From: an archaeon | GTDB lineage: Archaea > EX4484-52 > B79-G9 | DNA: 64,000 nucleotides | Assembly (NCBI GenBank): GCA_043813875.1 | Contig: JBDRKP010000054.1 | Coordinates: 751 to 64,750, forward strand | Reading direction: 5' to 3' | Shown: positions 1-64,000 of the stretch, piece by piece | Layout of the letters: each line of letters starts with the position of its first letter | Numbering within the stretch: the stretch's first letter is position 1 | The notes under the pieces: model-generated | Seen by the model: the letters and a program-made list of their open reading frames with translations, nothing else | What the model was told of the DNA's origin: nothing | Database searches by the model: none | Program-made: the position numbers and the translations under genes

Positions 1-105
1 TAGAAATTTTTCTTTCCATACCACCTAGGTGTCATATGACACATATATATCTTTCGGTCAAAAAAATAAAACAAAAAAACAATAAAAAAGAAAAAAGGAA
101 GATTT

Positions 106-852
106 CTATTTCTTCCCGACCCTCTCGATGGCCCGTAGCACCTCGAGCGGTATAGCGAAAATCACTGTATTGCTCTGATCGCTTGAGAGATCATTGATGC
201 TCTGGAGCGTCCTAAGGTGCAGCGCCCCGTCAGCCGAAGCAAGCGTCTTCGCCGCCTTCGCCAGATTATTTGCAGCAATAACTTCTCCTTCAGCCTTGAT
301 GATGACTGCTCTTCTCTCACGCTCAGCCTCTGCTCCTTTAGCCATCACTCTCTTCATCTCGCCAGGCAATTCAACATCCTTGAGATCGACAGAAGTCACC
401 TTGATACCCCATACATCGCTCTCTCTGTCAACAATCATCATTATTTTCTCAGCAACCTTGTCCCTCATCGAAAGAAGCTCATCAAGCGACACCTCTCCGA
501 TGACATTTCTCATGGTGGTCTGCGCAAGCTGGCTCATGGCATACATATAATCCTCAACAGAAATTATAGCCTTTGATGCATCCGAAATCTTATAATACAC
601 CACCGCATTCACACGCGCAGAAACATTATCCTTTGTGATGGCCTCCTGCGACGGCACATCGATTGTCTTCACACGAAGATCCACCTTCTGCATAGACTGA
701 AAAATCGGCAGCACAATCCTCCATCCAGGATTCATCATATGCGAATACCTTCCCATCGTAAAAAGTATTCCCCGCTCATACTCATAAATCTGCCTGATGC
801 TGATGATGAGTATAAACACCGCTCCACCTAAAAAAAGTATCTCAAACGCCAT
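106..852 (-). CDS. SPFH/band-7 (stomatin/prohibitin-like) membrane protein
   Basis: N-terminal TM helix followed by an SPFH domain, then a C-terminal coiled-coil (AEAERERRAVIIKAEGE). The ORF track starts at 861 on a GTG; the ATG at about 852 is the likely start. Confidence 0.8.
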   Translation of the reverse strand: MAFEILFLGGAVFILIISIRQIYEYERGILFTMGRYSHMMNPGWRIVLPIFQSMQKVDLRVKTIDVPSQEAITKDNVSARVNAVVYYKISDASKAIISVEDYMYAMSQLAQTTMRNVIGEVSLDELLSMRDKVAEKIMMIVDRESDVWGIKVTSVDLKDVELPGEMKRVMAKGAEAERERRAVIIKAEGEVIAANNLAKAAKTLASADGALHLRTLQSINDLSSDQSNTVIFAIPLEVLRAIERVGKK

Positions 853-944
853 ACAATCCACCTCGCCATATTTTGATCGGTTCTATTCATTTGTATTTAA
901 TAATATATTGTCAGAATACTATATATAATCGATATATTCAAGTG

Positions 945-1961
945 ATGACAATGTTTTCAAAGATGCCTCAGGTTCCAAGAAAAGACGAGCTGTTAAACAA
1001 AGCCTTCTCCCACGCCAGAACCGTAAAAAAGACAATAGACCCTCATGACCGCATAAACTCGATCCGTGAATACGAACAGAACAAAATAAACACATCTTCC
1101 ACCGTCATAAACACCACACTCCATAACATTCTTGCAAAAACCCCTCAGACCTCGGAACTGGACGAGTTCTATCAGAACCTCGTAGCATTAGTCATCGACA
1201 TCAATCAATTCAAGAAATCCCTTGCTGCACTCAAATGGGCGATCGGCTTCAACAAAGAGCTCGAACACAAATACCGCCGGCGCATAAAAGGCGCCCCCTT
1301 AAAATCCATTGCACCGATACGGAAAGAATACTATGGCCGCCTCTCATCTGTAGTGAAACAGATACAAGATGACCTCATCTTCCTTGAAGAATGCCGCAAG
1401 GTCCTAAAAAAGCTGCCCATACTCAAGAACCTGCCAACCGTAGTCATCGCCGGCTACCCTAACGTAGGCAAGTCCTCCCTCTTGAAATCCTTGACCGGCG
1501 CAGAACCTGAGATAAAGAATTACCCTTTCACCACAAAAAAGATCCTTGTTGGCTCAATAGACGAAAAAGTACAGATGATCGACACCCCTGGCTTGCTTGA
1601 CCGCCTGCCGGACGAAAGAAACCAGATAGAGCGCCATGCCATGCTCGCGCTCCGATACAAGGCGGGTCTCATACTATTTCTCATCGATGCGACAGAATCC
1701 TGCGGCTACCCGCTGGCAAAACAGGCCTTGTTATGCGAACACATAAGCAGAGAATTCAAGAATATCCCGATAATCATCTGCATGACAAAATCCGAACTCC
1801 TCAAAGAAAAAGACAGCAAAAAGAATGCTTTAGGCAATACGATTTATATCTCGTCAAAGACCGGCGAAAATATTGAGCTTCTAAGAAAATTACTTCTAAG
1901 ATCAGTTGATTGGAAGACATACCAGTTCAGAATAAAGGATAAATCTGATTTCGGACAATAA
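945..1961 (+). CDS. NOG1-family GTPase (archaeal nucleolar GTP-binding protein 1 homolog)
   Basis: G1 motif GYPNVGKSS, DTPG, and CMTKSEL (NKxD-like), with a NOG1-type N-terminal region. The ATG at about 945 is preferred over the track's TTG at 873. A TATA-like run at 921-938 lies just upstream. Confidence 0.7.
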   Translation: MTMFSKMPQVPRKDELLNKAFSHARTVKKTIDPHDRINSIREYEQNKINTSSTVINTTLHNILAKTPQTSELDEFYQNLVALVIDINQFKKSLAALKWAIGFNKELEHKYRRRIKGAPLKSIAPIRKEYYGRLSSVVKQIQDDLIFLEECRKVLKKLPILKNLPTVVIAGYPNVGKSSLLKSLTGAEPEIKNYPFTTKKILVGSIDEKVQMIDTPGLLDRLPDERNQIERHAMLALRYKAGLILFLIDATESCGYPLAKQALLCEHISREFKNIPIIICMTKSELLKEKDSKKNALGNTIYISSKTGENIELLRKLLLRSVDWKTYQFRIKDKSDFGQ

Positions 1962-2312
1962 TTCATCTAGAATTCATCTAGATATGGATGCTGTTAGTCA
2001 TAAAGTATAACCCTATCTATTCGAGCTCTGCGCTATGCTATTGTGCCATCTGTTTGATAGTCGTATAAACAATTAACAGGAAAATGCGAAACATCGCAGA
2101 TTAAAATAAAACACAATAAATCGCGCACAGAAGAAGAGTATAATATTAACTGAGTGTAAGAGGGATCACAAGGACCCCATCTCACATCCCAGTAAGGGAG
2201 ATAAAACAAATATGAACTTGTTTTTAATTAACTCACATAAGTTAATTCTTATATTGGATGGAAAACTATATATATTTTTCTATTGTTTTTCAAAAAACCC
2301 GGGTTAAAGAAT

Positions 2313-3359
2313 TCATTCAAAACCGTGCTTTTTAGGTTTTTGGAGGTCAAAGCTAACGATTTTGTCATATTTGTTAACATTAAACAGACCGTCGATGAAT
2401 TTTTCAACAACCCATATATTTGTCTCAGTATGCTTCGTGATCTCTGACGTCTTGATACTGCCGCCAGAGATAGCGAGAATTGGTATTAGCTGGTCGCATA
2501 GATATTTATCGACACATGCTTTTGCCTTCAATTCATCAATAAGTTGAAGTGCTGCCTCTTCACCGATCGATTCAGCCCTCTTGCCGGGTTCACCGACAGC
2601 TGACGCGCCAAGATACATATCCCCTCCGGTAAAGAGAACAATACCTGCTCCGGGAGAAACAGAATCAACATAAGTCTGTTCAATATCGACTTTACCGGAA
2701 ATATTCGCCTCTTCAAGCCTCTTTTTTGCGCTCTCTGCCTGCCTCAAAGCCACGTCTCTGCCCTCAAGCTCGCTTGAAGCGACACTCAGCCCGGAAATAT
2801 CTGCCTTCTCAGAAAAATGAATAATATCCGCGCATCTTGGTTTAGGCGGCCTTATCTCGACACGCACACGCCCCCCCCCTTTTGGATAGAACCCGTGCCG
2901 CATGACCTCTGCATTGACATCAAATCCGAACCTGGCAATCGCCCGTGAGAACACATTCTGTATATATGTCATCGGTGGAGCCCACTTACCGAAACTTGCC
3001 CCCCCGTCGATTTCTATCCTGATATTCTCTTTGGCTCTTGCAGCAGCTATGATGATCGGCTGGACAACAAGCCCAACAGATCCTGCAGTAGGTATTTTCA
3101 CCTTGATATCATTTTTCAGATCCTTTCCCGGCAAAAACTCCGCCGTCTTTGAACCCACGAAAACTCCCTTGGTCCTGGCAGAACATAGCTTGGCTGCAGC
3201 ATTGATTGCGCACACATGCTGCCACGAAAGTCCGGGATTAGGCCTGTTTGCGCGTATATTCTCTATTCTTGTATCTTTCAGAAAAAGCGCCGAAAGCCCG
3301 ACAGCAGTCCTGACAATCTGCCCTCCGCCCTCATGATATGATCCGTCAATAACAATCAT
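2313..3359 (-). CDS. rtcA: RNA 3'-terminal phosphate cyclase
   Basis: N-terminal IDGSYHEGGGQIVRTA signature and full-length RtcA architecture of about 340 aa. Confidence 0.9.
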   Translation of the reverse strand: MIVIDGSYHEGGGQIVRTAVGLSALFLKDTRIENIRANRPNPGLSWQHVCAINAAAKLCSARTKGVFVGSKTAEFLPGKDLKNDIKVKIPTAGSVGLVVQPIIIAAARAKENIRIEIDGGASFGKWAPPMTYIQNVFSRAIARFGFDVNAEVMRHGFYPKGGGRVRVEIRPPKPRCADIIHFSEKADISGLSVASSELEGRDVALRQAESAKKRLEEANISGKVDIEQTYVDSVSPGAGIVLFTGGDMYLGASAVGEPGKRAESIGEEAALQLIDELKAKACVDKYLCDQLIPILAISGGSIKTSEITKHTETNIWVVEKFIDGLFNVNKYDKIVSFDLQKPKKHGFE

Positions 3360-3424
3360 GATATAGATATCTCTGCTATAAATAAAAAGTTAATCATGCA
3401 ATTTCCTTGTGTGAGTTGATTGAG

Positions 3425-4501
3425 ATGGACATCGAGACAAAAATGGCTCTGGCCCGCGAGGTAGGAGAAGAGATAATAACTGAAGATGAGCTGCGCTCCC
3501 TCTTTGAGACAAAAACGCATCCTATTGCCTACGATGGCTTCGAGCCGTCCGGAAAGATGCACATAGCTCAAGGTATACTGCGCGCGATAAACGTGAACCG
3601 GATGACGAAATCTGGAGTCAGATTCAAGATTCTTGTGGCAGACTGGTTCGCCTGGATGAATAACAAGATGGGTGGTGACCTTGAGAAAATAAGGACCACG
3701 GGCGATTACTTCATAGAGATGTGGAAAGTGCTTGGGATGGACTTGAAGAACGTCGAGTTTATCTGGTCAAAGGACCTTGTGAGACAAGAAGGACATTGGA
3801 AAACCACGATAGATATTGCAAGAGTTTCGACCGTTACAAGAATGCTTCGATGCTCTCAGATTATGGGTAGGCATGAGACTGAGACGTTAAGCGCCGCCCA
3901 GATAATCTATCCCTGTATGCAGGCAGCAGACATATTCCACCTGAAAGCGGATATCTGCCAGCTTGGGATGGATCAGCGAAAAGTCAATATTCTTGCGCGT
4001 GAAGTAGGCCCTAAGTTAGGGTTTTGGAAGCCCGTTTGCGTGCATCATCATATGTTGCTTGGTCTGCCTCCGCCCAGAACCTCTGCCTCCGATCCTTCAG
4101 AGCGGATTCTTGACCTGAAGATGTCAAAATCGAAACCAGATTCCGCGATATTCATGACAGATTCAACTGAGGACATAAAGCGCAAGATTTCAAAGGCATA
4201 TTGTCCTGAAAGAGAACTAAAAGAGAACCCGATAATGGAGTATGCGCAGTATCTCATATTCCCTAAATATGATTCCTTTAAGATTGAGCGTCCTGCAAAA
4301 TTCGGTGGCGACTTGGAAATCATGAATTTCGATGAATTGAGCGCCCTATATTGTAAAGGTAAGATCCACCCGATGGACTTGAAGCAGTCTGTGTCAAGAT
4401 ACATAGACGCAATGATTGAGCCGGTACGCACTCATTTTGAAAAGAACAAGAAAGCAAGATCGCTTCTGGAACAGGTCCAGTCCTACCAGACAACGCGATA
4501 G
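3425..4501 (+). CDS. tyrS: Tyrosyl-tRNA synthetase, archaeal type
   Basis: Aligns residue by residue with M. jannaschii TyrRS (GFEPSGKMH, KMSKS, and a C-terminal ...AYCP...NPIME...RPAKFGGDLE...HPMDLK). The track's TTG start at 3407 is probably an extension; the ATG at about 3425 gives MDIETKMAL. TATAAATA at about 3377. Confidence 0.85.
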   Translation: MDIETKMALAREVGEEIITEDELRSLFETKTHPIAYDGFEPSGKMHIAQGILRAINVNRMTKSGVRFKILVADWFAWMNNKMGGDLEKIRTTGDYFIEMWKVLGMDLKNVEFIWSKDLVRQEGHWKTTIDIARVSTVTRMLRCSQIMGRHETETLSAAQIIYPCMQAADIFHLKADICQLGMDQRKVNILAREVGPKLGFWKPVCVHHHMLLGLPPPRTSASDPSERILDLKMSKSKPDSAIFMTDSTEDIKRKISKAYCPERELKENPIMEYAQYLIFPKYDSFKIERPAKFGGDLEIMNFDELSALYCKGKIHPMDLKQSVSRYIDAMIEPVRTHFEKNKKARSLLEQVQSYQTTR

Positions 4502-6103
4502 TTAGTATTTTTGTTCATCCATTCTTCATATTCTGTATGTTCTCTCTGTAATTCTAATGATTTTACTCACTAAATTCTCACATTTATCTGCAATTTTTTC
4601 AAAAATTCTCTATTTCCTGTGTATTTTCTTTGGTTTTGTGTTCATTTCGACATATTGTTTCTTCATGTGAATTCACTTTCAATTCATGCAGTATATTTGT
4701 CTATGGCTGTGTTCTGATTCAAAACATTCATCTTCATTGCGATGAATATCACGTATCTTCATGTTTTACGGATATTCTTCGTGAATGATATCTGTTTCGT
4801 TAGTAGTTTGCTCTATTGCCGCAGAAATTTATTTATGGGTAATAATTCCTAAAAAAGTGTTATGGCTATGATCCTTATTTTTGGTCTGAGTTATCTCTTT
4901 TGAGTATAGCAATTCCGATGCTATTCCAACTCAGATGCGATTTGTATTTCCGCCTCAATATTCCTTTATCTTGTTGTTTATGTTGCTCTTAGTATGCTTC
5001 TTTTTTTTTTGTGTCATCTCCCGTTAGAGTCAACAGTGATTATTTTGGTTGGTCACATACTCATTTTGAGTGAAGTCGATGTATATGGAAATCGCAGTCA
5101 TTCAGCCGAAATATTGCTTTTTGCTATCTTATGCATGATTCGTATGATGCGTGTCTCACATTTGTTCTGGCAATTATTGATTGTGCGTGCTCTTGTGAAT
5201 TTTATTTGTTCTTTCTTTTGTGATATGATCTTGCAGGTTACCTTGTTTCTCATCCCGCTGTATTCTCTGCGGCTCTCCATATCCTCATTGATGGTAGTTT
5301 GATTTATGATTGAGGTCATTGATTTGGTGACTTACGCTGATGCTATGTGTGTTTTGTTCTCTGTTTAAAAAAGTGGCTTTTGGTCTTTGGCATTATTTTT
5401 TAATCGTAAACTGTCTTGTGATCGTCTCTTCATGAACTTGTCCTCGGACAATCAACCTTCTTTTTGAACGGTTGCCATAATGCTTGTTCTTTTTATTCGG
5501 GGTCTTCATAATTTCCAGTTATTATCCGATACTATCTGTGGTTACGAGGGCAAAAGTATCTGTTTTTTTATTTTGTATTTGTATGTATTTTATTGTTGGA
5601 TTATATTTGGGATAATTGGCTTATTTACAATCCTGTCTCCCGCATTAATATGATTATAGACCCCCGTAACGGGGTTACTATCTCTGTTTACTCGCGGGTA
5701 TTTTTATCGCCCTTGTCCGTTACTATCCGATACTATCTTTCCTAGTATCTATGGTTACTATAGATACTGCTCTATTGTTATCGTTTTTAAAGTAACGGAT
5801 ATGTTTGGTTATTTGTGCGCAGGCTATCGTTTTTCTTATGGTGGTTACTGTATCGGATACTATCGATATTATCGATATCATGGTAACCGATACTATCCAT
5901 TACTCTTATTTGTGTCTTTTTCATTGCCTATGATGCCTCTCTTGTCAATGAAAAAGCTTGAAATCCGCCAATCATACCGAAATTTCATGATTTTTCAATA
6001 AACTCTTATAAAAAACAGTATCTATAAGCCTATTTGTATGCTAGTAACCGTGGTTACCATTATGAGAAACCATATTATGTGTCTATTGCTATCGGTAACG
6101 GCT
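4502..6103. repeat. 1.6-kb AT/T-rich non-coding region with an iteron array (GGTTACTAT / CCGATACTATC / GGTAACC units, at least 8 copies between about 5520 and 6110)
   Basis: Direct reading shows no long ORF apart from a Tyr-rich repeat artefact. The motifs CCGATACTATC occur at about 5524, 5718, 5856 and 5890. GGTTACTAT/GTAACGG/GGTAACC occur at about 5672, 5745, 5800, 5842, 5883, 6048 and 6095. Confidence 0.5.
5950..5997. repeat. 48-bp palindromic intergenic element, copy 1 (A5-GCTTGAAAT-loop-ATTTCATGA-T5)
   Basis: GAAAAAGCTTGAAATccgccaatcataccgAAATTTCATGATTTTTCA. The TGAAAT/ATTTCA stem is flanked by A5 upstream and T5 downstream, so it is symmetric on both strands. Confidence 0.55.
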
Positions 6104-6808
6104 CTATTGGTTGTATAATAATGTTGCTTTGACAGAATTAGGTATGTTGAGCAACTTCTTGTTTTGCGCAATATATTCTTCTATCGGGAATCCCGATTCT
6201 CTGATATCTCTGACATATACTTTGACTGTGTTGTATGTGAGTCCCATCTTAGTTGCGATTTGCTTATAGGATATGGGGCTTTCTGCATGAAGAAGTATGT
6301 TTACTAGCGCTCTTCGTGAATTAGGCAATTGCTCGAGTATTTCTGCAAGGGATGCTTTCGGTTCTGATTGTAATTTGGTTTCAAGTATCATTTCAGGATG
6401 GTCTTCTATATCTGTTTGAGCTAATGCGCTTATATTCAGTACTTCATGCCGCAATGCCTCTAGCTCTTCTTTCGTCACGATTTTTCTTGAGTACTTGTCA
6501 AGGCGCTCTCTGTTCTCGATAGCAAGCTGCCCCATTACCGCGAGGTCTGCGAATTTGGCATTCATCTGGTATACTGCCTCCATGATTTTTTTGATCCTGC
6601 CGTCATATCTGTCCATGCTGTCTTTATCCAGTTCAATCATATTGTGGATCTTCTTGATCTCGAGCGAAAGATCGTGTCTGAGCGCATCGTTTTCTTTGAT
6701 GATTTCAGTTGATATGTCCTTTTTGATATCTTCCTTTATCTTCTCTATATTGATCATTGGGCTGATGCTGCTTTTCTTTCTGCCGAACAAGAGGTCAAAT
6801 AATCCCAT
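6104..6808 (-). CDS. Coiled-coil protein with a C-terminal winged-HTH DNA-binding domain
   Basis: The N-terminal approximately 150 aa are charged coiled-coil. The C-terminus (LAEILEQLPNSRRALVNILLHAESPISYKQIATKMGLTYNTVKVYVRDIRESG) is MarR/ArsR-like wHTH. It sits next to the iteron array. Confidence 0.5.
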   Translation of the reverse strand: MGLFDLLFGRKKSSISPMINIEKIKEDIKKDISTEIIKENDALRHDLSLEIKKIHNMIELDKDSMDRYDGRIKKIMEAVYQMNAKFADLAVMGQLAIENRERLDKYSRKIVTKEELEALRHEVLNISALAQTDIEDHPEMILETKLQSEPKASLAEILEQLPNSRRALVNILLHAESPISYKQIATKMGLTYNTVKVYVRDIRESGFPIEEYIAQNKKLLNIPNSVKATLLYNQ

Positions 6809-6910
6809 TTTATCAACTGATTATATGTTCTTCGATGATTACTATAATTATGGGTGATATGATATATTAATAAATTTGCCTGAATAACCATGGTTTAGGA
6901 TGCGGTACCG

Positions 6911-8209
6911 ATGCTTGACATAAAACAGATTCGAAGTGACCCTGATCTCGTAAGAGCCAACCTGAAAAAAAGAAATGATCCTAGCTACATGAAGATGCTG
7001 GACGAGTTGATTGGATTCGATGTCCTGTGGCGCAAGAACCAGGCCGGTCTTGACAAAGAGAGGCACGAGCGCAATCGCATCGCCCTGGAGATATCGAACC
7101 TGAAAAAGGAAAAAAAAGACGCTGATGCCCTGATAAGGAGCATGAAATCCATATCAAGTTCCATAGAAAAAAAAGAAAAAGATATCGCAGACTTAAGGAA
7201 AAAAATGGATGGTATTCTCCATCGTCTCCCGAACCTTCTTCACGAATCAGTTCCCGTGGGATTAGACGACACACAAAATGTAGAAGTCCGACGATGGGGG
7301 ACACTAAAAAAGCCCTCTTTTAAGCTGAAAAGCCACAACGAACTCCTGGAATCCTTGGATCTGGCAGACATCGAGCGCGCAGCAAAAGTCTCCGGCGCCC
7401 GCTTCTACTACCTGAAGAACGATCTCGTCATGCTCGACTTCGCCCTCATGAAATTCGCACTCGACTTCCTCATAGGTCGTGGCTACACGATAATGGAGAC
7501 TCCTCTCATGATAAGAAGAAAGCCCATGGAAGGCGCAGTCGCCTTATCCGACTTCGAGGACATGCTATACAAGATCGAAGGCGAAGACCTCTACATGATC
7601 GCCACATCAGAACACGCTCTTGCCGGCTATCACATGGACGAGACCCTGGACCCTAAGAGTCTGCCCCTAAAATACGCAGGCTTAAGCGCATGCTTCAGGA
7701 AAGAGGCCGGAAGCCACGGAAAGGACACGAAAGGCATATTCCGCGTCCACCAGTTCAACAAGATCGAGCAGTTCATATTCTCCACCCCCGAAACTTCGTG
7801 GGAAGAACACGAAAAGCTCATAAAGAACGCAGAATACCTCTTTCAGGCCCTTGAGTTGCCGTACCGTCTGGTGAACATCTGCACAGGCGACATCGGCACA
7901 GTCGCGGCAAAGAAATACGACCTGGAAGTCTGGATGCCGCACCAGAACGCATACCGTGAGATGGTCTCCTGCAGCAACTGCACCGACTACCAGTCAAGAA
8001 AACTGAACATCAGATACGGCAAAGAGGGCACAGAAAAAGAGTTGGTCCACACATTGAACTCGACAGCGATAGCTACCTCTCGCGCGATAGTCGCCATCCT
8101 TGAGAACAACCAGCAAAAAGACAGCACAGTATCCATCCCTAAAGTCCTCTGGCCCTACATGAACGGCAAGAAAGTGTTGGGTATTCCCTCCAAGAGCAAA
8201 AAGGAATAA
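6911..8209 (+). CDS. serS: Seryl-tRNA synthetase
   Basis: N-terminal coiled-coil arm (MLDIKQIRSDPDLVRANLKKR) followed by a class II catalytic core (FRKEAGSHGKDTKGIFRVHQFNKIEQ, GDIGTVAAKKYDLEVWMP). Confidence 0.95.
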   Translation: MLDIKQIRSDPDLVRANLKKRNDPSYMKMLDELIGFDVLWRKNQAGLDKERHERNRIALEISNLKKEKKDADALIRSMKSISSSIEKKEKDIADLRKKMDGILHRLPNLLHESVPVGLDDTQNVEVRRWGTLKKPSFKLKSHNELLESLDLADIERAAKVSGARFYYLKNDLVMLDFALMKFALDFLIGRGYTIMETPLMIRRKPMEGAVALSDFEDMLYKIEGEDLYMIATSEHALAGYHMDETLDPKSLPLKYAGLSACFRKEAGSHGKDTKGIFRVHQFNKIEQFIFSTPETSWEEHEKLIKNAEYLFQALELPYRLVNICTGDIGTVAAKKYDLEVWMPHQNAYREMVSCSNCTDYQSRKLNIRYGKEGTEKELVHTLNSTAIATSRAIVAILENNQQKDSTVSIPKVLWPYMNGKKVLGIPSKSKKE

Positions 8210-8359
8210 TGCCGGTTGCATCTTTATTTGCGCAAAATCAAACGTTATTTTTTTGGCTCATCAGCCGGCAAATAACTCTCAACTCTCAGCGCACAAATGT
8301 CGAAAATTGAGCGCTGCACAGTCTCGGTCCGTTATAGCATTTTTGTGCGTTTATATTTA

Positions 8360-8794
8360 TCAGCTTGCCTCGCCACTGAAGGATATCATGTATTTTATGT
8401 CTTTTGTGTCTTGCTTTGTGGACTTTATGATTTTTTCTTTTTCCGCTTTTTTTTCCATCTTACTGATGGTATTTCCAACATAATCCGATATACCATCGAA
8501 CGCGATCCTTTTATAACCGATGGGTTCGTAGTCTGTAAGCTCTGTGCCATTGCCATTATAGAAGTCTGGGAATGTGCTCTTATCTTCGCCATTTGTCTTT
8601 GCTATAGTATGCATCATATTTCTCCTCTCTAGATCTATGATTACTTTTTCGAGAGAGAGTCTGGACATGCCTCCATTAGCATATATTTCCAAAAATTTCG
8701 TTTCATCATTATTCGAAGAATCGCCGCGTATTGTTTCATATACTCCAATAGGTATGTATGTAGCTTCTTCTTCTCTAAATATCTCAATCTTCAT
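8360..8794 (-). CDS. Hypothetical protein
   Basis: A 144-aa ORF with no recognisable domain and plausible coding composition. Confidence 0.4.
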   Translation of the reverse strand: MKIEIFREEEATYIPIGVYETIRGDSSNNDETKFLEIYANGGMSRLSLEKVIIDLERRNMMHTIAKTNGEDKSTFPDFYNGNGTELTDYEPIGYKRIAFDGISDYVGNTISKMEKKAEKEKIIKSTKQDTKDIKYMISFSGEAS

Positions 8795-9337
8795 ACGTTA
8801 TCACCTCTAAAGACGTTGCATTATCTATTATGGGGAATTTTTAAATACTTATCGGTAGTTACAAAATATCTGGTGGCCTCGTTATATTTCTCCGCAAGAT
8901 ATCGTTTTACCCTTTCAGCATCCAATCAGTGGTCAAAAAAATCCCAAAGAAAATGTGAGAGTTAACAAGACATTTCTAAGCATTTGTTACATATGTTCAG
9001 AGCAAAACTAATCATTCTGAAGAAATTCAATGAAATCATCAAAGAACCTGCTGGCTCCTACCATCAGTCCAAAAATACATTCAGCGCAATAAAAACCGCA
9101 ACCAATCCCCCCCCCAAACCAGCAATTTTCCTCACAATTCAACTCAACCCTCATCCGGAAAATCTCCAAGAACCAGCAGCATGCTAAAGAAAACAACCGT
9201 CATATGAACACGTGACACATTAACTGTCAAAGTGCATTCATGTCTTCATCCAATCTTCATCAAAATTATGGGTTTTCATCAAAATTCAACCGATAACTAT
9301 AAATACTTTCATTACTAATATAGATACTATTACTACT

Positions 9338-9538
9338 ATGCATCATAGTAGTAAAAACGATTTTTTCGTTGATCCTATGGCAGACACATACAAGACCCTC
9401 AAAATCAAACAGGACATCCATGCGCGCCTCCTAACCTATCTGTCAAGAGAGCAACTCAGGAACGGCGGGCAGAGGATAACGATATGTGATGTCATGACAA
9501 AGCTTTTGGATATAGCAGAAGACAAAAAAAAGAACTGA
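9338..9538 (+). CDS. Small hypothetical protein (possible antitoxin-like) with a palindromic operator over its start
   Basis: A 66-aa ORF. A perfect 10-bp inverted repeat, TACTACTATGcaTCATAGTAGTA, spans the ATG at about 9326-9350. It is followed by an untracked roughly 50-aa ORF at about 9610-9762 (MNIDNRKEQVDYWLKNRDYALRSGRLKEVKRINKILSFYGHRKDLRDIAS). Confidence 0.35.
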   Translation: MHHSSKNDFFVDPMADTYKTLKIKQDIHARLLTYLSREQLRNGGQRITICDVMTKLLDIAEDKKKN

Positions 9539-9766
9539 TGCTCATTCTTATATCCTTGAGTTCATCTCGTTTGGTTGCTTTAGTATAGACGATTCAGAAC
9601 GGTGAGTGAAATGAATATAGATAACAGAAAAGAACAGGTAGATTACTGGCTAAAGAACAGGGATTATGCTTTGCGTAGCGGCCGGCTTAAGGAAGTGAAA
9701 CGCATAAACAAGATTCTCTCCTTCTACGGCCACAGGAAGGACTTAAGGGACATAGCCTCTTGATAT

Positions 9767-10414
9767 TTATTGTATGTCTGACCCTCCAACAAGCGGCACG
9801 AACACGCAATTTGTTATTGCTTCCTCGCTGGCCTTGCCCTTTATTTTTCTGATCTTAAAAAGAGTCTGCATAAACATCCCGCCGACAGGGATCACAAGGA
9901 TGCCTCCTTCTTTTAGCTGTTTGAAAAGCTCTTCCGGTACCTCCTCACATGCAGCAGTGACGATGATCCGGTCATAAGGCGCATCCTTCTCATACCCGGT
10001 CGACCCGTCCGAAAGAATCAGCGTGACATTCTTGTACCCAAGCCGGGAAAGCACTTTTTTTGCATTTTTAAAAAGCTCATCACGGATCTCGACCGTCACC
10101 ACCGACTTTGCGAGCCGCGAAAGGACCGCCGTCTGGTATCCTGACCCCGTCCCGACCTCAAGCACCAACTCATTCCCGCGAAGCTCAATGCACTCCGTCA
10201 TAAGCGCCACCATATACGGCTGCGAGATAGTCTGCCCCTCACCGATAGGCAGTGGATAGTCGCGATACGCCTCGTTCCTCATATCGCGCGGCACGAATTC
10301 GTGGCGCGCCACATCCTCCATCACCGAAAGCACGCGCTCATCCGTGATGCCGCGCTCTCTTATCTGGTACTTCACCATATTCCTGCGCTGAAGTGCATGA
10401 TCCTCTTTATCCAT
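9767..10414 (-). CDS. pcm: Protein-L-isoaspartate O-methyltransferase
   Basis: TISQPYMVALM, the SAM motif LEVGTGSGYQTAVLS, and the C-terminal VIPVG... typical of PIMT. Confidence 0.9.
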   Translation of the reverse strand: MDKEDHALQRRNMVKYQIRERGITDERVLSVMEDVARHEFVPRDMRNEAYRDYPLPIGEGQTISQPYMVALMTECIELRGNELVLEVGTGSGYQTAVLSRLAKSVVTVEIRDELFKNAKKVLSRLGYKNVTLILSDGSTGYEKDAPYDRIIVTAACEEVPEELFKQLKEGGILVIPVGGMFMQTLFKIRKIKGKASEEAITNCVFVPLVGGSDIQ

Positions 10415-10511
10415 GATTATTATTGTGCGCCTAAATTAAAAAAAGCACAGGAATTAGCTGCTATGGCAAAAACTGCTTGTTTATGATTGGTCAGCAAGAA
10501 TCCGTTTTTTA

Positions 10512-10898
10512 TCAGGCATTCATCGTCGCCTCAAGATAATCCTCGTAATACGGCCTGAAATCATCAAATTCCCTGATAGTATCAATAGCGATATCATATG
10601 CCTTATCATAATCATTGAATAGAAGCACCTTCCCATCCTCAAGCACCCGTTTTCTGATATATATCGGTAGCTTGTTGAATATCTGGACATCGATATCCGG
10701 AAACGCCGAAAGATATTTGAGCCTCTTCTTTGACATCAAAAGCGCGCTCATCCGGCTATCAACCACAAGCGCGACATCGACATCGCGATACTTCTCCCCC
10801 CTCGCCGCGCTCCCGAAAAGTATGACTGCGATGATCTCCTTATCCTCTTTGGCCATCTTAATCACTGGCTCCAAACGCGCCTTGAGTTTCCTGTCCAT
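10512..10898 (-). CDS. Minimal nucleotidyltransferase (MNT-type), solo
   Basis: ILFGSAARGEKYRDVDVALVV is a GS...D.D polymerase-beta-like NTase motif. The internal Met at about 10898 is preferred because a TATA (TTTATATTA) lies about 30 bp upstream of it. The track's GTG start at 11060 is rejected. Confidence 0.6.
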   Translation of the reverse strand: MDRKLKARLEPVIKMAKEDKEIIAVILFGSAARGEKYRDVDVALVVDSRMSALLMSKKRLKYLSAFPDIDVQIFNKLPIYIRKRVLEDGKVLLFNDYDKAYDIAIDTIREFDDFRPYYEDYLEATMNA

Positions 10899-11222
10899 AC
10901 AAACCCTATTGGCTGCGCTATAATATAAATCTGTTCTGTCGCGCGAGTAAAAAATCCCATCAAAAATGTGAGAGTTCCGCTCCTTGATCGATTGGCACGA
11001 ATCAGTCAAAATTTCCAGATTTAGAAAAAACCCTCTTTTGATGGCATCATTCAACACCACATAAAATCGACAGCGTGTAATGATTTATCCGTCAATATGT
11101 CTGCCTTTTCAGGGCTATCGGCAGCCAAAAAAGGCGCAAAAACTTCTCCAAAGACGCGATTACCATACACGTGACACATTAAACACAAAAAATATGATTT
11201 TCACAACAAACCCAAAAAAACG

Positions 11223-11232
11223 TATATATACC
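11223..11232 (+). promoter_or_regulatory. TATA box (ACGTATATATACC) about 25 bp upstream of the surface-protein ATG; leaderless-type archaeal promoter
   Basis: The AT-rich TATATATA lies 23-32 bp before the ATG at 11255. A/T-rich BRE-like sequence is immediately upstream. Confidence 0.35.
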
Positions 11233-11254
11233 ACAAATCCCAAAAATAACACTT

Positions 11255-14200
11255 ATGAAGAGATTTGCATATTCCTATTTATCAGCATTGTTGATCCTCA
11301 TCCTTCTCACACAATCATCACACGCAGACAACCCCATACCCTATCTGATAGAAGAGGCCACCCAGGAACTCTTCACAAACGGCACAGTAAAGACCCCGCT
11401 CACCGCAGAGGGCCGCCTCGAAATATCAGTCCCAAACACCCCCGACGTCCTCCAGTACGTGAGGATCAACATCTCAAGCGACTACATAGGAAAAACAAAC
11501 ATACAATCGCAAGAAACCTTCGCCGACGTAGCCGCATCCCCCCTGCCACAGGACCGCTCCCCCATCTACATCGACACAACCGGCGGCTACGACATCCGCT
11601 ACAACATCACAGACCACAATGTCTTCCCCCAAATCAGCCTCAAACTGACCCATAATAACGCTGAAGGCGGCAAAGACATCCACTCAGGCGCCCCCAACAC
11701 CCTCTCATTCAACCTCACCATAACATCAGACAAGACCCCCGCAAACCCGACATACACTGACCTCTACTTCAAGATAAAAGACAACACCTATGCACAAGAC
11801 AGCATGGTCCTCGGCGCCCCCGCCGCAACCTCATCAATCACCCTTCAGGCCCTCGACACCGATGGCGACACCTATGCAGACACAATCTACTGGCGCGGCG
11901 ACCTCACGGCAGGCACCCCCGTCTACATAACCTTTCCCGGCACGACCCAGGCCAACGTAAACTACAACCGCGGCGACCAGTACGTAGACATAGACGAGAT
12001 AGACGCGACAAGATCAGTATACTCCAAGGCCTCATCATTCACCGGGATCACAATCACAAGCAGATTCTCACGCGGCCCCATACGCCAGGGACTTCGCATG
12101 CTATTCAAAGACAGCGTATGGCTCCGCGGCACAATAACAAACAAGGCCCATGGTATCACATACTCCCTCACCGACTGGGCGCTCTACAACGTCACCGACC
12201 TCTTAACACCCATAGCATCAGGCGTAGTCCCCGCACCCCAGCAGCTGGCCCCTGGCGAGACCTACGAAACACAGTGGTTCATAACCCCCAACTTCACAGA
12301 AAAATACTTCGTCTCAGAATTCAACTGGCGCGTAAGATGGGCCCCCTCATCATATCTAAGCACAGCAACAACCGCCATCAATCTCCCCACACTCTACCAG
12401 GCAGACGGCGTATCCCAGAAAACCATCTCATTAGTCCAGATAACTCCCGCCCGCATCTTAAACATAGAAGACAGCGCAAGACACATGGGCCACTCATCGC
12501 TATACTTCAACGCGACAACAATCACATCAACCGTCCCGGTAGGCTACACCATCGAAGACATTAACGTCTACTACTCAAACATAACCGTAGGCGGCAGCGA
12601 ATACAACATAACATCAAACGTCACGATAAACATAACCGCAAACGTCCTCAAAGTCACAATAGAAGACATATCAAAAATTCTAAGGAAACAGTTAGGCTTA
12701 AACGAAGACCTCATAATCCGTTATCAGGCCACAGGCCCGACAACACCAGCAGACTACACATTCGCATCAGACAACACGTTCATCCTGAACACCACCTCCG
12801 GCACACCGCTGACATTAACATCATCAGGTTCAGTGCTCCTGCCCGGGACAGAACCCCCGGCACCCCCAGCCGGTCCCGGTGGCGGCGCAGGCGGCGGCTT
12901 CATCAATGAATTCGCATCCATCGAAAAACTGGACTCACTGATAGTCCAAAAAGAACAGCCAGACACAGCCGAAGTGAAAGCCGTATTCAGGATAATCGAT
13001 ATCGGCAACAAAGGCGTCGGCGACATATACGCAAAAATAATACTCCCAAAAGACTCCATCCTCGACGAGGAAAGCATCAACGTATCAACCTACAACCCCA
13101 TAACCAAGAAATGGACCACATACACCGAAAAAGACCTCATAATAAAAAAAGATACCGCAATAATCAACAACACAATCAGCTACTCAGTAAAAATAAAATC
13201 CACAAACTGGGACGAGGAATCATTCGAACTCAACCTGAATAACAACGAACTCTATTCAATAACATACAGCGCAAAACTCACCCTCGGCAGCAACGAACTG
13301 ACGACACGCCTTCTCGGCTTCAACTATTATACCGATGAACAGATCTCAAAAGACATAGAGGCATACATCCGCATCATTCACGACGAAATCTACATCTCCG
13401 AACTCGAAATAAGGGAATCCGAATTCCAGCCCCAGCAGATAATCGTCGGGAAACCCCCTCGCTGGCTCAAGACAATCGACGTCTACAACCCCAACACCGT
13501 ATCAGTCTCGCACGAATTCAGGATCGGTTTATTCCCTGAAGTCATATCATCGCACATAAGCACCGAAAACAGGGAACTGGACCACAATCTTGACAGCAGG
13601 GACATAGTATATGCCGTATTCAAAGACACCATAAGAGAAGGCCAGAAAAAGACATACCTTATAGACATAACCACGCCGCCGATACTGATCACCGACGAAA
13701 AATACACGATTGATCGATACGACAGCACAAAACTCATATTCACGACAAACCTGACACTAGAAAATCCCTCAAGCATAGACTACGAAAATATAATGCTCAT
13801 ATACCCGATCGGCAGGGAAAGCATCATCAAGGTATTAGAAGATGGGAAAGACCTCAAGTTCGCATCAGACAACCCGGATCAGATAAAGATAGAGATACCC
13901 CGGATAAAAAAGAAAAGCAGCACAACAATCTCGCTATATTACATAAAGACACCCCCTGTATTGACTGCATCCGTCGACAAGCCATCCTATACCTCTGGCG
14001 AAAAAGTGAACATCTCAGTAGTCTTCATCCCGCATGAAAACATGTCATCCTCATTCATCCAGATAGAAGTATTAGAGAACGCAAAAGACCCCGAGACCAT
14101 ATACGCAGAAATAGAACAGGTCAATAACCTGAAAGAAAGCACCCCCTACACATTATCCCGCGAATTCACAACACCGGCTGCAAGGCAGGGCGAATATATC

Positions 14201-14416
14201 GTCCATGCAGCAGCCACATTAAGCCCTCTCGGACAGATAACAGACACAACCACATTCCATATCGAAAGCAACCTGACAACAATCACAAAACTCAGCTTCA
14301 AACTGATGTTGCTATTCGTCCTGGTGATACTCCTCCTTCTGATAAAGCGCATCTACAAGAGAAAAGAATTTGTTGATGAGATCAGGTCACTGAAAAAAGA
14401 GATTGAAAAACTATGA
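11255..14416 (+). CDS. Large cell-surface (S-layer-like) glycoprotein
   Basis: Signal peptide MKRFAYSYLSALLILILLTQSSHA. The 1053-aa sequence is Thr/Asn-rich with dozens of N-x-S/T sequons. It has an internal PPAPPAGPGGGAGGG linker and a C-terminal TM anchor (LMLLFVLVILLLLIKRIYKRK) plus a short charged tail. Confidence 0.55.
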   Translation: MKRFAYSYLSALLILILLTQSSHADNPIPYLIEEATQELFTNGTVKTPLTAEGRLEISVPNTPDVLQYVRINISSDYIGKTNIQSQETFADVAASPLPQDRSPIYIDTTGGYDIRYNITDHNVFPQISLKLTHNNAEGGKDIHSGAPNTLSFNLTITSDKTPANPTYTDLYFKIKDNTYAQDSMVLGAPAATSSITLQALDTDGDTYADTIYWRGDLTAGTPVYITFPGTTQANVNYNRGDQYVDIDEIDATRSVYSKASSFTGITITSRFSRGPIRQGLRMLFKDSVWLRGTITNKAHGITYSLTDWALYNVTDLLTPIASGVVPAPQQLAPGETYETQWFITPNFTEKYFVSEFNWRVRWAPSSYLSTATTAINLPTLYQADGVSQKTISLVQITPARILNIEDSARHMGHSSLYFNATTITSTVPVGYTIEDINVYYSNITVGGSEYNITSNVTINITANVLKVTIEDISKILRKQLGLNEDLIIRYQATGPTTPADYTFASDNTFILNTTSGTPLTLTSSGSVLLPGTEPPAPPAGPGGGAGGGFINEFASIEKLDSLIVQKEQPDTAEVKAVFRIIDIGNKGVGDIYAKIILPKDSILDEESINVSTYNPITKKWTTYTEKDLIIKKDTAIINNTISYSVKIKSTNWDEESFELNLNNNELYSITYSAKLTLGSNELTTRLLGFNYYTDEQISKDIEAYIRIIHDEIYISELEIRESEFQPQQIIVGKPPRWLKTIDVYNPNTVSVSHEFRIGLFPEVISSHISTENRELDHNLDSRDIVYAVFKDTIREGQKKTYLIDITTPPILITDEKYTIDRYDSTKLIFTTNLTLENPSSIDYENIMLIYPIGRESIIKVLEDGKDLKFASDNPDQIKIEIPRIKKKSSTTISLYYIKTPPVLTASVDKPSYTSGEKVNISVVFIPHENMSSSFIQIEVLENAKDPETIYAEIEQVNNLKESTPYTLSREFTTPAARQGEYIVHAAATLSPLGQITDTTTFHIESNLTTITKLSFKLMLLFVLVILLLLIKRIYKRKEFVDEIRSLKKEIEKL

Positions 14417-14528
14417 TCCCGTCTCCATATACCTATCTACTCAGGTTTCAAATTCAGATAATGATATATTTTTATAATTTTACCCAAATAATGATAAATC
14501 AATAATCATTAATCAATAGTTGGTGGCA

Positions 14529-15743
14529 ATGAAATACATAATATTCCTGGGCGACGGGATGGCAGACGACACAAAAACCTGCAAACAGGGAAACACCCCT
14601 CTCATGATTGCCAAAAAACCCAACATAGACGCTCTGATGAAAAAAGGAATCATAGGCTCGCTCACAACAATCCCGAAGATTATGCCCGCAGGAAGCGAAA
14701 TCGCAAACATGAGCATCCTTGGCTACGACCCAGCCGTATACTACCAGGGAAGAGGCGTCCTTGAGGCCGCAAGCATGGGCATTGACATAAAAGAAGGCGA
14801 AGTAGCCATAAGATGCAACCTCATCTGCATAGAAGACAACAAAATAAAAAATCATTCAGCAGGCCATATCACTTCACAGGAATCAGAACAGCTCATAAGC
14901 TACCTTGACGAGAAACTCGGCGACAGCAACATAAGATTCTATCCAGGCATAAGTTACAGGCACCTTCTGGTCATAAAAAACGCAAGCAATGCAATAGATC
15001 TCACCCCTCCTCACGACGTACCTGGAACAGAAGTAGGATTGGTCATGCCGCGACCCCTCCATGAAAAAGGAGAGGCAACAGCAAAACAGATAGACTCACT
15101 TATCCGCAAATCCTGGGAACTCCTATCAACCCACCAGATCAACATAAAAAGGATAAAAGAAGGCAAAGACCCCGCAAACTCCATCTGGCCCTGGTCCCCC
15201 GGCTACAGGCCGCATATGATAAGTTTCCATGAAAAATACGGCATCCGCGCAGCAGTCATCTCCGCAGTCGACCTCATCAAAGGCCTCGGCGTCTACGCCG
15301 GCATGGACATCATCAAAGTCGACGGCGCAACCGGCCTCTACGACACCAACTACGAAGGAAAGGCAGACGCCTGCATAGCCGCCTTAAAAGACCACGACCT
15401 GGTCTACGTCCACGTAGAAGCCCCCGACGAAGCAGGTCACGAAGGCAACTTCGCGCTAAAAGTAAAGACCATAGAAGACTTCGACAAAAGATTGATAGGA
15501 AGAGTCCTAAACAACCTGAAAACCATCGACGGCAGCGTAAAAATCGCAGTCCTCCCGGACCACCCGACACCCATCAAACTGCGTACCCACACCCGCGACC
15601 CTGTACCCTTCATAATCGCAGACCCAGATGACCCACAAAAAGACACAATGTTGGCCTACGACGAGCGCATAACAGACAACGCCAACACCAGCCATCTCAA
15701 AGGCGACGACTTCATAAAACTCTTTTTAAAAGTAGACTCTTGA
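14529..15743 (+). CDS. apgM: 2,3-bisphosphoglycerate-independent phosphoglycerate mutase, archaeal type
   Basis: MKYIIFLGDGMADD, LTTIPKIMPAGSE, HVEAPDEAGHEGN and VLPDHPTP match the ApgM family. The ATG at about 14529 is preferred to the track's TTG at 14520. Confidence 0.9.
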   Translation: MKYIIFLGDGMADDTKTCKQGNTPLMIAKKPNIDALMKKGIIGSLTTIPKIMPAGSEIANMSILGYDPAVYYQGRGVLEAASMGIDIKEGEVAIRCNLICIEDNKIKNHSAGHITSQESEQLISYLDEKLGDSNIRFYPGISYRHLLVIKNASNAIDLTPPHDVPGTEVGLVMPRPLHEKGEATAKQIDSLIRKSWELLSTHQINIKRIKEGKDPANSIWPWSPGYRPHMISFHEKYGIRAAVISAVDLIKGLGVYAGMDIIKVDGATGLYDTNYEGKADACIAALKDHDLVYVHVEAPDEAGHEGNFALKVKTIEDFDKRLIGRVLNNLKTIDGSVKIAVLPDHPTPIKLRTHTRDPVPFIIADPDDPQKDTMLAYDERITDNANTSHLKGDDFIKLFLKVDS

Positions 15744-17094
15744 ACTCTTCATATCCGCCACCAAGATATTCCACAAATTCTTCCTTATCATCAAGCGCCC
15801 TCAAACTATCAGGCACCTCCGGTTCAACACCCATGATCTTGACAACATCCGTTGGGAACTTCGCCGGATGCGCAGTCTCAAGACACACACCGACAGTCAT
15901 ATCCCCCGTCTCCTTCCGATATTCCAAAAGCGCACGCCACCCCACAGCCCCGTGCGGCTCAAGAACAACCTTATACTTCTCATAAACCCTTTTAATCACA
16001 TCCCGCGTCTCATCATCCAAGACCGACAAAGAAAAGACATCACTTCTCATCGCATTCATATCCGGCATCTTATTGATCATCCCGCGCTCATCCATCTGCC
16101 CGCCGTAAAGCGCCACCAGCCGCGCCAGATTGCTCGGGTGCCCAACATTCATGGCATTCGACACGCAATTCCGTGACGGCGAAATCTTTGCATACTCACC
16201 CGTCTCAAGGAACACCGGGAACTCATTATTCTCATTGACAGCAGCGATGAACCGCGCAACAGGAAGCCCCATCTTCTTGGCGAAAAGCCCGCCCATAAGA
16301 TCCCCGAAATTACCCGACGGCACAGAAAAGACAATCTCCTCCCCATCACGAGCGACCCTCGAATAAGCATAGAAATAATAGATGCTCTGCGGGATAAGCC
16401 TCCCGATATTGATAGAATTCGCGGAAGTTAGATTAATACCCAGAAGATCCGGGTCAGAAAACGCCTCCTTCACCATAGCCTGGCAGTCATCGAACTTTCC
16501 GTCGACAGCGATAGCAGTGATATTCCCCGAAAGCGTAGTCATCTGCCTCCGCTGACGCTCTGACACCTCATCCTTCGGAAAAAGAACGACCACCCGTATA
16601 TTTGAAAGCCCGAAAAACGCCTGCGCGACCGCGCTCCCCGTATCCCCTGAAGTCGCCGTAAGGATAGTGATCTCCATATCCTTCTTCTTCATGAAATACT
16701 GCATAAGCCGCGCCATCATCCTCGCAGCAAAATCCTTGAAAGACGCAGTAGGCCCGCAATCGAGCCGCATGATATGATCCTTGTCCGTGACCTTTTCAAT
16801 AGGCACCCTGAAATTATAAGCATCCTTTGTGATCCGTCTAAGCGCCAGATCATCCACATCATCCCCTATGATTCTCTTCAGTACAACATACGCGATCTCA
16901 TCATACTCCATCCTTTTCATGGCCTCGATCTCATCAGAGGAAAAAGAAGGCAGCTTGCGCGGCATAAAAAGCCCCTTGTCGGGAGCGAGCCCTAAAAAGA
17001 GCGCCCTCTCAAAATCAACATCATCGCAATGCATATTCGTGCTATAATAATTCGTCTTGCCCATATTCATCCACACAAAGAGATTGTCAGGCAT
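15712..17094 (-). CDS. thrC: Threonine synthase
   Basis: PLP-fold type II enzyme with a FKDFAARMMARLMQYF lysine motif region and LTATSGDTGSAVAQAF. Its 460-aa length fits the long-form ThrC. Confidence 0.9.
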   Translation of the reverse strand: MPDNLFVWMNMGKTNYYSTNMHCDDVDFERALFLGLAPDKGLFMPRKLPSFSSDEIEAMKRMEYDEIAYVVLKRIIGDDVDDLALRRITKDAYNFRVPIEKVTDKDHIMRLDCGPTASFKDFAARMMARLMQYFMKKKDMEITILTATSGDTGSAVAQAFFGLSNIRVVVLFPKDEVSERQRRQMTTLSGNITAIAVDGKFDDCQAMVKEAFSDPDLLGINLTSANSINIGRLIPQSIYYFYAYSRVARDGEEIVFSVPSGNFGDLMGGLFAKKMGLPVARFIAAVNENNEFPVFLETGEYAKISPSRNCVSNAMNVGHPSNLARLVALYGGQMDERGMINKMPDMNAMRSDVFSLSVLDDETRDVIKRVYEKYKVVLEPHGAVGWRALLEYRKETGDMTVGVCLETAHPAKFPTDVVKIMGVEPEVPDSLRALDDKEEFVEYLGGGYEEFKSLLLKRVL

Positions 17095-17182
17095 TATTTA
17101 AAATTTATCTGTTCTGCTTGCTCATCATAAATCTCTTACAATTTTATTTATGTTTTTATTGCATATCGTCTGCATTGGCAAT

Positions 17183-17228
17183 AAAAAGCTTGAAATTCTC
17201 CCATCAGGCCGGGATTTCATGATTTTTA
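17183..17228. repeat. 48-bp palindromic intergenic element, copy 2
   Basis: AAAAAGCTTGAAATtctcccatcaggccggGATTTCATGATTTTTA. It overlaps the 3' end of the HEPN gene and lies upstream of the thrC start. Confidence 0.55.
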
Positions 17229-17677
17229 AAGAACAAGGATGCGTTATCGATAGATTCTTTAGCCGGCTCAACATTCGCCTGCGGTAGCTTCTGGTATGTA
17301 TATTCTCCTCTCTTCCTTTTCTCAAGCGAGTATATGCTCAATAGTTCTTCGGCGCGCAGAAACATTTTCTTGTATATAGTCAATAGATGAACGTCAAGCC
17401 TGCCTGTCTTCACAAAAAAATCATCAAAAGCATCAATCGTTTTCTTATGAACCTCGGGCGCATCCGTTTTGATATCCTCCGTCATAAGAATTGCCTTTGC
17501 CGAATAGAAGATGCAGTAATATGCATGGCTTATGGCCGAACTATAGAACGTGAAATTCTTCTCGAGCTTGAATTCTTCTTTTTGAAGTCTTTCGTTATAA
17601 GAAGTCTCAAAAAGCAGTTGAGCCGCAACAAGTTCAGTCTCAGCTCTTTGCAGATACAGCTCAGCCAATGCGTTCAT
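17204..17677 (-). CDS. HEPN-domain protein (partner of the upstream nucleotidyltransferase)
   Basis: An all-alpha 157-aa protein that overlaps the NTase gene by 17 bp. Its N-terminal LAELYLQRAETELVAAQLLFE is typical of a HEPN helix. Confidence 0.6.
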   Translation of the reverse strand: MNALAELYLQRAETELVAAQLLFETSYNERLQKEEFKLEKNFTFYSSAISHAYYCIFYSAKAILMTEDIKTDAPEVHKKTIDAFDDFFVKTGRLDVHLLTIYKKMFLRAEELLSIYSLEKRKRGEYTYQKLPQANVEPAKESIDNASLFFKNHEIPA

Positions 17678-18287
17678 GTTTCACACCCTTTATCATATTA
17701 TAATACTCAATTAGCCCGTAAAAAACAACATTCTTCCTGTATATCTCTTTTCCGACATTCTCATCATCCGCCAGAAGCATTTCAATAAACTCATTTCTTG
17801 TAAAAACATGATAGTCGATATTGACAATCTCCCGCCTCTTCACAGTTTCAACATAAGGCGCAATATCCTTTTTAGCCTCCCCGCACTCGACAATAATCGC
17901 AATATCGACATCAGACTTCTGTGTTGCCTTATTTTCAGCATAACTGCCAAAGACAATAAGGACAAAGAACTCGGAATACTTCAATATCCTCTTTTGTATA
18001 TCCTCAAGTATCTTCTTCGGTAGTTTCCGGTTTTCATAAATCTCGAGTTCATTTATCAGGTTAAGATATGACAGTGTCAGATTATTGTCAAAATTAAGAT
18101 AATATGTCGTAACATCTCCGGTCATCTGCGTTCTGACAAGATTCTCATCAAGAAACTGTTTCAGCGCAATCTGGACAGTATTATTGGACTTCTGCTTGCT
18201 TTTTTCCTTTATATCCTTAAAAGTAAGGCGCCGAGAAACATCTTCCCGAAAAACACCTAAAATCCTCAACTGTTCCTTAGTCAACAT
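17661..18287 (-). CDS. HTH-fused nucleotidyltransferase (MNT family)
   Basis: N-terminal wHTH (LTKEQLRILGVFREDVSRRLTFKDIKE) plus the NTase motif LIVFGSYAENKATQKSDVDIAIIVE. Confidence 0.7.
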   Translation of the reverse strand: MLTKEQLRILGVFREDVSRRLTFKDIKEKSKQKSNNTVQIALKQFLDENLVRTQMTGDVTTYYLNFDNNLTLSYLNLINELEIYENRKLPKKILEDIQKRILKYSEFFVLIVFGSYAENKATQKSDVDIAIIVECGEAKKDIAPYVETVKRREIVNIDYHVFTRNEFIEMLLADDENVGKEIYRKNVVFYGLIEYYNMIKGVKHERIG

Positions 18288-18493
18288 GATTTACACCATT
18301 CTCTCATAAATTACCTATTTTAAGGTAAAGTAAAACCACTTAATAGGTAAAATATACCCTATTATTAGGTATTCATATTAATAAACCTTTGGATTGATTA
18401 AAAGAAATAAATGATTATTCTGACAAAAACAGGACACGAAAACATTAACCGCAACCCCCGATTCACGTTTCCATGTCCTTAAACCCTTACAAC

Positions 18494-18811
18494 CTATCTC
18501 GTCTTTCCGTCCCTGCAATAATACCCGCTCGGCTCCCCGTTAGCAAGACGATACTCAGTCCATATCGGGCACATGCTACATATACACATCTGCTTGAAAT
18601 CAAGATCCTTGCACCTTGCAGACCCGCCAGAGCAATAAAGGCCCGGTATCTCCTTTGGAACAGGCATTCCCCCGGTAACCATCATCTTTTTCGCCTTCTC
18701 CATATGCTCCTTTGAGCACTGGCTCTTCACCTGTACCGGGCACTTCCCGCAGATACACTTCATGACATTTTCCTTTGTAAACAAAACATTCGTCATCTTA
18801 CCACCTCTCAT
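18494..18811 (-). CDS. DUF2769-family Cys-rich protein
   Basis: CICGKCPV ... YCSGGSARCKDLDFKQMCICSMCPIWTEY ... YYCRDG matches the DUF2769 cysteine pattern. Confidence 0.6.
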   Translation of the reverse strand: MRGGKMTNVLFTKENVMKCICGKCPVQVKSQCSKEHMEKAKKMMVTGGMPVPKEIPGLYCSGGSARCKDLDFKQMCICSMCPIWTEYRLANGEPSGYYCRDGKTR

Positions 18812-18856
18812 ATCTCAATATCCGCTCGGTTTCATTCTCCATCAAATCCACCTCAT

Positions 18857-19654
18857 CTACTTACCAAAAAAAGCGCCGAAAACAAGATACCCGAAAGCCG
18901 CAACAAGAATGATCGTCGCCCCCGACGGCAGGTCATACGCATAAGACACGAGAAGTCCAAGTCCCATGAACACAGAGGAGACGACCGTAGAGACCGCCAT
19001 CATCCCCTTGAGACTGGAAGAAAACCTCCCCGAGATCGCCGCCGGTATAGAAAGCATCGCGATCACAAGAATGATTCCCACGATCTTGATAAGAATCACA
19101 ACCGTAAGCGCGATAAGCGCAAGCAGGATCATATTCACCCTCTCCACCGGCACTCCCCTTACCGTAGCGAACTCCTCATCAAAAGACACAGCAAAAAAGT
19201 CATTATACAAAAGAATCACACCGAGAACTATGACCAGATCAAGCGCCGCCATCAAAAAAAGATCATCCAGAGTAACAGTAAGGATGCTCCCGAAAAGATA
19301 GCTCATAAGATTCGGCGCATAGCCTGGCGTCATATACACAAACACAATGCCTATCGCCATCCCCAAAGACCACATTATGCCGATTGCAGTATCCGTCCTC
19401 TCATTGGTCCTCCTGGTGATTTTCCCGATAAGCAGAGCAAATACCACGCCAAAGACAGCCGCGGCAAGGATGGGATTGACCCCGAGGAAATACCCTATCC
19501 CGATTCCGCCGAAAGCAGCATGAGAGATGCCCCCGCTGATGAACACCATCCTTTTGGATACCACATATGTCCCGATGATGCCCGCCGCCACACTAGCAAG
19601 GACCCCGGCGGCAATCGCATTCCTCATGAACTCGTACTGAAGTATCTCAATCAT
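18857..19654 (-). CDS. znuB: Zinc/manganese ABC transporter permease
   Basis: About 8 TM helices of the ZnuB/MntB family. It overlaps znuC by 4 bp (ATGA). Confidence 0.85.
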   Translation of the reverse strand: MIEILQYEFMRNAIAAGVLASVAAGIIGTYVVSKRMVFISGGISHAAFGGIGIGYFLGVNPILAAAVFGVVFALLIGKITRRTNERTDTAIGIMWSLGMAIGIVFVYMTPGYAPNLMSYLFGSILTVTLDDLFLMAALDLVIVLGVILLYNDFFAVSFDEEFATVRGVPVERVNMILLALIALTVVILIKIVGIILVIAMLSIPAAISGRFSSSLKGMMAVSTVVSSVFMGLGLLVSYAYDLPSGATIILVAAFGYLVFGAFFGK

Positions 19655-20436
19655 TTCCGCTCCCTCTTTTTCTTCTGGTGCATATCAAGCACCCTGTGCG
19701 GCACTCCGTGCGCGATAAGCTCCACCGGGCACTTGTAGGTCTTCGAAAGCACCTCAGAAGTGATCTCCTTGTCATCATGATAGAAAAGCTTCTGGTTCAC
19801 GCACGCGATCTTGTTGACATACACCGAGATGGCGCCGATATCATGCGACACAAGGACTATCGTCATCCTCTTGTTAAGCTTTAACAGAAGCTCATAGAAC
19901 CCGCTCTCGACACTCGTATCCACGCTCGCCGTCGGCTCATCAAGAAGAAGTATCTTCGGTTCAGTTGCAAGCGCCCTCGCCACAAGCACCCTCTGCACCT
20001 GCCCGCCCGAAAGCTCTCCCACCTTCCTATCCCATAGATCATGGACCCCGACAGTCTTTAAGGCATCAAGAGCGATCCGCCTGTCCTCATCATCAAACCT
20101 CTTGAACAATCCTTTGCCCATCCGCCCCATCATCACCGTATCAAGGACACTTGCAGGAAACTGCCTGTCAAAATTGCAATGCTGCGGCACATATCCAATC
20201 ATGCTCCTATTCAAAAGAGGGCTCCTCCCGTATATGCGCACATCACCCGCCGACGGCCTGATGAGCCCAAGGATCACCTTGAGTATCGTAGTCTTCCCCG
20301 CGCCGTTAGGCCCTATGATGCCCAAAAAATCATTCTCATAGATGGTAAGATTCACATCATCGAGCGCAACCACATCCCCGAACTTCACAGTAACGCAAGT
20401 AAGGCTCACCGCAAGCTCATCTTTTATCATAGGCAT
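19651..20436 (-). CDS. znuC: Zinc/manganese ABC transporter ATP-binding protein
   Basis: Walker A GPNGAGKTT, the signature LSGGQVQRV, and Walker B LLLDEP. Confidence 0.9.
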   Translation of the reverse strand: MPMIKDELAVSLTCVTVKFGDVVALDDVNLTIYENDFLGIIGPNGAGKTTILKVILGLIRPSAGDVRIYGRSPLLNRSMIGYVPQHCNFDRQFPASVLDTVMMGRMGKGLFKRFDDEDRRIALDALKTVGVHDLWDRKVGELSGGQVQRVLVARALATEPKILLLDEPTASVDTSVESGFYELLLKLNKRMTIVLVSHDIGAISVYVNKIACVNQKLFYHDDKEITSEVLSKTYKCPVELIAHGVPHRVLDMHQKKKRERK

Positions 20437-20500
20437 TATCTCAAAAACATTATTATGAAGTCAACCTTAAAAATCATTGACTGGTTTTAACAGGTAAAAC

Positions 20501-20893
20501 TCATTTTAACTCAACCATAACCGCTTCAAGCAAAGGCTCAAAACAATTTTGGGCAATCGATATGACATCATTTACCTCAACTAATTTCGGCCTGTAGCCA
20601 TAATAATTTATATTATGCCTTAATCTCCTGAGATTATCTATCACACGTATCGGTCTTTCGGTCCTGACTTCAAGCTTCAGAAGTTCCTTTATTGGCATGA
20701 CATGATCCTCGGATTCCATGCCCTTTGCAATCATCAATGCATCTCCAAGCATCCTGAAGCATTCATAAATATTTCTTATTATTGTAGAGGCTGAATCCTC
20801 GGTTGGTTGTAATGAAAGTGTGAATTTCATGTCTCGTTGTGCAGCCAGGACAATACTCAGCGCATTCTTCTTATCAGGTCTTTTATATCTCAT
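20501..20893 (-). CDS. HEPN-domain protein (partner of the nucleotidyltransferase at 20895..21527)
   Basis: A 130-aa alpha-helical protein immediately downstream (1-bp gap) of an HTH-NTase. This is the same gene order as the other two pairs. Confidence 0.55.
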   Translation of the reverse strand: MRYKRPDKKNALSIVLAAQRDMKFTLSLQPTEDSASTIIRNIYECFRMLGDALMIAKGMESEDHVMPIKELLKLEVRTERPIRVIDNLRRLRHNINYYGYRPKLVEVNDVISIAQNCFEPLLEAVMVELK

Positions 20894-20894
20894 A

Positions 20895-21527
20895 CTATGG
20901 TCTCACCTCTAAAAATCCTTCAAGTACGATTCCATTAGCGATATTAGCAAACAGATTTAAATCGATTTTATTTCTTGAGAAGACATGGACATTTACAGGC
21001 ACATTTATCCTGTATCCTAATTGAGGTATAATCCCAACCTCAAAGATTCGCACGTCTTCATCATCCAGAACTTCAACGGCAATATCTATATCGCTTTTCT
21101 CATTATCATCCCCTTTCCTGTAGCTCCCGAACAGGATAATTGCCTTTGAATTAGGAATCTGTCTATGTATTTCTTCCAGTATGCCGGATTCATATATCAT
21201 GCCTAGGTTATAGCTTATTTTTCGTTGATATAACCGGGGATGATCTTTGTTGGATGATATTCTCCATAGCTTTCCAAGAATCTCTTTTCTTAAGAAACCC
21301 TCATCAACAAGTTGTGTGACAATCCTGTTTGCAGTTGTCTTTGAGATCTTCAGTACCGTCGACAGATCAGTAAGGCTCATTTCTTTATCAGGATACGAAA
21401 AAAACCAGTATTGGATCTTCAGATACGCCTCAAGATCTTCGCGCACTTTTATTTTTTTCATTTTTCTGGCCATAAGATTGGTTACATTCGAAACTATATA
21501 AACTTTTTGATAACCGATTGGTTTCAA
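20895..21527 (-). CDS. HTH-fused nucleotidyltransferase (MNT family)
   Basis: wHTH (LSTVLKISKTTANRIVTQLVDEGFL) plus the NTase motif ILFGSYRKGDDNEKSDIDIAVEV. Confidence 0.7.
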   Translation of the reverse strand: MKPIGYQKVYIVSNVTNLMARKMKKIKVREDLEAYLKIQYWFFSYPDKEMSLTDLSTVLKISKTTANRIVTQLVDEGFLRKEILGKLWRISSNKDHPRLYQRKISYNLGMIYESGILEEIHRQIPNSKAIILFGSYRKGDDNEKSDIDIAVEVLDDEDVRIFEVGIIPQLGYRINVPVNVHVFSRNKIDLNLFANIANGIVLEGFLEVRP

Positions 21528-21933
21528 ACGAGACCATATGATTTTTTAAAGAACCGGTAATCTTTCATTCCCGGGTGGGTCTGATATCCCGCCGCTTGCT
21601 CCGGTGTAATCCGGTCGGGAAGATAAAAATCGCCGTAACAAAGAAAAAAAATAAAAACCCTGGTTACCTATGAGCAGGGCAAAACCGTTTGATAGACCGG
21701 CAACGCCGCTGCAAGCGCCTCTTCAAGAACTTATGATGGTTCTCTCCCGCCCATTCAGGCGGTTTCTCAATCTCCATAAGGAGTTTGAGGACATATTCGA
21801 TGGACCACCCAAAAAGGACTTGATGAAAGGCGATGTTCTGATCCTTCCCTCAGGGCTTTTCCTTGCGATGCTAAAAAAACAGGCACCAACTCCCTCAGAA
21901 ACATAAATCCGGCTCCAAAGAACCTATAACATA

Positions 21934-22803
21934 TCATCTCATACTCTCCGCCAGACTTTTTGAGACATTGCGCATATTAAGAAGATAGTCCTCTGCGAGC
22001 GGGTCAGCAAGAGCTATTGTCCCGTTTATTTCGCTGGCAATGGCCTGCGCATTCTTGAAATTGACCCCCGGCTGGACAAAGATGGTCTTGATGCCATTCT
22101 CCTTTGCATACTCAATCAGCCGCAAGACATCAGAGCTGCTCGGCTCCTTTCCCTCATCCTCAATCGCGACCTGCACAAGACCGTAATCACGTGCGAAATA
22201 CCCGAAAGATGGGTGAAGGATCATGAAGGTCCTCTTATCTGCGCCATTGAACATGTTCTGTATCTGCATATCAAGCATATCTATCTCAATAAGATACTTG
22301 TTATAATTATCATAATAATACTCTTTATTGACGGGATCAGCCGAAGCGAGCCCGTCATATATGTTCTTTGCGATTATCCCTGCGTTCCTCAAAGACATCC
22401 ATACATGCGGATCATTTTCGACAATAGTGATTCCATTTGAACAATTGACCACAACGATATTAGGTTTATCCCTTCCGGCCTTGTCCATGCTTTCCTCAAA
22501 TGGAATGCCGGATCCGACCATGACATGCATCCTTGCAAGAGAAAGCGTCTTAAGCTGGCTTGGCGTCGGCTCATAAGTCTCAGGGCTTGCAAGCGGCGGC
22601 ACCATCACAGTGACCTCGACCTTATCAGCGCCAATCTTCTCGACAAAATCAGCCAAAGGAAGAATACTCACAACGACATCGATTTTCTTATCATCATCAT
22701 CAGGAATAGAAGAAACATCATCATGCGCCATGCACCCCGACACAAGGACGACCGCAATGAAAGCGATCCAGATCATCATGCCTTTTTTTCCAATGCATAC
22801 CAT
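21934..22803 (-). CDS. znuA: Zinc/manganese ABC transporter substrate-binding lipoprotein
   Basis: Lipoprotein signal (MMIWIAFIAVVLVSGC) and a TroA/ZnuA-like cluster-9 SBP fold (VVVSILPLADF, HVWMSL). The track start at 22884 is likely an N-terminal over-extension. Confidence 0.85.
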   Translation of the reverse strand: MVCIGKKGMMIWIAFIAVVLVSGCMAHDDVSSIPDDDDKKIDVVVSILPLADFVEKIGADKVEVTVMVPPLASPETYEPTPSQLKTLSLARMHVMVGSGIPFEESMDKAGRDKPNIVVVNCSNGITIVENDPHVWMSLRNAGIIAKNIYDGLASADPVNKEYYYDNYNKYLIEIDMLDMQIQNMFNGADKRTFMILHPSFGYFARDYGLVQVAIEDEGKEPSSSDVLRLIEYAKENGIKTIFVQPGVNFKNAQAIASEINGTIALADPLAEDYLLNMRNVSKSLAESMR

Positions 22804-22880
22804 AATATACTCTCCGCAATTAATCTTTATCTCTGTATCTGCAAGATATGCCTGATTTTCAGGCCGCATTCCAGTACTCA

Positions 22881-23891
22881 TCAAAACCTTTCTTTGGCAA
22901 CCAGTTCGGCGATCTCGACGGCATTCAGTGCCGCCCCCCTAAGAAGTTGGTCCCCGCAGACGAAAAACTCTAAGCCGTGCTTTCCGAACACAAGATTCTG
23001 CCTGATGCGCCCGACCTCGACATCATATTTCTCAGTAGCAGTCAAAGGCATGGGATAAACATTATTCTTTACGTCATCCCTGACGACAATCCCCGAAGTC
23101 TCATCAAACAGCTTCCGCACATCATCAGCATTCACAGGCTTCACCGTCTCGACAACTATGCTCTCCGAATGCGCTCTCATCGTCGGTATCCTCACGCATG
23201 TGCAGGAGATAGGTATGCTCTCGTCCCCGAAAATCTTATGCGTCTCCCACACCACCTTCATCTCCTCCTTGGTGTATTTGTTATCAAGGAACACATCGAT
23301 ATGCGGGATAAGATTGAAAGGGATAGGATGCGCAAAAACCTTGTTCTCGGCTTTCCCGCCATCAAGCACCCGCTTGGTCTCAGAAAGAAGTTCGGCCATG
23401 CCGCCGTTCCCCGCGCCGCTTGTGGCCTGGTAGGTCGATATGATCACCTTCTTCAGACCGTATTTCTTATATATCTGGTAAAGAGGGATAGCGGCGATAG
23501 CCGTCGTGCAATTTGGATTAGCGATAAGCATAGCATCCCCGATAGCCTTTGGGTTGATCTCCGGGATGACAAGCGGCACATCCTTATCATACCTGAACGT
23601 GGAAGAATTATCGACAACAACACACCCTTCGCGAGCAGCTTTAGGCGCATTCTCCTTTGGCCATCCTCCTCCGATGGCAAAAAACGCGATATCAAGCTCT
23701 GAATAATCCGCCTTATCAGCATCCTCGACACAAATCTCCCCCATAGGCGTCTCAAGACTTTTACCGACCGACCTCTCAGATGCATAAAGCCTCAAAGACT
23801 CAATCGGGAACTTGCGCAGAGAAAGCACTTTGATGATTTCCCTTCCGACAACCCCTGTAGCCCCAAGAATACCGACTCTCATTTTTTTCAT
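22881..23891 (-). CDS. asd: Aspartate-semialdehyde dehydrogenase
   Basis: MKKMRVGILGATGVVGRE Rossmann N-terminus and a catalytic Cys region (ANPNCTT). The MKKM start is preferred over the upstream MNCLMVIG. Confidence 0.9.
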   Translation of the reverse strand: MKKMRVGILGATGVVGREIIKVLSLRKFPIESLRLYASERSVGKSLETPMGEICVEDADKADYSELDIAFFAIGGGWPKENAPKAAREGCVVVDNSSTFRYDKDVPLVIPEINPKAIGDAMLIANPNCTTAIAAIPLYQIYKKYGLKKVIISTYQATSGAGNGGMAELLSETKRVLDGGKAENKVFAHPIPFNLIPHIDVFLDNKYTKEEMKVVWETHKIFGDESIPISCTCVRIPTMRAHSESIVVETVKPVNADDVRKLFDETSGIVVRDDVKNNVYPMPLTATEKYDVEVGRIRQNLVFGKHGLEFFVCGDQLLRGAALNAVEIAELVAKERF

Positions 23892-24004
23892 ACCGATCAC
23901 CATCAAACAATTCAATGAAACTCTATTACCATTACTGCTTCATCTTTTTATAATTTATGTCATTATCGGTTGGACAACCTCAAAAAACAGAAACATTTAA
24001 ATAC

Positions 24005-24040
24005 TATGCGCAACAACATAATGTTATGCTGCATAATGTT
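24005..24040. repeat. 36-bp direct repeat, upstream copy (TATGCGCAACAACATAATGTTATGCTGCATAATGTT)
   Basis: A near-identical copy lies at 25449-25484 (TATGCGCTAGAACATAATGTTTTTGTGCATAATTTT). Each contains the near-palindrome AACATAATGTT. Confidence 0.5.
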
Positions 24041-25438
24041 TCATTTATCAACCGGGAAAAAGAGATTGCGTTCCTGAAAGAAGCATACGCCGATGACAAA
24101 GCACAGCTGATCGTCTTATATGGCCGAAGGCGCGTTGGAAAAACATGCCTCCTCACTCACTTCATGCAGGGCAAAAAACACACATACTATCTTTGCACAA
24201 AAGGAAACGAAACAGAGCAGATAAAGCTGCTTTCAAGGATGATCGGTGAACGCCTGGATGACACTGCCCTGACCCTGTCTCCTTTCAGTGAATGGCATTC
24301 CTTATTTCTATACTTGCACGAAAAAGCAAAAAAAGAAAGATACCTCCTTGTAATTGACGAATTTCCGTATCTTATAAATATCAATCCCGCAATAACCTCG
24401 ATATTCCAGAAATACTGGGACGAATACCTTTCAAAAACAAAAATAATGCTCGTACTTTGCGGATCAAGCATAGCGATGATGGAAAGCGAAGTGCTTGCGC
24501 ACAAAAGCCCTCTTTACGGCAGAAGAACAGGGCAATGGAAAGCAGACCCATTAAGTTTCAAAGACGCATCGAAATTCTTCCCGGAAAAATCAAGCATCGA
24601 AGAGATCATCAGGACATACACAATAACCGGCGGAGTACCTTATTATCTTCAGGAACTGGACCTTCAAAAAAGCGCAATCTCAAACATTCTGGAAAAAATA
24701 GCAAAAAAAGGAAAATTACTCTACGAAGAAGGCGAAATATTGCTTAAAGAAGAGCTGCGTGACCCTTCAACATATTTCTCAATTTTGGAAGCGATGTCTT
24801 CAGGAAATACGAAGCAGGCGCAAATAGCAAATCATGTCAGCATGCCGCAGACCGCACTGCCAAGATATTTATCGACCTTGGAGCGGCTTGCATATATAAA
24901 AAAAATAACACCCGTCACAGAACCAAAAACATCAAAAAAAACAATATACCGGCTGAATGACAATTTCATGAATTTCTGGTTTAAATTTATATACCCTAAC
25001 AAAAGCTATATTGAAGAAGGCAATTATGATAGATTCAAAGAGATTCTGGACAACTATTTTGAGCTGCATGTCTCCTTTGCCTTTGAAGATATTTCCCGTC
25101 AGTTTTTGAAAACTCTGAACGCACGCGGGAAACTGCCGCCGGGGTTCACAAAATTCGGAACATGGTGGGGGCATTATCGTGAAAACAACATAAGAAAAGA
25201 GCACGAGATAGACATCGTAGCACTCAATGAAACCACAAAAGACATCCTCTTCTCTGAATGCAAATGGAAAAACAACGTAAGCGCAAAAAAAACACTAAAA
25301 GACCTGAAAGAAAAATCAGAACACGTCCAGTGGCACAATGACAAAAGAATATCGCACTACGCCATATTCGCAAAAACCTTCAAAGAAAAAACAGAAGATG
25401 CGCTATTATTCGACCTGGACGATCTGGCCGCCTTATAG
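24026..25438 (+). CDS. AAA-family ATPase with a C-terminal DUF234 domain (archaeal ATPase family)
   Basis: Walker A LYGRRRVGKT and Walker B LLVIDEFPYL. The C-terminus is the DUF234-type WWG...EIDIVA region. The ATG at about 24026 (MLHNVSFINREKEIAFL) is the likely start. Confidence 0.75.
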   Translation: MLHNVSFINREKEIAFLKEAYADDKAQLIVLYGRRRVGKTCLLTHFMQGKKHTYYLCTKGNETEQIKLLSRMIGERLDDTALTLSPFSEWHSLFLYLHEKAKKERYLLVIDEFPYLININPAITSIFQKYWDEYLSKTKIMLVLCGSSIAMMESEVLAHKSPLYGRRTGQWKADPLSFKDASKFFPEKSSIEEIIRTYTITGGVPYYLQELDLQKSAISNILEKIAKKGKLLYEEGEILLKEELRDPSTYFSILEAMSSGNTKQAQIANHVSMPQTALPRYLSTLERLAYIKKITPVTEPKTSKKTIYRLNDNFMNFWFKFIYPNKSYIEEGNYDRFKEILDNYFELHVSFAFEDISRQFLKTLNARGKLPPGFTKFGTWWGHYRENNIRKEHEIDIVALNETTKDILFSECKWKNNVSAKKTLKDLKEKSEHVQWHNDKRISHYAIFAKTFKEKTEDALLFDLDDLAAL

Positions 25439-25448
25439 TTTTATTGTT

Positions 25449-25484
25449 ATGCGCTAGAACATAATGTTTTTGTGCATAATTTTA
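25449..25484. repeat. 36-bp direct repeat, downstream copy
   Basis: See the upstream copy. This copy reproduces the start region of the ATPase gene (NV-MLHNV versus NVFVHNF). Confidence 0.5.
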
Positions 25485-25570
25485 TCACACACACTTTTTT
25501 TCAAACATCATCTCTTGCACTTCCAAGAGCATCTGGACTCAGGCCATCGATTCAAAAAAAACAAAACCCT

Positions 25571-27592
25571 CTACCCAAGCCCCAGAAGGACCCCGCCCTG
25601 ATAAACAACAACCGCAAGAACCCACGCGACAACTGTAGTATACACGACCACAAACAGTGGCCACTTCCAGGAATTAGTCTCCCTCCATATAGTCAACACA
25701 ACCGACACGCACGGCACATAAAGAAGTGCCATCACGATAAACGCCGCCGCAGAAAGCGGCGTAAAGCTGCCGGATATCGCGCTCGAAAGCCCTGCCTCAT
25801 CAGCCCCATAAAGCGTCCCGAAAGTCCCGACAATCACCTCCTTAGCGGCGAACCCGAACAGAAGCGCAACCCCCGCCTGCCAGCTCCCGAACCCCGCAGG
25901 CTCAAACACCGGCGCGATAAAACCCCCAATTTGCCCGATGACACTCTCTTGAGACGCATACTCTACACCCCAAGGCATGCTCGCAAGAAACCATATGACG
26001 ATGACAATCACAAAAATGACAGTACCCACTTTCTTCACAAACAGGCTGCCCCTCTCCCACATATGTATGAAAGCGCCCTTGAGCGTCGGCCACCTGTACG
26101 GCGGAAGCTCCATCACAAACGGCGACGAAAGCCCCTTTAGTATCGTGTTCTTGAAAAGAAGCCCGGAAAAGATTGCGACAGCGATACCCAGAAGATAGAT
26201 CATAAATATTATCGTCCCCTGGCTCTCGGCAAAAAACGCGCTGACAAACAGCACATAGACAGGCAGCCTTGCAGAGCACGACATGAAAGGCGCGATAAGC
26301 ATGGTAAGTATCCTGTCCTTCTCATTATCAAGCGTCCTCGTCGCCATGATAGCCGGCACATTGCACCCGAACCCGATGATCATCGGAATGAAAGACTTCC
26401 CGTGCAGCCCTATCTTGTGCATGACCTTGTCCATGATGAAAGCTGCCCGCGCCATATATCCCGAATCCTCAAGCAATGATATTGCAAAGAACAGGATGAA
26501 TATATTCGGGATGAAAACAAAAACAGAACCGACGCCGCCGAGTATTCCGTCGGTGACAAGAGTATTGATCCAGACCGGTCCCCCTGCGCCCGAAAGAAAA
26601 TCACCGGCAGCCCTGCCAAGCCACACGAATATCCACTCGATCAGTTCCGTGAACGGCGCTCCCAAAGTAAAAGTCAGATAAAACATCCCCCACACAAGGA
26701 GAAGAAATATAGGTATCCCAAGCACGCGGTGAGTGACGACCTTATCGATATTTTCAGAAACACTCAATCGGTCCATATCCTTCTTGACGACAGCCTCGCG
26801 AAGCACCCCAGCGATAAACCCGTAACGCGCACATGCAACCGACTCATCGACATTCTCCCCGAATACGTCAGAAAGATGCTTCCTCATCCTCTCGGCTTCA
26901 TCTACGATAGTCTTTCCGCCATCTATTTTCATGATCTTGTTGATGACATCGATATCATCTTCAAGCAGCTTGAGCGCCACCCACTTTGGCCTGTACTTCT
27001 TCGGGAGTTTTAAGGAAGCCATCATCCTCTCAAGTTCATCGCTATGCCCGTCGATCTCCGCTCCGTACTTTATCAGCGGCCTGGGCCTCTCAGCCCTGTG
27101 GCTTGCATTCATCACTTCAGAAAGAACCTCGTTGACGCCTTCATTGCTCCTCGCATCGATCCTGACAACGGGAATCCCAAGGAAATGGCTCATCTTCTTC
27201 TCATCGATCCTGATGCCGTGTGATTGCGTCGTATTGCTCATATTCAGTGCAAGGATCACATTCGCCCCAACCTCGATAAGCTGCACGCAAAGATATAGGT
27301 TCCTCTCAAGATTGCATGAATCGACCACATGGACGACGACATCAGGTCCGTCATCGACAATATGGTTCCTTGCGATGATCTCTTCAGCCGAATAAGCGCT
27401 CAGGCTGTAAGTCCCGGGCAGGTCCACGACCTCGATATCATGATCCATATGCATGAAATGGCCTGTCTTTCTCTCGACAGTCTTTCCCGGCCAGTTTCCG
27501 ACATGCTGGTGCGTCCCGGTGAGCGTATTGAAAAGCGTAGTCTTTCCGACATTAGGATTCCCTGCAAGCGCGATCCTTATCTTTTCAGCCAT
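25571..27592 (-). CDS. feoB: Ferrous iron transporter B
   Basis: N-terminal G-protein domain ([19 protein letters not shown]) plus a polytopic permease domain. Its 673-aa length fits FeoB. Confidence 0.95.
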
Positions 27593-27664
27593 AATACCTA
27601 CCTGATTTTACACATGATTTATCAAAAAAATACTCAATACTAAGAACAACCGCATGATCTACAT

Positions 27665-27901
27665 CTACATTATCTCGACAACAACATCATTTGCCTCATT
27701 CTTTCTCAATGAGAGCATATATCCTCTCACCTTCACCTCGATCGGATCCCCGAGCGGCGCAGCCTTCACCACCTCGATGAGGGCGCCCGCAGTCACTCCC
27801 ATCTCAAGCATCCTCTTGTGTATCCTTGAACTGTTCTTTACTGATATGACTGTTGCCTTCTGCCTGGCAGTAAGCTTATCAAGAGTTGTCCTTTTTCCCA
27901 T
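27665..27901 (-). CDS. feoA: Ferrous iron transport protein A
   Basis: A 78-aa SH3-like FeoA domain (LTARQKATVISV...GVTAGALIEV) directly upstream of feoB. Confidence 0.8.
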   Translation of the reverse strand: MGKRTTLDKLTARQKATVISVKNSSRIHKRMLEMGVTAGALIEVVKAAPLGDPIEVKVRGYMLSLRKNEANDVVVEIM

Positions 27902-28123
27902 AAGGATAATTGGACAGCAAGAATAATATACCTTACGTGAATCACCGAAAATATCATCCGGATGGTCTGTCTATAAATGCGATTAAGGGAAGTTTTGTTT
28001 CCGCGTGACCAGAAACAAAATTTGGTACTGACATAGTTTGGTACACTTCCCGGAATAATGCATAAACATTTAAATATTGATTATGAATATATATTCACAA
28101 CTAACCAATGGAGGTAGATAAAA

Positions 28124-28366
28124 ATGCCGAATAAAGACAGAACAGGACCCCTTGGACAAGGTGTTCAGACAGGAAGAGGTTTAGGTCCTTGTGGTGGAGG
28201 TATGCGAAAAGGATTAGGAAGAGGTTTTGGTAGAGGGCTGGGTTTAAGATGCAATAGATTAGTTCCTTTAACCGAAGCAGAGGAAAAGAAAGTCGTTGAA
28301 ACAGACCTTAAAGAACTTGATTTGGAAAAGCAAGAGATAGAGAAAAGACTAAAAGAGATGAACTGA
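28124..28366 (+). CDS. DUF5320-family small protein
   Basis: Gly/Arg-rich N-terminus (GPLGQGVQTGRGLGPCGGG) and a C-terminal coiled-coil. A GGAGG RBS lies upstream. This is the first gene of the low-GC island A. Confidence 0.7.
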   Translation: MPNKDRTGPLGQGVQTGRGLGPCGGGMRKGLGRGFGRGLGLRCNRLVPLTEAEEKKVVETDLKELDLEKQEIEKRLKEMN

Positions 28367-28428
28367 TTCATTTCTCTTGCTTTTTTCTTTTCGCAAAATT
28401 TAAATAGGAATATGAATAAGTATTCATT

Positions 28429-28902
28429 ATGGTACGTCCAAGATTGTGCAGAAGAGTTAGATTCAGCCCGGATGTAACCTATTTTAAGCCACAAGGCATT
28501 CCATTAAGAGAATTGCGAGAGGTTATTTTACATGTTGACGAATATGAGGCAGTCAGGCTTAAAGATTTAGAAGGATTAGAGCAGGAAGAATGCGCTAAAA
28601 AAATGAACATTTCACAACCGACTTTCCATCGGCTTGTGTTGTCTGCAAGAAAAAAAATAGCTGACGCCATTGTTAATGCTAAAGCAATCAAAATAGAAGG
28701 AGGTGCTTATGAAATGGTACAACCGATATTTGGAGGCGGAAGGGAACAGGCAGGAAGAATGGGCATAGGCATGGGCTTTGGAGGTCCTGCCATGACTTGC
28801 ATATGCCCTGATTGCGGATATCAGGAACAAAAGGTAAGAGAAGTGCCATGCGCCAGTAAAAAATGTCCCAAATGCGGCACACTGATGAGGAGAGGTGATT
28901 AA
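28429..28902 (+). CDS. DUF134 (UPF0251) predicted DNA-binding protein with a C-terminal zinc ribbon
   Basis: PRLCRRVRFSPDVTYFKPQGIPL...EAVRLKDLEGLEQEECAKKMNISQPTFHRLVLSARKKIADAIVNAKAIKIEG matches DUF134. The C-terminus has CPDCG...CPKCG. Confidence 0.8.
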   Translation: MVRPRLCRRVRFSPDVTYFKPQGIPLRELREVILHVDEYEAVRLKDLEGLEQEECAKKMNISQPTFHRLVLSARKKIADAIVNAKAIKIEGGAYEMVQPIFGGGREQAGRMGIGMGFGGPAMTCICPDCGYQEQKVREVPCASKKCPKCGTLMRRGD

Positions 28903-29248
28903 TATGAAAGTGGCCATAAGTTCGACTGGAAAGGATATAAACAGCAATGTTAGCAATGTGTTTGGAAGATGCCCTTATTTTGTTATCGCAGAGATTGAAA
29001 ACAAAAAAATTACAAAAATTGAATCAATGGAAAATACAACTGCGAATCAGGTGGGTATGGCAGGCATTTCTGCGGCACAGAAAGTTGCAGAAAAAAATGC
29101 AAACATTGTGATAGCAGCAGATGTTGGACCGAGAGCATTAGATGTTTTCAGGCAATTTGATATTATGGCATATAAAGGAAGCGGGACAGTCAAAGAAGTT
29201 TTGCAAAAATTTATAGACGATAGACTTGAGAAAATAGGAAGTAGGTGA
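28895..29248 (+). CDS. NifX/NifB-like dinitrogenase FeMo-cofactor-binding domain protein
   Basis: FGRCPYFVI signature of the Nitro_FeMo-Co domain. The 117-aa length fits. Confidence 0.8.
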   Translation: MINMKVAISSTGKDINSNVSNVFGRCPYFVIAEIENKKITKIESMENTTANQVGMAGISAAQKVAEKNANIVIAADVGPRALDVFRQFDIMAYKGSGTVKEVLQKFIDDRLEKIGSR

Positions 29249-29252
29249 GAAA

Positions 29253-29612
29253 ATGAAAATAGTGATTTCAACAGATGGTAAAAGAGGATTAGATGACACA
29301 GTGGCAGAACATTTTGGCAGATGTAATACATATACTTTTCTTGATGAGAAAGGCAATATTGTTGAAATAATAGACAACACCAGCGAGCACATGGGTGGCA
29401 CAGGGCTTCCACCAGAGCTTATGAAAAAACATGGAGCGGATGTCTTATTATGCAGAGGGCTTGGCCCAAGAGCTCTTGATCTGTGCAAAGAACTGGGAAT
29501 AGATGTTTATGTATGCCATGCAGAAACCGTAAAAGAAATATTTGAGAAATGGAAAAATAAGATAATTAAAAAGGCAGGTTTTGAAGATGTTTGCGAGGAG
29601 CATAGGCTATGA
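29253..29612 (+). CDS. NifX/NifB-like FeMo-cofactor-binding domain protein (second paralog)
   Basis: HFGRCNTYTFLD signature. A tandem paralog of the preceding gene. Confidence 0.8.
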   Translation: MKIVISTDGKRGLDDTVAEHFGRCNTYTFLDEKGNIVEIIDNTSEHMGGTGLPPELMKKHGADVLLCRGLGPRALDLCKELGIDVYVCHAETVKEIFEKWKNKIIKKAGFEDVCEEHRL

Positions 29613-30217
29613 AGAATAGCAAAGCAGAGGCATTTAATAGGAAATCATCTAGCCCGAAAAACAGACCCGATGATGTTATAAAAGCGTTGAGCTTAAAGCA
29701 GGGACAAAACATTGCAGACATAGGAGCAGGAGGAGGCTATTTTTCACTCAGGTTCGCAGAAATAGTCGGCGTAAAAGGAAAGGTTTATGCGATAGATATA
29801 AATCAGGATTTTCTGGAATTCATAAAAAATAGCGCTGCAGAAAAAGGTCTTGACAATTTAGAGATCGCTTTTGCCAAAGATGGCAAAATTGATTTGCCAA
29901 AGAAAAGAATTGATCTCATATTTTTCCGCAATATGACCCACCATATGGAAAACAGGGCTGAATATTTCAGGCAGCTAAATCAGTTCCTTGCTCCTCACGG
30001 CAGGATTGCCATTATAGAGTACAAAAAGGAAAGTTCCTTTACCTTCCACGGGATTTTCAGACATTACATTGCCAAAGAAACCTTGATGCAGGAGATGGAA
30101 GATGCTGGCTATGTTCCTGAGAGGGAACTTGATTTCTTGCCTGAACAGCACTTTGTTATTTACAGACGCGGGAGTTCTGCTTTAAACAAGAATAGGATTA
30201 AAGGTGAAAAAAGATGA
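29609..30217 (+). CDS. Class I SAM-dependent methyltransferase
   Basis: Motif I DIGAGGGYF and motif II KVYAIDIN. Confidence 0.75.
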   Translation: MKNSKAEAFNRKSSSPKNRPDDVIKALSLKQGQNIADIGAGGGYFSLRFAEIVGVKGKVYAIDINQDFLEFIKNSAAEKGLDNLEIAFAKDGKIDLPKKRIDLIFFRNMTHHMENRAEYFRQLNQFLAPHGRIAIIEYKKESSFTFHGIFRHYIAKETLMQEMEDAGYVPERELDFLPEQHFVIYRRGSSALNKNRIKGEKR

Positions 30218-31086
30218 GAATCGCAGTTACGGGCGGAAAAGGTGGAACAGGCAAGTCAATGGTAGCGACTTCATTAGCAGTTGAATTTGCAAGAAATGAA
30301 AAGACCCTGCTTATGGATGCGGATGCAGAATGCCCCAATGATCATTTACTGCTTTCCATAGATATGAAAAAATACGCTGCTGTTTATCAGCCGATACCTA
30401 AATGGAATTTTGATAAATGTATAAAATGTGGCAAGTGCGCTTCTGTCTGCAAACAAAATGCCATTGTTTTTGTTAAAGAGAAATATCCTGCTTTTGTTAA
30501 GGATGTTTGTATTGGTTGTAAAGCATGTATTGTTACATGCCCAAAAAAAGCTATAACTGAAACCAAAAAAGAAATCGGAACAATCTTTACAGGAAAAAAC
30601 TATAATGTAAATTTGGTTTCAGGCGAGCTCAAATTAGGAGAACTTGCATCAGGGGAGGTAGTTGCTGAATTAAGAAAATGTTCTGAAAAGATAGGCAAAA
30701 AGATGAAGGCAGATATAATTTTAATAGACTCTGCTGCAGGAGTTGGCTGCCCGGTAATCGCCTCTTTGGTCGGAACGGATTATATCGTTGGCGTAACAGA
30801 ACCAACACCATCTGCTCTTCATGATTTGAAAAGGGTTTTGTATCTGGCAAATCATTTTGGGATTAAGCATGGAATTGTCATAAACAAATTTGATCTTGAA
30901 AGAGGTTTCTGCTCAGAAATAGAGAAATTTGCAAAGGAGAACAATATACCTATTATTGGAAGGATTCCATACAGAAAAGTTTTTGTGGACTCAACAATAA
31001 AGATGAAGCCTGTTGTTGAAATAAACCCCAAATATAGAAAAACATTCGAGGAGATTATCAACAAAATAAAGATTGTGTGCGGTTAA
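30214..31086 (+). CDS. MinD/ParA-family P-loop ATPase with two embedded 4Fe-4S ferredoxin motifs
   Basis: Deviant Walker A GGKGGTGKS. Two CxxCxxCxxxCP clusters (CIKCGKCASVCKQ, CIGCKACIVTCP) are inserted after the P-loop. Confidence 0.8.
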   Translation: MRIAVTGGKGGTGKSMVATSLAVEFARNEKTLLMDADAECPNDHLLLSIDMKKYAAVYQPIPKWNFDKCIKCGKCASVCKQNAIVFVKEKYPAFVKDVCIGCKACIVTCPKKAITETKKEIGTIFTGKNYNVNLVSGELKLGELASGEVVAELRKCSEKIGKKMKADIILIDSAAGVGCPVIASLVGTDYIVGVTEPTPSALHDLKRVLYLANHFGIKHGIVINKFDLERGFCSEIEKFAKENNIPIIGRIPYRKVFVDSTIKMKPVVEINPKYRKTFEEIINKIKIVCG

Positions 31087-31116
31087 GAATGAAAGAATTG
31101 AGACATATAAACTGCA

Positions 31117-31500
31117 TTAATTTTTTTGGCATTTTTTACAGTCGTCTTTACATATACCTCTTACTTCAAGCTGAAAACTTCTTATCGAGCCAGGAATCTT
31201 GTCTTTTAGGAAATCCAGAGAGTCAATATTAAAGTGAAAAATCTTGCCAGTACTTTCACATATAAAATGGCAGTGGCTTTTATTCTGTTTGGAGTATATC
31301 GTTTTTCTGTCGCATTTATAAGAATATATCTGGTTGCTCTTTTTTAGCTCATTTAGAAACCGGTAAATTGTGGCAATTCCTATATTTTTTTCTTCTTTCT
31401 TAGCCTCTTCCAGTAAGTCTTCAGCAGTAAAAAAATTATTTATTTTTTCTAATTTTGTCTGAATGCTCTCTTTTTGTCTGGTGTTTCTTTTCTTTACCAT
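31117..31500 (-). CDS. Fur-family metalloregulator (likely Zur)
   Basis: DNA-binding helix ATIYRFL, a metal site HCHFICESTG..HF, and a C-terminal CxxC. It is divergent from znuA2. Confidence 0.75.
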   Translation of the reverse strand: MVKKRNTRQKESIQTKLEKINNFFTAEDLLEEAKKEEKNIGIATIYRFLNELKKSNQIYSYKCDRKTIYSKQNKSHCHFICESTGKIFHFNIDSLDFLKDKIPGSIRSFQLEVRGICKDDCKKCQKN

Positions 31501-31562
31501 ATAGATCTCTTATTGATAATCTTAATCAATAAGGTATTTAAAATGAGCCTATTTATAAATTT

Positions 31563-32564
31563 ATGGTGATTCCCATGAAAACTAAAATTATCTTTATGTC
31601 TGTGTTAATTGTTGCTGTTTTATTGGTTGCTGGTTGTGTAAACAATGTACAAAAAGAGTCTAAAGACAAGATGACAATTGTAACAACACTTTTTCCATTA
31701 TATGAATTTGCAAAAGAAGTCGGTGGTGAAAAGATTGATGTGACTCTTTTACTTCCACCAGGAGCAGAAGCCCACACTTTTGAGCCAAAGCCAAGCGATA
31801 TACAAAAAATAAACAACGCAGATGTTTTTTTATATATTGGAGCAGGCATGGAGCCATGGGCTCACGATATTGTGGAAGGTTCTAATAATAAGGACTTGTT
31901 GCTTTTAGATGCAAGCTCTAAAGTAACTTTGCTTAAATCAGAAGAGCATGATGAACACGAACATGAGGCAGAGGAAGAACACGATCACGAATCAGAAGAA
32001 CATGAAGAAGAGCATCAGCATGGTGAATATGACCCTCATATCTGGCTTGATTTTGAAAATGATGAAAAAATAGTGGATGCGATTGCTCAAACATTTGCCC
32101 AAAAAGACCCAAAAAATAGCGAGTTTTACATAAAAAATGCTCAAGGATATAATGCTAAGTTGAGTTCTTTGAATCAAAAGTATAGTGATGGGCTATCTAA
32201 TTGCAAACAAAAGGAATTCATATCAGGTGGGCATAACGCATTTGCATATCTTGCTCATAAATATAACCTCGAATCAATCTCAGCATTTGGAATATCCCCG
32301 GATTCTGAGCCAACTCCTCAGAAAATCAAAGAGATAGTTGATCTGACAAAAGAGCATGGCATTAAATACATATACTTTGAAAAATTAGTGAATCCAAAAA
32401 TGGCTGAGACAATTGCTCAGGAAGCAAATGCTAAAACATTAGTCTTAAATCCTGCGCATAATCTTCTAAAGGAGCAATTTCAGCAAGAAGTAACTTTCAT
32501 CTCTCTGATGGAAGAAAACTTACAGAATCTTAAAATTGGTTTGGAATGTGAATCAAATTCATGA
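31563..32564 (+). CDS. znuA: Zinc ABC transporter substrate-binding protein (island copy) with a His/Glu-rich loop
   Basis: Signal peptide plus a TroA-like SBP. A long acidic/His loop (EEHDEHEHEAEEEHDHESEEHEEEHQHGEYDPH) is diagnostic of zinc-specific ZnuA. Confidence 0.85.
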   Translation: MVIPMKTKIIFMSVLIVAVLLVAGCVNNVQKESKDKMTIVTTLFPLYEFAKEVGGEKIDVTLLLPPGAEAHTFEPKPSDIQKINNADVFLYIGAGMEPWAHDIVEGSNNKDLLLLDASSKVTLLKSEEHDEHEHEAEEEHDHESEEHEEEHQHGEYDPHIWLDFENDEKIVDAIAQTFAQKDPKNSEFYIKNAQGYNAKLSSLNQKYSDGLSNCKQKEFISGGHNAFAYLAHKYNLESISAFGISPDSEPTPQKIKEIVDLTKEHGIKYIYFEKLVNPKMAETIAQEANAKTLVLNPAHNLLKEQFQQEVTFISLMEENLQNLKIGLECESNS

Positions 32565-33295
32565 GCACCATGCTTAAACTGGAAAACATATCTTTTTCCT
32601 ATGCTAACTCGGATGTTGTAAAAGATATCTCCTTTTCAGTTAAAAAAGGAGATTTTGTAGGATTAATAGGTCCAAATGGCTCAGGAAAGACCACTCTCCT
32701 CAAAATTATATTAGGAATATTGAATCCGCGAAAAGGCTCTATTTATTTATTTGAAAGGGACTTGAAAAAATTTGATAAATGGGATAAGATTGGATATGTC
32801 CCACAAAAAGCAACAAATATCGAGAAAAATTTTCCAGCAACAGTTCATGAAGTCGTTTCTATGGGGCTTTTGGCAATTAAGAAATTTCCGAAAATAATCA
32901 CAAAACAAGATGACACAGAAATAAAAAATGCTCTTTCTGTTGTAAGGATGGAAAAATATTCACAAAAAAGGATTACTGAGCTTTCTGGAGGGCAACAGCA
33001 AAGAGTTTTAATCGCAAAAGCATTGGTAACAAAGCCAGAAATCTTGATTCTTGACGAGCCGACAACAGGAGTTGATCAGGAAAACCAGAAGTCATTTTAT
33101 GACTTGCTTGGAAAACTCAACAAAGAAGGAATGACTATTGTTTTAGTGTCCCATGATATTGGAAGAATAACTCAGTATGTAACTAAAATAGCAAGTATTA
33201 ACCAAACACTTAATTTTTATGGGAGTCACAAAGAATTTTGCTTAAAAGATCCAGCCCATAAACATGAGCATAGTTTATGCTTGGATAAAGGTTAA
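32561..33295 (+). CDS. znuC: Zinc ABC transporter ATP-binding protein (island copy)
   Basis: GPNGSGKTT, LSGGQQQRV and ILILDEP. Confidence 0.9.
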   Translation: MSTMLKLENISFSYANSDVVKDISFSVKKGDFVGLIGPNGSGKTTLLKIILGILNPRKGSIYLFERDLKKFDKWDKIGYVPQKATNIEKNFPATVHEVVSMGLLAIKKFPKIITKQDDTEIKNALSVVRMEKYSQKRITELSGGQQQRVLIAKALVTKPEILILDEPTTGVDQENQKSFYDLLGKLNKEGMTIVLVSHDIGRITQYVTKIASINQTLNFYGSHKEFCLKDPAHKHEHSLCLDKG

Positions 33296-33298
33296 AAA

Positions 33299-34147
33299 AT
33301 GATTGAAATACTATCTTACGCATTCATGCAGAAAGCATTTATTTCTGGAATAGTTATAGCTATTGCATGCTCGCTTTTGGGAATGTTTTTAGTATTAAGA
33401 AAATTCTCATTAATTGGAGATGGAATTGCTCACATCTCTTTTGGAGGAGTCGCTACCGGACTGTTATTTAATATAACACCATTTACGGGTGCTCTTTTGT
33501 TTGGATTAATAGGTTCATTTGGAATACTTAAGCTGAAAGAAAAGTCGCATTTACATGGGGATGCTGCAATAGGAATAGTAAGCCATGTAAGTTTGGGTCT
33601 TGGAATATTTATTGCCAGCATTGCAAGTGGTTTTAATGTAGATATATTGAGTTATTTGTTCGGAAGCATACTTTCAATAAAGACCAATGAGTTGGTTTTA
33701 TCTATTTTTTTGGCATTGACAGTTATTGCATTTATTCTCAGTTACTATAAAGATTTGTTTTATATCTCATTTGATGAAGAATCTGCAAAAGTTTCTGGAA
33801 TAAACGTAGATTTCCTGAATTCGATGCTTATCGTTTTGACAGCAGTTACAATTGTCTGCTCAATGAATGTGGTTGGGCTTATGCTTGCATCATCATTAAT
33901 AATATTGCCCGCTGCATCTGCCTTACAAGTTAAAGCAAGTTTTAAGAGAACTTTATTATATGCTGTGGTTATCTCAGTATTTTCAGTAGTTTCTGGACTC
34001 GTTATTGCATATTATTATGACTTTGCAGTATCTGGAACTATTGTTCTTATTAACGCCTTTGTTTTTCTATCGCTTTTGGTCTATAATAAATTGCAAACAT
34101 ATTTTTCATCACATATAAATTCTAAACCCGTAGATGAAAAAGCTTGA
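33299..34147 (+). CDS. znuB: Zinc ABC transporter permease (island copy)
   Basis: Polytopic ZnuB-family permease. Its TGA stop lies inside copy 3 of the 48-bp palindromic element (AAGCTTGA). Confidence 0.85.
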   Translation: MIEILSYAFMQKAFISGIVIAIACSLLGMFLVLRKFSLIGDGIAHISFGGVATGLLFNITPFTGALLFGLIGSFGILKLKEKSHLHGDAAIGIVSHVSLGLGIFIASIASGFNVDILSYLFGSILSIKTNELVLSIFLALTVIAFILSYYKDLFYISFDEESAKVSGINVDFLNSMLIVLTAVTIVCSMNVVGLMLASSLIILPAASALQVKASFKRTLLYAVVISVFSVVSGLVIAYYYDFAVSGTIVLINAFVFLSLLVYNKLQTYFSSHINSKPVDEKA

Positions 34148-34183
34148 AATCCCCCAATAACATCAAAATTTCATGATTTTTCA
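34136..34183. repeat. 48-bp palindromic intergenic element, copy 3
   Basis: GAAAAAGCTTGAAATcccccaataacatcaAAATTTCATGATTTTTCA, located between the convergent znuB (island copy) and the thioredoxin-like gene. Confidence 0.55.
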
Positions 34184-34316
34184 GTAAGAAAGTTGAGTGC
34201 GTCCCTTTAGTTACAAAATCCCCCTCGTTCTTAGTTTAGTAAGCCGAAAATTGAATATATCAATACTTTGTCCTATATTTGCCCATCTCTACCATAGCCA
34301 CGCCTCATTCTGTGGG

Positions 34317-34721
34317 CTAAAGCGCGCATCCTGAAAGTTCAGATAGCTTCAATAAAGGCTGTATCCCCGGATAGTTCTCACCCATGATGACCCATGTGGG
34401 ATACCCTTCGACCCCTGCATCAAGGCACTTCTGCATGTTCTTGTCGCAGTCGACATAATTCACGCGCGCAAAAGAATCCTCAAAGAGCGCCTTCTGGTCC
34501 TTGCAATGTGAGCACCACTCTGTCCCGTACATGACCGCTCCTTTGTCCGTGAGGCACTGCGCGAACGCATCAAACTGCCCCGGCGCAGCCGACGGCTTCA
34601 TCAAAGAGAAAGCCACAAAAAGGACAATGATCCCCACGACAATGATTCCTGCAACATTATTTTTTTTGTCATTATTTTCATTTTTTAGCTTGCTTGCCAT
34701 CTTCTTTTTCATCATGATCAC
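34317..34721 (-). CDS. Membrane-anchored thioredoxin-fold protein (CxxC)
   Basis: N-terminal TM helix and a WCSHC active-site motif with a thioredoxin-like fold length. Confidence 0.65.
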   Translation of the reverse strand: MIMMKKKMASKLKNENNDKKNNVAGIIVVGIIVLFVAFSLMKPSAAPGQFDAFAQCLTDKGAVMYGTEWCSHCKDQKALFEDSFARVNYVDCDKNMQKCLDAGVEGYPTWVIMGENYPGIQPLLKLSELSGCAL

Positions 34722-34778
34722 CCGGTATGTGATATTCCTGAGATATTATTGATATTTATATGGATGTTTATATGAATT

Positions 34779-34890
34779 TATAGTTGACGTCGTTACTAGC
34801 TGGACAAATATAACCTATGAACCAATAGACGTCAATCTATATGGAAAAGTCATATAGTCCAAAAAGTTATGACTTTTACTATATATCTGA
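34779..34890. repeat. Approximately 110-nt structured repeat, copy A (TATAGTTGACGTCGTTACT ... AGACGTCAATCTATATGG ... inverted repeats)
   Basis: About 80% identical to 61989-62140. It contains long-range inverted repeats (TATAGTTGACGTC / GACGTCAATCTATA; AAAAGTCATA / TATGACTTTT). Confidence 0.5.
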
Positions 34891-34908
34891 AACACTTATT
34901 AAACATTC

Positions 34909-35664
34909 CTATGAAACCGGTTTCATCTTATAGACTCTTGCCGCATCATCCGAATATGCAAGTTCGAATCCCTCTATCACTTCGCCATTGAGAGCCCGCC
35001 CGATATTTGTCCTCATGAATCCGATACTCAAAGGATCAACCGGCTCACCCCCGTAAGACACATAGAACGCATGTGACTTATCCTTATCCGCAGTCTGTAC
35101 ATAAAAGACGCTTGCCCCGTACTTCTCCATTACCTTCCTCAATATTTCGCTATCATACTCAGTAAAAGCCCTTGCGACATCCATAATCTTGCCATGCGCT
35201 GTGCAGTCATCGCACACAATATCATCTTTCGGCTTGCCTATATATTTAGAAACAGTAGTCGCAAGGATCTCGCGTGACGGCGCATCAAGGACAACTTCCC
35301 TCTCCGCATATCCCCTGATCATATGCCCGTGATCCCACCAGCTAAGCACCACCGCATCATCATCAGTATTCTCCTTGATCCAGTTAAGCCCGCCAACAAT
35401 CTCATCTGAAAGCATCATATCCGGCTCGACAACCTTCCCGTCCTTCACATACCGTATTTTCTTCATGTTATAAGTTGTGCCATTGGCGCTCACAACGACA
35501 TCAATGACAGTCAGGTTATACTTCCCCCCAATCACCTCAGTCCCGATAATTTCTTCAGTGAAACCGCTTGCTTGAGGCAGAGTGGCCCTGTCTTCCCTGA
35601 CGCACCCGCTAAGAAAAACAACCCCTAAAACAAAAATGATCAGAATAAATTTTCCATGGCGCAT
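34909..35664 (-). CDS. Hypothetical secreted lipoprotein
   Basis: Signal peptide with a lipobox (FLSGC). No confidently recognised domain. It contains an SWWDHGH motif. Confidence 0.45.
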   Translation of the reverse strand: MRHGKFILIIFVLGVVFLSGCVREDRATLPQASGFTEEIIGTEVIGGKYNLTVIDVVVSANGTTYNMKKIRYVKDGKVVEPDMMLSDEIVGGLNWIKENTDDDAVVLSWWDHGHMIRGYAEREVVLDAPSREILATTVSKYIGKPKDDIVCDDCTAHGKIMDVARAFTEYDSEILRKVMEKYGASVFYVQTADKDKSHAFYVSYGGEPVDPLSIGFMRTNIGRALNGEVIEGFELAYSDDAARVYKMKPVS

Positions 35665-35823
35665 ACATTAACCTGTAATCTTATTTTTATCTATGGCCCA
35701 GATGATTGCAGCAAGAAAAACTTCAGCATAAGGATTGAACTTCATACCCATATTGATGATTCAGACTTTATACATTTTGTTGACGCTTCCAGCGATATGC
35801 CAGTCAGGAAAAAAAGAACGCCC

Positions 35824-37464
35824 CTACTCGCATTCGATCGTGAAACGCAGCTTTCCGCTCACAGTATTTGTCTCGATTATCCTGCAATTGGTCGGTGTCG
35901 TGATAGTCTCATTGCCCGACGGCGCCCCCGGAGTTATTATCTCCTGCGACCCCCACGGGAAAAGCTTCACCTGCTCGGTCTTGGCATCAACAACAGCAAC
36001 CGACTTCAAAGTCATCGATTCCATCACCCCTGAATACACAGGGACAACATAGTAGAACCCGCCTTTGATCTGCTTGAACAGGGGCTGCAATGCATACCAG
36101 TCGCTGTAAAGCGATATCTCGCCACGGACATCCGCCAGAGCCCTCTCAGGGCCGATAAGTCCGAGCGCCCTTGTATCATATATGGTGACATCGCCGTAAT
36201 TTTTCCCTGAAGACTCGATTTCAATGTATTGTGTTATCGCTTTTCTGGTCGGCCCTTCCGGCTCGAGCTGGACAAGGCCGAATGATCTGTCGCCGGATTT
36301 GTCATACTGGAAATAAAGGTCCTGCGCAATCTCAAAGACATCCTCATGCGTAAAATAGAAGTTCAGGAATCCCTTCCAGCTTGCGAATTCCGCCCACCTG
36401 GCGACTCGTATCTCAGAATAATCCTCATCGATCAGGACCTGGTCGGCAAGTAGCCATGGCGGCGCGTCACCGCCTTTGATCTGGTTTTCAGTATAAAGTG
36501 TGGTGCTGCCATCATTTTCAAGTACGATGACACCGACCTGTATAGTGTAGAATTTCGTGACGAATATTGTCGGGATATCAAGCTTCGCTGGAGCGAACCA
36601 CACAGGTTTTCCGTCATCGTCATGAGTGAATACAGTATCCCCATAAGTGAAATACGGGTGCTTGAGCCACAGGTTGAAGTTGACGTCCCGTATCTTGCCG
36701 GTTATTGCCTGGTATAAGAATGGAGCGAGCCCTTTTCTCTCTTCTGAGAACTCTATCGTCTCTTTGATTTTTACCCTGTCAGAAGGATTCTGTGCATTGA
36801 CAATTATATATGCCGGCGATGGCGCTCCATTATTCGCAAGCCGTGTCGGCTCGTATGCCATGACCCAGTAGAGCGTATCATCTATCGCATAGACTCCGTC
36901 CCAGTCATTTGAAAGCCTCCACCCGCTCTCAGTGACCATTGTCTTTGGCACCTGCAATGCATATTCCTGCGCCACGATACGCATATCTTTGATGTCATCC
37001 CACTCAAGATTCATCACATCAGATGCTTCCTTATTATCGACAGTCATTATCTTCGCGTCTTTCATATTGTACCAGTCGACTTCCATCGGCGGCGCGAAAA
37101 CAACAGTCAGCACTCTAAGAAAGACAAGTATAAAGATTATTGCAGTGATCAGCTTTCGCCGGGAGAATTTGATTACCTCGACTTTCTCTTTTGTGAACGC
37201 GTCCTTTATGATCTTCATGCTCACGTTTTTTGAGATACCGATAACAAAAAGCCTGAAAAACACCGCAAAAACAAGCCCGCCTATGGGGCTCGAAGTTATG
37301 ATGGCAACCCCGACGATCCAGCTGAAAAGGATGTCCCTGATAATCTTTTTCGTGGTGAAACGGGATATGAATCCGAAAACCGCAATACCCCCGACAAGAA
37401 AAGCCCACAAGGTATAGAACCCGAAAAATCCAAGAGACATGAAGAATTCCGGCCAAGGCAACAT
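35824..37464 (-). CDS. Hypothetical membrane protein with a large extracytoplasmic domain
   Basis: About 4 N-terminal TM helices followed by an approximately 400-aa Trp/Tyr-rich soluble domain ending in a Cys pair. Confidence 0.5.
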   Translation of the reverse strand: MLPWPEFFMSLGFFGFYTLWAFLVGGIAVFGFISRFTTKKIIRDILFSWIVGVAIITSSPIGGLVFAVFFRLFVIGISKNVSMKIIKDAFTKEKVEVIKFSRRKLITAIIFILVFLRVLTVVFAPPMEVDWYNMKDAKIMTVDNKEASDVMNLEWDDIKDMRIVAQEYALQVPKTMVTESGWRLSNDWDGVYAIDDTLYWVMAYEPTRLANNGAPSPAYIIVNAQNPSDRVKIKETIEFSEERKGLAPFLYQAITGKIRDVNFNLWLKHPYFTYGDTVFTHDDDGKPVWFAPAKLDIPTIFVTKFYTIQVGVIVLENDGSTTLYTENQIKGGDAPPWLLADQVLIDEDYSEIRVARWAEFASWKGFLNFYFTHEDVFEIAQDLYFQYDKSGDRSFGLVQLEPEGPTRKAITQYIEIESSGKNYGDVTIYDTRALGLIGPERALADVRGEISLYSDWYALQPLFKQIKGGFYYVVPVYSGVMESMTLKSVAVVDAKTEQVKLFPWGSQEIITPGAPSGNETITTPTNCRIIETNTVSGKLRFTIECE

Positions 37465-37641
37465 ATTCCATATATAGGGCGCGGAGTTTTATATTTCTGA
37501 CATGTTGGGAGACGGGAGGCGCGCCATATGCCATAACAATCCAAATACAATTGGTGAAATAATGATATTGAGAAGAAGCCGAAACGCAGGGTAGAAGGGC
37601 TGGGGTTCCGTTCGTAGTATTGGGGCGAGAATTGTATCATT

Positions 37642-37920
37642 TCATTTAGTGGATTTCATTTCAGTCATTAGTTTTAACATTCGTTCTCTTCTTTCGTCAA
37701 CTGATGGCGCATATTGTGGGCATGATTTGCAGGTTGATGGTACATTATCAGTAACTTCTGTCGGACAATCTTCAAACATATTTTTGCCTACGCATTTTGG
37801 ATACTTATTAGAATCAAGCTTCTTTGACCATTCTGCATCTTCTTTATTGTGGCCAAGATGATGCGCTCTGCGCAAACGTGCTCTTTCAGAGTTTTTATTG
37901 CAGTTGGGCGCAGTTGCCAT
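37642..37920 (-). CDS. Small Cys-rich hypothetical protein
   Basis: 92 aa with 8 Cys and a basic N-terminus, at the left edge of the low-GC R-M island. Confidence 0.3.
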   Translation of the reverse strand: MATAPNCNKNSERARLRRAHHLGHNKEDAEWSKKLDSNKYPKCVGKNMFEDCPTEVTDNVPSTCKSCPQYAPSVDERRERMLKLMTEMKSTK

Positions 37921-38024
37921 ACTAACTTATCCGGTCATCAATATATTTATATTTAAGGAATTTTCTCACGCCTTGACATGAAAAATAAATAGTAATAAAT
38001 AAAGGTTATGTTTAAGTATAATAT

Positions 38025-40823
38025 ATGGATGAAAAACAGACTAGAGAGCAGTTAATAGACAAACAGTTAAAATCTGCGGGCTGGCTTAAAAAATATATAA
38101 AAGAAGAAGTTAATTCGGTTAAATCAAATTTTAAAAATAAAGATTATGTGCTTTCTAAAGGCAGGAATGATGATTCGGGAAGATTTCTAGATTATTTGTT
38201 GCTGGCTGAAGATAATAGTCCAATTGCTTTAATTGAAGCCAAAAAAACCTCGGTTTCAGTAGATAGCGGGCGAGCTCAATCAAGAACATATCTTAAAGAT
38301 ATTGAATCTCAAACAAAGGAAAAAATCCCTATTTTTTTAACTAATGGTACTAACTGGCTTCTCATAGATCAAGATGGAATTGAGCGATATGTTAGTGGGC
38401 CTTTCTCCCAATCGGACTTGAAAAGAAGGATGGAACTTTTTAGAAAGAGGAGAGATCCGACTAAAATCAATATCGGAAAAATTGTAGATCGGCCAAAAAG
38501 CATTCTTATTGTTAAACAAATGATGGAACATATTCAAAATGGTCACAGAACAGCCTTAATAAATATGGCTACAGGAACAGGAAAGACCAGGGTTGCTATG
38601 GCAATTATTGATGTTCTGCTTAGAGCAAATATTGTGAGGAATGTTTTATTTATCGCTGATAGAATTGCATTGACTAATCAGGCAAAATCGGCTGGTTTTA
38701 AGGAATTTTTTGGTAGTGAAGCGGTAACCGATTTACGTGATAATCCTCAAAGTTTTCCAAATGGCTTATATGTTTCAACAATTCAGACCCTTAAGGGTGG
38801 TAAGAAAAGAAGATACTATCCTAAAATTAATTCCGGATTTTTTGATTTGATTATTTTTGATGAAGCCCATAGATCTATTTATGATCCGACCCAAGAAATA
38901 TTTAGATATTTTGATGCCATAAAACTTGGACTTACAGCAACGCCATCAAAAGAGGAAAGTCATAACACATTTAAGTTGTTTGGTTGTGTTGACAATAAGC
39001 CAACAGTTGAATATTCTTATGATGAAGCAATACGGGATGGAGTTTTAGTTCCTTATAATGCGGAGATAATTGATACAAAAAATTTAACACTGGGAATCGA
39101 AGGAGCTAAACTTGATAAGTATCTTCAAGACCAATTAAGAAAACAAGAAGAAGATCCAAATTATACTATGCTTTCAGGCGGGTCTTTTGCAAAAGTTTTT
39201 ATGGATGACAAAACTAATGAATTGATTATCCGAGAATTTATGAATAGATGTTATAAATCTGATGAAGGAAAACCGGCAAAAACGATATTCTTTTGTGCAA
39301 ATCAAAAACATGCATGGCATATTAAACGAATATTTAGTAAATTATATCCTAAGTTAAATGATGATGTTCAGGTAATAGTTTCAGAGGTTTATCGTTATAC
39401 TGATGAATTGGCTAGATTCAAATTAGATTCTGAGCCAAGAATAGCTTTATCTGTTGGTGTTTTAGATACGGGAGTTGATATACCCGAAGTGTGCAATTTA
39501 GTTTTTGTTAAACCCGTTTTCACACCAATAAGGTTTTGGCAAATGTTGGGTAGAGGGACTAGAAATTATAATTCTTGTAAGCATAAAGACTGGCTTCCAA
39601 ATAGTGAGAAAAATGATTTTTTAATTATGGATTTTAAAATTGGAGAGCATTCAAATATCAAGTATCATAATCTTAAAGTTGCCAAAGAAAGTAAGGCCGG
39701 AACAGATTCTATGACTATAAGTTTCATAAATAAAGTAGAACTGTTAAAGAAAAAATTAAACCCTACTCAAAAAGAATTTGTTGAAACAAAAATCATTAAT
39801 GAGGTAGATTCCTTAGATAAAGATTCGTTTATTGTCAGAGAAAAACTTTCATTAATTAATACTATATTGGATACTAGGAGCGTTTCTTCTAAATCAATGA
39901 TGGTTGCAGAAACAAAAGAACCGTATGGGGCTAGTATAAAGAAAACTGTAAGATCACGATTTGAGTTAAAAGATTACATCGGTGAATTAAAAAATGAGAT
40001 TGCGCCACTTATTTCGTTAAATCCTGGAAAACATCCTATTGTTTCTTCATTCATTTTACAAGTTGAAAAATTATTCAAGTTTATTTTAGATAATAATAAA
40101 GACGGCATATATAAGATACAAGAATCGGTTAAAGAAAAAATGGAGAATATCTTACAGAAAGATAATTTGGAAGCGATTCAAGAAAAAAGACAAGACATAT
40201 TGAGGGTTTTTCAAGAGAACTTCTGGGATGAACTGACTTTTTACGATGTTGAGTTTATGATTACAGAGCTTGCACCATTGATGGTTTATTATGAAAAAAA
40301 TCCAAAAAGAATGATTCAGATTGATGCTCCAGATTTAGTTTTAAAGGTTGAAGAATTCAAGAAAGAAGTTAAAGTGGACGACGAATTAATTAAATTTTTA
40401 GAAACAAATCCTCTTGTCAATAAAATCAGGAACGGGGAAGGAATAACTCCCGCTGAATTGCTCAAGCTTGAGGAACAATTAAGTGCATTACGACCAGAAA
40501 TAACTATTGATAATGTCCAGAGGATTCAAAAGATTGATTTTTTGGTTTTCTTAAGAAATATATTGGGCTTGAAGCAAGAATACGACCCTTCGGTTTTGAT
40601 AGAGCGGGAGTTTGACAAGCATATTCTTGAAAAAAGCCAGCATTATACTTCTGAGCAGATAAAGTTCTTACAGATTTTAAAAAAGGTGTTTGCTCGTACA
40701 AAGCACATAGAATTAAAGGATTTTACGGTTCCGCCTCTTTCTAATGAACGGCCTCTTGATAAGTTTCAGACTTCCGAGCTTCAAAGAATAGTTCTTGAGT
40801 GTAATAAGATTAAGATGAGGTAA
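38025..40823 (+). CDS. hsdR: Type I restriction enzyme, R subunit
   Basis: N-terminal HsdR_N nuclease-like domain (LLLAEDNSPIALIEAKK), helicase motif I NMATGTGKT, and motif II DEAH (IIFDEAHRS). 932 aa. Confidence 0.8.
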   Translation: MDEKQTREQLIDKQLKSAGWLKKYIKEEVNSVKSNFKNKDYVLSKGRNDDSGRFLDYLLLAEDNSPIALIEAKKTSVSVDSGRAQSRTYLKDIESQTKEKIPIFLTNGTNWLLIDQDGIERYVSGPFSQSDLKRRMELFRKRRDPTKINIGKIVDRPKSILIVKQMMEHIQNGHRTALINMATGTGKTRVAMAIIDVLLRANIVRNVLFIADRIALTNQAKSAGFKEFFGSEAVTDLRDNPQSFPNGLYVSTIQTLKGGKKRRYYPKINSGFFDLIIFDEAHRSIYDPTQEIFRYFDAIKLGLTATPSKEESHNTFKLFGCVDNKPTVEYSYDEAIRDGVLVPYNAEIIDTKNLTLGIEGAKLDKYLQDQLRKQEEDPNYTMLSGGSFAKVFMDDKTNELIIREFMNRCYKSDEGKPAKTIFFCANQKHAWHIKRIFSKLYPKLNDDVQVIVSEVYRYTDELARFKLDSEPRIALSVGVLDTGVDIPEVCNLVFVKPVFTPIRFWQMLGRGTRNYNSCKHKDWLPNSEKNDFLIMDFKIGEHSNIKYHNLKVAKESKAGTDSMTISFINKVELLKKKLNPTQKEFVETKIINEVDSLDKDSFIVREKLSLINTILDTRSVSSKSMMVAETKEPYGASIKKTVRSRFELKDYIGELKNEIAPLISLNPGKHPIVSSFILQVEKLFKFILDNNKDGIYKIQESVKEKMENILQKDNLEAIQEKRQDILRVFQENFWDELTFYDVEFMITELAPLMVYYEKNPKRMIQIDAPDLVLKVEEFKKEVKVDDELIKFLETNPLVNKIRNGEGITPAELLKLEEQLSALRPEITIDNVQRIQKIDFLVFLRNILGLKQEYDPSVLIEREFDKHILEKSQHYTSEQIKFLQILKKVFARTKHIELKDFTVPPLSNERPLDKFQTSELQRIVLECNKIKMR

Positions 40824-40825
40824 TT

Positions 40826-40851
40826 TGTAAACTTGAGTTTACAAATTAGCT
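40826..40851. terminator. Perfect 11-bp inverted repeat (AATTTGTAAAC-ttga-GTTTACAAATT) 3 bp after the hsdR stop
   Basis: Read directly from the sequence. It lies between hsdR and the embedded operon. Confidence 0.4.
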
Positions 40852-40868
40852 AAAGGTATATAAAGCTA

Positions 40869-41288
40869 TTGGTTCAAGTTATTGATATGATTAAAGAAAA
40901 ATGGGATGATAAGTATGATGTCAAGACGGTATCTGCTAAACTCAACCAGCTGGATTTTGTTAAATTTAAAATACACTGTGATACTAAAGGCATAACTCCT
41001 TCAAAGGAAATTAAAAATTTAATCGCTCATGAAATTAATGATCCAATAGCACAGAATGTTGCAGGTAAAAGCGTTTTTGTGTATAATCCTGCAAAAGACA
41101 ATTTCGGCTGGAAAGCTGTTTTGGATAAAGAGATTATTTCTTATATTGAAGATGACTTGTCTTTTGAATTTTTGAAGCAGTTAAAAGATGCTATTGATGT
41201 GGCAATTGATGAGCGAAACACATTCATACAGAAAACTAATAACGATTCTGTTTCAATACCAGGTAAAATACTGAGGAAAGGATTATGA
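40869..41288 (+). CDS. Hypothetical protein (first gene of the operon embedded in the R-M locus)
   Basis: 139 aa with no recognised domain. It overlaps the next gene by 4 bp. Confidence 0.4.
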   Translation: MVQVIDMIKEKWDDKYDVKTVSAKLNQLDFVKFKIHCDTKGITPSKEIKNLIAHEINDPIAQNVAGKSVFVYNPAKDNFGWKAVLDKEIISYIEDDLSFEFLKQLKDAIDVAIDERNTFIQKTNNDSVSIPGKILRKGL

Positions 41289-42157
41289 ACGAAGAAGCAA
41301 TAATCTCAAATGAAACGATAAAAAATAGAATTCATACAATCAGAGCAGTTCAAGTAATGCTGGATAGTGATTTAGCTGAATTGTATGGAATTCCTACGAA
41401 AGCGTTAAATCAAGCAGTTAAAAGGAATATTGCACGTTTTCCTGAAGATTTTATGTTTCAGTTGACCGACTCTGAAAAAGAAGAGCTGGTCACAGAATGT
41501 GACCACCTTACACCCCTTAAATTTTCTTATCAGTTGCCCAATGTATTTACAGAACAAGGCGTTGCAAGCTTATCGGGTGTTTTGAAAAGCGAAAAGGCAA
41601 TTGAAGTAAATATCCATGTAATCAGGGCTTTTGTTTCAATGCGCAGATTTATTTCAAAAAATGCAGAACTATTTAGACGATTGGATACGGTTGAAAGAAA
41701 ACAATTAGAATATGATAATAACTTTGAGCGAGTTTTTAACGCGATTGAAAACAAAGAATTTGTTAAAAAACAAGGAATCTTTTTTGACGGTCAGATTTTT
41801 GATGCTTATAATTTTGTTTCCGACTTGATAAGAAGCGCAAAAAAATCGATTGTGCTTATCGATAACTTTGTTGATGATTCTGTATTAACATTATTTTCCA
41901 AAAGAAGCGATAATGTAAATGTCATAATTTATACAAAAACCAGAACAAAGCAACTGAGATTGGACTTGGAAAAATATAATTCTCAATATCCCGCAATTGA
42001 TATCAAGGAATTTGATCGGTCTCATGACCGATTTCTGATAATTGACAATAATGTTGTATATCATATTGGCGCATCACTGAAAGATTTAGGAAAGAAATGG
42101 TTTGCCTTTTCAAAATTTGACAAAGATGCAATAAAGTTGTTGGATAAATTAGAATGA
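41285..42157 (+). CDS. ORF6N-domain protein
   Basis: N-terminal IRAVQVMLDSDLAELYGIPTKALNQAVKRNIARFPEDFMFQLT matches the ORF6N (KilA-N-related) domain. The C-terminal approximately 170 aa are uncharacterised. Confidence 0.7.
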   Translation: MNEEAIISNETIKNRIHTIRAVQVMLDSDLAELYGIPTKALNQAVKRNIARFPEDFMFQLTDSEKEELVTECDHLTPLKFSYQLPNVFTEQGVASLSGVLKSEKAIEVNIHVIRAFVSMRRFISKNAELFRRLDTVERKQLEYDNNFERVFNAIENKEFVKKQGIFFDGQIFDAYNFVSDLIRSAKKSIVLIDNFVDDSVLTLFSKRSDNVNVIIYTKTRTKQLRLDLEKYNSQYPAIDIKEFDRSHDRFLIIDNNVVYHIGASLKDLGKKWFAFSKFDKDAIKLLDKLE

Positions 42158-42206
42158 TGGTTGTGTGTTTGAATGGATAAATTAAGTAATTTACCTAAAA
42201 GATGGA

Positions 42207-43523
42207 ATGATGTTGAATTTAACAGAAGTGAGGAGCAAAAATATGATTACTGAATCCGAAACATTAGAGTTAAAAAAATCAACATCAGAACTAAAAGAAG
42301 CAGTTATTTCTATATCTTCAATTCTTAACAAACACCAAAAAGGAAAATTATATTTCGGAATCAAAAACAATGGGGTTGTTGTAGGTCAAAATATCGGTGA
42401 ACAAACAATAAGAACTATTTCAAAAACAATTTCAGATAAGATTGAACCTAAAATTTATCCCATAATAAATGTGATTACATTACAAGAAAAAGAATGCATA
42501 ATTGTAGAATTTCAGGGAATTGATGTACCGTATTACGCATACGGAAGAACCTATATGCGCGTGGGGGATGAAGATAGACAGTTAAGCGCAAAGGAAACAG
42601 AGAATTTAATTTTACAAAATAATAAAGATAAATTTGTATGGGATAACCAAGTTAATGAAAAATTTAGTTTAAATGATATTTCAGAGGATAAATTAAAATC
42701 GTATGTTAAAGATGCGGGCTTGAAGTATACGTCAAAAAAAGAAGTTCTTGAAAAATTAGAATTAATTAAAGATGGTAAATTGACTAATGCATCAATTGTG
42801 TTGTTTGGAGTCGAACCATCAAAATATTTTAGTTTATTGAATCTTAGATGTGCAACTTTTTTGGGTGAAAATAAAGCAAGTACGCCTTTGGATATGAGTG
42901 ATTTTAACGGCGATCTTTTTGAATTGATGATTCATGCCGAAAATTATATTTTACAGCACATTAATGTAGGGATGAGACTTGAAGGATTATATCGTATTGA
43001 TGTTCCTGAAATAAACAAAGATGCATTTAGAGAAGTAATCATAAATGCTTTTTGTCATAGGGATTATTCTATACCTCAAGAAATAAATGTCGCAGTGTTT
43101 AAGGATAAAATAGAAATAAGAAACCCTGGAGAATTATATGCTGGTTTGACAATTCAAGACATTTTAACAAAAAAAGTTTCTAAGCGAAGAAATTCATTAA
43201 TTGCAAATATATTTCATCGAGTTCATTTAGTTGAAAAGTGGGGAACGGGAATTGAAAAAATAAGATCGTTAGAGCCCACTGTTGAATTTGATGAATTTTC
43301 TGGGTTTTTTAATACAACGTTTAAGAGAAAGAATGTAGTTACAACAACTGTGGAGAAAATAATTGAGCTGATAAAAGAGAATCCACGCATAACGCAAAAG
43401 GAACTGGAAGAAAAAACCAACCTTTCCAGAAGAGGTGTAGAGTGGAATATTCAGCAAATGAAATCCAAAGGTATTATAAAAAGAGTCGGACCTGATAAAG
43501 GCGGCCATTGGGAAGTTGTTTGA
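42207..43523 (+). CDS. AlbA_2 (Schlafen-like) + HATPase_c_4 + C-terminal wHTH protein (RecG-C-like 'putative transcriptional regulator')
   Basis: N-terminal ETLELKKSTSELKEAVISISSILNKHQKGKLYFGIKNNGVVVGQ (AlbA_2). The central part resembles a HATPase-like domain. The C-terminal HTH is IIELIKENPRITQKELEEKTNLSRRGVEWNIQQMKSKGIIKRV. Confidence 0.7.
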   Translation: MMLNLTEVRSKNMITESETLELKKSTSELKEAVISISSILNKHQKGKLYFGIKNNGVVVGQNIGEQTIRTISKTISDKIEPKIYPIINVITLQEKECIIVEFQGIDVPYYAYGRTYMRVGDEDRQLSAKETENLILQNNKDKFVWDNQVNEKFSLNDISEDKLKSYVKDAGLKYTSKKEVLEKLELIKDGKLTNASIVLFGVEPSKYFSLLNLRCATFLGENKASTPLDMSDFNGDLFELMIHAENYILQHINVGMRLEGLYRIDVPEINKDAFREVIINAFCHRDYSIPQEINVAVFKDKIEIRNPGELYAGLTIQDILTKKVSKRRNSLIANIFHRVHLVEKWGTGIEKIRSLEPTVEFDEFSGFFNTTFKRKNVVTTTVEKIIELIKENPRITQKELEEKTNLSRRGVEWNIQQMKSKGIIKRVGPDKGGHWEVV

Positions 43524-44196
43524 GGTGGACAAACGAAAAATAGAGATATTAAAGTTAATTGATAAGGCGAAAAATTCAAATTATTGTGAAGATTATACGA
43601 CTTTGAAACGAGCAGGATATGAAAGTGGTTTGTTAAAATCCATGATCGACGATAAGTTAATAGAGTATAATTATTCGTTTTACCTAAAAGAAAAGGGCGA
43701 GACAATATTGCGTGATTATCTTATGATTGAAGCATTAGATAAAAAAAATACACCTAAACTCAAGATTATCTTTGATAGTAATGTGTATGATGAAATTGTC
43801 TCTGGAAATTTAAACCTCAATACAATCAACAAGGAAAAATATGAATTTTATATAACCCATATTCAGTCAGACGAGATAAGTAGCTGTCCTGATAATGAAA
43901 AAAGACAAGTACTAACATTGTTTCTATTAAAAATCGCACCAATAATAATTCCTACGGAATCAATAGTTCTCGACGTTTCAAGGTTTGGAGAAGCAAAGTT
44001 TGGAGATGGTCAACTTTTAGAAAAACTAAAGATAGGTAATTCTAAACACACAAAAGATGCTTTAATAGGCGAAACTGCAATTAAAAACAAACTTATTCTC
44101 GTCACGAATGATAAAAAAATGAACATCCGTGTGAATTTAAATGGTGGAAAGGCCATAGATATACACGAATTCAAAGAGATGTTAAATAATGATTAA
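43516..44196 (+). CDS. PIN-like domain protein (putative nuclease) with an N-terminal extension
   Basis: KIIFDSNVYDEIV (first acidic PIN motif) and DALIGETAIKNKLILVTNDKK (a C-terminal PIN motif similar to VapC A.IaatA...LvT.D). Confidence 0.45.
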   Translation: MFEVDKRKIEILKLIDKAKNSNYCEDYTTLKRAGYESGLLKSMIDDKLIEYNYSFYLKEKGETILRDYLMIEALDKKNTPKLKIIFDSNVYDEIVSGNLNLNTINKEKYEFYITHIQSDEISSCPDNEKRQVLTLFLLKIAPIIIPTESIVLDVSRFGEAKFGDGQLLEKLKIGNSKHTKDALIGETAIKNKLILVTNDKKMNIRVNLNGGKAIDIHEFKEMLNND

Positions 44197-45334
44197 AGAA
44201 AAACTGCCAGACGGTTGGACGGAAGTTGAATTGGGAGATGTATTAGATTACGAACAACCAACAAAATATATTGTTGATAGTGATGAATATAATGATGATT
44301 GTAAGACTCCAGTTTTAACCGCTGGTAAGTCTTTCATTTTAGGATATACTGATGAAAATGAAGGGATATATGATAAACTACCCGTAATCATATTTGATGA
44401 TTTTACTACCGCGAATAAATTTGTTACATTTCCATTTAAAGTAAAATCAAGTGCTATGAAATTATTGACTCTAAAAACGAAGGATGCTGATTTGAAATTT
44501 ATTTTCTGGTTAATGCAAACTCTTAATGTCAATTCCATCACACATAAACGATATTATTTATCCAAATATCAACACATTAAAATCATTCTCCCACCCCTCG
44601 CCACCCAGCAAAAAATCGTCTCAATTTTAGAAAAAGCAGAAAAAGCAAAAGGATGGCGAAAAGAAGCCGATAAACTGACAAATGATTTATTGAAAAGCGT
44701 TTTTTTGGATATGTTCGGGGACCCAGTGAGAAACAATAAAAAGTGGGAGATAAAAACTATTGAAGAATTATCTTCAGAGATTGTAGATTGTCCTCATTCA
44801 ACACCAAATTATGTTGATTATGTGACCGATTTTCCTTGCATCAGAACGACCGAGCTAAAAGATGGGTACATTGATTGGAAACAAATGAAATATTTAGATG
44901 AAGAAGGATATACGAAAAGGATCAAGAGACTGATCCCCATCGAAGATGACGTGATTTATGGTAGAGAAGGTTCATTTGGTGAATCTGCAAGAGTCCCCAC
45001 CAATACCAGGATAAGTTTAGGACAGAGGGTGATGTTGTTTAGACCGAAATCAGGAGTATGCAATAGCGTATTTTTATGGGCGTTACTCAGATCTAAAAGC
45101 ATTTATTTTCAAGCATCAAAAAAAACAAGTGGCTCTACCGTAGGGCACGTTAACATAAAGGACATTAAAAAATTCAAAGGTATATGCCCTCCAATAAAAT
45201 TACAGAACGAATTTTCTCAAATCGTTGAAAAAATCGAGGCGATGCGCGTCACCCAAAAAGAATCAAAGCATGAACTCGAAAACCTGTTCAATGCGCTTAT
45301 GCAGAAAGCTTTCAAGGGGGAATTGGCAGTATGA
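44189..45334 (+). CDS. hsdS: Type I restriction-modification system, specificity subunit
   Basis: Two target-recognition domains separated by a conserved central region (ILPPLATQQKIVSILEKAEKAK) and ending in a conserved C-terminal helix (LMQKAFKGEL). Confidence 0.85.
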   Translation: MIKEKLPDGWTEVELGDVLDYEQPTKYIVDSDEYNDDCKTPVLTAGKSFILGYTDENEGIYDKLPVIIFDDFTTANKFVTFPFKVKSSAMKLLTLKTKDADLKFIFWLMQTLNVNSITHKRYYLSKYQHIKIILPPLATQQKIVSILEKAEKAKGWRKEADKLTNDLLKSVFLDMFGDPVRNNKKWEIKTIEELSSEIVDCPHSTPNYVDYVTDFPCIRTTELKDGYIDWKQMKYLDEEGYTKRIKRLIPIEDDVIYGREGSFGESARVPTNTRISLGQRVMLFRPKSGVCNSVFLWALLRSKSIYFQASKKTSGSTVGHVNIKDIKKFKGICPPIKLQNEFSQIVEKIEAMRVTQKESKHELENLFNALMQKAFKGELAV

Positions 45335-45966
45335 AAGTAAAAACAATAAAACAGTATGCTTTAAGCGAAGAAACGCTAGAAAAAGACATCGATAAATTTA
45401 TACTATCTGCGCAAAATGGCGAATACAATTACGATTACAAATACGGTCAGGAAGGGCTAAAACTCATAAAAGCATATTTTAGAATGATTGAGGACGAGTT
45501 CAAAAAACAAAATTATACAGAATGCCAAAAATGCTACAAAAAATTAATGTTTTTACTTCTTCAATCCGAATATAACTACTTTGATTACGAAGATATTGTT
45601 GGAAAACTTAATTTTGAAAAGTTAATAAAAAACTATTTTTTATGCCTAATAAATATTTTTTCCGTTGAAGAACTATTCAACGAATATGTCGAATTTCTAA
45701 AAATAAGTGAAGATTATGAATTTGATTCAACACATAAAACCATACTATCTAACTTAAATGAAAAACAATTAGAGCAATTTAGAGAATTGGCTGAAAAAAA
45801 AGCAGAAACTATCAAAAAGGGTGATTATGCTAGTTATGACATTATTTATTTTATTTTAGAATTAGCACAACTCAAAAATGATCCAATTCAGTACAACCTG
45901 TTTTGCAAGAAATACACTCATATTTTAAGCGACGATGAGGATGATGAATTTGATGCAGTTAATTAA
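45331..45966 (+). CDS. Hypothetical all-alpha protein embedded between hsdS and hsdM
   Basis: 211 aa with no recognised domain. Overlapping start and stop with hsdS. Confidence 0.4.
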   Translation: MKVKTIKQYALSEETLEKDIDKFILSAQNGEYNYDYKYGQEGLKLIKAYFRMIEDEFKKQNYTECQKCYKKLMFLLLQSEYNYFDYEDIVGKLNFEKLIKNYFLCLINIFSVEELFNEYVEFLKISEDYEFDSTHKTILSNLNEKQLEQFRELAEKKAETIKKGDYASYDIIYFILELAQLKNDPIQYNLFCKKYTHILSDDEDDEFDAVN

Positions 45967-46010
45967 GTGATCGTGCATGAATACTCCAATTGGGTACTTG
46001 AGGTGAAAAC

Positions 46011-46883
46011 ATGAATAAAAACCATTCGATAAGATTATTCGAAAACAAGAATGTAAGGGTTCAATGGAATCAAGAAGAAGAAAAATGGTATTTTTCAATT
46101 ATCGATGTAATAGAAATATTAACTGGCAGCTCAATTCCAAGAAGATATTGGTCAGACCTAAAAATAAAGCTAAAATCTGAGGGTTTTGAGTTGTACGAAA
46201 AAATCGTACAACTGAAGATGCTTTCTTCAGATGGCAAAAAATATGAAACTGATTGTGCTGACACAGAGCTAATATTAAGAATAATTCAATCCATCCAATC
46301 ACCCAAAGCAGAGCCATTCAAAGTCTGGCTTGCAAAAGTCGGTAATGATAGAATAAATGAAACTTATGACCCCGAACTGGCATTTGACCGGGCAATGAAA
46401 ACATACATTCAAAAAGGGTACTCGAAAGAGTGGATCAATCAGAGACTAAAAACAATTGAAGTAAGAAAGGATCTTACGGACGAATGGCGCCGAACAGGAA
46501 TAGAAAAAGAAACGGACTTTGCCATACTTACAAACGAAATTACAAAAGCATGGTCTGGAAAAACAATTACCGAATACAAAAATCTAAAAAATCTAAAGAA
46601 AGAAAATCTGCGTGACAATATGTCAAATCTAGAACTTGTTTTGAACATGCTTGCAGAAGCCACAACAACAGAATTTTCAAAAAAAGAAGACCCCAAAACC
46701 TTCAGCCACAGTAGGCGTGTGGCCGTATTGGGCGGCACTGTTGCAGGAAATACAAGAAAAGATATAGAAAAACAATTAGGTGAGAGCATAGTGACATCAA
46801 AAAATGCAAAAGACAATCTTTCAGAATTATCATTAAATAATGTTTTTAAAATAGATGAAAAAAAGATTAAAAAGAGGCGATAA
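46011..46883 (+). CDS. Bro-N / DinD-like domain protein
   Basis: N-terminal IRLFENKNVRVQWNQEEEKWYFSIIDVIEILTGS resembles Bro-N/DinD (DNA-damage-inducible protein D) domains. The C-terminal half is coiled-coil. Confidence 0.55.
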   Translation: MNKNHSIRLFENKNVRVQWNQEEEKWYFSIIDVIEILTGSSIPRRYWSDLKIKLKSEGFELYEKIVQLKMLSSDGKKYETDCADTELILRIIQSIQSPKAEPFKVWLAKVGNDRINETYDPELAFDRAMKTYIQKGYSKEWINQRLKTIEVRKDLTDEWRRTGIEKETDFAILTNEITKAWSGKTITEYKNLKNLKKENLRDNMSNLELVLNMLAEATTTEFSKKEDPKTFSHSRRVAVLGGTVAGNTRKDIEKQLGESIVTSKNAKDNLSELSLNNVFKIDEKKIKKRR

Positions 46884-48354
46884 TATGCTAGACTCACAAT
46901 TAAAATCAAAAATAAACTTGCTTTGGAATAAATTCTGGAGCGGAGGGATATCAAACCCGCTTCAGGCAATAGAGCAGATGTCTTACTTAATCTTTATGAA
47001 ACGACTTGAAGACGAAGATGTTTCAAGAGAGCAAAACGCAAAACTTTTAGGTGGAAAATTCACATCAATATTCCCAAAACAAGATTATAAATGGTCTGTC
47101 TGGACAGAATATCCTGCCGAACAGATGCTTGAACATGTAAGAGATAATGTTTTTCCATTCTTAAGAAAGCTTAATGGCGGAGAAAATGGCGTTTATTCTA
47201 AATACATGAAAAACGCTTCTTTTTCAATTCCCACAGCATCCCTTTTAGCAGAAGCAGTAAAAATTATAAATGATATGCACATAAAAGAGCAGAACAGAGA
47301 TACAAAAGGAGATCTTTATGAGTATCTGTTAAGCCAGCTTCAAACAGCAGGGAAAAATGGGCAGTTTAGGACACCAAGGCATATAATCAAGATGATGGTA
47401 GAAATCCTAAATCCAAAATATGGCGATAAAATCTGCGATCCTGCCTGCGGAACAGCTGGCTTTTTGGTTGCGGCCTTTGAACATATTTTGAAAAACAACA
47501 CTTCTGATGATTTAGTGAAAGAAGGGAATTATGCAGGCGATAAATTAAATGAGCTCCAATGGAGAATGTTGCGAGACGAAACACTATATGGTTATGATTT
47601 TGATGATGTGATGCTCAAAATATCATTAATGAACTTAATGATGCACGGGATAAACAATCCTAATGTTGAGCAAAAAAATACTCTTTCAAAAAGGTTTGAT
47701 GAGTCAAACAGCTATGAAATAATCCTTGCAAATCCTCCATTTAAAGGAAGCATAGATGAATCAGACATAGGGGAAAATTTTAGGACACAAACAAAAAAAA
47801 CAGAACTTTTGTTTTTGGAATTGATGTATAATCTTTTAGTAAATAGCGGAAAATGTGCGGTCATTGTTCCAGACGGCGTTTTATTCGGCAATTCAAAAGC
47901 ACATAAAAATATCCGGCAATTGCTTTTAGAAAAATGCCGTCTTGATGCTGTTATTTCGATGCCGTCCGGGGTTTTCAAGCCTTACGCGGGTGTTTCAACC
48001 GCTGTAATGTTTTTCACAAAGGGCGAGCCAACTAAAGAAGTTTGGTTTTACGACATGCAGGCAGATGGTTTTAGCCTGGATGACAAAAGAACACCTCAAC
48101 CAGAAAAGAACGATATTCCAGATATTCTGAAACAATTTAAAAATAGGCAAAAAGATAAGCCCTTGGATAGAAAAGGAAAAGCTTTCTTTGTTCCGTTTGA
48201 AGAGATTAAAGGAAACAATTATGACTTAAGTATTTCAAAATACAAAGAAATAGAATATGAGGAAGTAGCATATGAAAAGCCAGAAGTCATAAAGAAGAAG
48301 ATATTAGAACTTGAGAATAAAATTATAGATGCTTTGAAAGATTTGGAGATATAA
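46855..48354 (+). CDS. hsdM: Type I restriction-modification system, N6-adenine DNA methyltransferase subunit
   Basis: HsdM_N region, motif I DPACGTAGFLV, and motif IV NPPF (LANPPFKGS). Confidence 0.9.
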   Translation: MKKRLKRGDNMLDSQLKSKINLLWNKFWSGGISNPLQAIEQMSYLIFMKRLEDEDVSREQNAKLLGGKFTSIFPKQDYKWSVWTEYPAEQMLEHVRDNVFPFLRKLNGGENGVYSKYMKNASFSIPTASLLAEAVKIINDMHIKEQNRDTKGDLYEYLLSQLQTAGKNGQFRTPRHIIKMMVEILNPKYGDKICDPACGTAGFLVAAFEHILKNNTSDDLVKEGNYAGDKLNELQWRMLRDETLYGYDFDDVMLKISLMNLMMHGINNPNVEQKNTLSKRFDESNSYEIILANPPFKGSIDESDIGENFRTQTKKTELLFLELMYNLLVNSGKCAVIVPDGVLFGNSKAHKNIRQLLLEKCRLDAVISMPSGVFKPYAGVSTAVMFFTKGEPTKEVWFYDMQADGFSLDDKRTPQPEKNDIPDILKQFKNRQKDKPLDRKGKAFFVPFEEIKGNNYDLSISKYKEIEYEEVAYEKPEVIKKKILELENKIIDALKDLEI

Positions 48355-48610
48355 AGACACGCCCTCCATAAATATCTTTTTCTTTAGAAAAAGCCTAACA
48401 GTGCGAAGCACCGACGCTCCCCGTAATCTTGAGACGAAGCCGAAACACACTGTCCGAAGGACAACGCCCATCTCTCGTTTTTTAAAAAGTAATCCAAGAA
48501 TTGAAATCAACAACGAATTCTATTCACTTTTCCACGCTCTTCTTATTCTCCAACTCACATCATAAATAATCGCCAATTACCCAAAAAATCCATCAAGCGC
48601 CACCCCACCC

Positions 48611-49375
48611 TCAAACAGCATCACTCTTCTCAAAAAAATAAGCCCCAAGAGACACCATGATTACAGAGAACCCAAGAAGCACAAAAAAATCAGTCGCAAC
48701 CCCAAACGACGAAAACCCGATAAGCGCTCCCCGCAACCCGTCAACCCCGTAAGTAAGCGGATCAAGATACGACAGGTACCGAACAACAGCCGGCAGGTTC
48801 TCAAGCGGGAACAGTGCCCCCGACAAGAAGAAAAGCGGGAAGATGACGAAATTCATTATCATGTTGAACCCCTGTATGTCCTTCATATTCGATGCGAAGA
48901 TAAGCCCAAGCCCGATAAACGTGCAGGCGATCAAGACCATGAACACCACCGCAGTCAGAAACTGCGCCACTCCCACAACCTCAAAACCCATCAGCAAAGA
49001 GATCAGAAGAATCATCATCCCCTGGATCAAAGCCGTAGTAGTCCCGCCTGCGATCCTCCCAAGGACGATAGACACCCGGTCGACCGGCGCCACCATGATC
49101 TCCTTCAGGAACCCGAACTCCCTGTCCCACAGGACCGAGATTCCCGCAAACATGGACGTAAAAAGCATAGTCATCCCGATGATCCCCGGCACAAGAAACT
49201 GGATATAATTGACCCCGCTAGGCACATTAGGGATAGCCGCCGTATTGAACCCGAACCCGAGAAACGCAAGAAAAAAAAGCGGCATCGCAAGAGTGCCGAT
49301 AATCCTCGACTTGGCCCGCACAAACCTCTTCATCTCCCGAAGCCACATCACATAGATCGCAGTCGTATTAATCAT
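48611..49375 (-). CDS. ABC-2 type transporter permease
   Basis: 6 TM helices of the ABC-2 family. It overlaps the upstream ATPase gene by 4 bp. Confidence 0.8.
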   Translation of the reverse strand: MINTTAIYVMWLREMKRFVRAKSRIIGTLAMPLFFLAFLGFGFNTAAIPNVPSGVNYIQFLVPGIIGMTMLFTSMFAGISVLWDREFGFLKEIMVAPVDRVSIVLGRIAGGTTTALIQGMMILLISLLMGFEVVGVAQFLTAVVFMVLIACTFIGLGLIFASNMKDIQGFNMIMNFVIFPLFFLSGALFPLENLPAVVRYLSYLDPLTYGVDGLRGALIGFSSFGVATDFFVLLGFSVIMVSLGAYFFEKSDAV

Positions 49376-50370
49376 CGTCTCATCCTCATTCTCCTCTTGA
49401 TCAATTCCCTGTTCCGCTCCCCCTGGCTTGCTTCCTCCTCCCTTATGGTCTTCCCCGTGAAATGCAGGAACACATCCTCAAGGCTCGGCTTATGCAGGTT
49501 CACGCTCACGACATTGGTCCCCGTCTTCTCTGCCGCGCTCATAAGCTCAGGGATCCTCTTCTCGCCGCTCACGGCAGTTATATCAATATGCCTTTCGCGC
49601 TCCTTGATCTTCTGGACCCACTTGAACCCGGAAAGTACATCCCTGAACTTCTTGACATCACCCTCGATCTCGAGGCATATCGCATCCCCGCCAAGCACAT
49701 CCTTCAGTTTCGCCGGCGTATCCATGGCGACAATCTTCCCATTATCGATGATAGCGATCCTGTCGCATAGATAGTCCGCCTCCTCCATATAATGCGTAGT
49801 AAGAATTATCGTGACCTGCCCCTCCTTATTCAGCTTCTGGATATACTCCCAGATATGCCTCCTCGTCTGCGGGTCAAGCCCAAGCGTCGGCTCGTCAAGA
49901 AAAAGCACCTTAGGCCTGTGGATAAGCCCCCTTGCGATCTCAAGCCTCCTCTTCATGCCCCCTGAATAATTCTCGACAAGCACATCTGCCTTATCCTTAA
50001 GCTCGACAAGCGAAAGCACCTCATTAATCCTCTCATCTCTCAGTTTTTTCTGCATCCCGTACATCATCGCATGGAACTCAAGATTCTCCCGACCGGTGAG
50101 CTGGAAATCAAGCGCAGGCTCCTGAAAGACAATCCCTATGCTTCTCCTCACATCATCCTTGTGGAGGCTCACGTCAAACCCTGCCACTTCAGCATGGCCA
50201 GACGTAGATTTAAGCAGAGTGGAAAGAATATTGATAGTAGTCGTCTTGCCGGCGCCATTAGGCCCAAGCAGCCCGAAAAGCTCACCAGTTTTAACAGCAA
50301 ACGAAAGAGAATCCACAGCAACAAAATCCCCGAACTTCTTGGTCAGCTTTTCAACCTTTATAGCATCCAT
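49372..50370 (-). CDS. ABC transporter ATP-binding protein (DrrA-like exporter ATPase)
   Basis: GPNGAGKTT, YSGGMKRRL and LFLDEPTLGLD, with a C-terminal extension typical of the DrrA/CcmA family. Confidence 0.9.
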   Translation of the reverse strand: MDAIKVEKLTKKFGDFVAVDSLSFAVKTGELFGLLGPNGAGKTTTINILSTLLKSTSGHAEVAGFDVSLHKDDVRRSIGIVFQEPALDFQLTGRENLEFHAMMYGMQKKLRDERINEVLSLVELKDKADVLVENYSGGMKRRLEIARGLIHRPKVLFLDEPTLGLDPQTRRHIWEYIQKLNKEGQVTIILTTHYMEEADYLCDRIAIIDNGKIVAMDTPAKLKDVLGGDAICLEIEGDVKKFRDVLSGFKWVQKIKERERHIDITAVSGEKRIPELMSAAEKTGTNVVSVNLHKPSLEDVFLHFTGKTIREEEASQGERNRELIKRRMRMRR

Positions 50371-50432
50371 AAACTCACAATCATATTATTGATTCAAATC
50401 ATCTTAAAATTTGCAGTCATTCCCGACATCAA

Positions 50433-51393
50433 GGCTTTGTCCCAAAATACGGTTGGTAAAATATAATTAGTACAGCGTACATATTTTATCTTGGGAAATC
50501 AAAATGAGCAGGCTGCATAAATTGTAGTGACTTTTATTCTTTATGGTTCCGTTCGACAAAAGAGCGTGGCAATATACAACGCTTCAAATGTAAGTCTTGC
50601 GGTTCTGTTTTTGTAAAAGACGACGGCTTCAGATGGAGACACAAGAGCAGGAAAACAATAATCGATAGCTTACTTCTTTCCACGAAGCTCTCTTTCAGAG
50701 AAGTCAGGGAAATCATGTATGTCAGCAAGAATACGATTTGGGCATGGCTAAAATGTTATACTGTAAAGCTTTCCGCATATCTGAAAGAGAAGATACAGAT
50801 GCAATGCGAAAAACTCCACATGGATGAGCTTTTTCTCAGTATGTGCAATGGTTTCCATTACATCTGGGATGCTATATGCAGCGACACAAAATATGGATAT
50901 TGGTTTCTTGCCGAAAAAAGAACATCAAATAATGCAAAAAAGCTGATGAGAATGAGTGCGATACCACTCGATAAACTCATAACAGACGGATTTTTCTCAT
51001 ACATACGGCCAGTAAAGGAGGTCTACGGATTACGCTTCTATTACACGAAATATCACCGCTGCGAATCCTTTGAAGACAAGAAAAACAACAATATAATCGA
51101 ACGCTTGCAGAACACATTAAGAAGATACCTGCACTTCAAGCGTGGTTTCTATAGCTGTAAGACAGGGAATGTATTCCTGGATTTCGTCAAAATATATTAC
51201 AACTTTGTCAGAAATCATATGGCGATTGGATGTACCCCTGCAGAGAAAGCAGGATTGATATGTTTCTTAGAGGAAAAGAGAGAGTATGACCGGTTGAGGA
51301 AGTTGATTGAACTCTCTTTTTTGCGTTTGTTTTACAGTTGTTGGTCATTGGTTCAATTGGATTTTGGCTCACCAACCGTAAATTGGGACAAAG
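50433..51393 (+). mobile_element. IS6-family insertion sequence, copy 1 (about 960 bp) with 20-27-bp terminal inverted repeats
   Basis: IRL GGCTTTGTCCCAAAATACGGTTGGTAA at 50433-50459. IRR is the reverse complement, CCGTAAATTGGGACAAAGCC, at about 51371-51393 (2 mismatches). The internal DDE transposase carries the IS6-type zinc-finger N-terminus. Confidence 0.75.
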
Positions 51394-51416
51394 CCGACAA
51401 CTGTCTCAGAAAATAA
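50503..51416 (+). pseudogene. IS6-family transposase, N-terminus disrupted (frameshift between MSRLHKL and the zinc-finger/HTH frame)
   Basis: The ATG at about 50503 gives MSRLHKL then a stop. The +1 frame continues RFKCKSCGSVF...LSFREVREIM into the tracked ORF 50715..51416 (HMDELF ... TDGFF ... IIERLQNTLRR, a DDE-like motif). Compare the intact N-terminus of copy 2 (MSCCIYCGS...RFYCKDCMRIF). Confidence 0.6.
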
Positions 51417-51420
51417 TATA

Positions 51421-53296
51421 TATGCGTCCTGCACAAATATTGATTGACCGTGAATATCGTATATCTCCCGTGCCTGACATGAAAAAAGCATTCGCATTTA
51501 ACTGGATAATAACCGGCCTGATAGTAGGCCTTGTGGCCATCGGCATATTTCTAGGCATCCTCAACAACATCTTCACCGAACGCGCAAGACAGGATGCGAA
51601 CAAGCAGTTCTCAGACATGTACACCGACATAAACACCCTCTGCAAAGCAGGCGCAGGCGAAGAGACATACCGGAAAACAGAACTTCCCGACATCGTCGAA
51701 GCCATATACACGACAGACAATGTAAAAATATATCCCGATGATATCGACGAGAAAATAACTATCCATAACACTTCCATCGGGACATACTTATGCATGAAAT
51801 TAAGAGAAGAGAAACCTAAATGCAAAAAACTGAACTGCATAGCAGAAGTAAGCTACCTCGGCCAGAAAAAGACAGTATTATCCTTGGCAGACAAGATTCT
51901 AAAACGCTCAAGCTACACAACATATCCGCTTGACTTCACAAAAAAAGAATGCGGTGTCCGTGTTTTCGATGAGGATACCGGCGATGCGGATTCAATCATG
52001 GATTGCGGATACTGCGGAGATAATATCATAGATTCAGACGAGATATGTGATGGCAATGACGGATGCAGTGGATCTATGGTCTGTAAAGACGATTGCAGCA
52101 TATGCGAATCAGGGCCTGTACTGTCCTTCTCAGTCTCCTGTGACCCTGGTCATCCAGCTGACGCCGTCTTCGTAAATACCGACAAGACCTTATGCTTTGA
52201 CGGAAAGAAACGGTTCCCACTTTCAATGCATGCTGTATGTTATCCTTGGCAAGAAGGTAGGGATTCTACCGTATCTCCATGCAATCCAGACACATTTACA
52301 GGAGCATTCAATGCAGACTCAGCACATTCAGGTTCAACGTATTCAAGTGCTGGAATCCACGGGAGTATTTCAATAACAAATGCTCCAAGCAGTGATTCTG
52401 GTTTTACCTTCTACGTCCAGCCGGATGAACCAGCAGACTCTTTGATGTCAACAGTCCGTGATTATTATGATACTGCGCATACTAGTGATCCAGAACATCC
52501 TGTTATTCTAAATCACTGGCATAACCTTATGACGTGGTCTCAATATGCAGATATAATTACTTGGGATACATATACCCTCCGTTATGGTAGTCCTACTACC
52601 TGGGATAACTGGGACAGAGACGATTTCTTGTATGCATGGGAATATCAATCCAAGGCCGCTGCCTTGCCTAGCAATGATATTGAAGATATTCCGAAGCCGG
52701 TGTGGGCTGTTCTTCAAGCCAACGGAATTTCTTTTAGCGAAGGATCATCTCAATTTTACATACCGACACAAAAAGAGGCAAGAGCGCAGGCATATACTGC
52801 CATAACTACGAATGTAAATGGTCTGGGTTGGTGGGGAAATAAGGTTGATAGTAACCTCAATGTAATCGGGTTGGATAGAGATGAAACTGTACAGACGTAT
52901 TTCATTAATCTTGGAAAAGAACTGACAGGATTAAATGACATTCTGATACTTCCGTCAACAGATTATTCGTGGGAATATCGTCCAGGTACAATGGTTTCAT
53001 TCAGCGATAAATACACAAAGTCTCTTGGCGGTTATGTCAATCATATATTCTCTTCAAACTTCAACTACATGCTCAAGCAAAATGGAGCAACCTATTATCT
53101 GATTGTTGTCAACAAAGACATCCGCCCAATATCTGATGTGGATATCACCACAAGCGGATTATCCGGAGTGATGACCGCCAGAACTATTGGATTGGCTGAA
53201 GCCGGAAGCGTTCCAGGAAGAACCTTGGCCGTGACAGAGGGCAGATTCAGAGACTCTTTTGACGGCTATGCAGTGCACATCTATATGATTGAATGA
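51421..53296 (+). CDS. Secreted/membrane-anchored Cys-rich protein (cargo between the two IS6 copies)
   Basis: N-terminal signal anchor (MKKAFAFNWIITGLIVGLVAIGIFLGI), a Cys-rich module (DCGYCGDNIIDSDEICDGNDGCSGSMVCKDDCSICESG), then an approximately 400-aa Trp-rich domain. The track start at 51338 runs through the IS right IR; the ATG at 51421 or 51479 is more likely. Confidence 0.5.
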
Positions 53297-53484
53297 TGCG
53301 CATCGTTTGACCCCTCATTAGTGTGTTATCTTCTCATTCTCTTTCTTTACCATCTCATACCGCCTATCAAGCGCCTTCCTGATCATCTCCTTTGCGATGG
53401 CAAGCGCCGCATCCCTCGGCATCACGCCTTCCTTTTCCGCGCGCGACAGGACAAGCTCGGTATTCCTGTTGATCTTCTCCTCAA

Positions 53485-53733
53485 TCATCCGGTAACCGTA
53501 TTCTTGCATACCGGCATGAACTCTTCAACTTCACGAAACGACATTTTAGTCGTCAAAAGGATGCTCTTCACGATTGTTTCTTTGCTCTTGTGCTTGTTCT
53601 TGAAACCACCGTCCACAACAAAGATTCGCATACAGTCTTTGCAATAGAACCTTTGGATCTTACCTCGCTCTTTAGTAAGTCTTGACCCGTATTTTATTAA
53701 AGAGAGAGAACCACAATATATACAGCAGCTCAT
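53485..53733 (-). pseudogene. Truncated IS6-family transposase (N-terminal zinc-finger/HTH region only), copy 2
   Basis: MSCCIYCGS...KERGKIQRFYCKDCMRIFVVDGGFKNKHKSKETIVKSILLTTKMSFREVEEFM is homologous to the copy-1 N-terminal frame. It stops after 82 aa and has no DDE domain. Confidence 0.6.
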
Positions 53734-53904
53734 GTTTTATCTCCTAATAAAATATGGCTGCTACTATAGTCAAGGCATGAAATAAATGAGCAAACATCGC
53801 CAAAAACCAATTTGCCTTGATCTATATGGGAAGGCACTCTGCTCAATTTATTAGTGCCTTCACTATAGTTATTTAAATTACCAACCGTATTTTGGGACAG
53901 TGCC
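53500..53904 (-). mobile_element. Partial IS6-family element, copy 2 (inverted orientation), retaining the left terminal IR
   Basis: TTACCAACCGTATTTTGGGACAGTGCC at 53878-53904 is the reverse complement of the copy-1 IRL with 2 mismatches. Homology to copy 1 ends near 53500. Confidence 0.6.
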
Positions 53905-55005
53905 AACATCAAAAAACCCTCTCTTTATCCCCACATAAGCGCACTGCCCATAACTCACCCCGTAGTCCCCGCAGGCGACATCGACATTCATCTTCACACC
54001 CTTATCCGTAAGTATCCCCCTGATGATGGAATTATAAGCGACACCGCCGGAAAACACAATCTCCTTCTTGTACTTGGAAGCGATACCAAACAACCCGGAA
54101 GCGACATAATGATGCGCAGTCGCCGAAAGTCTCCCCTTATCCGAATCCCGGTTCTCATACAGGAACTCAAAAAGCCGGGTAGTATCAAGTATCCATCTAT
54201 CCTTCATCTTGATCACAGGCAAAAGCTCAAACGGCTCTGCCCCGATTGCATGCTTCTCAAGAACAATCGCCGGCTCCCCGTCATAAGTCCTCTTTCTACA
54301 GAACCCAAGCATAGCCGAAACCGCATCAAGCACCCGCCCGCAACTGGTCGTATGAAACACATTGAAACCAAGCTCAGCCTGCCTACTCATCAAAGACACC
54401 TCAGCCGGATCAAATCCCTCAAGCTTGCCGATCTCATCACGAGAAAGGAACTTCGTCAATATCCCAAAAAGCATCCTGAGAGGATACATGACAGCGCTGT
54501 CACCCCCGACCATCATCTGCTCCTCAAGCGACCCCACGCGCTTGTCACCCAAAAATACCTCGCCGCCCCATATCTTTCCGTCACTCCCATATCCCGTCCC
54601 GTCGCACGCGATGCCGCAGAAATCATCATCAATAATTCCATTCTCAACAGCAGCAGAATACACATGCGCCGCATGATGCTGCACATCGACAAGTTCAGCG
54701 CCAGCCTCATCCGCGACCTCTTTCGCATACTCCCTGTTGGAATATTGAGGATGCATATCCCGCGCCACAACATCAATAGGACCCGTCGTTTTCATAATTT
54801 TGACAACCGCCGCCCTGAAAGCATCCATATTCTCCACATAAGAAAGATCCCCGAAATTGCGCGACAGATGCGCCTTATTACCCGAAAACACACAGAAACT
54901 CCCGTTCGCCTCCGCCCCCATTCCAAGAATCGTGCTGGAACATATTGGAATCCCCAGATCAAAAGAATGATTCCCCTTCCGTAAAGATGACTGTCCCTCT
55001 GCCAT
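53878..55005 (-). CDS. HypF-like carbamoyltransferase Kae1/YrdC-type C-terminal domain protein (stand-alone), with its C-terminus supplied by the IS terminal repeat
   Basis: VQHHAAHVYSAAVENG and ACDGTGYGSDGKIWGGEV match the HypF C-terminal (Kae1-like) domain. The last residues TVPKYGW-stop are encoded by the IS6 IR. Confidence 0.65.
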   Translation of the reverse strand: MAEGQSSLRKGNHSFDLGIPICSSTILGMGAEANGSFCVFSGNKAHLSRNFGDLSYVENMDAFRAAVVKIMKTTGPIDVVARDMHPQYSNREYAKEVADEAGAELVDVQHHAAHVYSAAVENGIIDDDFCGIACDGTGYGSDGKIWGGEVFLGDKRVGSLEEQMMVGGDSAVMYPLRMLFGILTKFLSRDEIGKLEGFDPAEVSLMSRQAELGFNVFHTTSCGRVLDAVSAMLGFCRKRTYDGEPAIVLEKHAIGAEPFELLPVIKMKDRWILDTTRLFEFLYENRDSDKGRLSATAHHYVASGLFGIASKYKKEIVFSGGVAYNSIIRGILTDKGVKMNVDVACGDYGVSYGQCAYVGIKRGFFDVGTVPKYGW

Positions 55006-55079
55006 GGATTATAATCTGTTATCTAAAAATTAAATACCTGTAATAATTCTGCAACCGTAGACTCACAGATTGTATATAA

Positions 55080-56021
55080 TTACGCAAACATATGGTCTAG
55101 GTCCGGTGTGTTCTTATTGTAAAAATCATCAATGCGCATTTTTTGTTTTTCACACATTTCACTGAACAGATTTTCATTCACTGCCATATCCAGCAAAGAA
55201 CAGATGCCTTGATATATGGTTTTGCTGCTATTGACCACATTATCAAAGCTTGGGAATTCATCATATTTTATGCCTGCTTTGATGACCATGCAATTGACCG
55301 GTGTTCTGTCTTCGTTTTGCGCTCCCCTTCGTTGTTGCGCTATGTCCTGTATCATATAAGCATGATGGTCTTTCAATGATCCTCTACTGTTCAAAGGTTT
55401 GGCTTTAAACGAATCTAATATTTTATCAGTATACTCGTCTCCATCATATGCGCCTGTATAGTAAAAGCCGTCGCCATTTTTATTGATCTTGTCCTTGAAC
55501 ATGCCTATGGAGATGATATTTTTGATCTCATTTTCAATAGCTATCTTGTAAGTGCAATGCCTGACGATATGATCGTTCTCAGGGCTATATCCTGTTTTAG
55601 GTAATGAAAATATTGTATTCTTATCCAGAGAGTAGAACAGGGCTGTTTCAGGTATTTCTGCCTGTCCGTGATAATCATGGATTTCTGGTTCATTGAAGTT
55701 CGTTATATACGCGAGCGGTTTGGCATTTAGTTGCTTGATGACAGTCTTAAGTGCTATTGCATTCGGAAATGGATCATGTGGCAGCATCAATGTATTGCTT
55801 GCAGCAGCTTCTATGATTGTGGCATCTTTGAATTTGAGTTGTGATTTCAGGAATTCCTTATCATAGATTATATGTTCATCATAGTTTATTCCATTTGTTT
55901 CCATGATATTCACATCAAAATCTATCTGGTATTGCTTTATTTCACAAAACATTTTAAATACTTTCTGGTTGTAACAAAAAACAAATATCATCCCACCCAA
56001 ACATGAGACGAAAATATTCAC
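55080..56021 (-). CDS. Hypothetical protein (AT-rich; possible small accessory island with the adjacent NTase/HEPN pair)
   Basis: 313 aa with no recognised domain and lower GC than the flanking core genes. Confidence 0.35.
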   Translation of the reverse strand: MNIFVSCLGGMIFVFCYNQKVFKMFCEIKQYQIDFDVNIMETNGINYDEHIIYDKEFLKSQLKFKDATIIEAAASNTLMLPHDPFPNAIALKTVIKQLNAKPLAYITNFNEPEIHDYHGQAEIPETALFYSLDKNTIFSLPKTGYSPENDHIVRHCTYKIAIENEIKNIISIGMFKDKINKNGDGFYYTGAYDGDEYTDKILDSFKAKPLNSRGSLKDHHAYMIQDIAQQRRGAQNEDRTPVNCMVIKAGIKYDEFPSFDNVVNSSKTIYQGICSLLDMAVNENLFSEMCEKQKMRIDDFYNKNTPDLDHMFA

Positions 56022-56131
56022 AAAGTCAGATGAACTTCCATTCTTATTGTGATTCGCATAAGGAATATATTTAAGTTATAAGATATCAATAGAGAGTATA
56101 TATGCATTGAAAAATATCTGATGACCTGATA

Positions 56132-56806
56132 TTGATACCTAAAAGATGTTGTAATATTAAAACCGGCGCGATAGATATGACTGCTAATCCAAAAAAACCC
56201 TCAAGTTCAAACCCAAAAATAAGTGATATGACTCAAAAATGGGTTCGTCTATTATTCCCATTCACAAACAATTATGGCGCAAGACTCACAGAAACAGAAC
56301 TATCACGATTATCAGACATACCCCAACAGACCGCGTCAAGATATCTGAACCAGCTGGTTGAACAGAACCTTATAGATTATACAAGACAGGGAAAAAACAA
56401 GCTATTCTACATAGACCATTCAAGACAGACATCAATCCTGCTTCTTGAAATACTCGAAGCGCACAAGGCATTGCATTTCCAGCAAAAATCCGGAGAGATA
56501 TCTCTGATAATCAACGACATCCTCAAAACTTTTGAATCTGTGATAGTATTCGGTTCCTACTCATCCTACACATTTGATAAAGATTCCGACCTTGACCTTG
56601 TCATAATCGGAAAGGACAATCAGGACCTCTTAAAACAGATAAAGCAGCGCCATACGATCAACATAAACGAACACATCTTATCCGCCAACGAATTTTCCAG
56701 ATCATTAAGATCAAAAAATCCCCTGTCTTTGGAGATACTGAAAAACCACATAATATTCGGCAACATTTCACGCATTGTCAGTCTTTTTTCAGAGGTGTCA
56801 GGATGA
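56132..56806 (+). CDS. HTH-fused nucleotidyltransferase (MNT family)
   Basis: wHTH (LSDIPQQTASRYLNQLVEQNLIDYTRQGKNKLFY) plus the NTase motif VIVFGSYSSYTFDKDSDLDLVIIG. Confidence 0.65.
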   Translation: MIPKRCCNIKTGAIDMTANPKKPSSSNPKISDMTQKWVRLLFPFTNNYGARLTETELSRLSDIPQQTASRYLNQLVEQNLIDYTRQGKNKLFYIDHSRQTSILLLEILEAHKALHFQQKSGEISLIINDILKTFESVIVFGSYSSYTFDKDSDLDLVIIGKDNQDLLKQIKQRHTININEHILSANEFSRSLRSKNPLSLEILKNHIIFGNISRIVSLFSEVSG

Positions 56807-57288
56807 ACCTCCAAAAGATATGCTGGTGTATCAATCAGAAGAAAGGGATACGTTTGATTGACCTGAAGCCGCACCTGAGCGAATCCTATATACTGGAAGC
56901 AGACGAAACCCTCGAAAATGTATTTACAGCCAAAGGTAAATGGAAACTGATAACCGCATACTATGCCGCATACAACGCGCTCTATTCCATATTGATGAAA
57001 TCAGGCATAAGATGCGAGATCCATGATTGCACAATTGAGTTGATGAGTTTATTTGGCTTCACAGATAAAGACACAGAATATATGAGAGACCTGAAAGACA
57101 AAAGGATCCAGGCGCAATATTACCTGAAAAATATCGCCTTGGATGACGAGCAGGATGTCAAGAGATTCATTCTGGAATGTAAACTGATATTAAGCTCTCT
57201 CAACTCAGAAAAAATAGAAAAGATAAGATCCGAAATATCGAAAGCAAAAGAGAGTCCGAATAATGATCTGTCCTCATACAACCAGTAA
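56803..57288 (+). CDS. HEPN-domain protein (partner of the upstream nucleotidyltransferase)
   Basis: 161-aa alpha-helical protein that overlaps the NTase gene by 4 bp. Same architecture as the other pairs. Confidence 0.55.
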   Translation: MNLQKICWCINQKKGIRLIDLKPHLSESYILEADETLENVFTAKGKWKLITAYYAAYNALYSILMKSGIRCEIHDCTIELMSLFGFTDKDTEYMRDLKDKRIQAQYYLKNIALDDEQDVKRFILECKLILSSLNSEKIEKIRSEISKAKESPNNDLSSYNQ

Positions 57289-57407
57289 CTTAAAAACAAC
57301 CACAACAACCCCGATAACAACAAACACATTGACAAGTATCTGCGCAACCGTGATCCCCAGAAATATCTTCGCCTGCGCATCCGGCGTCAGATTAGAGAAC
57401 CACTTCC

Positions 57408-57791
57408 TCATCCGGTATCAACCTCATCCACCGGAACAATCAGGACCGCCCCCATAAGTTCTCCATGCTTGATGACCCCGTCAGCAGCCACACAGAACAG
57501 CACCTTGTCAATCGACCTCTCGCTCGTGATAGGCAAAAAAAGATCCTCTCCCACACCGACGACAGCGCCAAGCGGATGCCTCATATAAGGGCACAGGATG
57601 ACGATATTATTCTTATGTATTGTGACTGTCTTCACATCGATGAACATGTTCGTATTATCCTCGATCTTCATCTCCTTCTTGCAATAGAGATAAGCGATCC
57701 GCATCCTGTCCTCTATCTCATAATTATAGTCCTTAAGATGCCTCTTCCTCGCCTCCTCATGCCCCGAAATCAGATGCTTTATATACGACAT
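57408..57791 (-). CDS. Hypothetical protein co-transcribed downstream of atpD
   Basis: A 127-aa ORF that overlaps the atpD 3' end by 13 bp. No domain recognised. Confidence 0.35.
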   Translation of the reverse strand: MSYIKHLISGHEEARKRHLKDYNYEIEDRMRIAYLYCKKEMKIEDNTNMFIDVKTVTIHKNNIVILCPYMRHPLGAVVGVGEDLFLPITSERSIDKVLFCVAADGVIKHGELMGAVLIVPVDEVDTG

Positions 57792-58438
57792 TCACTCACC
57801 CCTTCACACTCGCTCTCGCTTTTCATGGCTTCCTTGATATGCTTCAGCCTCGAATAATCCTCCCTCTCCATCTCATCAAGATAATCCCTGATATACTTAT
57901 CAGCAGCAACAAGACTCACGATCTTCACCTTCTCAAGCGCATTCACCTTTCGCCTCGTTTTCTTGATCTCAAAAGAAAGCACATGCACCTTCTTCTCAAG
58001 CGCCGCAAGCTTCACCGCCATTATAGATAGCTCCCTCATCTTTAGAACAACATCATCAAGCGCGATCGGCGTCCCGATAAGGCTATAAGCTACCCCTCCA
58101 TCATCACTCATTCGAGCATCGACGACCGGCACCTTCACGCCGACCATCTTTTTGTGATTCATGCTGATCTCGATCCTTTTGGACTTATTATATGCCGTAT
58201 TCCGGTATGCCATAGACCCCATCTTCATCTCGGCAAGCTTCGCCGAAAGAAAACACATCCGCCCGAAAGTCCCGGCCTCTCTCCTGTAGATATCGAGCTC
58301 CTCCTTCGCCTTCAGCTGCTCGGTGATAAGCGTATCCCTCTTCTTCTTGAGCATATTATGCCCTTTTCTTGCAAGCACAAGCTTCGCATCCACAGCCTGA
58401 AGTTCCATCCTCGTCGGGCTCACATCGACATCATTCAT
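57779..58438 (-). CDS. atpD: A/V-type ATP synthase subunit D
   Basis: N-terminal SPTRMELQ...[19 protein letters not shown] typical of subunit D. Coiled-coil throughout. Confidence 0.85.
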
Positions 58439-59859
58439 TCCTTCGCACCTTCTTTACCATCTTCGCCTGCTTCACTTTCTTTAAGATGTTTCGCGACAAT
58501 CTCATCCGGGATCCTCTTAAGCTCGCTCTTCGGCAGTCCCGAAAAAAGCTTCCAACCGATATCAAGCGTATCATCGATTGTCCTGTTCTCACTGGACTTC
58601 TGGCACAGGAATTTCTCCTCGAACTCCCGCGCAAACGTAAGATACTTATAATCAACATCACTCAGGCTCTCCTCCCCGATGACCGAGACGATCTCGCGGA
58701 TGTCCTTGCCCTCCGAATACGCGCTATAAAGCTGGTTGGACACAGAGTGATGATCCTCCCTCGTCTTTCCCGCCCCGATACCATTCCCCATCAGCCTCGA
58801 AAGCGACGGCAGCACATTGATAGGCGGCGTGATGCCTGCCTGGTGCATCTTCCTGTTCAACACGATCTGCCCCTCGGTGATATAGCCGGTAAGGTCGGCG
58901 ACAGGATGCGTGATATCGTCATTAGGCATAGTGAGAATCGGGATCTGCGTGATAGTCCCCTTCGCCCCCTTGACTCTTCCCGCCCTCTCGTAGATCGAAG
59001 CAAGATCCGTATACATATAGCCCGGGTACCCTCTCCGTCCCGGCACCTCGTTTCGTGACGCGCTCACCTCTCTCAAGGCCTCGCAGTAGTTAGTCATGTC
59101 AGTAAGTATCACAAGCACATGATAGTCATGCTTATAAGCAAGAAATTCAGCCGTAGTGAGCGCCACCCTCGGCGTGATAAGCCTCTCTATAGCCGGGCTG
59201 TCAGACAGATTAAGGAACATCACAACATTCTCGATAGCGCCGCTCTCATCGAAATTCCTGACAAAAAAATCCGCCTCTTCAAATGTTATGCCCATGGCAC
59301 AAAACACCACGCAGAACTTCACATCCTCATTGCCCTCACCCTTCACGACCGCCTGCCTTGCTATCTGCGCCGCAAGCTCATTGTGCGGCAGCCCCGCCCC
59401 TGAAAAGATAGGCAGCTTCTGCCCCATCACAAGCGAATTCATGCCGTCGATCGCAGAGACGCCCGTCTGGATGAAATCCTTCGGCGACTCCCTTGCCGTA
59501 GGATTGAGCGACCTCCCGTTGACATCCTCCTTCACCTCGGCAACCACCTTAGGGCCGCTTATCGGCCTCCCTGCCCCGTCAAACACACGTCCCACCATAT
59601 CCAAAGAAAGCGCGACCTTGAAAGTCTCGCCAAAAAACCTCACCTTCGTCCCCTTCGTGTCAAGCCCCATCGTAGATTCAAAAATCTGCACGCATGCGAT
59701 ATTCTCGCTGATCTCAAGTATCTTCCCCCTCTTAAGGACACCTGATGATGTCTCTACCTCGACAATCTCCCCGTAGCCGACACCGGACACCCCTTCCACA
59801 AAAAGAAGCGGCCCCTCGACTGATCTGACATTACAGTATTCTTTGATCACTCTTTCCAC
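58435..59859 (-). CDS. atpB: A/V-type ATP synthase subunit B
   Basis: Non-catalytic nucleotide-binding subunit with [15 protein letters not shown] and [20 protein letters not shown]. Confidence 0.95.
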
Positions 59860-61630
59860 CCGATTTCAAAAATTCATCATCGATTCCCTTCATCATGTCC
59901 GTATATCCCGAATAGAACTCATTGTCATCCATATATCGCACAAGAGCGATCTTCTTGACGCAATCCATCATCCGTATCTTCCTGATATCGCGCACAGCAT
60001 CACCGGCCTTCAGCCCTTCATGATAGAACTTGAGGATCAGGTTGACCATCTTCATCTGCTTCTCGAGAGGCGTATACATATCATTCTGATTATACACATC
60101 CTGCTGCAAAAAATCCTCCCTTATTATCTTTGCGGCAAGCATGGTAAGCTGGTCGCGATAAGGCAGCGCATCCATCCCGACAAGCTGCACGACCTCCTTG
60201 AGCTCATTCTCCATCTTGAGAATCTTCACAAGCTCGGCGCGCGCATCGCTCCACTCCTCCTTGAGCCTCTCCTTATACCAGCTGGCAAGCCGGTCGACAT
60301 AAAGGCTGTAAGACTTGTTCCAGTTCACAGCAGGAAAATGCCTCATATCCGCAAGCTTTGCATCAAGCGCCCAGAAGCACTTCGTGACCCGAAGCGTACT
60401 CTGCGTCACAGGCTCGGAAAAATCCCCTCCCTGCGGCGACACCGCCCCGACAATAGACACAGAACCATAATCTCCGCCAAGCGTCTCGACAAGCCCGCTC
60501 CTCTCATAGAACTCAGATAATCTTGAAGAAAGATATGCAGGATACCCCTCCTCCCCGGGCATCTCCTCTAATCGTGAAGATATCTCCCTCATAGCCTCAG
60601 CCCACCTCGATGTGCTGTCAGCGATAAGAGCGACAGAATACCCCATGTCCCTGTAATATTCAGCGATAGTTACCCCTGTATAGATAGACGCCTCCCTTGC
60701 CGCCACAGGCATATTCGAAGTATTGGCGATCAATACTGTCCTCTCCATCAGCGGCTTTCCGGTCTTCTTATCGATAAGCTTCGGCAGCTCCTCAAGCACA
60801 TTCGTCATCTCGTTGCCTCTCTCCCCGCACCCGACATAGACTATGATATCCGCATCGCTCCACTTGGCGACCTGGTGCAGTGTGACAGTCTTGCCTGCGC
60901 CGAACGGCCCCGGTATCGCGGCAGTCCCTCCTTTTGCGATAGGGTAGAACATATCGATGACGCGCTGGCCGGTGATCAGCAGCTCCTTTGGCGCATGCTT
61001 CATCAGATACGGCCTCTTCTCCCTTACAGGCCACCTCTGCACCATCGAAAACCTCTTCTTTCCTCCCACATCAGCATCAACCTCGCATACGATCTCATCA
61101 GCGCCAAACACCCCGTCAGATATTTTCGTGACTGTCCCGCTCCTGATACCGATCGGGACCATCACTTTATGCGTGATGGCATCACTCTCCTTCACAAGCC
61201 CGACAACATGGCCCGCCTTCACTTTATCGCCTTTCTTCAAAGATGCCGTAAATTTCCATTTCCTGCTCTTATCGATTGCATCAGCCCTCTCTCCCCGGTT
61301 GATGAATATTCCGCTATTCTTCCTGATAGTCTCAAGCGGCCTCTGTATGCCGTCATATATCGACCCTATGATTCCTGGTCCGAGTTCTAAAGAAAGCGGC
61401 CGCCCCGTACTCACGACAGGATCTCCTGGCTTGAGTCCTTGAGTCTCCTCATATACCTGGATTATCGCCTCATCCCGCCTAAGCTCGATGATTTCGCCGA
61501 TCAGCCTCTCATCCGCTACCTCGACCACGTCATACATCTTGGCGCCGGCCATATTCTTTGCGACAATCACCGGCCCTGCAATCGACCTTATCTTTCCTCT
61601 GATACGTTTATCTTTTTTCAACAAAAACAC
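59831..61630 (-). CDS. atpA: A/V-type ATP synthase catalytic subunit A
   Basis: Walker [11 protein letters not shown] 599-aa catalytic subunit carrying the A-subunit-specific insertion. Confidence 0.95.
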
Positions 61631-61639
61631 CGTTACTCA

Positions 61640-61909
61640 TCATCCGTTTCCGTAACCGCCATCAATATCCACAACAAGCGGCATGCTGGCATCCGCCTTC
61701 AGCCTTTTGATAAAACCCTCATCATCAACATCGACAAACGATTTTTCGACAACAATCAACCCTGCATCCCCCTTCTCGATGGCTTCATTGATTTTAATTT
61801 TGACATCCTTTCTGTCTTTCACGACAATCCCCCGGTCAAACCCGCCGTAAAGGAACCCCGCGACAAAGAATTCATCCCCGATAACAACCGACATCATATT
61901 ATTGGCCAT
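61640..61909 (-). CDS. atpF: A/V-type ATP synthase subunit F
   Basis: An 89-aa protein (VIGDEFFVAGFLYGG...) immediately upstream of atpA. Matches subunit F. Confidence 0.8.
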   Translation of the reverse strand: MANNMMSVVIGDEFFVAGFLYGGFDRGIVVKDRKDVKIKINEAIEKGDAGLIVVEKSFVDVDDEGFIKRLKADASMPLVVDIDGGYGNG

Positions 61910-61988
61910 ATTATTTATATATCACAGGCACCAAATAAAAAGCAATTGGTATTATCACTGAGTGAAAAATACATTATCATAATCTTCA

Positions 61989-62140
61989 GATATAGTTAAC
62001 GTCGTTACTAAAGAGACAAACTTAACCAAAAACCAAGAGACGTTAATCTATATGGCAAAGACATTAGTCCATTTTGAACGTCAGTTCAAAAGCTTGGCAT
62101 GTAAGTGCCATGAAAAGGTTATGTCTTTGACTATATTTTC
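61989..62140. repeat. Approximately 150-nt structured repeat, copy B (homolog of 34779-34890), inside the ATP synthase operon
   Basis: TATAGTTAACGTCGTTACTA ... AGACGTTAATCTATATGGCAAAGACAT ... ATGTCTTTGACTATATTTT. Relative to copy A it carries an insertion of about 40 nt. Confidence 0.5.
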
Positions 62141-62146
62141 AGCAAT

Positions 62147-62350
62147 ATGTTGATATTGCCCGTAATCCTTTTTATTCTGCTCATGACATTCATCTGGTAT
62201 CAGAACAGGAATGACGGAGCAAAGGAATACGATCTTAAATCCGTATCAGGTAGATTCTCTGGCATCGAAGGTAATCTGGAAAAGATAATCAGAAGCAGCA
62301 AGCGCCTGAAGAAAAAAATCGAGCGCCTGAAGGTCAGATATGACAATTAA
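62147..62350 (+). CDS. Small hypothetical membrane protein (antisense to the ATPase operon)
   Basis: 67 aa with an N-terminal TM helix (ILPVILFILLMTFIWY) and a coiled-coil tail. It sits between atpF and atpC on the opposite strand, immediately after repeat copy B. Confidence 0.3.
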   Translation: MLILPVILFILLMTFIWYQNRNDGAKEYDLKSVSGRFSGIEGNLEKIIRSSKRLKKKIERLKVRYDN

Positions 62351-62362
62351 GATCTTCGGGCG

Positions 62363-63565
62363 CTATCGATTCTCCATCACGATCCTCATATCATCATCAA
62401 TCTCGAATCTCACACTGTCCGTTATCCCTTTAAAGATACTCCCAAGCATCATGACCTCATTTCTCTTGAGCGCCATATACCGTAGCATCACCGCGATACT
62501 GAACTGGTTTTCCCGCGCCATCGCCTTCACATGACCTACAAGATAATCATCAAGCCTCCTTGCGATACCGTCGATCTTTCCGGTCTTAAGGAACTCATTC
62601 AGCCCGTTCTTGAACGTTTCTTCATAAGGCGTCTCCGCCATGATCACACCCATATTCTCTATTTTTTCAGCCGACATCATCGCCTTTAATTTCTCCGGAC
62701 TTATAAACAGTCCGAAAGGTATGAACTGCTCACGGTATTCATCAGCATCAGCCTTCGAAAGGATAAGTCTCATAGCAACGATGATATTCAGTATATCCGC
62801 CCTGGTGCGTGCATAATTATGGATGACAAAAGAATCCGCTTTGTTCATATTATGATCAACAGCCGATTTCTTTCCGCCAAAAAGACGCATCATATCCCCG
62901 CCCAAAACACCTCTTGCCGCATCATCATGAAGTTTCACGATATTGTATTTATCAAGCATGGCATCAAGCATTCCGGTATTATTGCCGCCATATTTTTTGA
63001 AATATCCGTCAATCACAGGATAATATTCCGTATCTTTTAGTTTTTCGATCGCTAGAGCCACATCATTAGTGAAAACAATCTCCTTCATCTTATCATGGCC
63101 TAATGCGCCGGCATCCACAAAATACTTCACTGCATCATCCTTATCGACCGGTATTTTATTGATGACAATATGCATAAGAGACAAAAGATTCCTGATCTCC
63201 CACTCCCGAAGATAATAATTGAAAAGCGGCATCGTAATCTTTGGAGAAAACTTCTGCACTTCAACAATATGGTCAACAAGATACTGGTCAAATGCCATCT
63301 GTGGGTTTTTTGAACAGATCTCAACGTTATCCATTTTGCTATAATCACTATTAGAAAGCGCCTCAATTGCGCTCTTGACCGATTTTTGGCTCGCGATCTC
63401 CCTCATTCTGGAAAGAGTTAAAAGCCTCACTTCCATCGCAGAAAGCCTTGCATTCGAATAAGCATACACAAAAAGCGGCCATACCTTGGATACGCTCAGA
63501 AAAATAGTCAATATGATAAAACCGATGATACCTCCGACAATGACGACATAAATGGGCTCAATCAT
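62363..63565 (-). CDS. atpC: A/V-type ATP synthase subunit C
   Basis: YAYSNARLSAMEVRLL matches the conserved subunit C N-terminus but is preceded by an unusual 40-aa hydrophobic extension. ATGA overlap with atpE. Confidence 0.8.
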   Translation of the reverse strand: MIEPIYVVIVGGIIGFIILTIFLSVSKVWPLFVYAYSNARLSAMEVRLLTLSRMREIASQKSVKSAIEALSNSDYSKMDNVEICSKNPQMAFDQYLVDHIVEVQKFSPKITMPLFNYYLREWEIRNLLSLMHIVINKIPVDKDDAVKYFVDAGALGHDKMKEIVFTNDVALAIEKLKDTEYYPVIDGYFKKYGGNNTGMLDAMLDKYNIVKLHDDAARGVLGGDMMRLFGGKKSAVDHNMNKADSFVIHNYARTRADILNIIVAMRLILSKADADEYREQFIPFGLFISPEKLKAMMSAEKIENMGVIMAETPYEETFKNGLNEFLKTGKIDGIARRLDDYLVGHVKAMARENQFSIAVMLRYMALKRNEVMMLGSIFKGITDSVRFEIDDDMRIVMENR

Positions 63566-64000
63566 CGCAATACCTTTTCTGTCTTTAGAGCTTCACCGAA
63601 CAATATTTTAGAGACCCCCGTCCTGATTTCATCCTCCATGCTCTTGAACATGGTATCAAACGAATAATCAAGAAACATATTATTCGATTCATCATACACG
63701 ATAAACCCGCCGCACATCTTCTGCGTCTTTATCTCAATATTGATTTTGCGCCCTGCCTCTTTTTTGATCTTCTCGATAGTCTTTTTATCAAGAACAGTAG
63801 CATTTGCCTTATTTGCGATTATCGCCAGTTTATCTCCGCCGCATTCACCTATCCCTCGTCTTAAAAGAGAAATCAATTCCTTTTTCAATTTCATCGGCTT
63901 CAGAGCATTCAATTCCTCCATTGCCTCATCAATGGTCTCATTAATGATTTCTCCCCTGGCATCGCGCACTATTCCGTTGATCTCGACATTCGCTTGAGAT
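63562..64000 (-). CDS. atpE: A/V-type ATP synthase subunit E (5' end probably beyond the window edge)
   Basis: The C-terminal region (GGFIVYDESNNMFLDYSFDTMFKSMEDEIR) is typical of subunit E. Coiled-coil upstream. The reading frame stays open to the window end. Confidence 0.7.
   Translation of the reverse strand, partial: SQANVEINGIVRDARGEIINETIDEAMEELNALKPMKLKKELISLLRRGIGECGGDKLAIIANKANATVLDKKTIEKIKKEAGRKINIEIKTQKMCGGFIVYDESNNMFLDYSFDTMFKSMEDEIRTGVSKILFGEALKTEKVLR

What the first reader, a model, noticed from the sequence alone, without database searches (positions are those of the whole stretch)
37568..48460. R-M island (about 37.6-48.4 kb) bounded by an imperfect 31-33-bp direct repeat
TTGAGAAGAAGCCGAAACGCAGGGTAGAAGG (37568-37598) and CTTGAGACGAAGCCGAAACACACTGTCCGAAGG (48428-48460) share about 28 of 33 positions. 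They bracket the entire low-GC R-M region plus the small Cys-rich gene, and composition changes sharply just outside them. This is the signature of site-specific integration (att-like repeats), but no integrase is present in the island. That leaves either a decayed integrative element or a recombination hotspot that swaps defense cassettes.
Basis: seen in the sequence. Interest (0 to 1): 0.5.

Follow-up and report, generated by a model that had tools for sequence, protein, structure and literature searches.

The report
Restriction cassette flanked by terminator-module copies
The two short repeats around this restriction-modification island are real, but they are most likely two diverged copies of a non-coding tail that travels with the restriction operon, not scars left by an integrase, so this is an ordinary swappable defence cassette in a tiny (DPANN) archaeon.

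Summary
The repeat is real: 37565-37598 and 48426-48460 match at 28/35 positions with an 11-nt exact core, which is rare by chance. It brackets a 10.8-kb segment of 33% GC between flanks of 47-51% GC.

The segment is a type I R-M operon (hsdR, hsdS, hsdM) with nested accessory genes and no recombinase. The host is a DPANN archaeon.

Copy 2 lies in a ~120-nt non-coding module (two small hairpins, then T6A5) that follows hsdM. Near-identical cassettes in other archaea carry the same module:
- In L071, HsdR and HsdM are 90-92% identical to the window's, while flanking genes are 25-54% identical. There is no second repeat at the other end.
- L078 lacks the repeat altogether.

Copy 1 is the truncated half of an older copy of this module. 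A 90%-identical relative (L068) has that copy intact at the same place, and its homology to the window stops exactly at 37598. A same-species strain (L001) carries different cargo starting at the ABC-2 stop codon (48610).

Each copy has a closer relative elsewhere than its partner, and there is no attL/attR hybrid pattern. The "att site / decayed integrative element" reading is therefore not supported. The "hotspot that swaps defence cassettes" reading is. This is ordinary, with modest interest.

The parts
37565..37598 (+). Repeat copy 1 (R1). It is the truncated 5' half of a resident copy of the cassette 3' module and sits about 100 nt upstream of the start of the 546-aa gene (which is on the - strand).
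   Evidence: It is contiguous with the orthologous sequence in L068, whose homology to the window ends exactly at 37598. nhmmer E=3e-4 to 9e-4 with a profile of the module.
37465..37564 (-). Segment Y: the upstream/promoter region of the 546-aa membrane-protein gene. This is resident chromosomal sequence.
   Evidence: 85% identical to L068. The proximal 42 nt are also conserved in L064.
35824..37464 (-). Core 546-aa membrane protein gene (left flank). It is conserved in Aenigmarchaeota and other DPANN MAGs.
37642..37920 (-). 92-aa Cys-rich ORF with no family match. It lies inside the inserted segment but is not part of the cassette shared with other genomes.
38025..40823 (+). hsdR, type I restriction subunit (EcoAI/type IB-like).
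   Evidence: Pfam ResIII, HSDR_N and EcoEI_R_C. PADLOC REase_I. 90.6% aa identity to L071.
40869..42157 (+). A 139-aa ORF and an ORF6N-domain gene (PADLOC PDC-S05). Both are conserved members of the cassette in L071 and L078.
42207..44196 (+). Nested accessory genes specific to this copy: a Schlafen/AlbA_2-HATPase_c_4-wHTH protein (438 aa) and a 226-aa ORF.
   Evidence: Absent from L071 and L078.
44189..45334 (+). hsdS, specificity subunit. It is divergent, 29-34% identical to the other cassettes.
45331..46883 (+). Nested accessory genes: a 211-aa ORF and a Bro-N protein (PADLOC PDC-S13).
46855..48354 (+). hsdM, type I methyltransferase.
   Evidence: Homologs of 86-96% aa identity occur in MAGs labelled Micrarchaeota, Nanoarchaeota, Woesearchaeota, Nitrosotalea and Nitrosopumilus.
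48401..48522 (+). Cassette 3' non-coding module. Components: hairpin GTGC-GAA-GCAC (48401-48411), repeat copy 2, hairpin TGTCC-GAA-GGACA (48451-48463), T6A5 tract (48478-48488), and about 35 further nt.
   Evidence: 90% identical to L072 3130-3250. About 75-80% identical to L071 up to 48487. A profile built from L071 and L072 only finds it at E=1e-24 and finds L068's copy at E=7e-4. Its role as a terminator is inferred, not shown.
48426..48460 (+). Repeat copy 2 (R2), an internal part of the module above.
   Evidence: 94% identical to the L072 copy.
48523..48610 (.). Unique non-coding stretch between the module and the ABC-2 stop codon. It still lies inside the segment that differs from same-species strain L001.
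48611..50370 (-). Right flank: ABC-2 permease and ABC ATPase genes. They are 99.6% identical to L001, and the homology ends at 48610.

Best explanation
The two repeats are paralogous copies of one non-coding module, not junctions created by integration.

**The module.** It is about 95-120 nt long: two small hairpins followed by a T6A5 tract. It forms the 3' end of a type I R-M operon that is spreading horizontally among archaea. It probably acts as the operon's oligo-T terminator, possibly in both directions.

**Copy 2** is inside the module that came in with the present cassette.

**Copy 1** is the left half of an older copy of the same module. That copy was already sitting about 100 nt upstream of the core 546-aa gene, and the relative L068 still has it intact.

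**The event.** The present 10.8-11 kb cassette occupies a locus between the 546-aa gene and the ABC-2 transporter genes. Different strains carry different cargo there. Its left junction falls inside the old module, so only the half called copy 1 survives.

**Shown**
- The module belongs to the cassette.
- The exact breakpoints.
- The absence of a recombinase.
- The variability of the locus.

**Inferred**
- The cassette entered, or replaced earlier cargo, by host recombination. The resident module may have served as a patch of homology, with an illegitimate join at the other end.
- The module functions as a terminator.
For: 1. L071, L069/L070 and L072 carry the same module directly downstream of hsdM or of genes added after it. 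blastn similarity to the window runs to 48487 and 48522.
2. In L071, HsdR and HsdM are 90.6% and 92.4% identical to the window's proteins, while neighbouring genes are 25-54% identical. Non-coding similarity of 75-80% therefore cannot be resident DNA and must have moved with the cassette.
3. L071 has no second copy at the hsdR end. A look-alike there does not exceed natural background. L078-L080 share the cassette only to 48421 and lack the repeat.
4. L068 (90.6% nt identity, 91% aa in the 546-aa protein) aligns to window 35698-37598, and its residues 316-397 align to 48511-48426. A complete module sits at the position of copy 1.
5. Pairwise identities:
   - R1-L068 85%
   - segment Y 85%
   - R2-L072 94%
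   - R1-R2 80%
   - X(window)-X(L072) 87.5%
   - X(window)-X(L068) 75%
   The diagnostic positions right of the core group R1 with L068 and R2 with the cassette copies, so there is no hybrid.
6. L001 is 99.6% identical over window 48610-59393. It diverges at the ABC-2 stop codon into DUF4352 and DUF2326 (PDC-M68B) genes.
7. No integrase or transposase lies in the island. No tRNA or known RNA is present.
8. HsdM homologs of 86-96% identity occur across several archaeal phyla.
Against: - L068 does look like a classical empty site: one repeat copy, with the left flank on one side and module sequence resembling the right side of copy 2 on the other. This is also what site-specific or repeat-mediated insertion or excision would leave.
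- The host of L072 is unknown, so its 87.5-94% identity could partly reflect relatedness of hosts rather than of cassettes.
- The difference between 75% and 85% identity over about 52 nt is only marginally significant.
- Only four independent copies of the module are available.
- The left junction in the same-species strain could not be recovered.
- The module shows no structure more stable than shuffled sequence and no covariation, so the terminator role rests on the T6 tract and its position alone.
- The order of events cannot be decided: insertion in the window lineage, or deletion between the repeats in the L068 lineage.
Confidence: 0.6

Rival explanations
1. att-like repeats. A circular R-M element integrated by site-specific recombination into a resident attB (the R-X sequence seen in L068). 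This left attL (copy 1) and attR (copy 2). The integrase was later lost or acts in trans.
For: - L068 has a single copy joining both outer flanks for about 60-95 nt.
- The left boundary of the island is exactly at the inner edge of copy 1.
- There is an 11-nt identical core.
- The composition is foreign.
Against: - No recombinase gene lies in the island.
- There is no tRNA or conserved-gene target.
- Copy 2 and the 27+ nt to its right are cassette-borne in L071, whose genome is otherwise very distant. The supposed chromosomal arm of attR is therefore not chromosomal.
- There is no attL/attR hybrid pattern.
- Sister cassettes have one copy or none.
- In L001 the variable DNA extends 150 nt beyond copy 2.
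Confidence: 0.12
2. Repeat-mediated loss. A window-like arrangement with two copies is ancestral. L068 lost the cassette by recombination or microhomology (GAAGG) between copy 1 and copy 2. The repeats would then matter for deletion rather than for insertion.
For: - L068's structure Y-R-X is exactly the product expected from a deletion between the right ends of the two copies.
- The Y|R junction is shared by the window and L068, so copy 1 predates their split.
Against: - It does not explain where copy 1 came from. It still needs an older module copy, so it is a variant of the best explanation rather than an alternative.
- The sequence to the right of X in L068 is unrelated to window 48523-48610 and the ABC-2 gene.
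Confidence: 0.15
3. Insertion with long target duplication (Nobusato/Furuta class). The R-M unit inserted without a mobile-element enzyme and duplicated about 33 bp of target.
For: - R and M genes lie in the insert, the insert is under 20 kb, the repeat is about 31-35 bp, and the repeat aligns with a single copy in another genome. These are the criteria quoted from PMC2853133.
-.
Against: - The copies are only 80% identical.
- Copy 2 is 94% identical to the copy carried by the L072 cassette. It sits in a module that accompanies hsdM in other genomes, so it was not made by copying the target.
Confidence: 0.05
4. Chance similarity between two unrelated intergenic sequences.
For: - The repeat is short and imperfect.
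- The 11-mer core alone is not significant.
- Exact-pattern scans of huge collections return chance-level hits.
Against: - Boundary-pair score P is about 0.003, and 0.0005 by shuffling.
- Copy 1 is the collinear remnant of a full-length module in L068. That module is itself significantly similar to the cassette modules, at E=7e-4 with an independent profile.
Confidence: 0.04

Closest known systems
R-M gene complexes flanked by direct repeats, as classified by Furuta, Abe and Kobayashi 2010 (PMC2853133). The classes are site-specific recombination, insertion with long target duplication, and insertion between pre-existing repeated sequences or allelic substitution.
   Same: - An R-M operon under 20 kb with foreign composition and no mobility gene.
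- It is flanked by about 33-bp direct repeats.
- One repeat copy aligns with a related genome that lacks the operon.
- The locus shows allelic substitution between strains.
   Different: - The repeats are neither a fresh target duplication nor att hybrids.
- One copy is part of the operon's own 3' non-coding module, and the other is a relic of an earlier copy of that module.
- The host is a DPANN archaeon rather than a bacterium.
Defence-island hotspots and the E. coli hsd "immigration control region", where different cassettes lie between the same core genes. This comparison rests on my own knowledge plus the hsd example cited in PMC2853133.
   Same: - A same-species strain (L001) carries different, candidate-defence cargo next to the same ABC-2 gene.
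- Accessory defence-associated genes are nested in and next to the R-M operon.
- No dedicated mobility gene is present.
   Different: - Only the right flank could be compared within the species.
- Synteny of the two flanks is not conserved in more distant relatives (L064, L065).
Genomic islands integrated at tRNA or small-RNA genes that carry a replacement copy of the target's 3' end.
   Same: A full copy of a short sequence lies at one end of the island and a partial copy at the other.
   Different: - There is no tRNA or known RNA gene.
- There is no integrase.
- The full copy moves with the cargo to unrelated loci and genomes.
Integron attC sites.
   Same: An imperfect hairpin-containing non-coding element lies at the 3' end of a gene cassette, and extra genes are inserted just upstream of it (L072).
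   Different: - By inspection of the sequence, there are no RYYYAAC / GTTRRRY core sites.
- There is no IntI.
- The cassette is a 10-kb multi-gene operon.
- There is no array.

Membership tests
Type I restriction-modification system | HsdR (helicase-nuclease), HsdS (two target-recognition domains) and HsdM (N6-adenine methyltransferase) are encoded together. | tested here: met
   Pfam ResIII/HSDR_N/EcoEI_R_C, Methylase_S, and N6_Mtase/HsdM_N. PADLOC REase_I, Specificity_I and MTase_I.
Integrative element with att sites (site-specific recombination) | A tyrosine or serine recombinase is encoded in or beside the element. | tested here: not met
   No recombinase domain is found in any of the 10 island ORFs with Pfam, NCBIfam or PADLOC. 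The nearest mobility gene is an IS240-type DDE transposase at 50715-51416, beyond the ABC genes, and it is also present in L001.
Integrative element with att sites (site-specific recombination) | Direct repeats at both ends share an identical core. | tested here: met
   28/35 identity with an 11-nt exact core.
Integrative element with att sites (site-specific recombination) | A related genome has an empty site with one repeat copy joining both flanks. | tested here: inconclusive
   L068 joins the left flank to one copy plus about 60-95 nt resembling the sequence right of copy 2. Further out it is not syntenic. The sequence right of copy 2 is itself cassette-borne.
Integrative element with att sites (site-specific recombination) | attL and attR are hybrids of attB and attP, and the outer arm of each is chromosomal. 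| tested here: not met
   Copy 1 is of the resident (L068) type throughout. Copy 2 and its outer arm are of the cassette type (L072, L071).
Integrative element with att sites (site-specific recombination) | The same element elsewhere is bounded by the same repeats. | tested here: not met
   L071/L069 have one copy only. L078-L080 have none.
Insertion with long target duplication (PMC2853133 criteria) | R and M genes lie in the insert, the insert is under 20 kb, and the duplication is over 30 bp. | tested here: met
   The insert is 10.8 kb with hsdR, hsdS and hsdM. The repeat of 31-35 nt is borderline.
Insertion with long target duplication (PMC2853133 criteria) | Both repeat copies derive from the single target sequence. 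| tested here: not met
   Copy 2 is 94% identical to the L072 cassette copy and 80% identical to copy 1. It belongs to a module linked to hsdM in other genomes.
Defence-cassette hotspot (allelic substitution between conserved flanks) | Conspecific genomes carry different cargo at the same flank. | tested here: met
   L001 is 99.6% identical up to 48610, then carries unrelated DUF4352 and DUF2326/PDC-M68B genes.
Defence-cassette hotspot (allelic substitution between conserved flanks) | Both flanks are conserved across the strains compared. | not testable with these tools
   The contig of GCA_043805675.1 ends 1.3 kb into its cargo. No contig from that assembly with the 546-aa gene is on record.
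Integron cassette / attC | R''(RYYYAAC) and R'(GTTRRRY) core sites, with an IntI integrase nearby. | tested here: not met
   Inspection of 48401-48522 on both strands shows no such cores. No integrase is present.
Archaeal oligo-T transcription terminator | A run of at least 5 T lies on the coding strand downstream of the last gene, and transcripts end there. | not testable with these tools
   A T6 tract at 48478-48483 lies 124 nt after the hsdM stop. The complementary strand has T5, facing the convergent ABC-2 gene. No transcript data are available. Folding is no more stable than shuffled sequence.

The most novel reading that the evidence does not exclude
The R-X module might be a dedicated landing or exchange site for defence cassettes in DPANN and other archaea. 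It would be a hairpin-containing, attC-like element at which a host or trans-encoded recombinase, or a structure-specific break in the hairpin loop, inserts, truncates and swaps whole operons. This would explain two things: breakpoints between genomes cluster at its edges (48421, 48460/37598, 48487, 48522), and new genes appear just upstream of it (L072).
Probability: 0.07. Interest if true: 0.65.

Novelty: new member of a known kind. Interest (0 to 1): 0.27.

Why it matters
- It shows how a short direct repeat around a genomic island can look like att sites without being one. A non-coding tail carried by the cassette met a relic of an earlier copy at the same locus.
- It documents one type I R-M operon, including its non-coding 3' module, shared at about 90% protein identity between archaea whose neighbouring genes are only 25-54% identical. 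It also documents repeated cassette turnover at one locus in a DPANN genome with no mobility gene.
- This is useful for annotating archaeal defence islands and as a caution for repeat-based island callers. It does not reveal a new mechanism.

Tried and rejected
**Collection scans**
- I scanned genome contigs for the exact pattern TTGAGANGAAGCCGAAAC. It gave 62 single hits in unrelated bacteria, about the number I estimate for chance (roughly 70, from collection size and 17 specified bases). The pattern was too strict: it would miss the L068, L071 and L072 variants.
- The metagenome scan with a 21-base pattern gave one sequence (L066/L067) in ORF-poor, eukaryote-like DNA that shares only 24-26 nt. 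I judged it a chance hit.
- Three viral contigs pattern scans gave nothing, or one chance 20-mer in a 58% GC phage contig.
- An hsdM search of viral contigs gave only relatives of 53% identity or less, without the module.
- Plasmid and phage blastn with hsdM plus the module found only distant bacterial hsdM coding similarity.

**RNA tests**
- Rfam at gathering and at E-value thresholds found nothing credible.
I therefore dropped the idea of a small RNA gene as the target.

**Other leads**
- Translating the repeat as a peptide gave only spurious overlapping ORFs.
- A look-alike of the module upstream of hsdR in L071 (CGAAGC...TGTCC-GTTA-GGAC...T6) looked like a second flanking copy by eye. It is matched or exceeded by other L071 windows used as natural controls, so I rejected it. 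The L078 look-alike was also not significant.
- Exact-protein look-ups for the 546-aa, 251-aa and 92-aa proteins and for P0001 found no contigs. The same-species left junction could not be obtained.
- The bacterial-type terminator scan does not flag the module.
Full report
**1. The observation**

- Extended by three bases (37565-37598 vs 48426-48460) they share 28 of 35, with one short gap, a 21/24 ungapped block and an 11-nt exact core GAAGCCGAAAC.
- The 21-nt degenerate core occurs only at these two sites in the window, with 0.01 expected.
- 9 of 2817 random pairs of 400-nt window segments, and 1 of 2000 shuffles, reach the observed alignment score.
- The 11-mer alone is not significant.

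The segment between the repeats has 33% GC, against 47% and 51% in the flanking genes. Its tetranucleotide correlation with the rest of the window is 0.72, against 0.95-0.97 for controls. The composition switch, however, lies a few hundred bases inside or outside the repeats rather than exactly on them.

**2. What the island is**

The window comes from a DPANN archaeal MAG.
- The flanking 546-aa membrane protein has homologs of 50-83% identity only in Aenigmarchaeota, Nanoarchaeota and other DPANN MAGs.
- Neighbouring contig genes include an A-type ATP synthase and DUF22.

The island encodes a type I R-M system: hsdR 38025-40823, hsdS 44189-45334 and hsdM 46855-48354. It also encodes the following.
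- A 139-aa ORF and an ORF6N protein (PADLOC PDC-S05).
- A Schlafen/AlbA_2-ATPase-wHTH protein plus a 226-aa ORF.
- A 211-aa ORF and a Bro-N protein (PDC-S13).
- On the other strand, a 92-aa Cys-rich ORF next to copy 1.

No recombinase, transposase, tRNA or Rfam family is present. The flanks are the 546-aa gene (35824-37464, - strand) and an ABC-2 permease/ATPase pair (48611-50370, - strand).

**3. The cassette is horizontally mobile and carries copy 2 with it**

HsdM has homologs of 86-96% identity in MAGs labelled Micrarchaeota, Nanoarchaeota, Woesearchaeota, Nitrosotalea and Nitrosopumilus. I fetched four contexts.

*L071 (GCA_030638485.1; L069 and L070 are the same).*
- It has hsdR-133aa-ORF6N-hsdS-hsdM between a ZnuABC operon and a DUF134/NifX/CbiA block.
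- Its HsdR and HsdM are 90.6% and 92.4% identical to the window's. The shared neighbouring gene families are only 25-54% identical.
- blastn similarity to the window runs from the hsdR start (38025) to 48487. It therefore passes through copy 2 and 27 nt beyond it, up to the T-tract.

*L072.*
- hsdM is followed by two extra genes (PDC-M50A and a ThsB-like TIR protein).
- After them comes a 122-nt stretch 90% identical to window 48401-48522.

*L078-L080.*
- Similarity stops at 48421, just before copy 2, and there is no repeat.

*Layout of the module (window 48401-48522).*
- A hairpin GTGC-GAA-GCAC.
- The repeat (R).
- A hairpin TGTCC-GAA-GGACA, whose 3' arm begins where the repeat ends.
- A T6A5 tract and about 35 more bases (X).

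L071's genome is far too distant for resident non-coding DNA to stay 75-80% identical. R and at least the first 27 nt of X must therefore move with the cassette. None of these sister cassettes has a second R at its hsdR end. A look-alike upstream of the L071 hsdR does not exceed natural background.

**4. Copy 1 is a relic of another copy of the same module**

A cluster member of the 546-aa protein (P0043, 91% identical) lies on a 2.3-kb contig, L068 (GCA_014874525.1).
- L068 aligns to window 35698-37598 at 90.6%. The homology stops exactly at the inner edge of copy 1.
- L068 316-397 aligns to window 48511-48426.
- L068 therefore has Y-R-X: a complete R-X module directly next to the upstream region (Y) of the 546-aa gene.
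- A profile built from L071 and L072 alone finds the L068 module at E=7e-4.
- The more distant relatives L064 (82% nt) and L065 lack it, and their upstream neighbours differ.

The Y|R junction is shared by the window and L068, so this module copy predates their split. In the window only its R half remains.

**5. Tests of the att interpretation**

Pairwise identities are as follows.

| Comparison | Identity |
|---|---|
| R1 vs L068 R | 85% |
| Y (window vs L068) | 85% |
| R2 vs L072 R | 94% |
| R1 vs R2 | 80% |
| X (window) vs X (L072) | 87.5% |
| X (window) vs X (L068) | 75% |

- The diagnostic positions to the right of the core (G/A, GG/CT, the indel) group R1 with L068 and R2 with the cassette copies. 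A crossover in the GAAGCCGAAAC core would have produced the opposite hybrid pattern.
- A crossover at the extreme right end of R would make X resident. X is cassette-borne, as the L071 argument above shows.
- The same-species strain L001 (99.6% identical over 48610-59393) diverges at the ABC-2 stop codon, 150 nt outside copy 2. Its cargo there is a DUF4352 gene and a DUF2326/PDC-M68B gene.

The repeats are therefore not the limits of the strain-variable segment on that side. Together with the lack of any recombinase, the "decayed integrative element" reading is not supported.

**6. Most likely history and mechanism**

Shown:
- The module belongs to the cassette.
- A resident older copy exists at this locus.
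- The left breakpoint lies inside it.
- The right side varies within the species.

Inferred:
- At least two rounds of cassette gain took place at this locus.
- The present cassette (37599 to about 48522-48610) entered by host recombination. The resident module possibly provided a short homology patch on one side, with an illegitimate join at the R|X boundary on the other.
- Equally possible is that the two-copy state is older and L068 lost the cassette by recombination between the copies. The data cannot order these events.

The module's T6A5 tract sits between convergent hsdM and ABC-2 genes in the window, and between tandem genes in L068. This fits an oligo-T, possibly bidirectional, archaeal terminator. 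Folding gives no support for a structured RNA, and no transcript data exist.

**7. Comparison with known systems**

Furuta et al. 2010 (PMC2853133) divide direct repeats flanking R-M complexes into three groups: site-specific recombination, insertion with long target duplication, and insertion between pre-existing repeats. They also describe allelic substitution.
- By their operational criteria this locus would pass as "long target duplication or site-specific integration": R and M genes in the insert, under 20 kb, repeat over 30 bp, and the repeat aligning to a single copy in another genome.
- The origin of copy 2 shows it belongs instead with pre-existing related sequences and substitution.
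- It also resembles bacterial defence hotspots and the hsd "immigration control region".
- It is not an integron cassette: there are no attC core sites and no IntI.

**8. Verdict**

The finding is a real repeat with an ordinary explanation. It is a new example of a known kind: an R-M cassette in a variable locus, flanked by related non-coding sequence. The points of modest interest are the cross-phylum spread of the operon together with its non-coding tail, and the exact reuse of one locus in a DPANN genome without any mobility gene.

A small residual probability remains that the module is a genuine recombination or landing site.

Noticed in passing
window 38025-48354; L071 3882-11470; L078 4694-11470: One type I R-M operon (hsdR, 133/139-aa ORF, ORF6N, hsdS, hsdM) is shared at 81-92% protein identity between archaeal genomes whose neighbouring genes are 25-54% identical. 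HsdM homologs of 86% identity or more carry labels from Micrarchaeota, Nanoarchaeota, Woesearchaeota, Nitrosotalea and Nitrosopumilus. HsdS alone is divergent at 29-34%.
   Followed up: partly
window 42207-44196 and 45331-46883; L072 2198-3116: Accessory genes are nested inside the R-M operon at different points in different copies. The window has a Schlafen/AlbA_2 ATPase plus a 226-aa ORF between ORF6N and hsdS, and a 211-aa ORF plus Bro-N (PDC-S13) between hsdS and hsdM. L072 has a PDC-M50A/ThsB-TIR pair between hsdM and the 3' module.
   Followed up: partly
window 50433-50459, 51371-51395, 53878-53904 (with ORFs 50715-51416 and 51338-53296): Three copies of a 25-27-nt inverted repeat (92-93% complementary) surround an IS240/IS6-type DDE transposase gene and a 652-aa ORF without family matches. 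This looks like an IS plus a solo end, or a composite unit. L001 has the same genes, so the structure is not specific to this strain's island.
   Followed up: no
window 5948-6001, 17180-17233, 34134-34187: A 54-nt direct-repeat family (80-89% identity) contains an inverted repeat TGAAAT...ATTTCA followed by T5. The third copy overlaps the stop codon of the ZnuB-like gene, at the right edge of the second low-GC region. It may be another conserved gene-end module in this genome.
   Followed up: no
window 28000-34150: A second compositionally atypical block has GC 0.36 and tetranucleotide r 0.74 against the rest of the window. It encodes DUF134, two NifX-like proteins, a methyltransferase, a CbiA/Fer4 protein, FUR and ZnuABC. 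The same gene families flank the R-M cassette in L071, but at only 25-54% protein identity.
   Followed up: partly
window 34779-34853 and 61991-62064: A direct repeat of about 75 nt (81-88% identity) lies in two intergenic regions 27 kb apart. The first copy lies between the 251-aa gene and the thioredoxin-like gene.
   Followed up: no
L066 3933-3956 and L067 2068-2091 (metagenome Ga0209755): A 24-26-nt exact-pattern match to the repeat lies in ORF-poor, eukaryote-like contigs that overlap each other by 131 nt at their ends. I judged it a chance match with no further similarity to the window.
   Followed up: yes
window 37642-37920 (- strand): A 92-aa Cys-rich ORF has no match in Pfam, NCBIfam or PADLOC and no counterpart in any fetched locus. 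It occupies the segment between copy 1 and the hsdR promoter and has intermediate GC (0.36).
   Followed up: partly

What the first reader, a model, noticed from the sequence alone, without database searches (positions are those of the whole stretch)
50425..53912. Composite IS6-family structure (degenerate full copy, cargo, inverted truncated copy) flanked by a 7/8-bp target-site duplication
Three copies of the same 20-27-bp terminal repeat are present: IRL at 50433-50459, the IRR of copy 1 at about 51371-51393, and an inverted IRL at 53878-53904. The outermost ends are bounded by GACATCAA (50425-50432) and AACATCAA (53905-53912). IS6-family elements characteristically make 8-bp duplications and form composite transposons (IS26 behaviour). 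The enclosed 3.47 kb carries a frameshifted transposase, a 650-aa secreted Cys-rich protein, and an orphan 63-aa ORF. Neither transposase is intact, so the unit is probably a fossil, but it mobilised a surface-protein cargo.
Basis: seen in the sequence. Interest (0 to 1): 0.7.

Follow-up and report, generated by a model that had tools for sequence, protein, structure and literature searches.

The report
Decayed IS6-like compound transposon, archaeal genome
A 3.5-kb piece of mobile DNA sits at the end of a hypF-like gene in an uncultivated archaeon: two different, now dead, IS6-like insertion sequences bracket a gene for a membrane-anchored glycosidase-like protein and a broken dehydrogenase gene, which is an ordinary transposon fossil with one unusual architectural detail.

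Summary
Three copies of a 25-27-nt terminal repeat lie at 50433-50459, 51371-51395 and 53878-53904. None occur elsewhere in the window. The outermost ends abut GACATCAA and AACATCAA, a 7/8 match with chance P about 6.5e-4.

The left element (IS-L, 963 bp) is full length. Three single-base indels kill its transposase gene. The right element (IS-R) is inverted and cut off after codon 79.

Both belong to an unnamed clade seen mostly in DPANN-type archaeal metagenomes. Its transposase has a zinc ribbon, an HTH and an IS240-type DDE domain. Intact relatives carry the same repeats and perfect 8-bp duplications in 5 independent insertions.

The interpretation needs correcting:
- The two arms are different IS species, about 53% amino-acid identity.
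- They are inverted, not direct, so this is not IS26-type pseudo-compound behaviour.
- The "650-aa" protein is a 605-aa membrane-anchored protein with a glycoside-hydrolase-like fold.
- The "orphan" 63-aa ORF is the 3' remnant of a Glu/Leu/Phe/Val dehydrogenase gene, fused to the IS-R breakpoint.

No empty site was found. Movement of the unit as a whole therefore rests on the 7/8 duplication alone. This is a new member of a known kind, of modest interest.

The parts
50425..50432 (.). Left copy of the putative 8-bp target-site duplication, GACATCAA
   Evidence: Read directly. It matches 53905-53912 at 7/8; chance P = 6.5e-4.
50433..51395 (+). IS-L: a full-length (963 bp) but inactivated IS6-like insertion sequence
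   Evidence: Bounded by IRL 50433-50459 and IRR 51371-51395. It aligns end to end with the intact relatives in L010 (969 bp), L013 (990 bp) and L016 (925 bp).
50433..50459 (+). IRL of IS-L, GGCTTTGTCCCAAAATACGGTTGGTAA
   Evidence: The same repeat ends the relatives' elements.
50504..51381 (+). Transposase pseudogene of IS-L (zinc ribbon, HTH, DDE). Frameshifts: +1 nt near 50510, -1 nt in the T6 run 51317-51322, -1 nt near 51340. The ancestral stop TAA (51379-51381) lies inside IRR.
   Evidence: Pfam DDE_Tnp_IS240 39.4 bits against a cut-off of 27. NCBIfam IS6 78.5 bits against a cut-off of 125; IS1 44.7 bits. Three single-base repairs restore a 296-aa ORF ending ...WFNWILAHQP*, like P0002.
51371..51395 (-). 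IRR of IS-L, GGCTTTGTCCCAATTTACGGTTGGT read from outside inward
   Evidence: It is identical to the IRR of the relative in L010/L011.
51396..51478 (+). Passenger DNA upstream of the cargo gene. It is AT-rich and includes AATAATATATAT. Its first 8 nt, GACAACTG, match the left octamer at only 5/8.
   Evidence: 5/8 or better has chance P = 0.034. A promoter role is inference.
51479..53296 (+). Cargo gene, 605 aa: N-terminal transmembrane helix, a ~165-aa module, a Cys-rich linker, and a C-terminal glycoside-hydrolase-like alpha/beta barrel with beta sandwich
   Evidence: Homologues and their domain split. AlphaFold2 model with mean pLDDT 70, best in residues ~300-605. Foldseek PDB matches to GH30, GH13 and GH51 enzymes at E 3e-8 to 2e-6 but TM only 0.2-0.4.
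53318..53493 (-). 3' remnant (last ~56 codons plus stop) of a Glu/Leu/Phe/Val dehydrogenase gene. This is the 'orphan 63-aa ORF', whose first codons overlap IS-R.
   Evidence: Exhaustive HMMER search, best E = 1.4e-7. Hits P0179, P0181, P0182, P0186 and P0188 carry PF00208 and match at their C-terminal ends. GC is 51%.
53494..53904 (-). IS-R: the inverted 5' part of a second, different IS of the same clade. It has IRL, a 5' UTR and 79 codons (53733 down to 53497), then is truncated.
   Evidence: Homology to relatives ends after ...CKNTV at 53494. Its N-terminal peptide passes the NCBIfam IS1_IS1595_Zn cut-off, 32.3 against 28. It is about 53% identical to IS-L over ~80 aa.
53773..53873 (-). 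~101-nt extra segment in the 5' UTR of IS-R, absent from IS-L and all relatives, carrying its own ~15-nt inverted repeats (53855-53869 / 53763-77)
   Evidence: Alignment gap and self-match of the UTR. The boundaries depend on the alignment.
53878..53904 (-). IRL of IS-R, GGCACTGTCCCAAAATACGGTTGGTAA. This is the clade's canonical IRL and matches the IS26 TIR at 12 of 14 positions.
   Evidence: IS26 TIR sequence from PMC8477213.
53905..53912 (.). Right copy of the putative 8-bp target-site duplication, AACATCAA
53878..55005 (-). Target gene: stand-alone HypF C-terminal (Kae1-like) carbamoyltransferase-domain gene. Its last 8 codons and stop are now supplied by the IS-R repeat.
   Evidence: Pfam HypF_C and HypF_C_2. 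A family of ~370-aa stand-alone proteins. The C-terminal tail is not conserved among relatives.
49372..50370 (-). Left neighbour: DrrA-type ABC transporter ATPase, start codon 62 bp from IS-L

Best explanation
Window 50433-53904 is a decayed compound-transposon-like insertion in an uncultivated, probably DPANN-type, archaeon. It sits at the extreme 3' end of a stand-alone hypF-C gene, 62 bp upstream of an ABC-transporter operon.

Its two ends are the outward-facing left repeats (IRL) of two different members of one IS6-like clade. Elements of this clade are about 930-990 bp. They encode a single ~296-aa transposase with a zinc ribbon, an HTH and a DDE domain. They have 25-27-bp repeats and make 8-bp target duplications.

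Proposed mechanism:
1. In a donor context, IS-L and IS-R came to flank a segment. That segment carried a membrane-anchored glycosidase-like gene and a dehydrogenase gene.
2. A deletion removed the inner part of IS-R together with most of the dehydrogenase gene.
3. A clade transposase then used the two nearly identical outer IRLs (25/27) as the ends of one unit. The enzyme came from IS-L while it was intact, or acted in trans.
4. It inserted the unit at a staggered 8-bp cut, giving the GACATCAA / AACATCAA duplication.
5. IS-L later accumulated three frameshifts, so the unit is now immobile.

Shown: the repeats, the family affinity, the 8-bp duplications made by the clade, the 7/8 flanking repeat, the decay, and the identity of the passengers.

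Inferred: that the unit moved as a whole, the order of events, and the source of the transposase.
For: - The repeats occur at exactly three sites, with 0 expected by chance.
- The outer octamers match at 7/8, P = 6.5e-4. IS-L's own two flanks match at only 5/8, P = 0.034.
- Relatives at 43-66% amino-acid identity carry the same repeats. They show perfect 8-bp duplications in five independent insertions: L010/L011 AAAAATCA, L013 TTCCCAAT, L016 TGATAACC, L017 TGGCTTTG and L024 TGCATTCG.
- Family affinity: Pfam DDE_Tnp_IS240 is above cut-off in the window copy and in all 12 full-length members of the alignment, window copy included. IS6 is the best NCBIfam transposase model. All 15 listed rows of the 1897 plasmid tblastn matches are annotated IS6-family genes, at 25-28% identity.
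- C3, C6, C28 and C31 are invariant. D106, D160, E198 and R205 are nearly invariant.
- Both outer ends are IRL followed by the transposase 5' end, so the structure cannot be one IS split by an insertion.
- A second strain at 99.65% identity carries the identical structure, including all three indels, so these are not assembly errors.
Against: - No empty site was found. The only same-species genome also has the insertion. An exact-pattern scan of JGI metagenomes for the reconstructed junction found nothing.
- Two more distant relatives are rearranged here. L021 joins the small ORF directly to the ABC gene. L007 and L008 have hypF followed by other genes that lie 18 kb away in the window. The locus is a plasticity hot spot where independent events are plausible.
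- The arms are different IS species.
- Functional IS6-family compound transposons are reported to have direct, not inverted, arms (PMC7986276).
- The dehydrogenase remnant has the GC content of the flanking core genes (51%) and lies on their strand, so it could be local DNA.
- The passenger's GC (43.5%) is close to the window mean (42%) in a very mosaic window, so composition does not show foreign origin.
- One octamer position differs.
Confidence: 0.6

Rival explanations
1. In-situ accumulation. IS-R and IS-L inserted independently at two nearby sites in a plastic region. The DNA between them (cargo gene and dehydrogenase gene) was already there. A later deletion truncated IS-R and the dehydrogenase gene. 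The 7/8 octamer match is coincidence.
For: - The arms are different IS species, about 53% amino-acid identity.
- The dehydrogenase remnant has core-like GC (51%) and the same strand as hypF and the ABC gene.
- The hypF-to-p245 interval holds ~18 kb of lineage-specific DNA, including a strain-variable type I restriction-modification island.
- IS-L's own flanks share 5/8, including the first four bases.
- Three of the clade insertions examined (L012, L014, L020) lack duplications.
Against: - A 7/8 match at exactly the two outer IS tips has P about 6.5e-4. It stays below about 1e-2 even if an A-rich target preference is assumed (the second figure is my estimate).
- A 5/8 match (P = 0.034) is a poor duplication for IS-L, given that its repeats are still 23/25 alike.
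Confidence: 0.2
2. Targeted integration next to a resident IS. IS-R first inserted alone at the hypF 3' end and made the 8-bp duplication. A circular or other molecule carrying IS-L plus the passenger then joined precisely at IS-R's other end, by transposase-mediated or repeat-mediated exchange. This is conceptually like IS26 targeted conservative cointegration. It left IS-L's IRL against the old left duplication copy. IS-R was later truncated.
For: - It explains the duplication without requiring two-ended movement of a composite.
- The IS6 family is known for conservative targeted reactions at IS ends (PMC8477213 abstract).
- The left outer repeat has an IRR-type tip (GGCTTTG) on an IRL-type body, as a crossover within the repeat would give.
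Against: - The described IS6-family cointegrate pathway and functional compound transposons leave the two IS copies as direct repeats (PMC7986276); that IS26 targeted conservative events do the same is my own recollection, not checked here. The arms here are inverted.
- Positions 4-5 of the repeat tip vary freely in the clade (AC, TT, TC, AG), so a chimeric repeat is not needed.
- There is no direct evidence.
Confidence: 0.15
3. Intramolecular replicative transposition in trans (an IS26-type inversion) duplicated one IS in inverted orientation and inverted the DNA between.
For: This is the known route to inverted IS6-family copies (PMC7986276).
Against: - The two arms are only about 53% identical in protein.
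- The predicted signature is an inverted target duplication, one copy inside and one outside. Here the reverse complement of the right outer octamer matches IS-L's inner flank at 2/8.
- The outer flanks form a direct repeat, which this route does not produce.
Confidence: 0.02

Closest known systems
IS6 (IS6/IS26) family insertion sequences, especially the Firmicutes IS1216/ISS1 group and the longer clostridial members with an N-terminal zinc finger
   Same: - Single-ORF DDE transposase with an IS240-type catalytic domain and a basic residue 7 positions after the catalytic E.
- Terminal repeats starting GGnnnTG. The IRL GGCACTGTCCCAAA matches the IS26 TIR GGCACTGTTGCAAA at 12/14.
- 8-bp target duplications.
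- Small size.
- Association with passenger genes.
(PMC7986276; PMC6807381.)
   Different: - Only 25-28% identity to annotated IS6 transposases.
- Below the NCBIfam IS6 equivalog cut-off, 78.5 against 125.
- IS1/IS1595-type zinc ribbon at the N-terminus.
- Repeats of 25-27 bp rather than 14 bp.
- Elements of ~930-990 bp rather than ~800 bp.
- The stop codon lies inside IRR.
- The passenger is bracketed by inverted arms of two different IS species, whereas functional IS6 compound transposons are described as always direct.
IS1 family, including archaeal single-ORF members
   Same: - N-terminal zinc ribbon. NF050000 IS1_IS1595_Zn passes its cut-off for IS-R.
- GGnnnTG repeat tips are shared between IS1 and IS6 (PMC6807381).
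- NCBI labels one relative 'IS1/IS6 family transposase'.
   Different: - The IS1 transposase model scores lower than IS6: 44.7 against 78.5 bits here, and best E 4e-18 against 1e-25 across the clade.
- The Pfam hit is DDE_Tnp_IS240, not the IS1 DDE domain.
- Intact relatives show no two-ORF frameshift organisation.
Classical compound transposons with inverted IS arms (Tn10 / Tn5 type); this comparison is from general knowledge, not tested here
   Same: Two IS elements in inverted orientation bracket passenger genes. The outermost repeats act as the ends of one unit. A single target duplication flanks the whole. One arm may be defective.
   Different: - The arms here are different IS species of an IS6-like clade, and one is only a 411-bp stump.
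- No active transposase remains.
- The mode of transposition (cut-and-paste or replicative) is unknown.

Membership tests
IS6 family | DDE transposase with the IS6/IS240-type catalytic domain (D, D, E, then K/R) | tested here: met
   Pfam PF13610 scores 39.4 bits against a gathering cut-off of 27 and matches all 12 full-length clade members. D106, D160, E198 and R205 are conserved.
IS6 family | Passes NCBI's curated IS6 transposase model (NF033587, equivalog) | tested here: not met
   78.5 bits against a cut-off of 125. It is the best transposase model but below threshold.
IS6 family | Terminal inverted repeats beginning GG with G at position 7 (GGnnnTG), related to GGTTCTGTTGCAAA | tested here: met
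   The tips are GGCACTG and GGCTTTG. The IRL matches the IS26 TIR at 12/14 and the family consensus at 10/14 (PMC6807381).
IS6 family | 8-bp direct target duplication | tested here: met
   Five independent relatives have perfect 8-bp duplications. The window unit has 7/8.
IS6 family | Passenger genes carried in pseudo-compound transposons whose arms are direct repeats, as a consequence of cointegrate formation and resolution | tested here: not met
   The arms are inverted, with IRL facing outward at both ends. The rule is quoted from PMC7986276.
IS6 family | Transposition exclusively through cointegrates (copy-in or targeted conservative) | not testable with these tools
   This needs a transposition assay. 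Sequence alone cannot show it.
IS6 family | Typical length of 700-890 bp with short (~14 bp) repeats | tested here: not met
   IS-L is 963 bp and relatives are 925-990 bp, with 25-27-bp repeats. Longer members carrying a zinc finger do exist in the family (PMC7986276).
IS1 family | IS1-type transposase (NF033558) as the best match, or InsA/InsB organisation with a programmed frameshift | tested here: not met
   IS1 scores 44.7 bits against a cut-off of 100 and below IS6. Relatives have one uninterrupted ORF of 290-301 aa.
IS1 family | N-terminal IS1/IS1595-type zinc ribbon | tested here: met
   NF050000 scores 32.3 bits against a cut-off of 28 for the IS-R peptide. 8 of 13 alignment members match. 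The CxxC...CxxC cysteines are invariant.
Compound (composite) transposon | Two IS elements bracketing passenger DNA, with a functional pair of inverted ends outermost | tested here: met
   The outer IRLs are 25/27 complementary.
Compound (composite) transposon | A single target-site duplication flanking the whole unit | tested here: inconclusive
   7/8 identity, P = 6.5e-4, but one mismatch and no empty site for confirmation.
Compound (composite) transposon | Arms are copies of the same IS | tested here: not met
   About 53% amino-acid identity over the shared ~80 residues, and IS-R has an extra ~101-nt UTR segment.
Compound (composite) transposon | Evidence of movement as a unit: an empty site, or the same unit elsewhere | tested here: inconclusive
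   No empty site and no second copy turned up in any search: same-species MAG, IR scan of GTDB representative genomes, empty-junction scan of JGI metagenomes, IMG/VR, and homologue searches. The species is very rare in the databases.

The most novel reading that the evidence does not exclude
An undescribed archaeal IS clade sits between IS6 and IS1: an IS1-type zinc ribbon, an IS6-type DDE domain, and unusually conserved 27-bp ends. Unlike IS26-type elements, it would move passenger genes as true two-ended compound transposons with inverted arms, possibly of different species. That implies a transposition outcome not described for the IS6 family. It would also be a route by which surface glycosidase-like genes spread among DPANN-type archaea.
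Probability: 0.35. Interest if true: 0.45.

Novelty: new member of a known kind. Interest (0 to 1): 0.3.

Why it matters
If the unit did move as a whole, it is a natural example of an IS6-like element forming an inverted-arm compound transposon. The IS6 literature says functional family members do not do this. It would also document IS-mediated gene traffic, here of an extracellular glycosidase-like protein, in small-genome uncultivated archaea whose mobile elements are poorly catalogued.

In practice, the clade's nearly invariant 27-bp ends give a convenient probe for finding these elements. So does the 8-bp duplication rule, seen in 5 of 8 examined insertions. The repaired 296-aa transposase sequence is a ready construct for testing whether archaeal 'IS6' elements work like IS26 at all. 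As it stands, the locus is an inactive fossil with no obvious effect beyond replacing the last few, non-conserved, codons of hypF-C.

Tried and rejected
1. Scan of GTDB representative genomes for the 19-nt repeat core gave 5 hits in unrelated bacteria and an archaeon. None has a neighbouring transposase or matching tips, and about 17 hits are expected by chance at that pattern length (my estimate). All were rejected as chance. The source species is not among those genomes.
2. Exact-pattern scan of JGI metagenomes for the reconstructed empty junction gave 0 hits.
3. IMG/VR scans for the repeat and for the transposase gave nothing relevant.
4. I tried to recover an empty site from relatives. L001 (same species) has the insertion. 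L021 (89% nt identity) lacks the whole 6.9 kb between the small ORF and the ABC gene. L007 and L008 have a different downstream gene order. None gives a precise empty site.
5. I compared the reconstructed HypF C-terminus with homologues. The tail is not conserved, and both the IS and the left flank supply a Gly codon at the junction, so the test is uninformative.
6. GC content as evidence of foreign origin: the window is a 31-52% mosaic and the cargo sits near the mean. This is weak evidence only.
7. PDB sequence search and Pfam scan of the 63-aa ORF found no dehydrogenase. Identification came only from the exhaustive representative search followed by Pfam on the hits.
8. The inversion model was rejected.
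9. The model of a single IS split by an insertion was rejected, because both outer ends are IRL plus the transposase 5' end.
10. I looked for an IS or integrase at the far boundary of the 18-kb lineage-specific block. None was found.

Full report
**1. The observation**

Reading 50200-54200 and searching for repeats confirms three copies of one terminal repeat.
- GGCTTTGTCCCAAAATACGGTTGGTAA at 50433-50459 (+).
- Its near-complement at 51371-51395.
- GGCACTGTCCCAAAATACGGTTGGTAA on the minus strand at 53904-53878.

A 25-mer search allowing 3 mismatches finds exactly these three sites in the 64-kb window, with zero expected in shuffles. A much looser search finds no fourth copy.

The octamers touching the outermost tips are GACATCAA (50425-50432) and AACATCAA (53905-53912). 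Random 8-mer pairs drawn from this window agree at 7 or more positions with P = 6.5e-4. The observation therefore stands, with small coordinate and length corrections.

**2. The two IS elements**

*IS-L.* The left element spans 50433-51395 (963 bp).
- From 50508 its main frame translates to a 302-residue product with a CxxC...CxxC zinc ribbon, an HTH region and a DDE domain.
- Pfam DDE_Tnp_IS240 scores 39.4 bits against a gathering cut-off of 27.
- NCBIfam's IS6 model is the best transposase model (78.5 bits, E = 5e-22) but falls below its 125-bit cut-off. The IS1 model scores 44.7 bits.

*Relatives.* A search of 5.8 billion proteins returns only 44 relatives. The closest, outside the same-species copy (P0001, from the second strain), is 66% identical, and most are 290-300 aa. 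The few that carry names come from Aenigmarchaeota and Micrarchaeota MAGs, and one is labelled "IS1/IS6 family transposase". All 12 full-length members aligned (the window copy included) match DDE_Tnp_IS240. tblastn against 72,556 plasmids hits 1897 records at 25-28% identity. All 15 listed rows are annotated IS6-family transposases, namely IS1216 and a clostridial IS6 member.

*Decay of IS-L.* DNA alignment with three intact relatives shows three frameshifting indels in IS-L.
- An extra base just after the ATG, near 50510.
- One T missing from a T-run at 51317-51322.
- One base missing near 51340.

Repairing these three bases restores a 296-aa ORF ending ...WFNWILAHQP*. Its TAA stop (51379-51381) lies inside the right repeat, exactly as in relatives P0002 and P0003. 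The same indels are present in an independent MAG of the same species, so they are not assembly errors.

*IS-R.* The right element is inverted. It consists of IRL, a 144-nt 5' UTR and 79 codons. The UTR includes about 101 nt that no relative has. Homology stops at 53494. Its N-terminal peptide is only about 53% identical to that of IS-L. The two arms are therefore different IS species that share almost identical ends.

**3. How the clade behaves**

Contigs encoding relatives were fetched.
- All have the same ends: IRL GGC(AC/TC/TT)TGTCCCAAAATACGGTTGGTAA and IRR GGC(TT/TC)TGTCCCA(A/G)TTTACGGTTGGTGA.
- Five independent insertions have perfect 8-bp direct duplications: L010/L011 AAAAATCA, L013 TTCCCAAT, L016 TGATAACC, L017 TGGCTTTG and L024 TGCATTCG.
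- Three lack one (L012, L014, L020). The left flank of L014 and the right flank of L012 share AAAAACAA. That suggests recombination between copies, or assembly across copies.

The 8-bp duplication is a hallmark of the IS6 family (PMC7986276). So are the GGnnnTG tips (PMC6807381). The canonical IRL matches the IS26 TIR GGCACTGTTGCAAA (PMC8477213) at 12 of 14 positions.

The clade is nevertheless not canonical IS6.
- It is below the curated model cut-off.
- It has an IS1/IS1595-type zinc ribbon (NF050000, 32.3 bits against 28).
- Its repeats and overall length are greater.

Harmer and Hall already argue that archaeal "IS6" elements may deserve their own family (PMC6807381).

**4. The passengers**

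*The large ORF.* The 652-aa ORF begins at a TTG inside the IS-L right repeat. Homologues and both NCBI annotations support the ATG at 51479 and a 605-aa product.
- Residues 1 to ~165 hold a transmembrane helix plus a module 55-63% identical to the N-termini of other archaeal proteins. One of these carries a GH5 cellulase domain.
- A Cys-rich linker follows.
- Residues ~220-605 are 35-43% identical to proteins carrying CBM or Big_2 modules.
- An AlphaFold2 model has mean pLDDT 70 and is good in the C-terminal 300 residues. It matches GH30, GH13 and GH51 glycosidases by Foldseek at E 3e-8 to 2e-6, though TM scores are only 0.2-0.4.

I call it a membrane-anchored, glycoside-hydrolase-like protein. 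The fold-level assignment is moderately supported. Enzymatic activity is untested.

*The 63-aa ORF.* This ORF (53318-53509, minus strand) is not an orphan. An exhaustive HMMER search gives 18 hits, best E = 1.4e-7. The longer hits carry PF00208, the Glu/Leu/Phe/Val dehydrogenase domain, and match at their extreme C-termini. The remnant begins right where IS-R homology ends. One deletion therefore removed the inner part of IS-R together with most of a dehydrogenase gene.

**5. Context**

The window comes from an NCBI MAG labelled only "archaeon". The insertion replaces the last few codons of a stand-alone HypF C-terminal-domain gene. That gene belongs to a ~370-aa family common in DPANN archaea and CPR bacteria, and its C-terminal tail is not conserved.

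In more distant relatives (L007, L008), hypF is followed by a 245-aa protein, thioredoxin and feoAB. In the window these genes lie 18-28 kb further along the minus strand. Between hypF and that 245-aa gene lie:
- the IS unit;
- the ABC operon;
- a low-GC type I restriction-modification island, which is strain-variable;
- a 546-aa unknown ORF.

A closer relative (L021, 89% nt identity) joins the small ORF after DUF22 directly to the ABC gene. It lacks the 6.9 kb that includes hypF and the IS unit. The locus is thus a plasticity hot spot, and no precise empty site could be recovered. The exact-pattern metagenome scan for the reconstructed junction was also negative.

**6. Explanation and rivals**

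*Best explanation (0.6).* The simplest account of a direct 7/8 octamer repeat exactly at two outward-facing IRLs is that the 3,472-bp unit inserted as one piece. A clade transposase would have acted on the two outer ends.

This is not IS26-like behaviour. Functional IS6 compound transposons are reported always to have direct arms, because they move through cointegrates resolved by recombination (PMC7986276). Two inverted outer ends can nonetheless serve as one large IS under either a cut-and-paste or a replicative scheme. That statement is inference.

*Rival 1, independent insertions with a chance octamer match (0.2).* Favoured by:
- the different identity of the arms;
- the core-like GC of the dehydrogenase remnant;
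- the evident plasticity of the region.

It has to absorb a P of roughly 1e-3 coincidence.

*Rival 2, integration of IS-L plus passenger precisely at the end of a resident IS-R (0.15).* The resident element's duplication would survive. This also explains the octamers, and it fits the IRR-like tip on IS-L's IRL. But described IS6-family cointegrate products carry the IS copies as direct repeats (PMC7986276), and tip positions 4-5 vary freely in the clade.

*Rival 3, intramolecular replicative inversion (0.02).* Excluded by the divergence of the arms and by a 2/8 match for its predicted inverted duplication.

**7. Verdict**

Four points need correcting.
- The analogy to IS26 behaviour does not hold.
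- The two arms are not copies of one IS.
- The cargo protein is 605 aa, not 650.
- The 63-aa ORF is a gene remnant, not an orphan.

It is a new, unnamed member of a known kind of element in a poorly sampled archaeal lineage. Interest is modest. The only unusual aspect is the inverted-arm architecture in an IS6-like clade, and its significance depends on an empty-site or transposition test that could not be done here.

Noticed in passing
window 53763-53873 (minus strand, inside the IS-R 5' UTR): IS-R carries a ~101-nt segment between its IRL and start codon that IS-L and all relatives lack. The segment has ~15-nt terminal inverted repeats (53855-53869 / 53763-53777, 14/15) and an inner 9-bp hairpin (GAAGGCACT...AGTGCCTTC). 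It looks like a tiny MITE-like insertion. No other copy occurs in the window or in the fetched loci.
   Followed up: partly
window 38025-48354: A low-GC (31-36%) block encodes a type I restriction-modification system (HsdR, HsdS, HsdM) interspersed with ORF6N, Schlafen/AlbA_2 and Bro-N domain genes. The same-species MAG (L001) diverges from the window exactly at 48610, just past the ABC permease. It carries DUF4352 and DUF2326 genes there instead, so this is a strain-variable defence island.
   Followed up: partly
window 55006-57288: A low-GC (37%) three-gene island lies between the small ORF after DUF22 and hypF. It holds a 313-aa unknown, a MarR-HTH plus nucleotidyltransferase (NTP_transf_2/Polbeta) protein, and a 161-aa unknown. 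It is absent in relative L007, where hypF follows the small ORF directly. It may be a toxin-antitoxin-like module.
   Followed up: partly
L021 1209-1427 versus window 50365-57288: A congeneric contig (89% nt identity) joins the ATP-synthase/DUF22/small-ORF cluster to the ABC ATPase through an unrelated 219-bp spacer. It lacks hypF, the island and the IS unit. Homology resumes about two codons into the ABC gene.
   Followed up: partly
window 25964-35664 versus L007 4482-7944: Homologues of the genes that follow hypF in relatives lie 18-28 kb away in the window, in the same order and strand. These are the 245-aa STT3-like protein, thioredoxin, feoA and feoB. About 18 kb of lineage-specific DNA was therefore added between hypF and its ancestral neighbour, plus another ~6 kb between thioredoxin and feoA that includes a ZnuABC-type transporter.
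   Followed up: partly
L018 37-1106: In one metagenome contig a complete clade IS is followed after exactly 8 bp (CCTGCCAA) by a second IRL. This is either a head-to-tail tandem with an 8-bp spacer or an assembly artefact across copies.
   Followed up: no
L012 and L014 flanks: Two contigs encode the identical transposase P0003. Each lacks a duplication on its own. However, the right flank of L012 and the left flank of L014 both read AAAAACAA, as if flanks had been swapped by recombination between copies or by assembly.
   Followed up: no
window 58456-58473: An 18-nt in-frame indel relative to the second strain lies where the ATP synthase B and D subunit genes meet (B: 58435-59859 minus strand; D: 57779-58438).
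   Followed up: no
window 53878-55005 and one search hits: The hypF here is a stand-alone Kae1-like C-terminal half (~370 aa), without the acylphosphatase, zinc-finger and YrdC domains. Hundreds of similar stand-alone proteins exist in DPANN archaea and CPR bacteria: 578 at E <= 1e-30, most of the best 120 listed lacking those N-terminal domains. Their role without the N-terminal half is unclear.
   Followed up: no
window 51369-51395 and relatives' right ends: The consistent two-base asymmetry between the clade's left and right repeats (AAAAT versus AATTT/AGTTT) coincides with the transposase stop codon TAA, which is embedded in the right repeat.
   Followed up: yes
whole window: No tRNA gene and no Rfam family at gathering threshold was found in 64 kb.
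   Followed up: no

What the first reader, a model, noticed from the sequence alone, without database searches (positions are those of the whole stretch)
61989..62350. Approximately 150-nt structured repeat plus an antisense small-protein ORF inserted inside the A-type ATP synthase operon (between atpF and atpC); a second copy is at 34779-34890
atpC, atpF, atpA, atpB and atpD are otherwise contiguous or overlapping. A 450-bp gap separates atpC from atpF. It contains an element about 80% identical to the one upstream of the thioredoxin-like gene (shared blocks TATAGTT(G/A)ACGTCGTTACTA, AGACGT(C/T)AATCTATATGG, G(A/T)CAT...ATG(A/T)C stems). Both copies have long-range inverted repeats able to form an extended stem-loop, which fits a MITE or a structured ncRNA. 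Copy B is followed by a 67-aa TM plus coiled-coil ORF on the opposite strand. An insertion inside a highly conserved operon is unusual, and it may attenuate or separate atpE-C from atpF-A-B-D expression.
Basis: seen in the sequence. Interest (0 to 1): 0.55.

Follow-up and report, generated by a model that had tools for sequence, protein, structure and literature searches.

The report
MITE copy between ATP synthase genes
The repeat is one copy of a small non-coding "jumping DNA" element (a MITE) that is scattered through the genomes of a group of tiny sediment archaea, and the small gene beside it is the leftover tail of a larger gene that was cut off at that spot; the kind of element is ordinary, although this family seems undescribed.

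Summary
The window holds three copies, not two: A 34779-34883, B 61991-62135 and C 53765-53867.

They belong to a dispersed repeat with at least 57 strong copies in at least 6 related DPANN ("Nanohalarchaeota"-labelled) MAGs and one Guaymas metagenome.

The element has the defining features of a MITE:
- a 103-nt core with no ORF and about 31-37% GC, against 42% for the window
- sharp ends, TATAGTT...AACTATA
- imperfect terminal inverted repeats of about 29 bp
- a TA target-site duplication, shown by one empty site and by a gene whose reading frame is restored only if the element plus one TA is removed
- no orientation bias relative to neighbouring genes
- different insertion sites in different species

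Two internal hairpins are kept by many compensatory changes. Longer forms, including copy B, carry extra hairpins.

The 67-aa "antisense ORF" is the C-terminal membrane anchor and tail of a truncated 443-aa surface-protein gene. The truncation breakpoint lies within 11 nt of copy B.

In relatives the ATPase cluster is already split at atpC|atpF, and atpF keeps a conserved upstream block of its own. The element therefore lies in a spacer between two units, on a rearrangement scar, and not inside a tight operon.

No transposase partner was found. Verdict: a new member of a known kind.

The parts
61991..62135 (+). MITE copy B, 145 nt: a long form made of the core plus an apical two-hairpin module. 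The TA at each end (61991-61992 and 62134-62135) is the presumed duplicated target.
   Evidence: Covariance model score 103.8 bits. Sharp ends shared with all family members. TA duplication inferred from the family.
61996..62046 (+). Hairpin I of copy B. Arms are TTAACGTC (61996-62003) and GACGTTAA (62039-62046), with a 35-nt loop containing the conserved CGTTACTAAA and CCAAAAACCAAGA.
   Evidence: 7 of 8 pairs show changes on both sides across the family, and 97.5% of cells are paired.
62051..62135 (+). Hairpin II of copy B. Arms are TATGGCAAAGACAT (62051-62064) and ATGTCTTTGACTATA (62121-62135).
   Evidence: 10 of 14 pairs show changes on both sides. Copy B carries its own compensated variant, GGCAAAGAC/GTCTTTGAC.
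62071..62118 (+). Optional apical module in the loop of hairpin II: hairpin TTTTGAAC-GTCA-GTTCAAAA, then AGCTTGGCA-TGTAAG-TGCCATGAAAA.
   Evidence: Absent from copies A and C. The same module at the same point is seen in L038, L034, L021 and L063 from three other MAGs. Copy B is 87% identical to L038 over its full length.
34779..34883 (+). MITE copy A, the 105-nt short form. It lies between the 3' end of a 251-aa gene (34909-35664, minus strand) and the start of a thioredoxin-like gene (34317-34721, minus strand).
   Evidence: Covariance model score 112.6 bits. 90% identical to a copy in another species, L006. Thioredoxin Pfam hit.
53765..53867 (+). MITE copy C, 103 nt, of the diverged "C-type" subfamily. 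Both stems have different sequences that remain fully complementary: TCAAGGCA/TGCCTTGA and GAAGGCACT/AGTGCCTTC.
   Evidence: Covariance model score 102.9 bits, against only 23.6 bits by nhmmer. 87-89% identical to C-type copies in two other MAGs.
62147..62350 (+). 67-codon ORF. It is the C-terminal remnant (transmembrane anchor plus basic tail) of a truncated surface-protein gene.
   Evidence: tblastn with the 443-aa protein of L045: residues 378-441 align to 62147-62338, 48% identity, no gaps, E = 6e-16. No other part of that protein is found in the window. Annotated only as a hypothetical protein in the public MAG.
62136..62146 (.). Breakpoint interval. Homology to the intact surface-protein gene starts at 62147 and the MITE ends at 62135.
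   Evidence: by direct reading of the sequence.
62312..62318 (-). T7 run on the atp strand, 45 nt after the atpC stop codon. It is a possible termination signal for the atp...E-C unit. This is inferred from what is generally known about archaeal oligo-T termination.
   Evidence: Sequence read.
61910..61955 (-). Conserved block directly upstream of atpF, ATAATACCAATTG.T.TTTATTT..TGC.TGTGATATATA. It is the presumed atpF promoter and leader.
   Evidence: About 85% identical to the atpF upstream region of L049, whereas the AtpF proteins are only 62% identical.
61640..61909 (-). atpF, the first gene of the atpF-A-B-D unit.
   Evidence: PF01990 on the identical protein.
62363..63565 (-). atpC, the last gene of the upstream unit.
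   Evidence: PF01992.

Best explanation
The repeat is a non-autonomous DNA transposon, a MITE. Its 103-nt core has imperfect terminal inverted repeats of about 29 bp, starting TATAGTTGA..., and codes for nothing. It is presumably moved in trans by a transposase that inserts at TA and duplicates it, which is the habit of the IS630/Tc1-mariner group. That last step is inferred, because no partner was found.

The core folds into two side-by-side hairpins whose pairing is preserved by compensatory changes. Longer forms carry extra hairpins at three fixed points. Copy B is such a long form.

Copy B lies in the spacer between two transcription units of the A-type ATPase cluster (...atpE-atpC and atpF-A-B-D). 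It sits exactly at the breakpoint where a convergent surface-protein gene lost its first ~377 codons, and the remaining 67 codons form the "antisense ORF". The most likely history is a MITE insertion followed by an adjacent deletion, or recombination between two MITE copies. This is inferred.

The effect on ATPase expression is probably small, because atpF keeps its own conserved upstream block and a T7 run follows atpC.
For: Multi-copy and dispersed:
- The 5' 20-mer alone finds 42 loci in GTDB representative genomes. Nearly all are "Nanohalarchaeota"-labelled MAGs from Guaymas and cold seeps; one is a chance Bacteroidota hit.
- It also finds 23 contigs in one Guaymas metagenome.
- A covariance model finds 57 strong copies. 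Many sit at contig ends.

Sharp common ends with unrelated flanks. The ends are 76% complementary over 29 bp.

TA duplication:
- L028 is filled and the 88%-identical L052 is empty. The empty site is the left flank + TA + the right flank.
- L022 versus L069 also fits.
- In L029 the element splits a flavodoxin-like gene between codons 46 and 48. Only removal of the element plus one TA restores the frame and the length of the intact homologue.

Orientation relative to neighbours is random: 12 sense/sense, 10 antisense/antisense, 6 convergent, 4 divergent.

Insertion sites differ between species.

Low GC, 0.31-0.37 against 0.42 for the window.

Hairpins: 96-98% of cells are paired, 15 of 27 and then 17 of 22 pairs change on both sides, and 0 of 500 shuffles reach this.

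Remnant ORF.

Split cluster: the loci (L044-L047) show it; L049/L050 keep atpC and atpF adjacent, 210 nt apart, and that spacer holds no element. Conserved atpF upstream block.

These properties match the published description of prokaryotic MITEs: under 200 bp, TIRs, TA termini, A+T-rich, TSD, transcripts forming stable stem-loops, and short and long forms (PMC2229807, PMC10969869).
Against: - No autonomous element with matching ends was found. Nothing turned up in 100 ORFs next to copies (only the 25 most frequent families are listed). There was no pair of matching ends 0.4-4 kb apart enclosing a gene. Viral, phage and plasmid collections gave nothing.
- The internal stems covary far more than a plain transposase-binding model needs.
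- Copies in different species are 87-90% identical, while coding DNA of the same genomes is about 70% identical.
- One orthologous copy shows 1 change in 156 nt against 7-13% in its flanks.

These points fit recent spread with constraint on mobility, but they also leave room for a host-level or RNA-level role. The link between copy B and the deletion rests on position only.
Confidence: 0.85

Rival explanations
1. The element is, or has become, a host-useful structured RNA or DNA module that merely spreads like a MITE. Examples would be a transcript-processing or stabilising hairpin set, an insulator or terminator between genes, or an outward-facing promoter carrier, as shown for Correia elements in Neisseria.
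For: - Strong compensatory change in both hairpins across three subfamilies that keep the architecture but not the stem sequences.
- Wobble pairs on the + strand outnumber A.C pairs 13 to 4, and there is one constant G.U.
- One orthologous copy is far better conserved than its flanks.
- Identity between species is 87-90%.
- Published precedents for MITE-borne promoters and RNase III sites (PMC10969869).
Against: - Random orientation and no preferred gene partner.
- Copies that break genes.
- Truncated copies and copies invaded by other elements.
- No conserved promoter in the flanks.
- No Rfam family.
- The 13:4 asymmetry is weak and not corrected for shared descent.
- Compensatory change in hairpins can also arise from template switching or arm-to-arm repair without selection on RNA. 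This is my own knowledge and was not tested.
Confidence: 0.1
2. The element is a single-strand DNA transposon derivative: a palindrome-associated element of the IS200/IS605 type, or a REPIN-like element moved by a RAYT-like HUH enzyme. In those families hairpins are the recognition signal.
For: The hairpins covary, as reported for REPINs (my own knowledge). There is a weak strand asymmetry. All three window copies share one orientation.
Against: The element has 29-bp terminal inverted repeats and a TA duplication. IS200/IS605 derivatives have neither. There is no conserved tetranucleotide to the left of the element beyond TA. Orientations are mixed within single contigs such as L010, L014 and L021. 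No HUH or TnpB-like gene was seen nearby.
Confidence: 0.03
3. The element is a cis-regulatory RNA (attenuator or riboswitch-like leader) that separates atpE-C expression from atpF-A-B-D expression.
For: It lies 81 nt upstream of atpF and folds stably.
Against: - It is on the strand opposite to the atp genes.
- Copies A and C and about 55 others sit next to unrelated genes in all four orientations.
- The related atpC-atpF spacer in L049 lacks it.
- Four related loci have no atpF after atpC at all.
- The conserved atpF upstream block lies between the element and atpF.
Confidence: 0.02

Closest known systems
Correia / NEMIS elements of Neisseria (bacterial MITE)
   Same: About 107-bp and 155-bp forms that differ by an internal block. 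Terminal inverted repeats, TA at the termini with target duplication, A+T-rich, mostly intergenic, dozens to hundreds of copies. Transcripts fold into stable stem-loops, and no transposase has been assigned (PMC2229807, PMC10969869). From my own memory, the termini also begin TATAG; I did not check this.
   Different: Different domain of life and no sequence similarity. Here the two halves fold as two separate hairpins, and the longer forms add hairpins at three points. Promoter, IHF-site and RNase III functions are shown for Correia and untested here.
RUP of Streptococcus pneumoniae and other IS630-related MITEs, including Sulfolobus SM1
   Same: TA target with duplication, about 100 bp, and short inverted repeats. 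RUP is thought to be moved by IS630-Spn1 on the basis of matching ends (PMC2229807). IS630-family elements occur in archaea (PMC13343696), and Sulfolobus carries MITE families SM1-SM4 with 25-44 copies (PMC10969869).
   Different: No IS630-like element with TAGTTGAC ends was found, so the family assignment rests on the TA duplication alone.
REPINs / REP elements moved by RAYTs
   Same: Short, dispersed, intergenic hairpin-forming repeats whose stems keep pairing through compensatory changes.
   Different: REPINs have no TA duplication or long terminal inverted repeats and are tied to a single-copy RAYT gene. Neither applies here.
MITEs recorded in bulk for DPANN archaea (census of 8220 archaeal genomes)
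   Same: High MITE density is reported for some DPANN genomes, at 105-146 per Mb (PMC11602168). The window has 3 copies in 64 kb, roughly 47 per Mb.
   Different: That census gives no description of this family. I could not check its sequence files because none are held.

Membership tests
MITE (miniature inverted-repeat transposable element) | Small and without coding capacity | tested here: met
   103-nt core, with long forms up to about 220 nt; the only longer copy seen, about 400 nt, is L036/L059. No ORF..
MITE (miniature inverted-repeat transposable element) | Terminal inverted repeats | tested here: met
   First and last 29 nt are 76% complementary, and the first 9 nt are perfectly complementary (TATAGTTGA / TCAACTATA)..
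MITE (miniature inverted-repeat transposable element) | Target-site duplication | tested here: met
   TA, from the empty site L052 versus the filled site L028 and from frame restoration in the L029 flavodoxin-like gene.
MITE (miniature inverted-repeat transposable element) | Many dispersed copies, with insertion sites that differ between genomes | tested here: met
   57 strong copies in at least 6 MAGs. Window regions homologous to L021, L022, L041 and L004 lack the copies those loci carry.
MITE (miniature inverted-repeat transposable element) | An autonomous relative with the same ends that encodes the transposase | tested here: inconclusive
   None found in 42 + 24 loci, in 100 neighbouring ORFs, or in viral, phage and plasmid collections. 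MAGs often lose IS elements, so absence is weak evidence.
IS630 / Tc1-mariner-derived MITE | Insertion at TA with TA duplication | tested here: met
IS630 / Tc1-mariner-derived MITE | Ends matching those of an IS630-family element in the same lineage | tested here: inconclusive
   No such element was recovered.
IS200/IS605-derived palindromic element or REPIN | No terminal inverted repeats and no duplication; insertion 3' of a fixed tetra- or pentanucleotide | tested here: not met
   Inverted repeats and a TA duplication are present. Left flanks are variable.
Any described RNA family (Rfam 15) | Match at or above the family's gathering score | tested here: not met
   No match in the whole window. 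Only chance-level hits (E of at least 3) in the two regions.
Cis-regulatory leader or attenuator RNA | Fixed orientation and position relative to a recurring gene family | tested here: not met
   All four orientation classes are populated and the neighbours are unrelated.

The most novel reading that the evidence does not exclude
The element may be more than a selfish MITE. It could be a transposon-spread, multi-hairpin module whose structure is selected at the RNA or single-strand DNA level and which the host uses, for example to end, process or insulate transcripts between tightly packed genes of very small DPANN genomes. That would explain three things: why three subfamilies keep the same two-hairpin architecture with different stem sequences; why copies stay 87-90% identical between species whose genes are about 70% identical; and why one orthologous copy is far better conserved than its flanks.
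Probability: 0.1. Interest if true: 0.6.

Novelty: new member of a known kind. Interest (0 to 1): 0.3.

Why it matters
For annotation. The 64/67-aa "hypothetical protein" between atpC and atpF should be read as a gene fragment. The atp cluster of this clade should be treated as two units. The repeat explains many contig breaks in these MAGs.

For biology. It adds a well-defined, apparently active MITE family, with a TA target, three subfamilies, and short and long forms, to uncultivated DPANN archaea with small genomes. Mobile elements are poorly described in this group. It also gives a concrete case of a MITE sitting on a deletion scar next to essential genes.

The unusually clean compensatory pattern makes the family a useful test case for a general question: is hairpin conservation in MITEs selected, or is it a by-product of replication and repair?

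Tried and rejected
- Rfam on the whole window and, at permissive thresholds, on both regions: nothing above chance. No tRNAs.
- A loop-loop pseudoknot (GGACA/TGTCC; compensated to GAGCA/TGCTC in copy C) looked promising (85% paired). It is more simply part of the long terminal inverted repeat, and it is not kept in other C-type copies, so I dropped it.
- Target duplications longer than TA: none in about 40 flank pairs.
- Search for an autonomous parent. I looked for matching ends 0.4-4 kb apart, multi-copy ORFs among the loci, and Pfam hits on candidate ORFs. These gave only AAA_14/DUF4143 ATPases and housekeeping families.
- The one IS-like element found (two DUF1670 ORFs, L074) has unrelated ends and is nested inside MITE copies, so it is not the partner.
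- IMG/VR, phage and plasmid collections: no copy.
- Homologue search with the 67-aa ORF returned only itself. The informative match came from tblastn against loci fetched for atpC.
- The internal hairpin pair \"a+b\" was considered as an independent mini-element. Hairpin b occurs only inside the MITE; the search pattern for hairpin a matched nothing, so hairpin a was not tested. I treat the pair as an optional internal module.
- I could not check the supplementary sequence files of the MITE census, because none are held.

Full report

Yes. The window (42% GC) is 99.7% identical to a contig of MAG GCA_043805675.1. On the minus strand it carries:
- atpE, 63562-63969
- atpC, 62363-63565
- a 453-bp gap
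- atpF, 61640-61909
- atpA, atpB and atpD

These come from the ORF list, with Pfam families taken from the identical public gene calls.

The gap contains the repeat and a 67-codon + strand ORF (62147-62350). The two named copies share exact 18-20-mers that are not expected by chance: 2 found against 0.01 and 0.12 expected. The ungapped blocks are 81% and 88% identical.

Reading the sequence gives these ends:
- Copy A is 34779-34883.
- Copy B is 61991-62135.
- B equals A plus a 48-nt two-hairpin insertion at 62071-62118.

Both copies fold better than shuffles. Rfam has nothing.

**2. A large family with sharp ends**

Scanning one genome per GTDB species for the 5' 20-mer gave 42 loci. Nearly all come from MAGs labelled Candidatus Nanohalarchaeota: Guaymas B72_G9, the cold-seep MAGs CSMAG_1836, CSMAG_1788, CSMAG_321 and CSMAG_1430, and AB_03_Bin_175. 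There was one chance hit in a Bacteroidota MAG. NCBI places that phylum in the DPANN kingdom Nanobdellati.

The JGI metagenome scan gave 23 contigs from the Guaymas sample behind B72_G9, plus one other.

In every copy similarity starts exactly at TATAGTT and ends exactly at AACTATA, and the flanks are unrelated. The shortest form is 103 nt.

A covariance model built from 20 short copies finds 57 strong copies in the loci. In the window, with filters off, it finds exactly three. Many copies lie at contig ends, as expected for a repeat that breaks assemblies.

**3. It is a transposon: inverted repeats, TA duplication, polymorphic sites**

*Inverted repeats.* The first and last 29 nt are 76% complementary, and the first 9 nt are perfectly so.

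*Empty sites.* Joining the two flanks of each copy and searching the other loci gave junction-spanning matches. The clearest is L028 (AB_03_Bin_175, filled) against L052 (B72_G9, empty), with flanks 88% identical:
- empty: ...TTTATCTATA-TA-AAAC...
- filled...TTTATCTATA-[TA-TAGTT...AACCA-TA]-AAGC...

L022 versus L069 fits the same rule.

*Independent proof.* In L029 the element splits a flavodoxin-like gene. tblastn with the intact homologue of L025 gives residues 21-46 ending 2 nt before the element and residues 48-160 starting at its far end, in a different frame. Removing the element plus one TA gives GAT TTA GTT AAT CTG GAA CAG = DLVNLEQ. This matches the homologue in frame and in length. 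Keeping TATA, or keeping nothing, shifts the frame.

*Orientation.* Relative to neighbouring ORFs there is no bias: 12 sense/sense, 10 antisense/antisense, 6 convergent, 4 divergent.

*Stop codons.* The ends TATAGTTGA often supply the stop codon of an abutting gene.

*Site differences between species.* Window regions homologous at about 70% to L004, L021, L022 and L041/L042 do not carry the copies seen in those loci.

*Composition.* The copies are A+T-rich, 0.31-0.37 GC.

All of this is the textbook description of a prokaryotic MITE (PMC2229807, PMC10969869). A TA duplication is the habit of the IS630/Tc1-mariner group, which occurs in archaea (PMC13343696). That assignment is inferred, because no partner element was found, including in viral, phage and plasmid collections.

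**4. Structure**

The core forms two adjacent hairpins:
- Hairpin I is nt 6-13 paired with 49-56. Its loop carries the conserved CGTTACTAAAT and CCAAAAACCAAGA.
- Hairpin II is nt 61-74 paired with the last 15 nt.

| Alignment | Cells paired | Pairs changed on both sides | Shuffles reaching this | Paired when partner is slid |
|---|---|---|---|---|
| 20 short copies | 96.3% | 15 of 27 | 0 of 500 | 29-49% |
| 25 copies aligned to the model, including diverged subfamilies | 98.3% | 17 of 22 | 0 of 500 | 31-43% |

The second alignment leans towards the structure because it was fitted to the model.

Three subfamilies keep the architecture with different stems:
- main: TTGACGTC
- C-type: TCAAGGCA (window copy C, L060, L006)
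- D-type: L033

By contrast, pairing the two ends against each other shows almost no covariation (score 0.055 against 0.303). The stems are therefore maintained as intrastrand pairs, not just as two protein-binding sites.

Wobble pairs on the + strand outnumber A.C pairs 13 to 4, and there is one constant G.U. This is weak and not corrected for shared descent.

Long forms add hairpins at three fixed points:
- in loop I
- between the two hairpins ("a" and "b")
- in the apical loop of hairpin II, as in copy B

These appear. The "b" hairpin occurs only inside the element; hairpin "a" could not be tested because its search pattern matched nothing.

One orthologous pair, L041/L042 (flanks 87-93% identical), differs by 1 substitution in 156 nt plus a 56-nt a+b indel.

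Why the stems are so well kept is not settled. It could be a requirement for transposition, selection at the RNA level, or arm-to-arm repair and template switching.

**5. The small ORF is a gene remnant**

tblastn of the 67-aa product against loci fetched for atpC homologues hit the 3' end of a 443/444-aa gene in L045-L047. The reverse search aligns residues 378-441 of that protein to 62147-62338 without gaps (48-50% identity, E = 6e-16). No other part of it is present in the window.

The full protein has a signal peptide, a long extracellular part with a weak CARDB hit, a C-terminal membrane helix and a basic tail. The ORF is just the anchor and the tail.

Homology begins 11 nt after the end of copy B, so the truncation breakpoint coincides with the MITE. 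The sequence on the other side of B is the atpF upstream region. I infer a MITE-associated deletion or recombination between two copies. Position is the only evidence for that link.

The public MAG annotates the fragment as a hypothetical protein.

**6. The atp context**

AtpC homologues are at most 55% identical.
- In four related loci (L044, L045, L046, L047; L045 and L046 are the same arrangement from two assemblies, so three distinct contexts) the cluster runs atpH-I-K-E-C and then stops. What follows is a convergent gene or a toxin-antitoxin set plus the 443-aa gene. There is no atpF.
- In L049/L050, atpC and atpF are 210 nt apart with no copy of the element.

The 46 nt upstream of atpF are about 85% identical between the window and L049, although the proteins are only 62% identical. 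This indicates that atpF has its own promoter and leader. A T7 run lies 45 nt after the atpC stop codon on the atp strand.

The junction is therefore a natural boundary in this clade. Copy B lies on the opposite strand, upstream of the conserved atpF block. A regulatory role for the atp genes is unlikely.

**7. Comparison and novelty**

The closest described things are bacterial TA-type MITEs:
- Correia/NEMIS, with 107-bp and 155-bp forms
- RUP, linked to IS630-Spn1
- the Sulfolobus SM families

These are described in PMC2229807 and PMC10969869. A census reports high MITE densities in some DPANN genomes (PMC11602168) but does not describe this family. A full-text search for the end sequence found nothing.

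I rate it a new member of a known kind. The features worth noting are the very clean hairpin covariation, the conserved architecture across subfamilies and species, and the modular long forms.

**Scores**
- Interest: 0.3.
- Most novel reading not excluded: a host-used or RNA-level structured module spread by transposition. Probability about 0.1, interest 0.6 if true.

Noticed in passing
window 5948-6001, 17180-17233, 34134-34187; also L049 5660-5800: A second small repeat family: A5-GCTTG, a hairpin, then CATGA-T5. It looks like a bidirectional terminator. The copy at 34134 overlaps the stop codon of the + strand gene 33299-34147 and faces the convergent thioredoxin-like gene. The same kind of module is nested inside some MITE copies (L025, L073) and lies between atpF and atpA in L049.
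   Followed up: partly
window 50433-50459 (+), 51371-51395 (-), 53878-53904 (-): Near-identical 27-mers that encode the last eight residues, G(F/T)VP(K/I)YGW then stop, of three different genes. One of them is the HypF-like gene next to MITE copy C. This may be a shared C-terminal signal.
   Followed up: partly
L074 88-1790 (also L055/L002 and L060/L005): A 1.7-kb IS-like element with 22-bp inverted ends (GATAGTGTCATATGACCCCTAC) and two tandem DUF1670 ORFs (Pfam E = 5e-55 and 1e-51). It is inserted in the loop of an internal hairpin of long-form MITE copies at two different loci. Either it targets that loop, or the MITE carried it along.
   Followed up: partly
L029 6006-6108: A MITE copy interrupts a flavodoxin-like gene between codons 46 and 48 in the Guaymas MAG B72_G9. 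The gene is intact in CSMAG_1836 (L025 6610-7122).
   Followed up: yes
L041 1179-1334 versus L042 765-976: An orthologous MITE copy in two roughly 93%-identical genomes differs by 1 substitution in 156 nt, whereas its flanks differ by 7-13%, plus a 56-nt internal two-hairpin indel. A stretch of about 170 nt of intergenic DNA upstream is also almost invariant.
   Followed up: partly
L007 2155-2178: Only the first 24 nt of the MITE remain, fused to a fragment of the terminator-like repeat and then to the 3' end of a convergent gene. This is another truncation at a MITE.
   Followed up: partly
window 23996-24040 and 25439-25483: A 45-nt direct repeat (78% identical) upstream of two neighbouring + strand genes. 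The covariance model gave a weak, probably chance, hit at 23949-24035 (21 bits).
   Followed up: no
L041 (labelled Methanosarcinales) and L016 (labelled Methanobacteriota): Contigs carrying the MITE sit in MAGs with non-DPANN labels. L041 is 93% identical to a Nanohalarchaeota-labelled contig (L042), so it is probably a binning or labelling error. The MITE could serve as a lineage marker.
   Followed up: no
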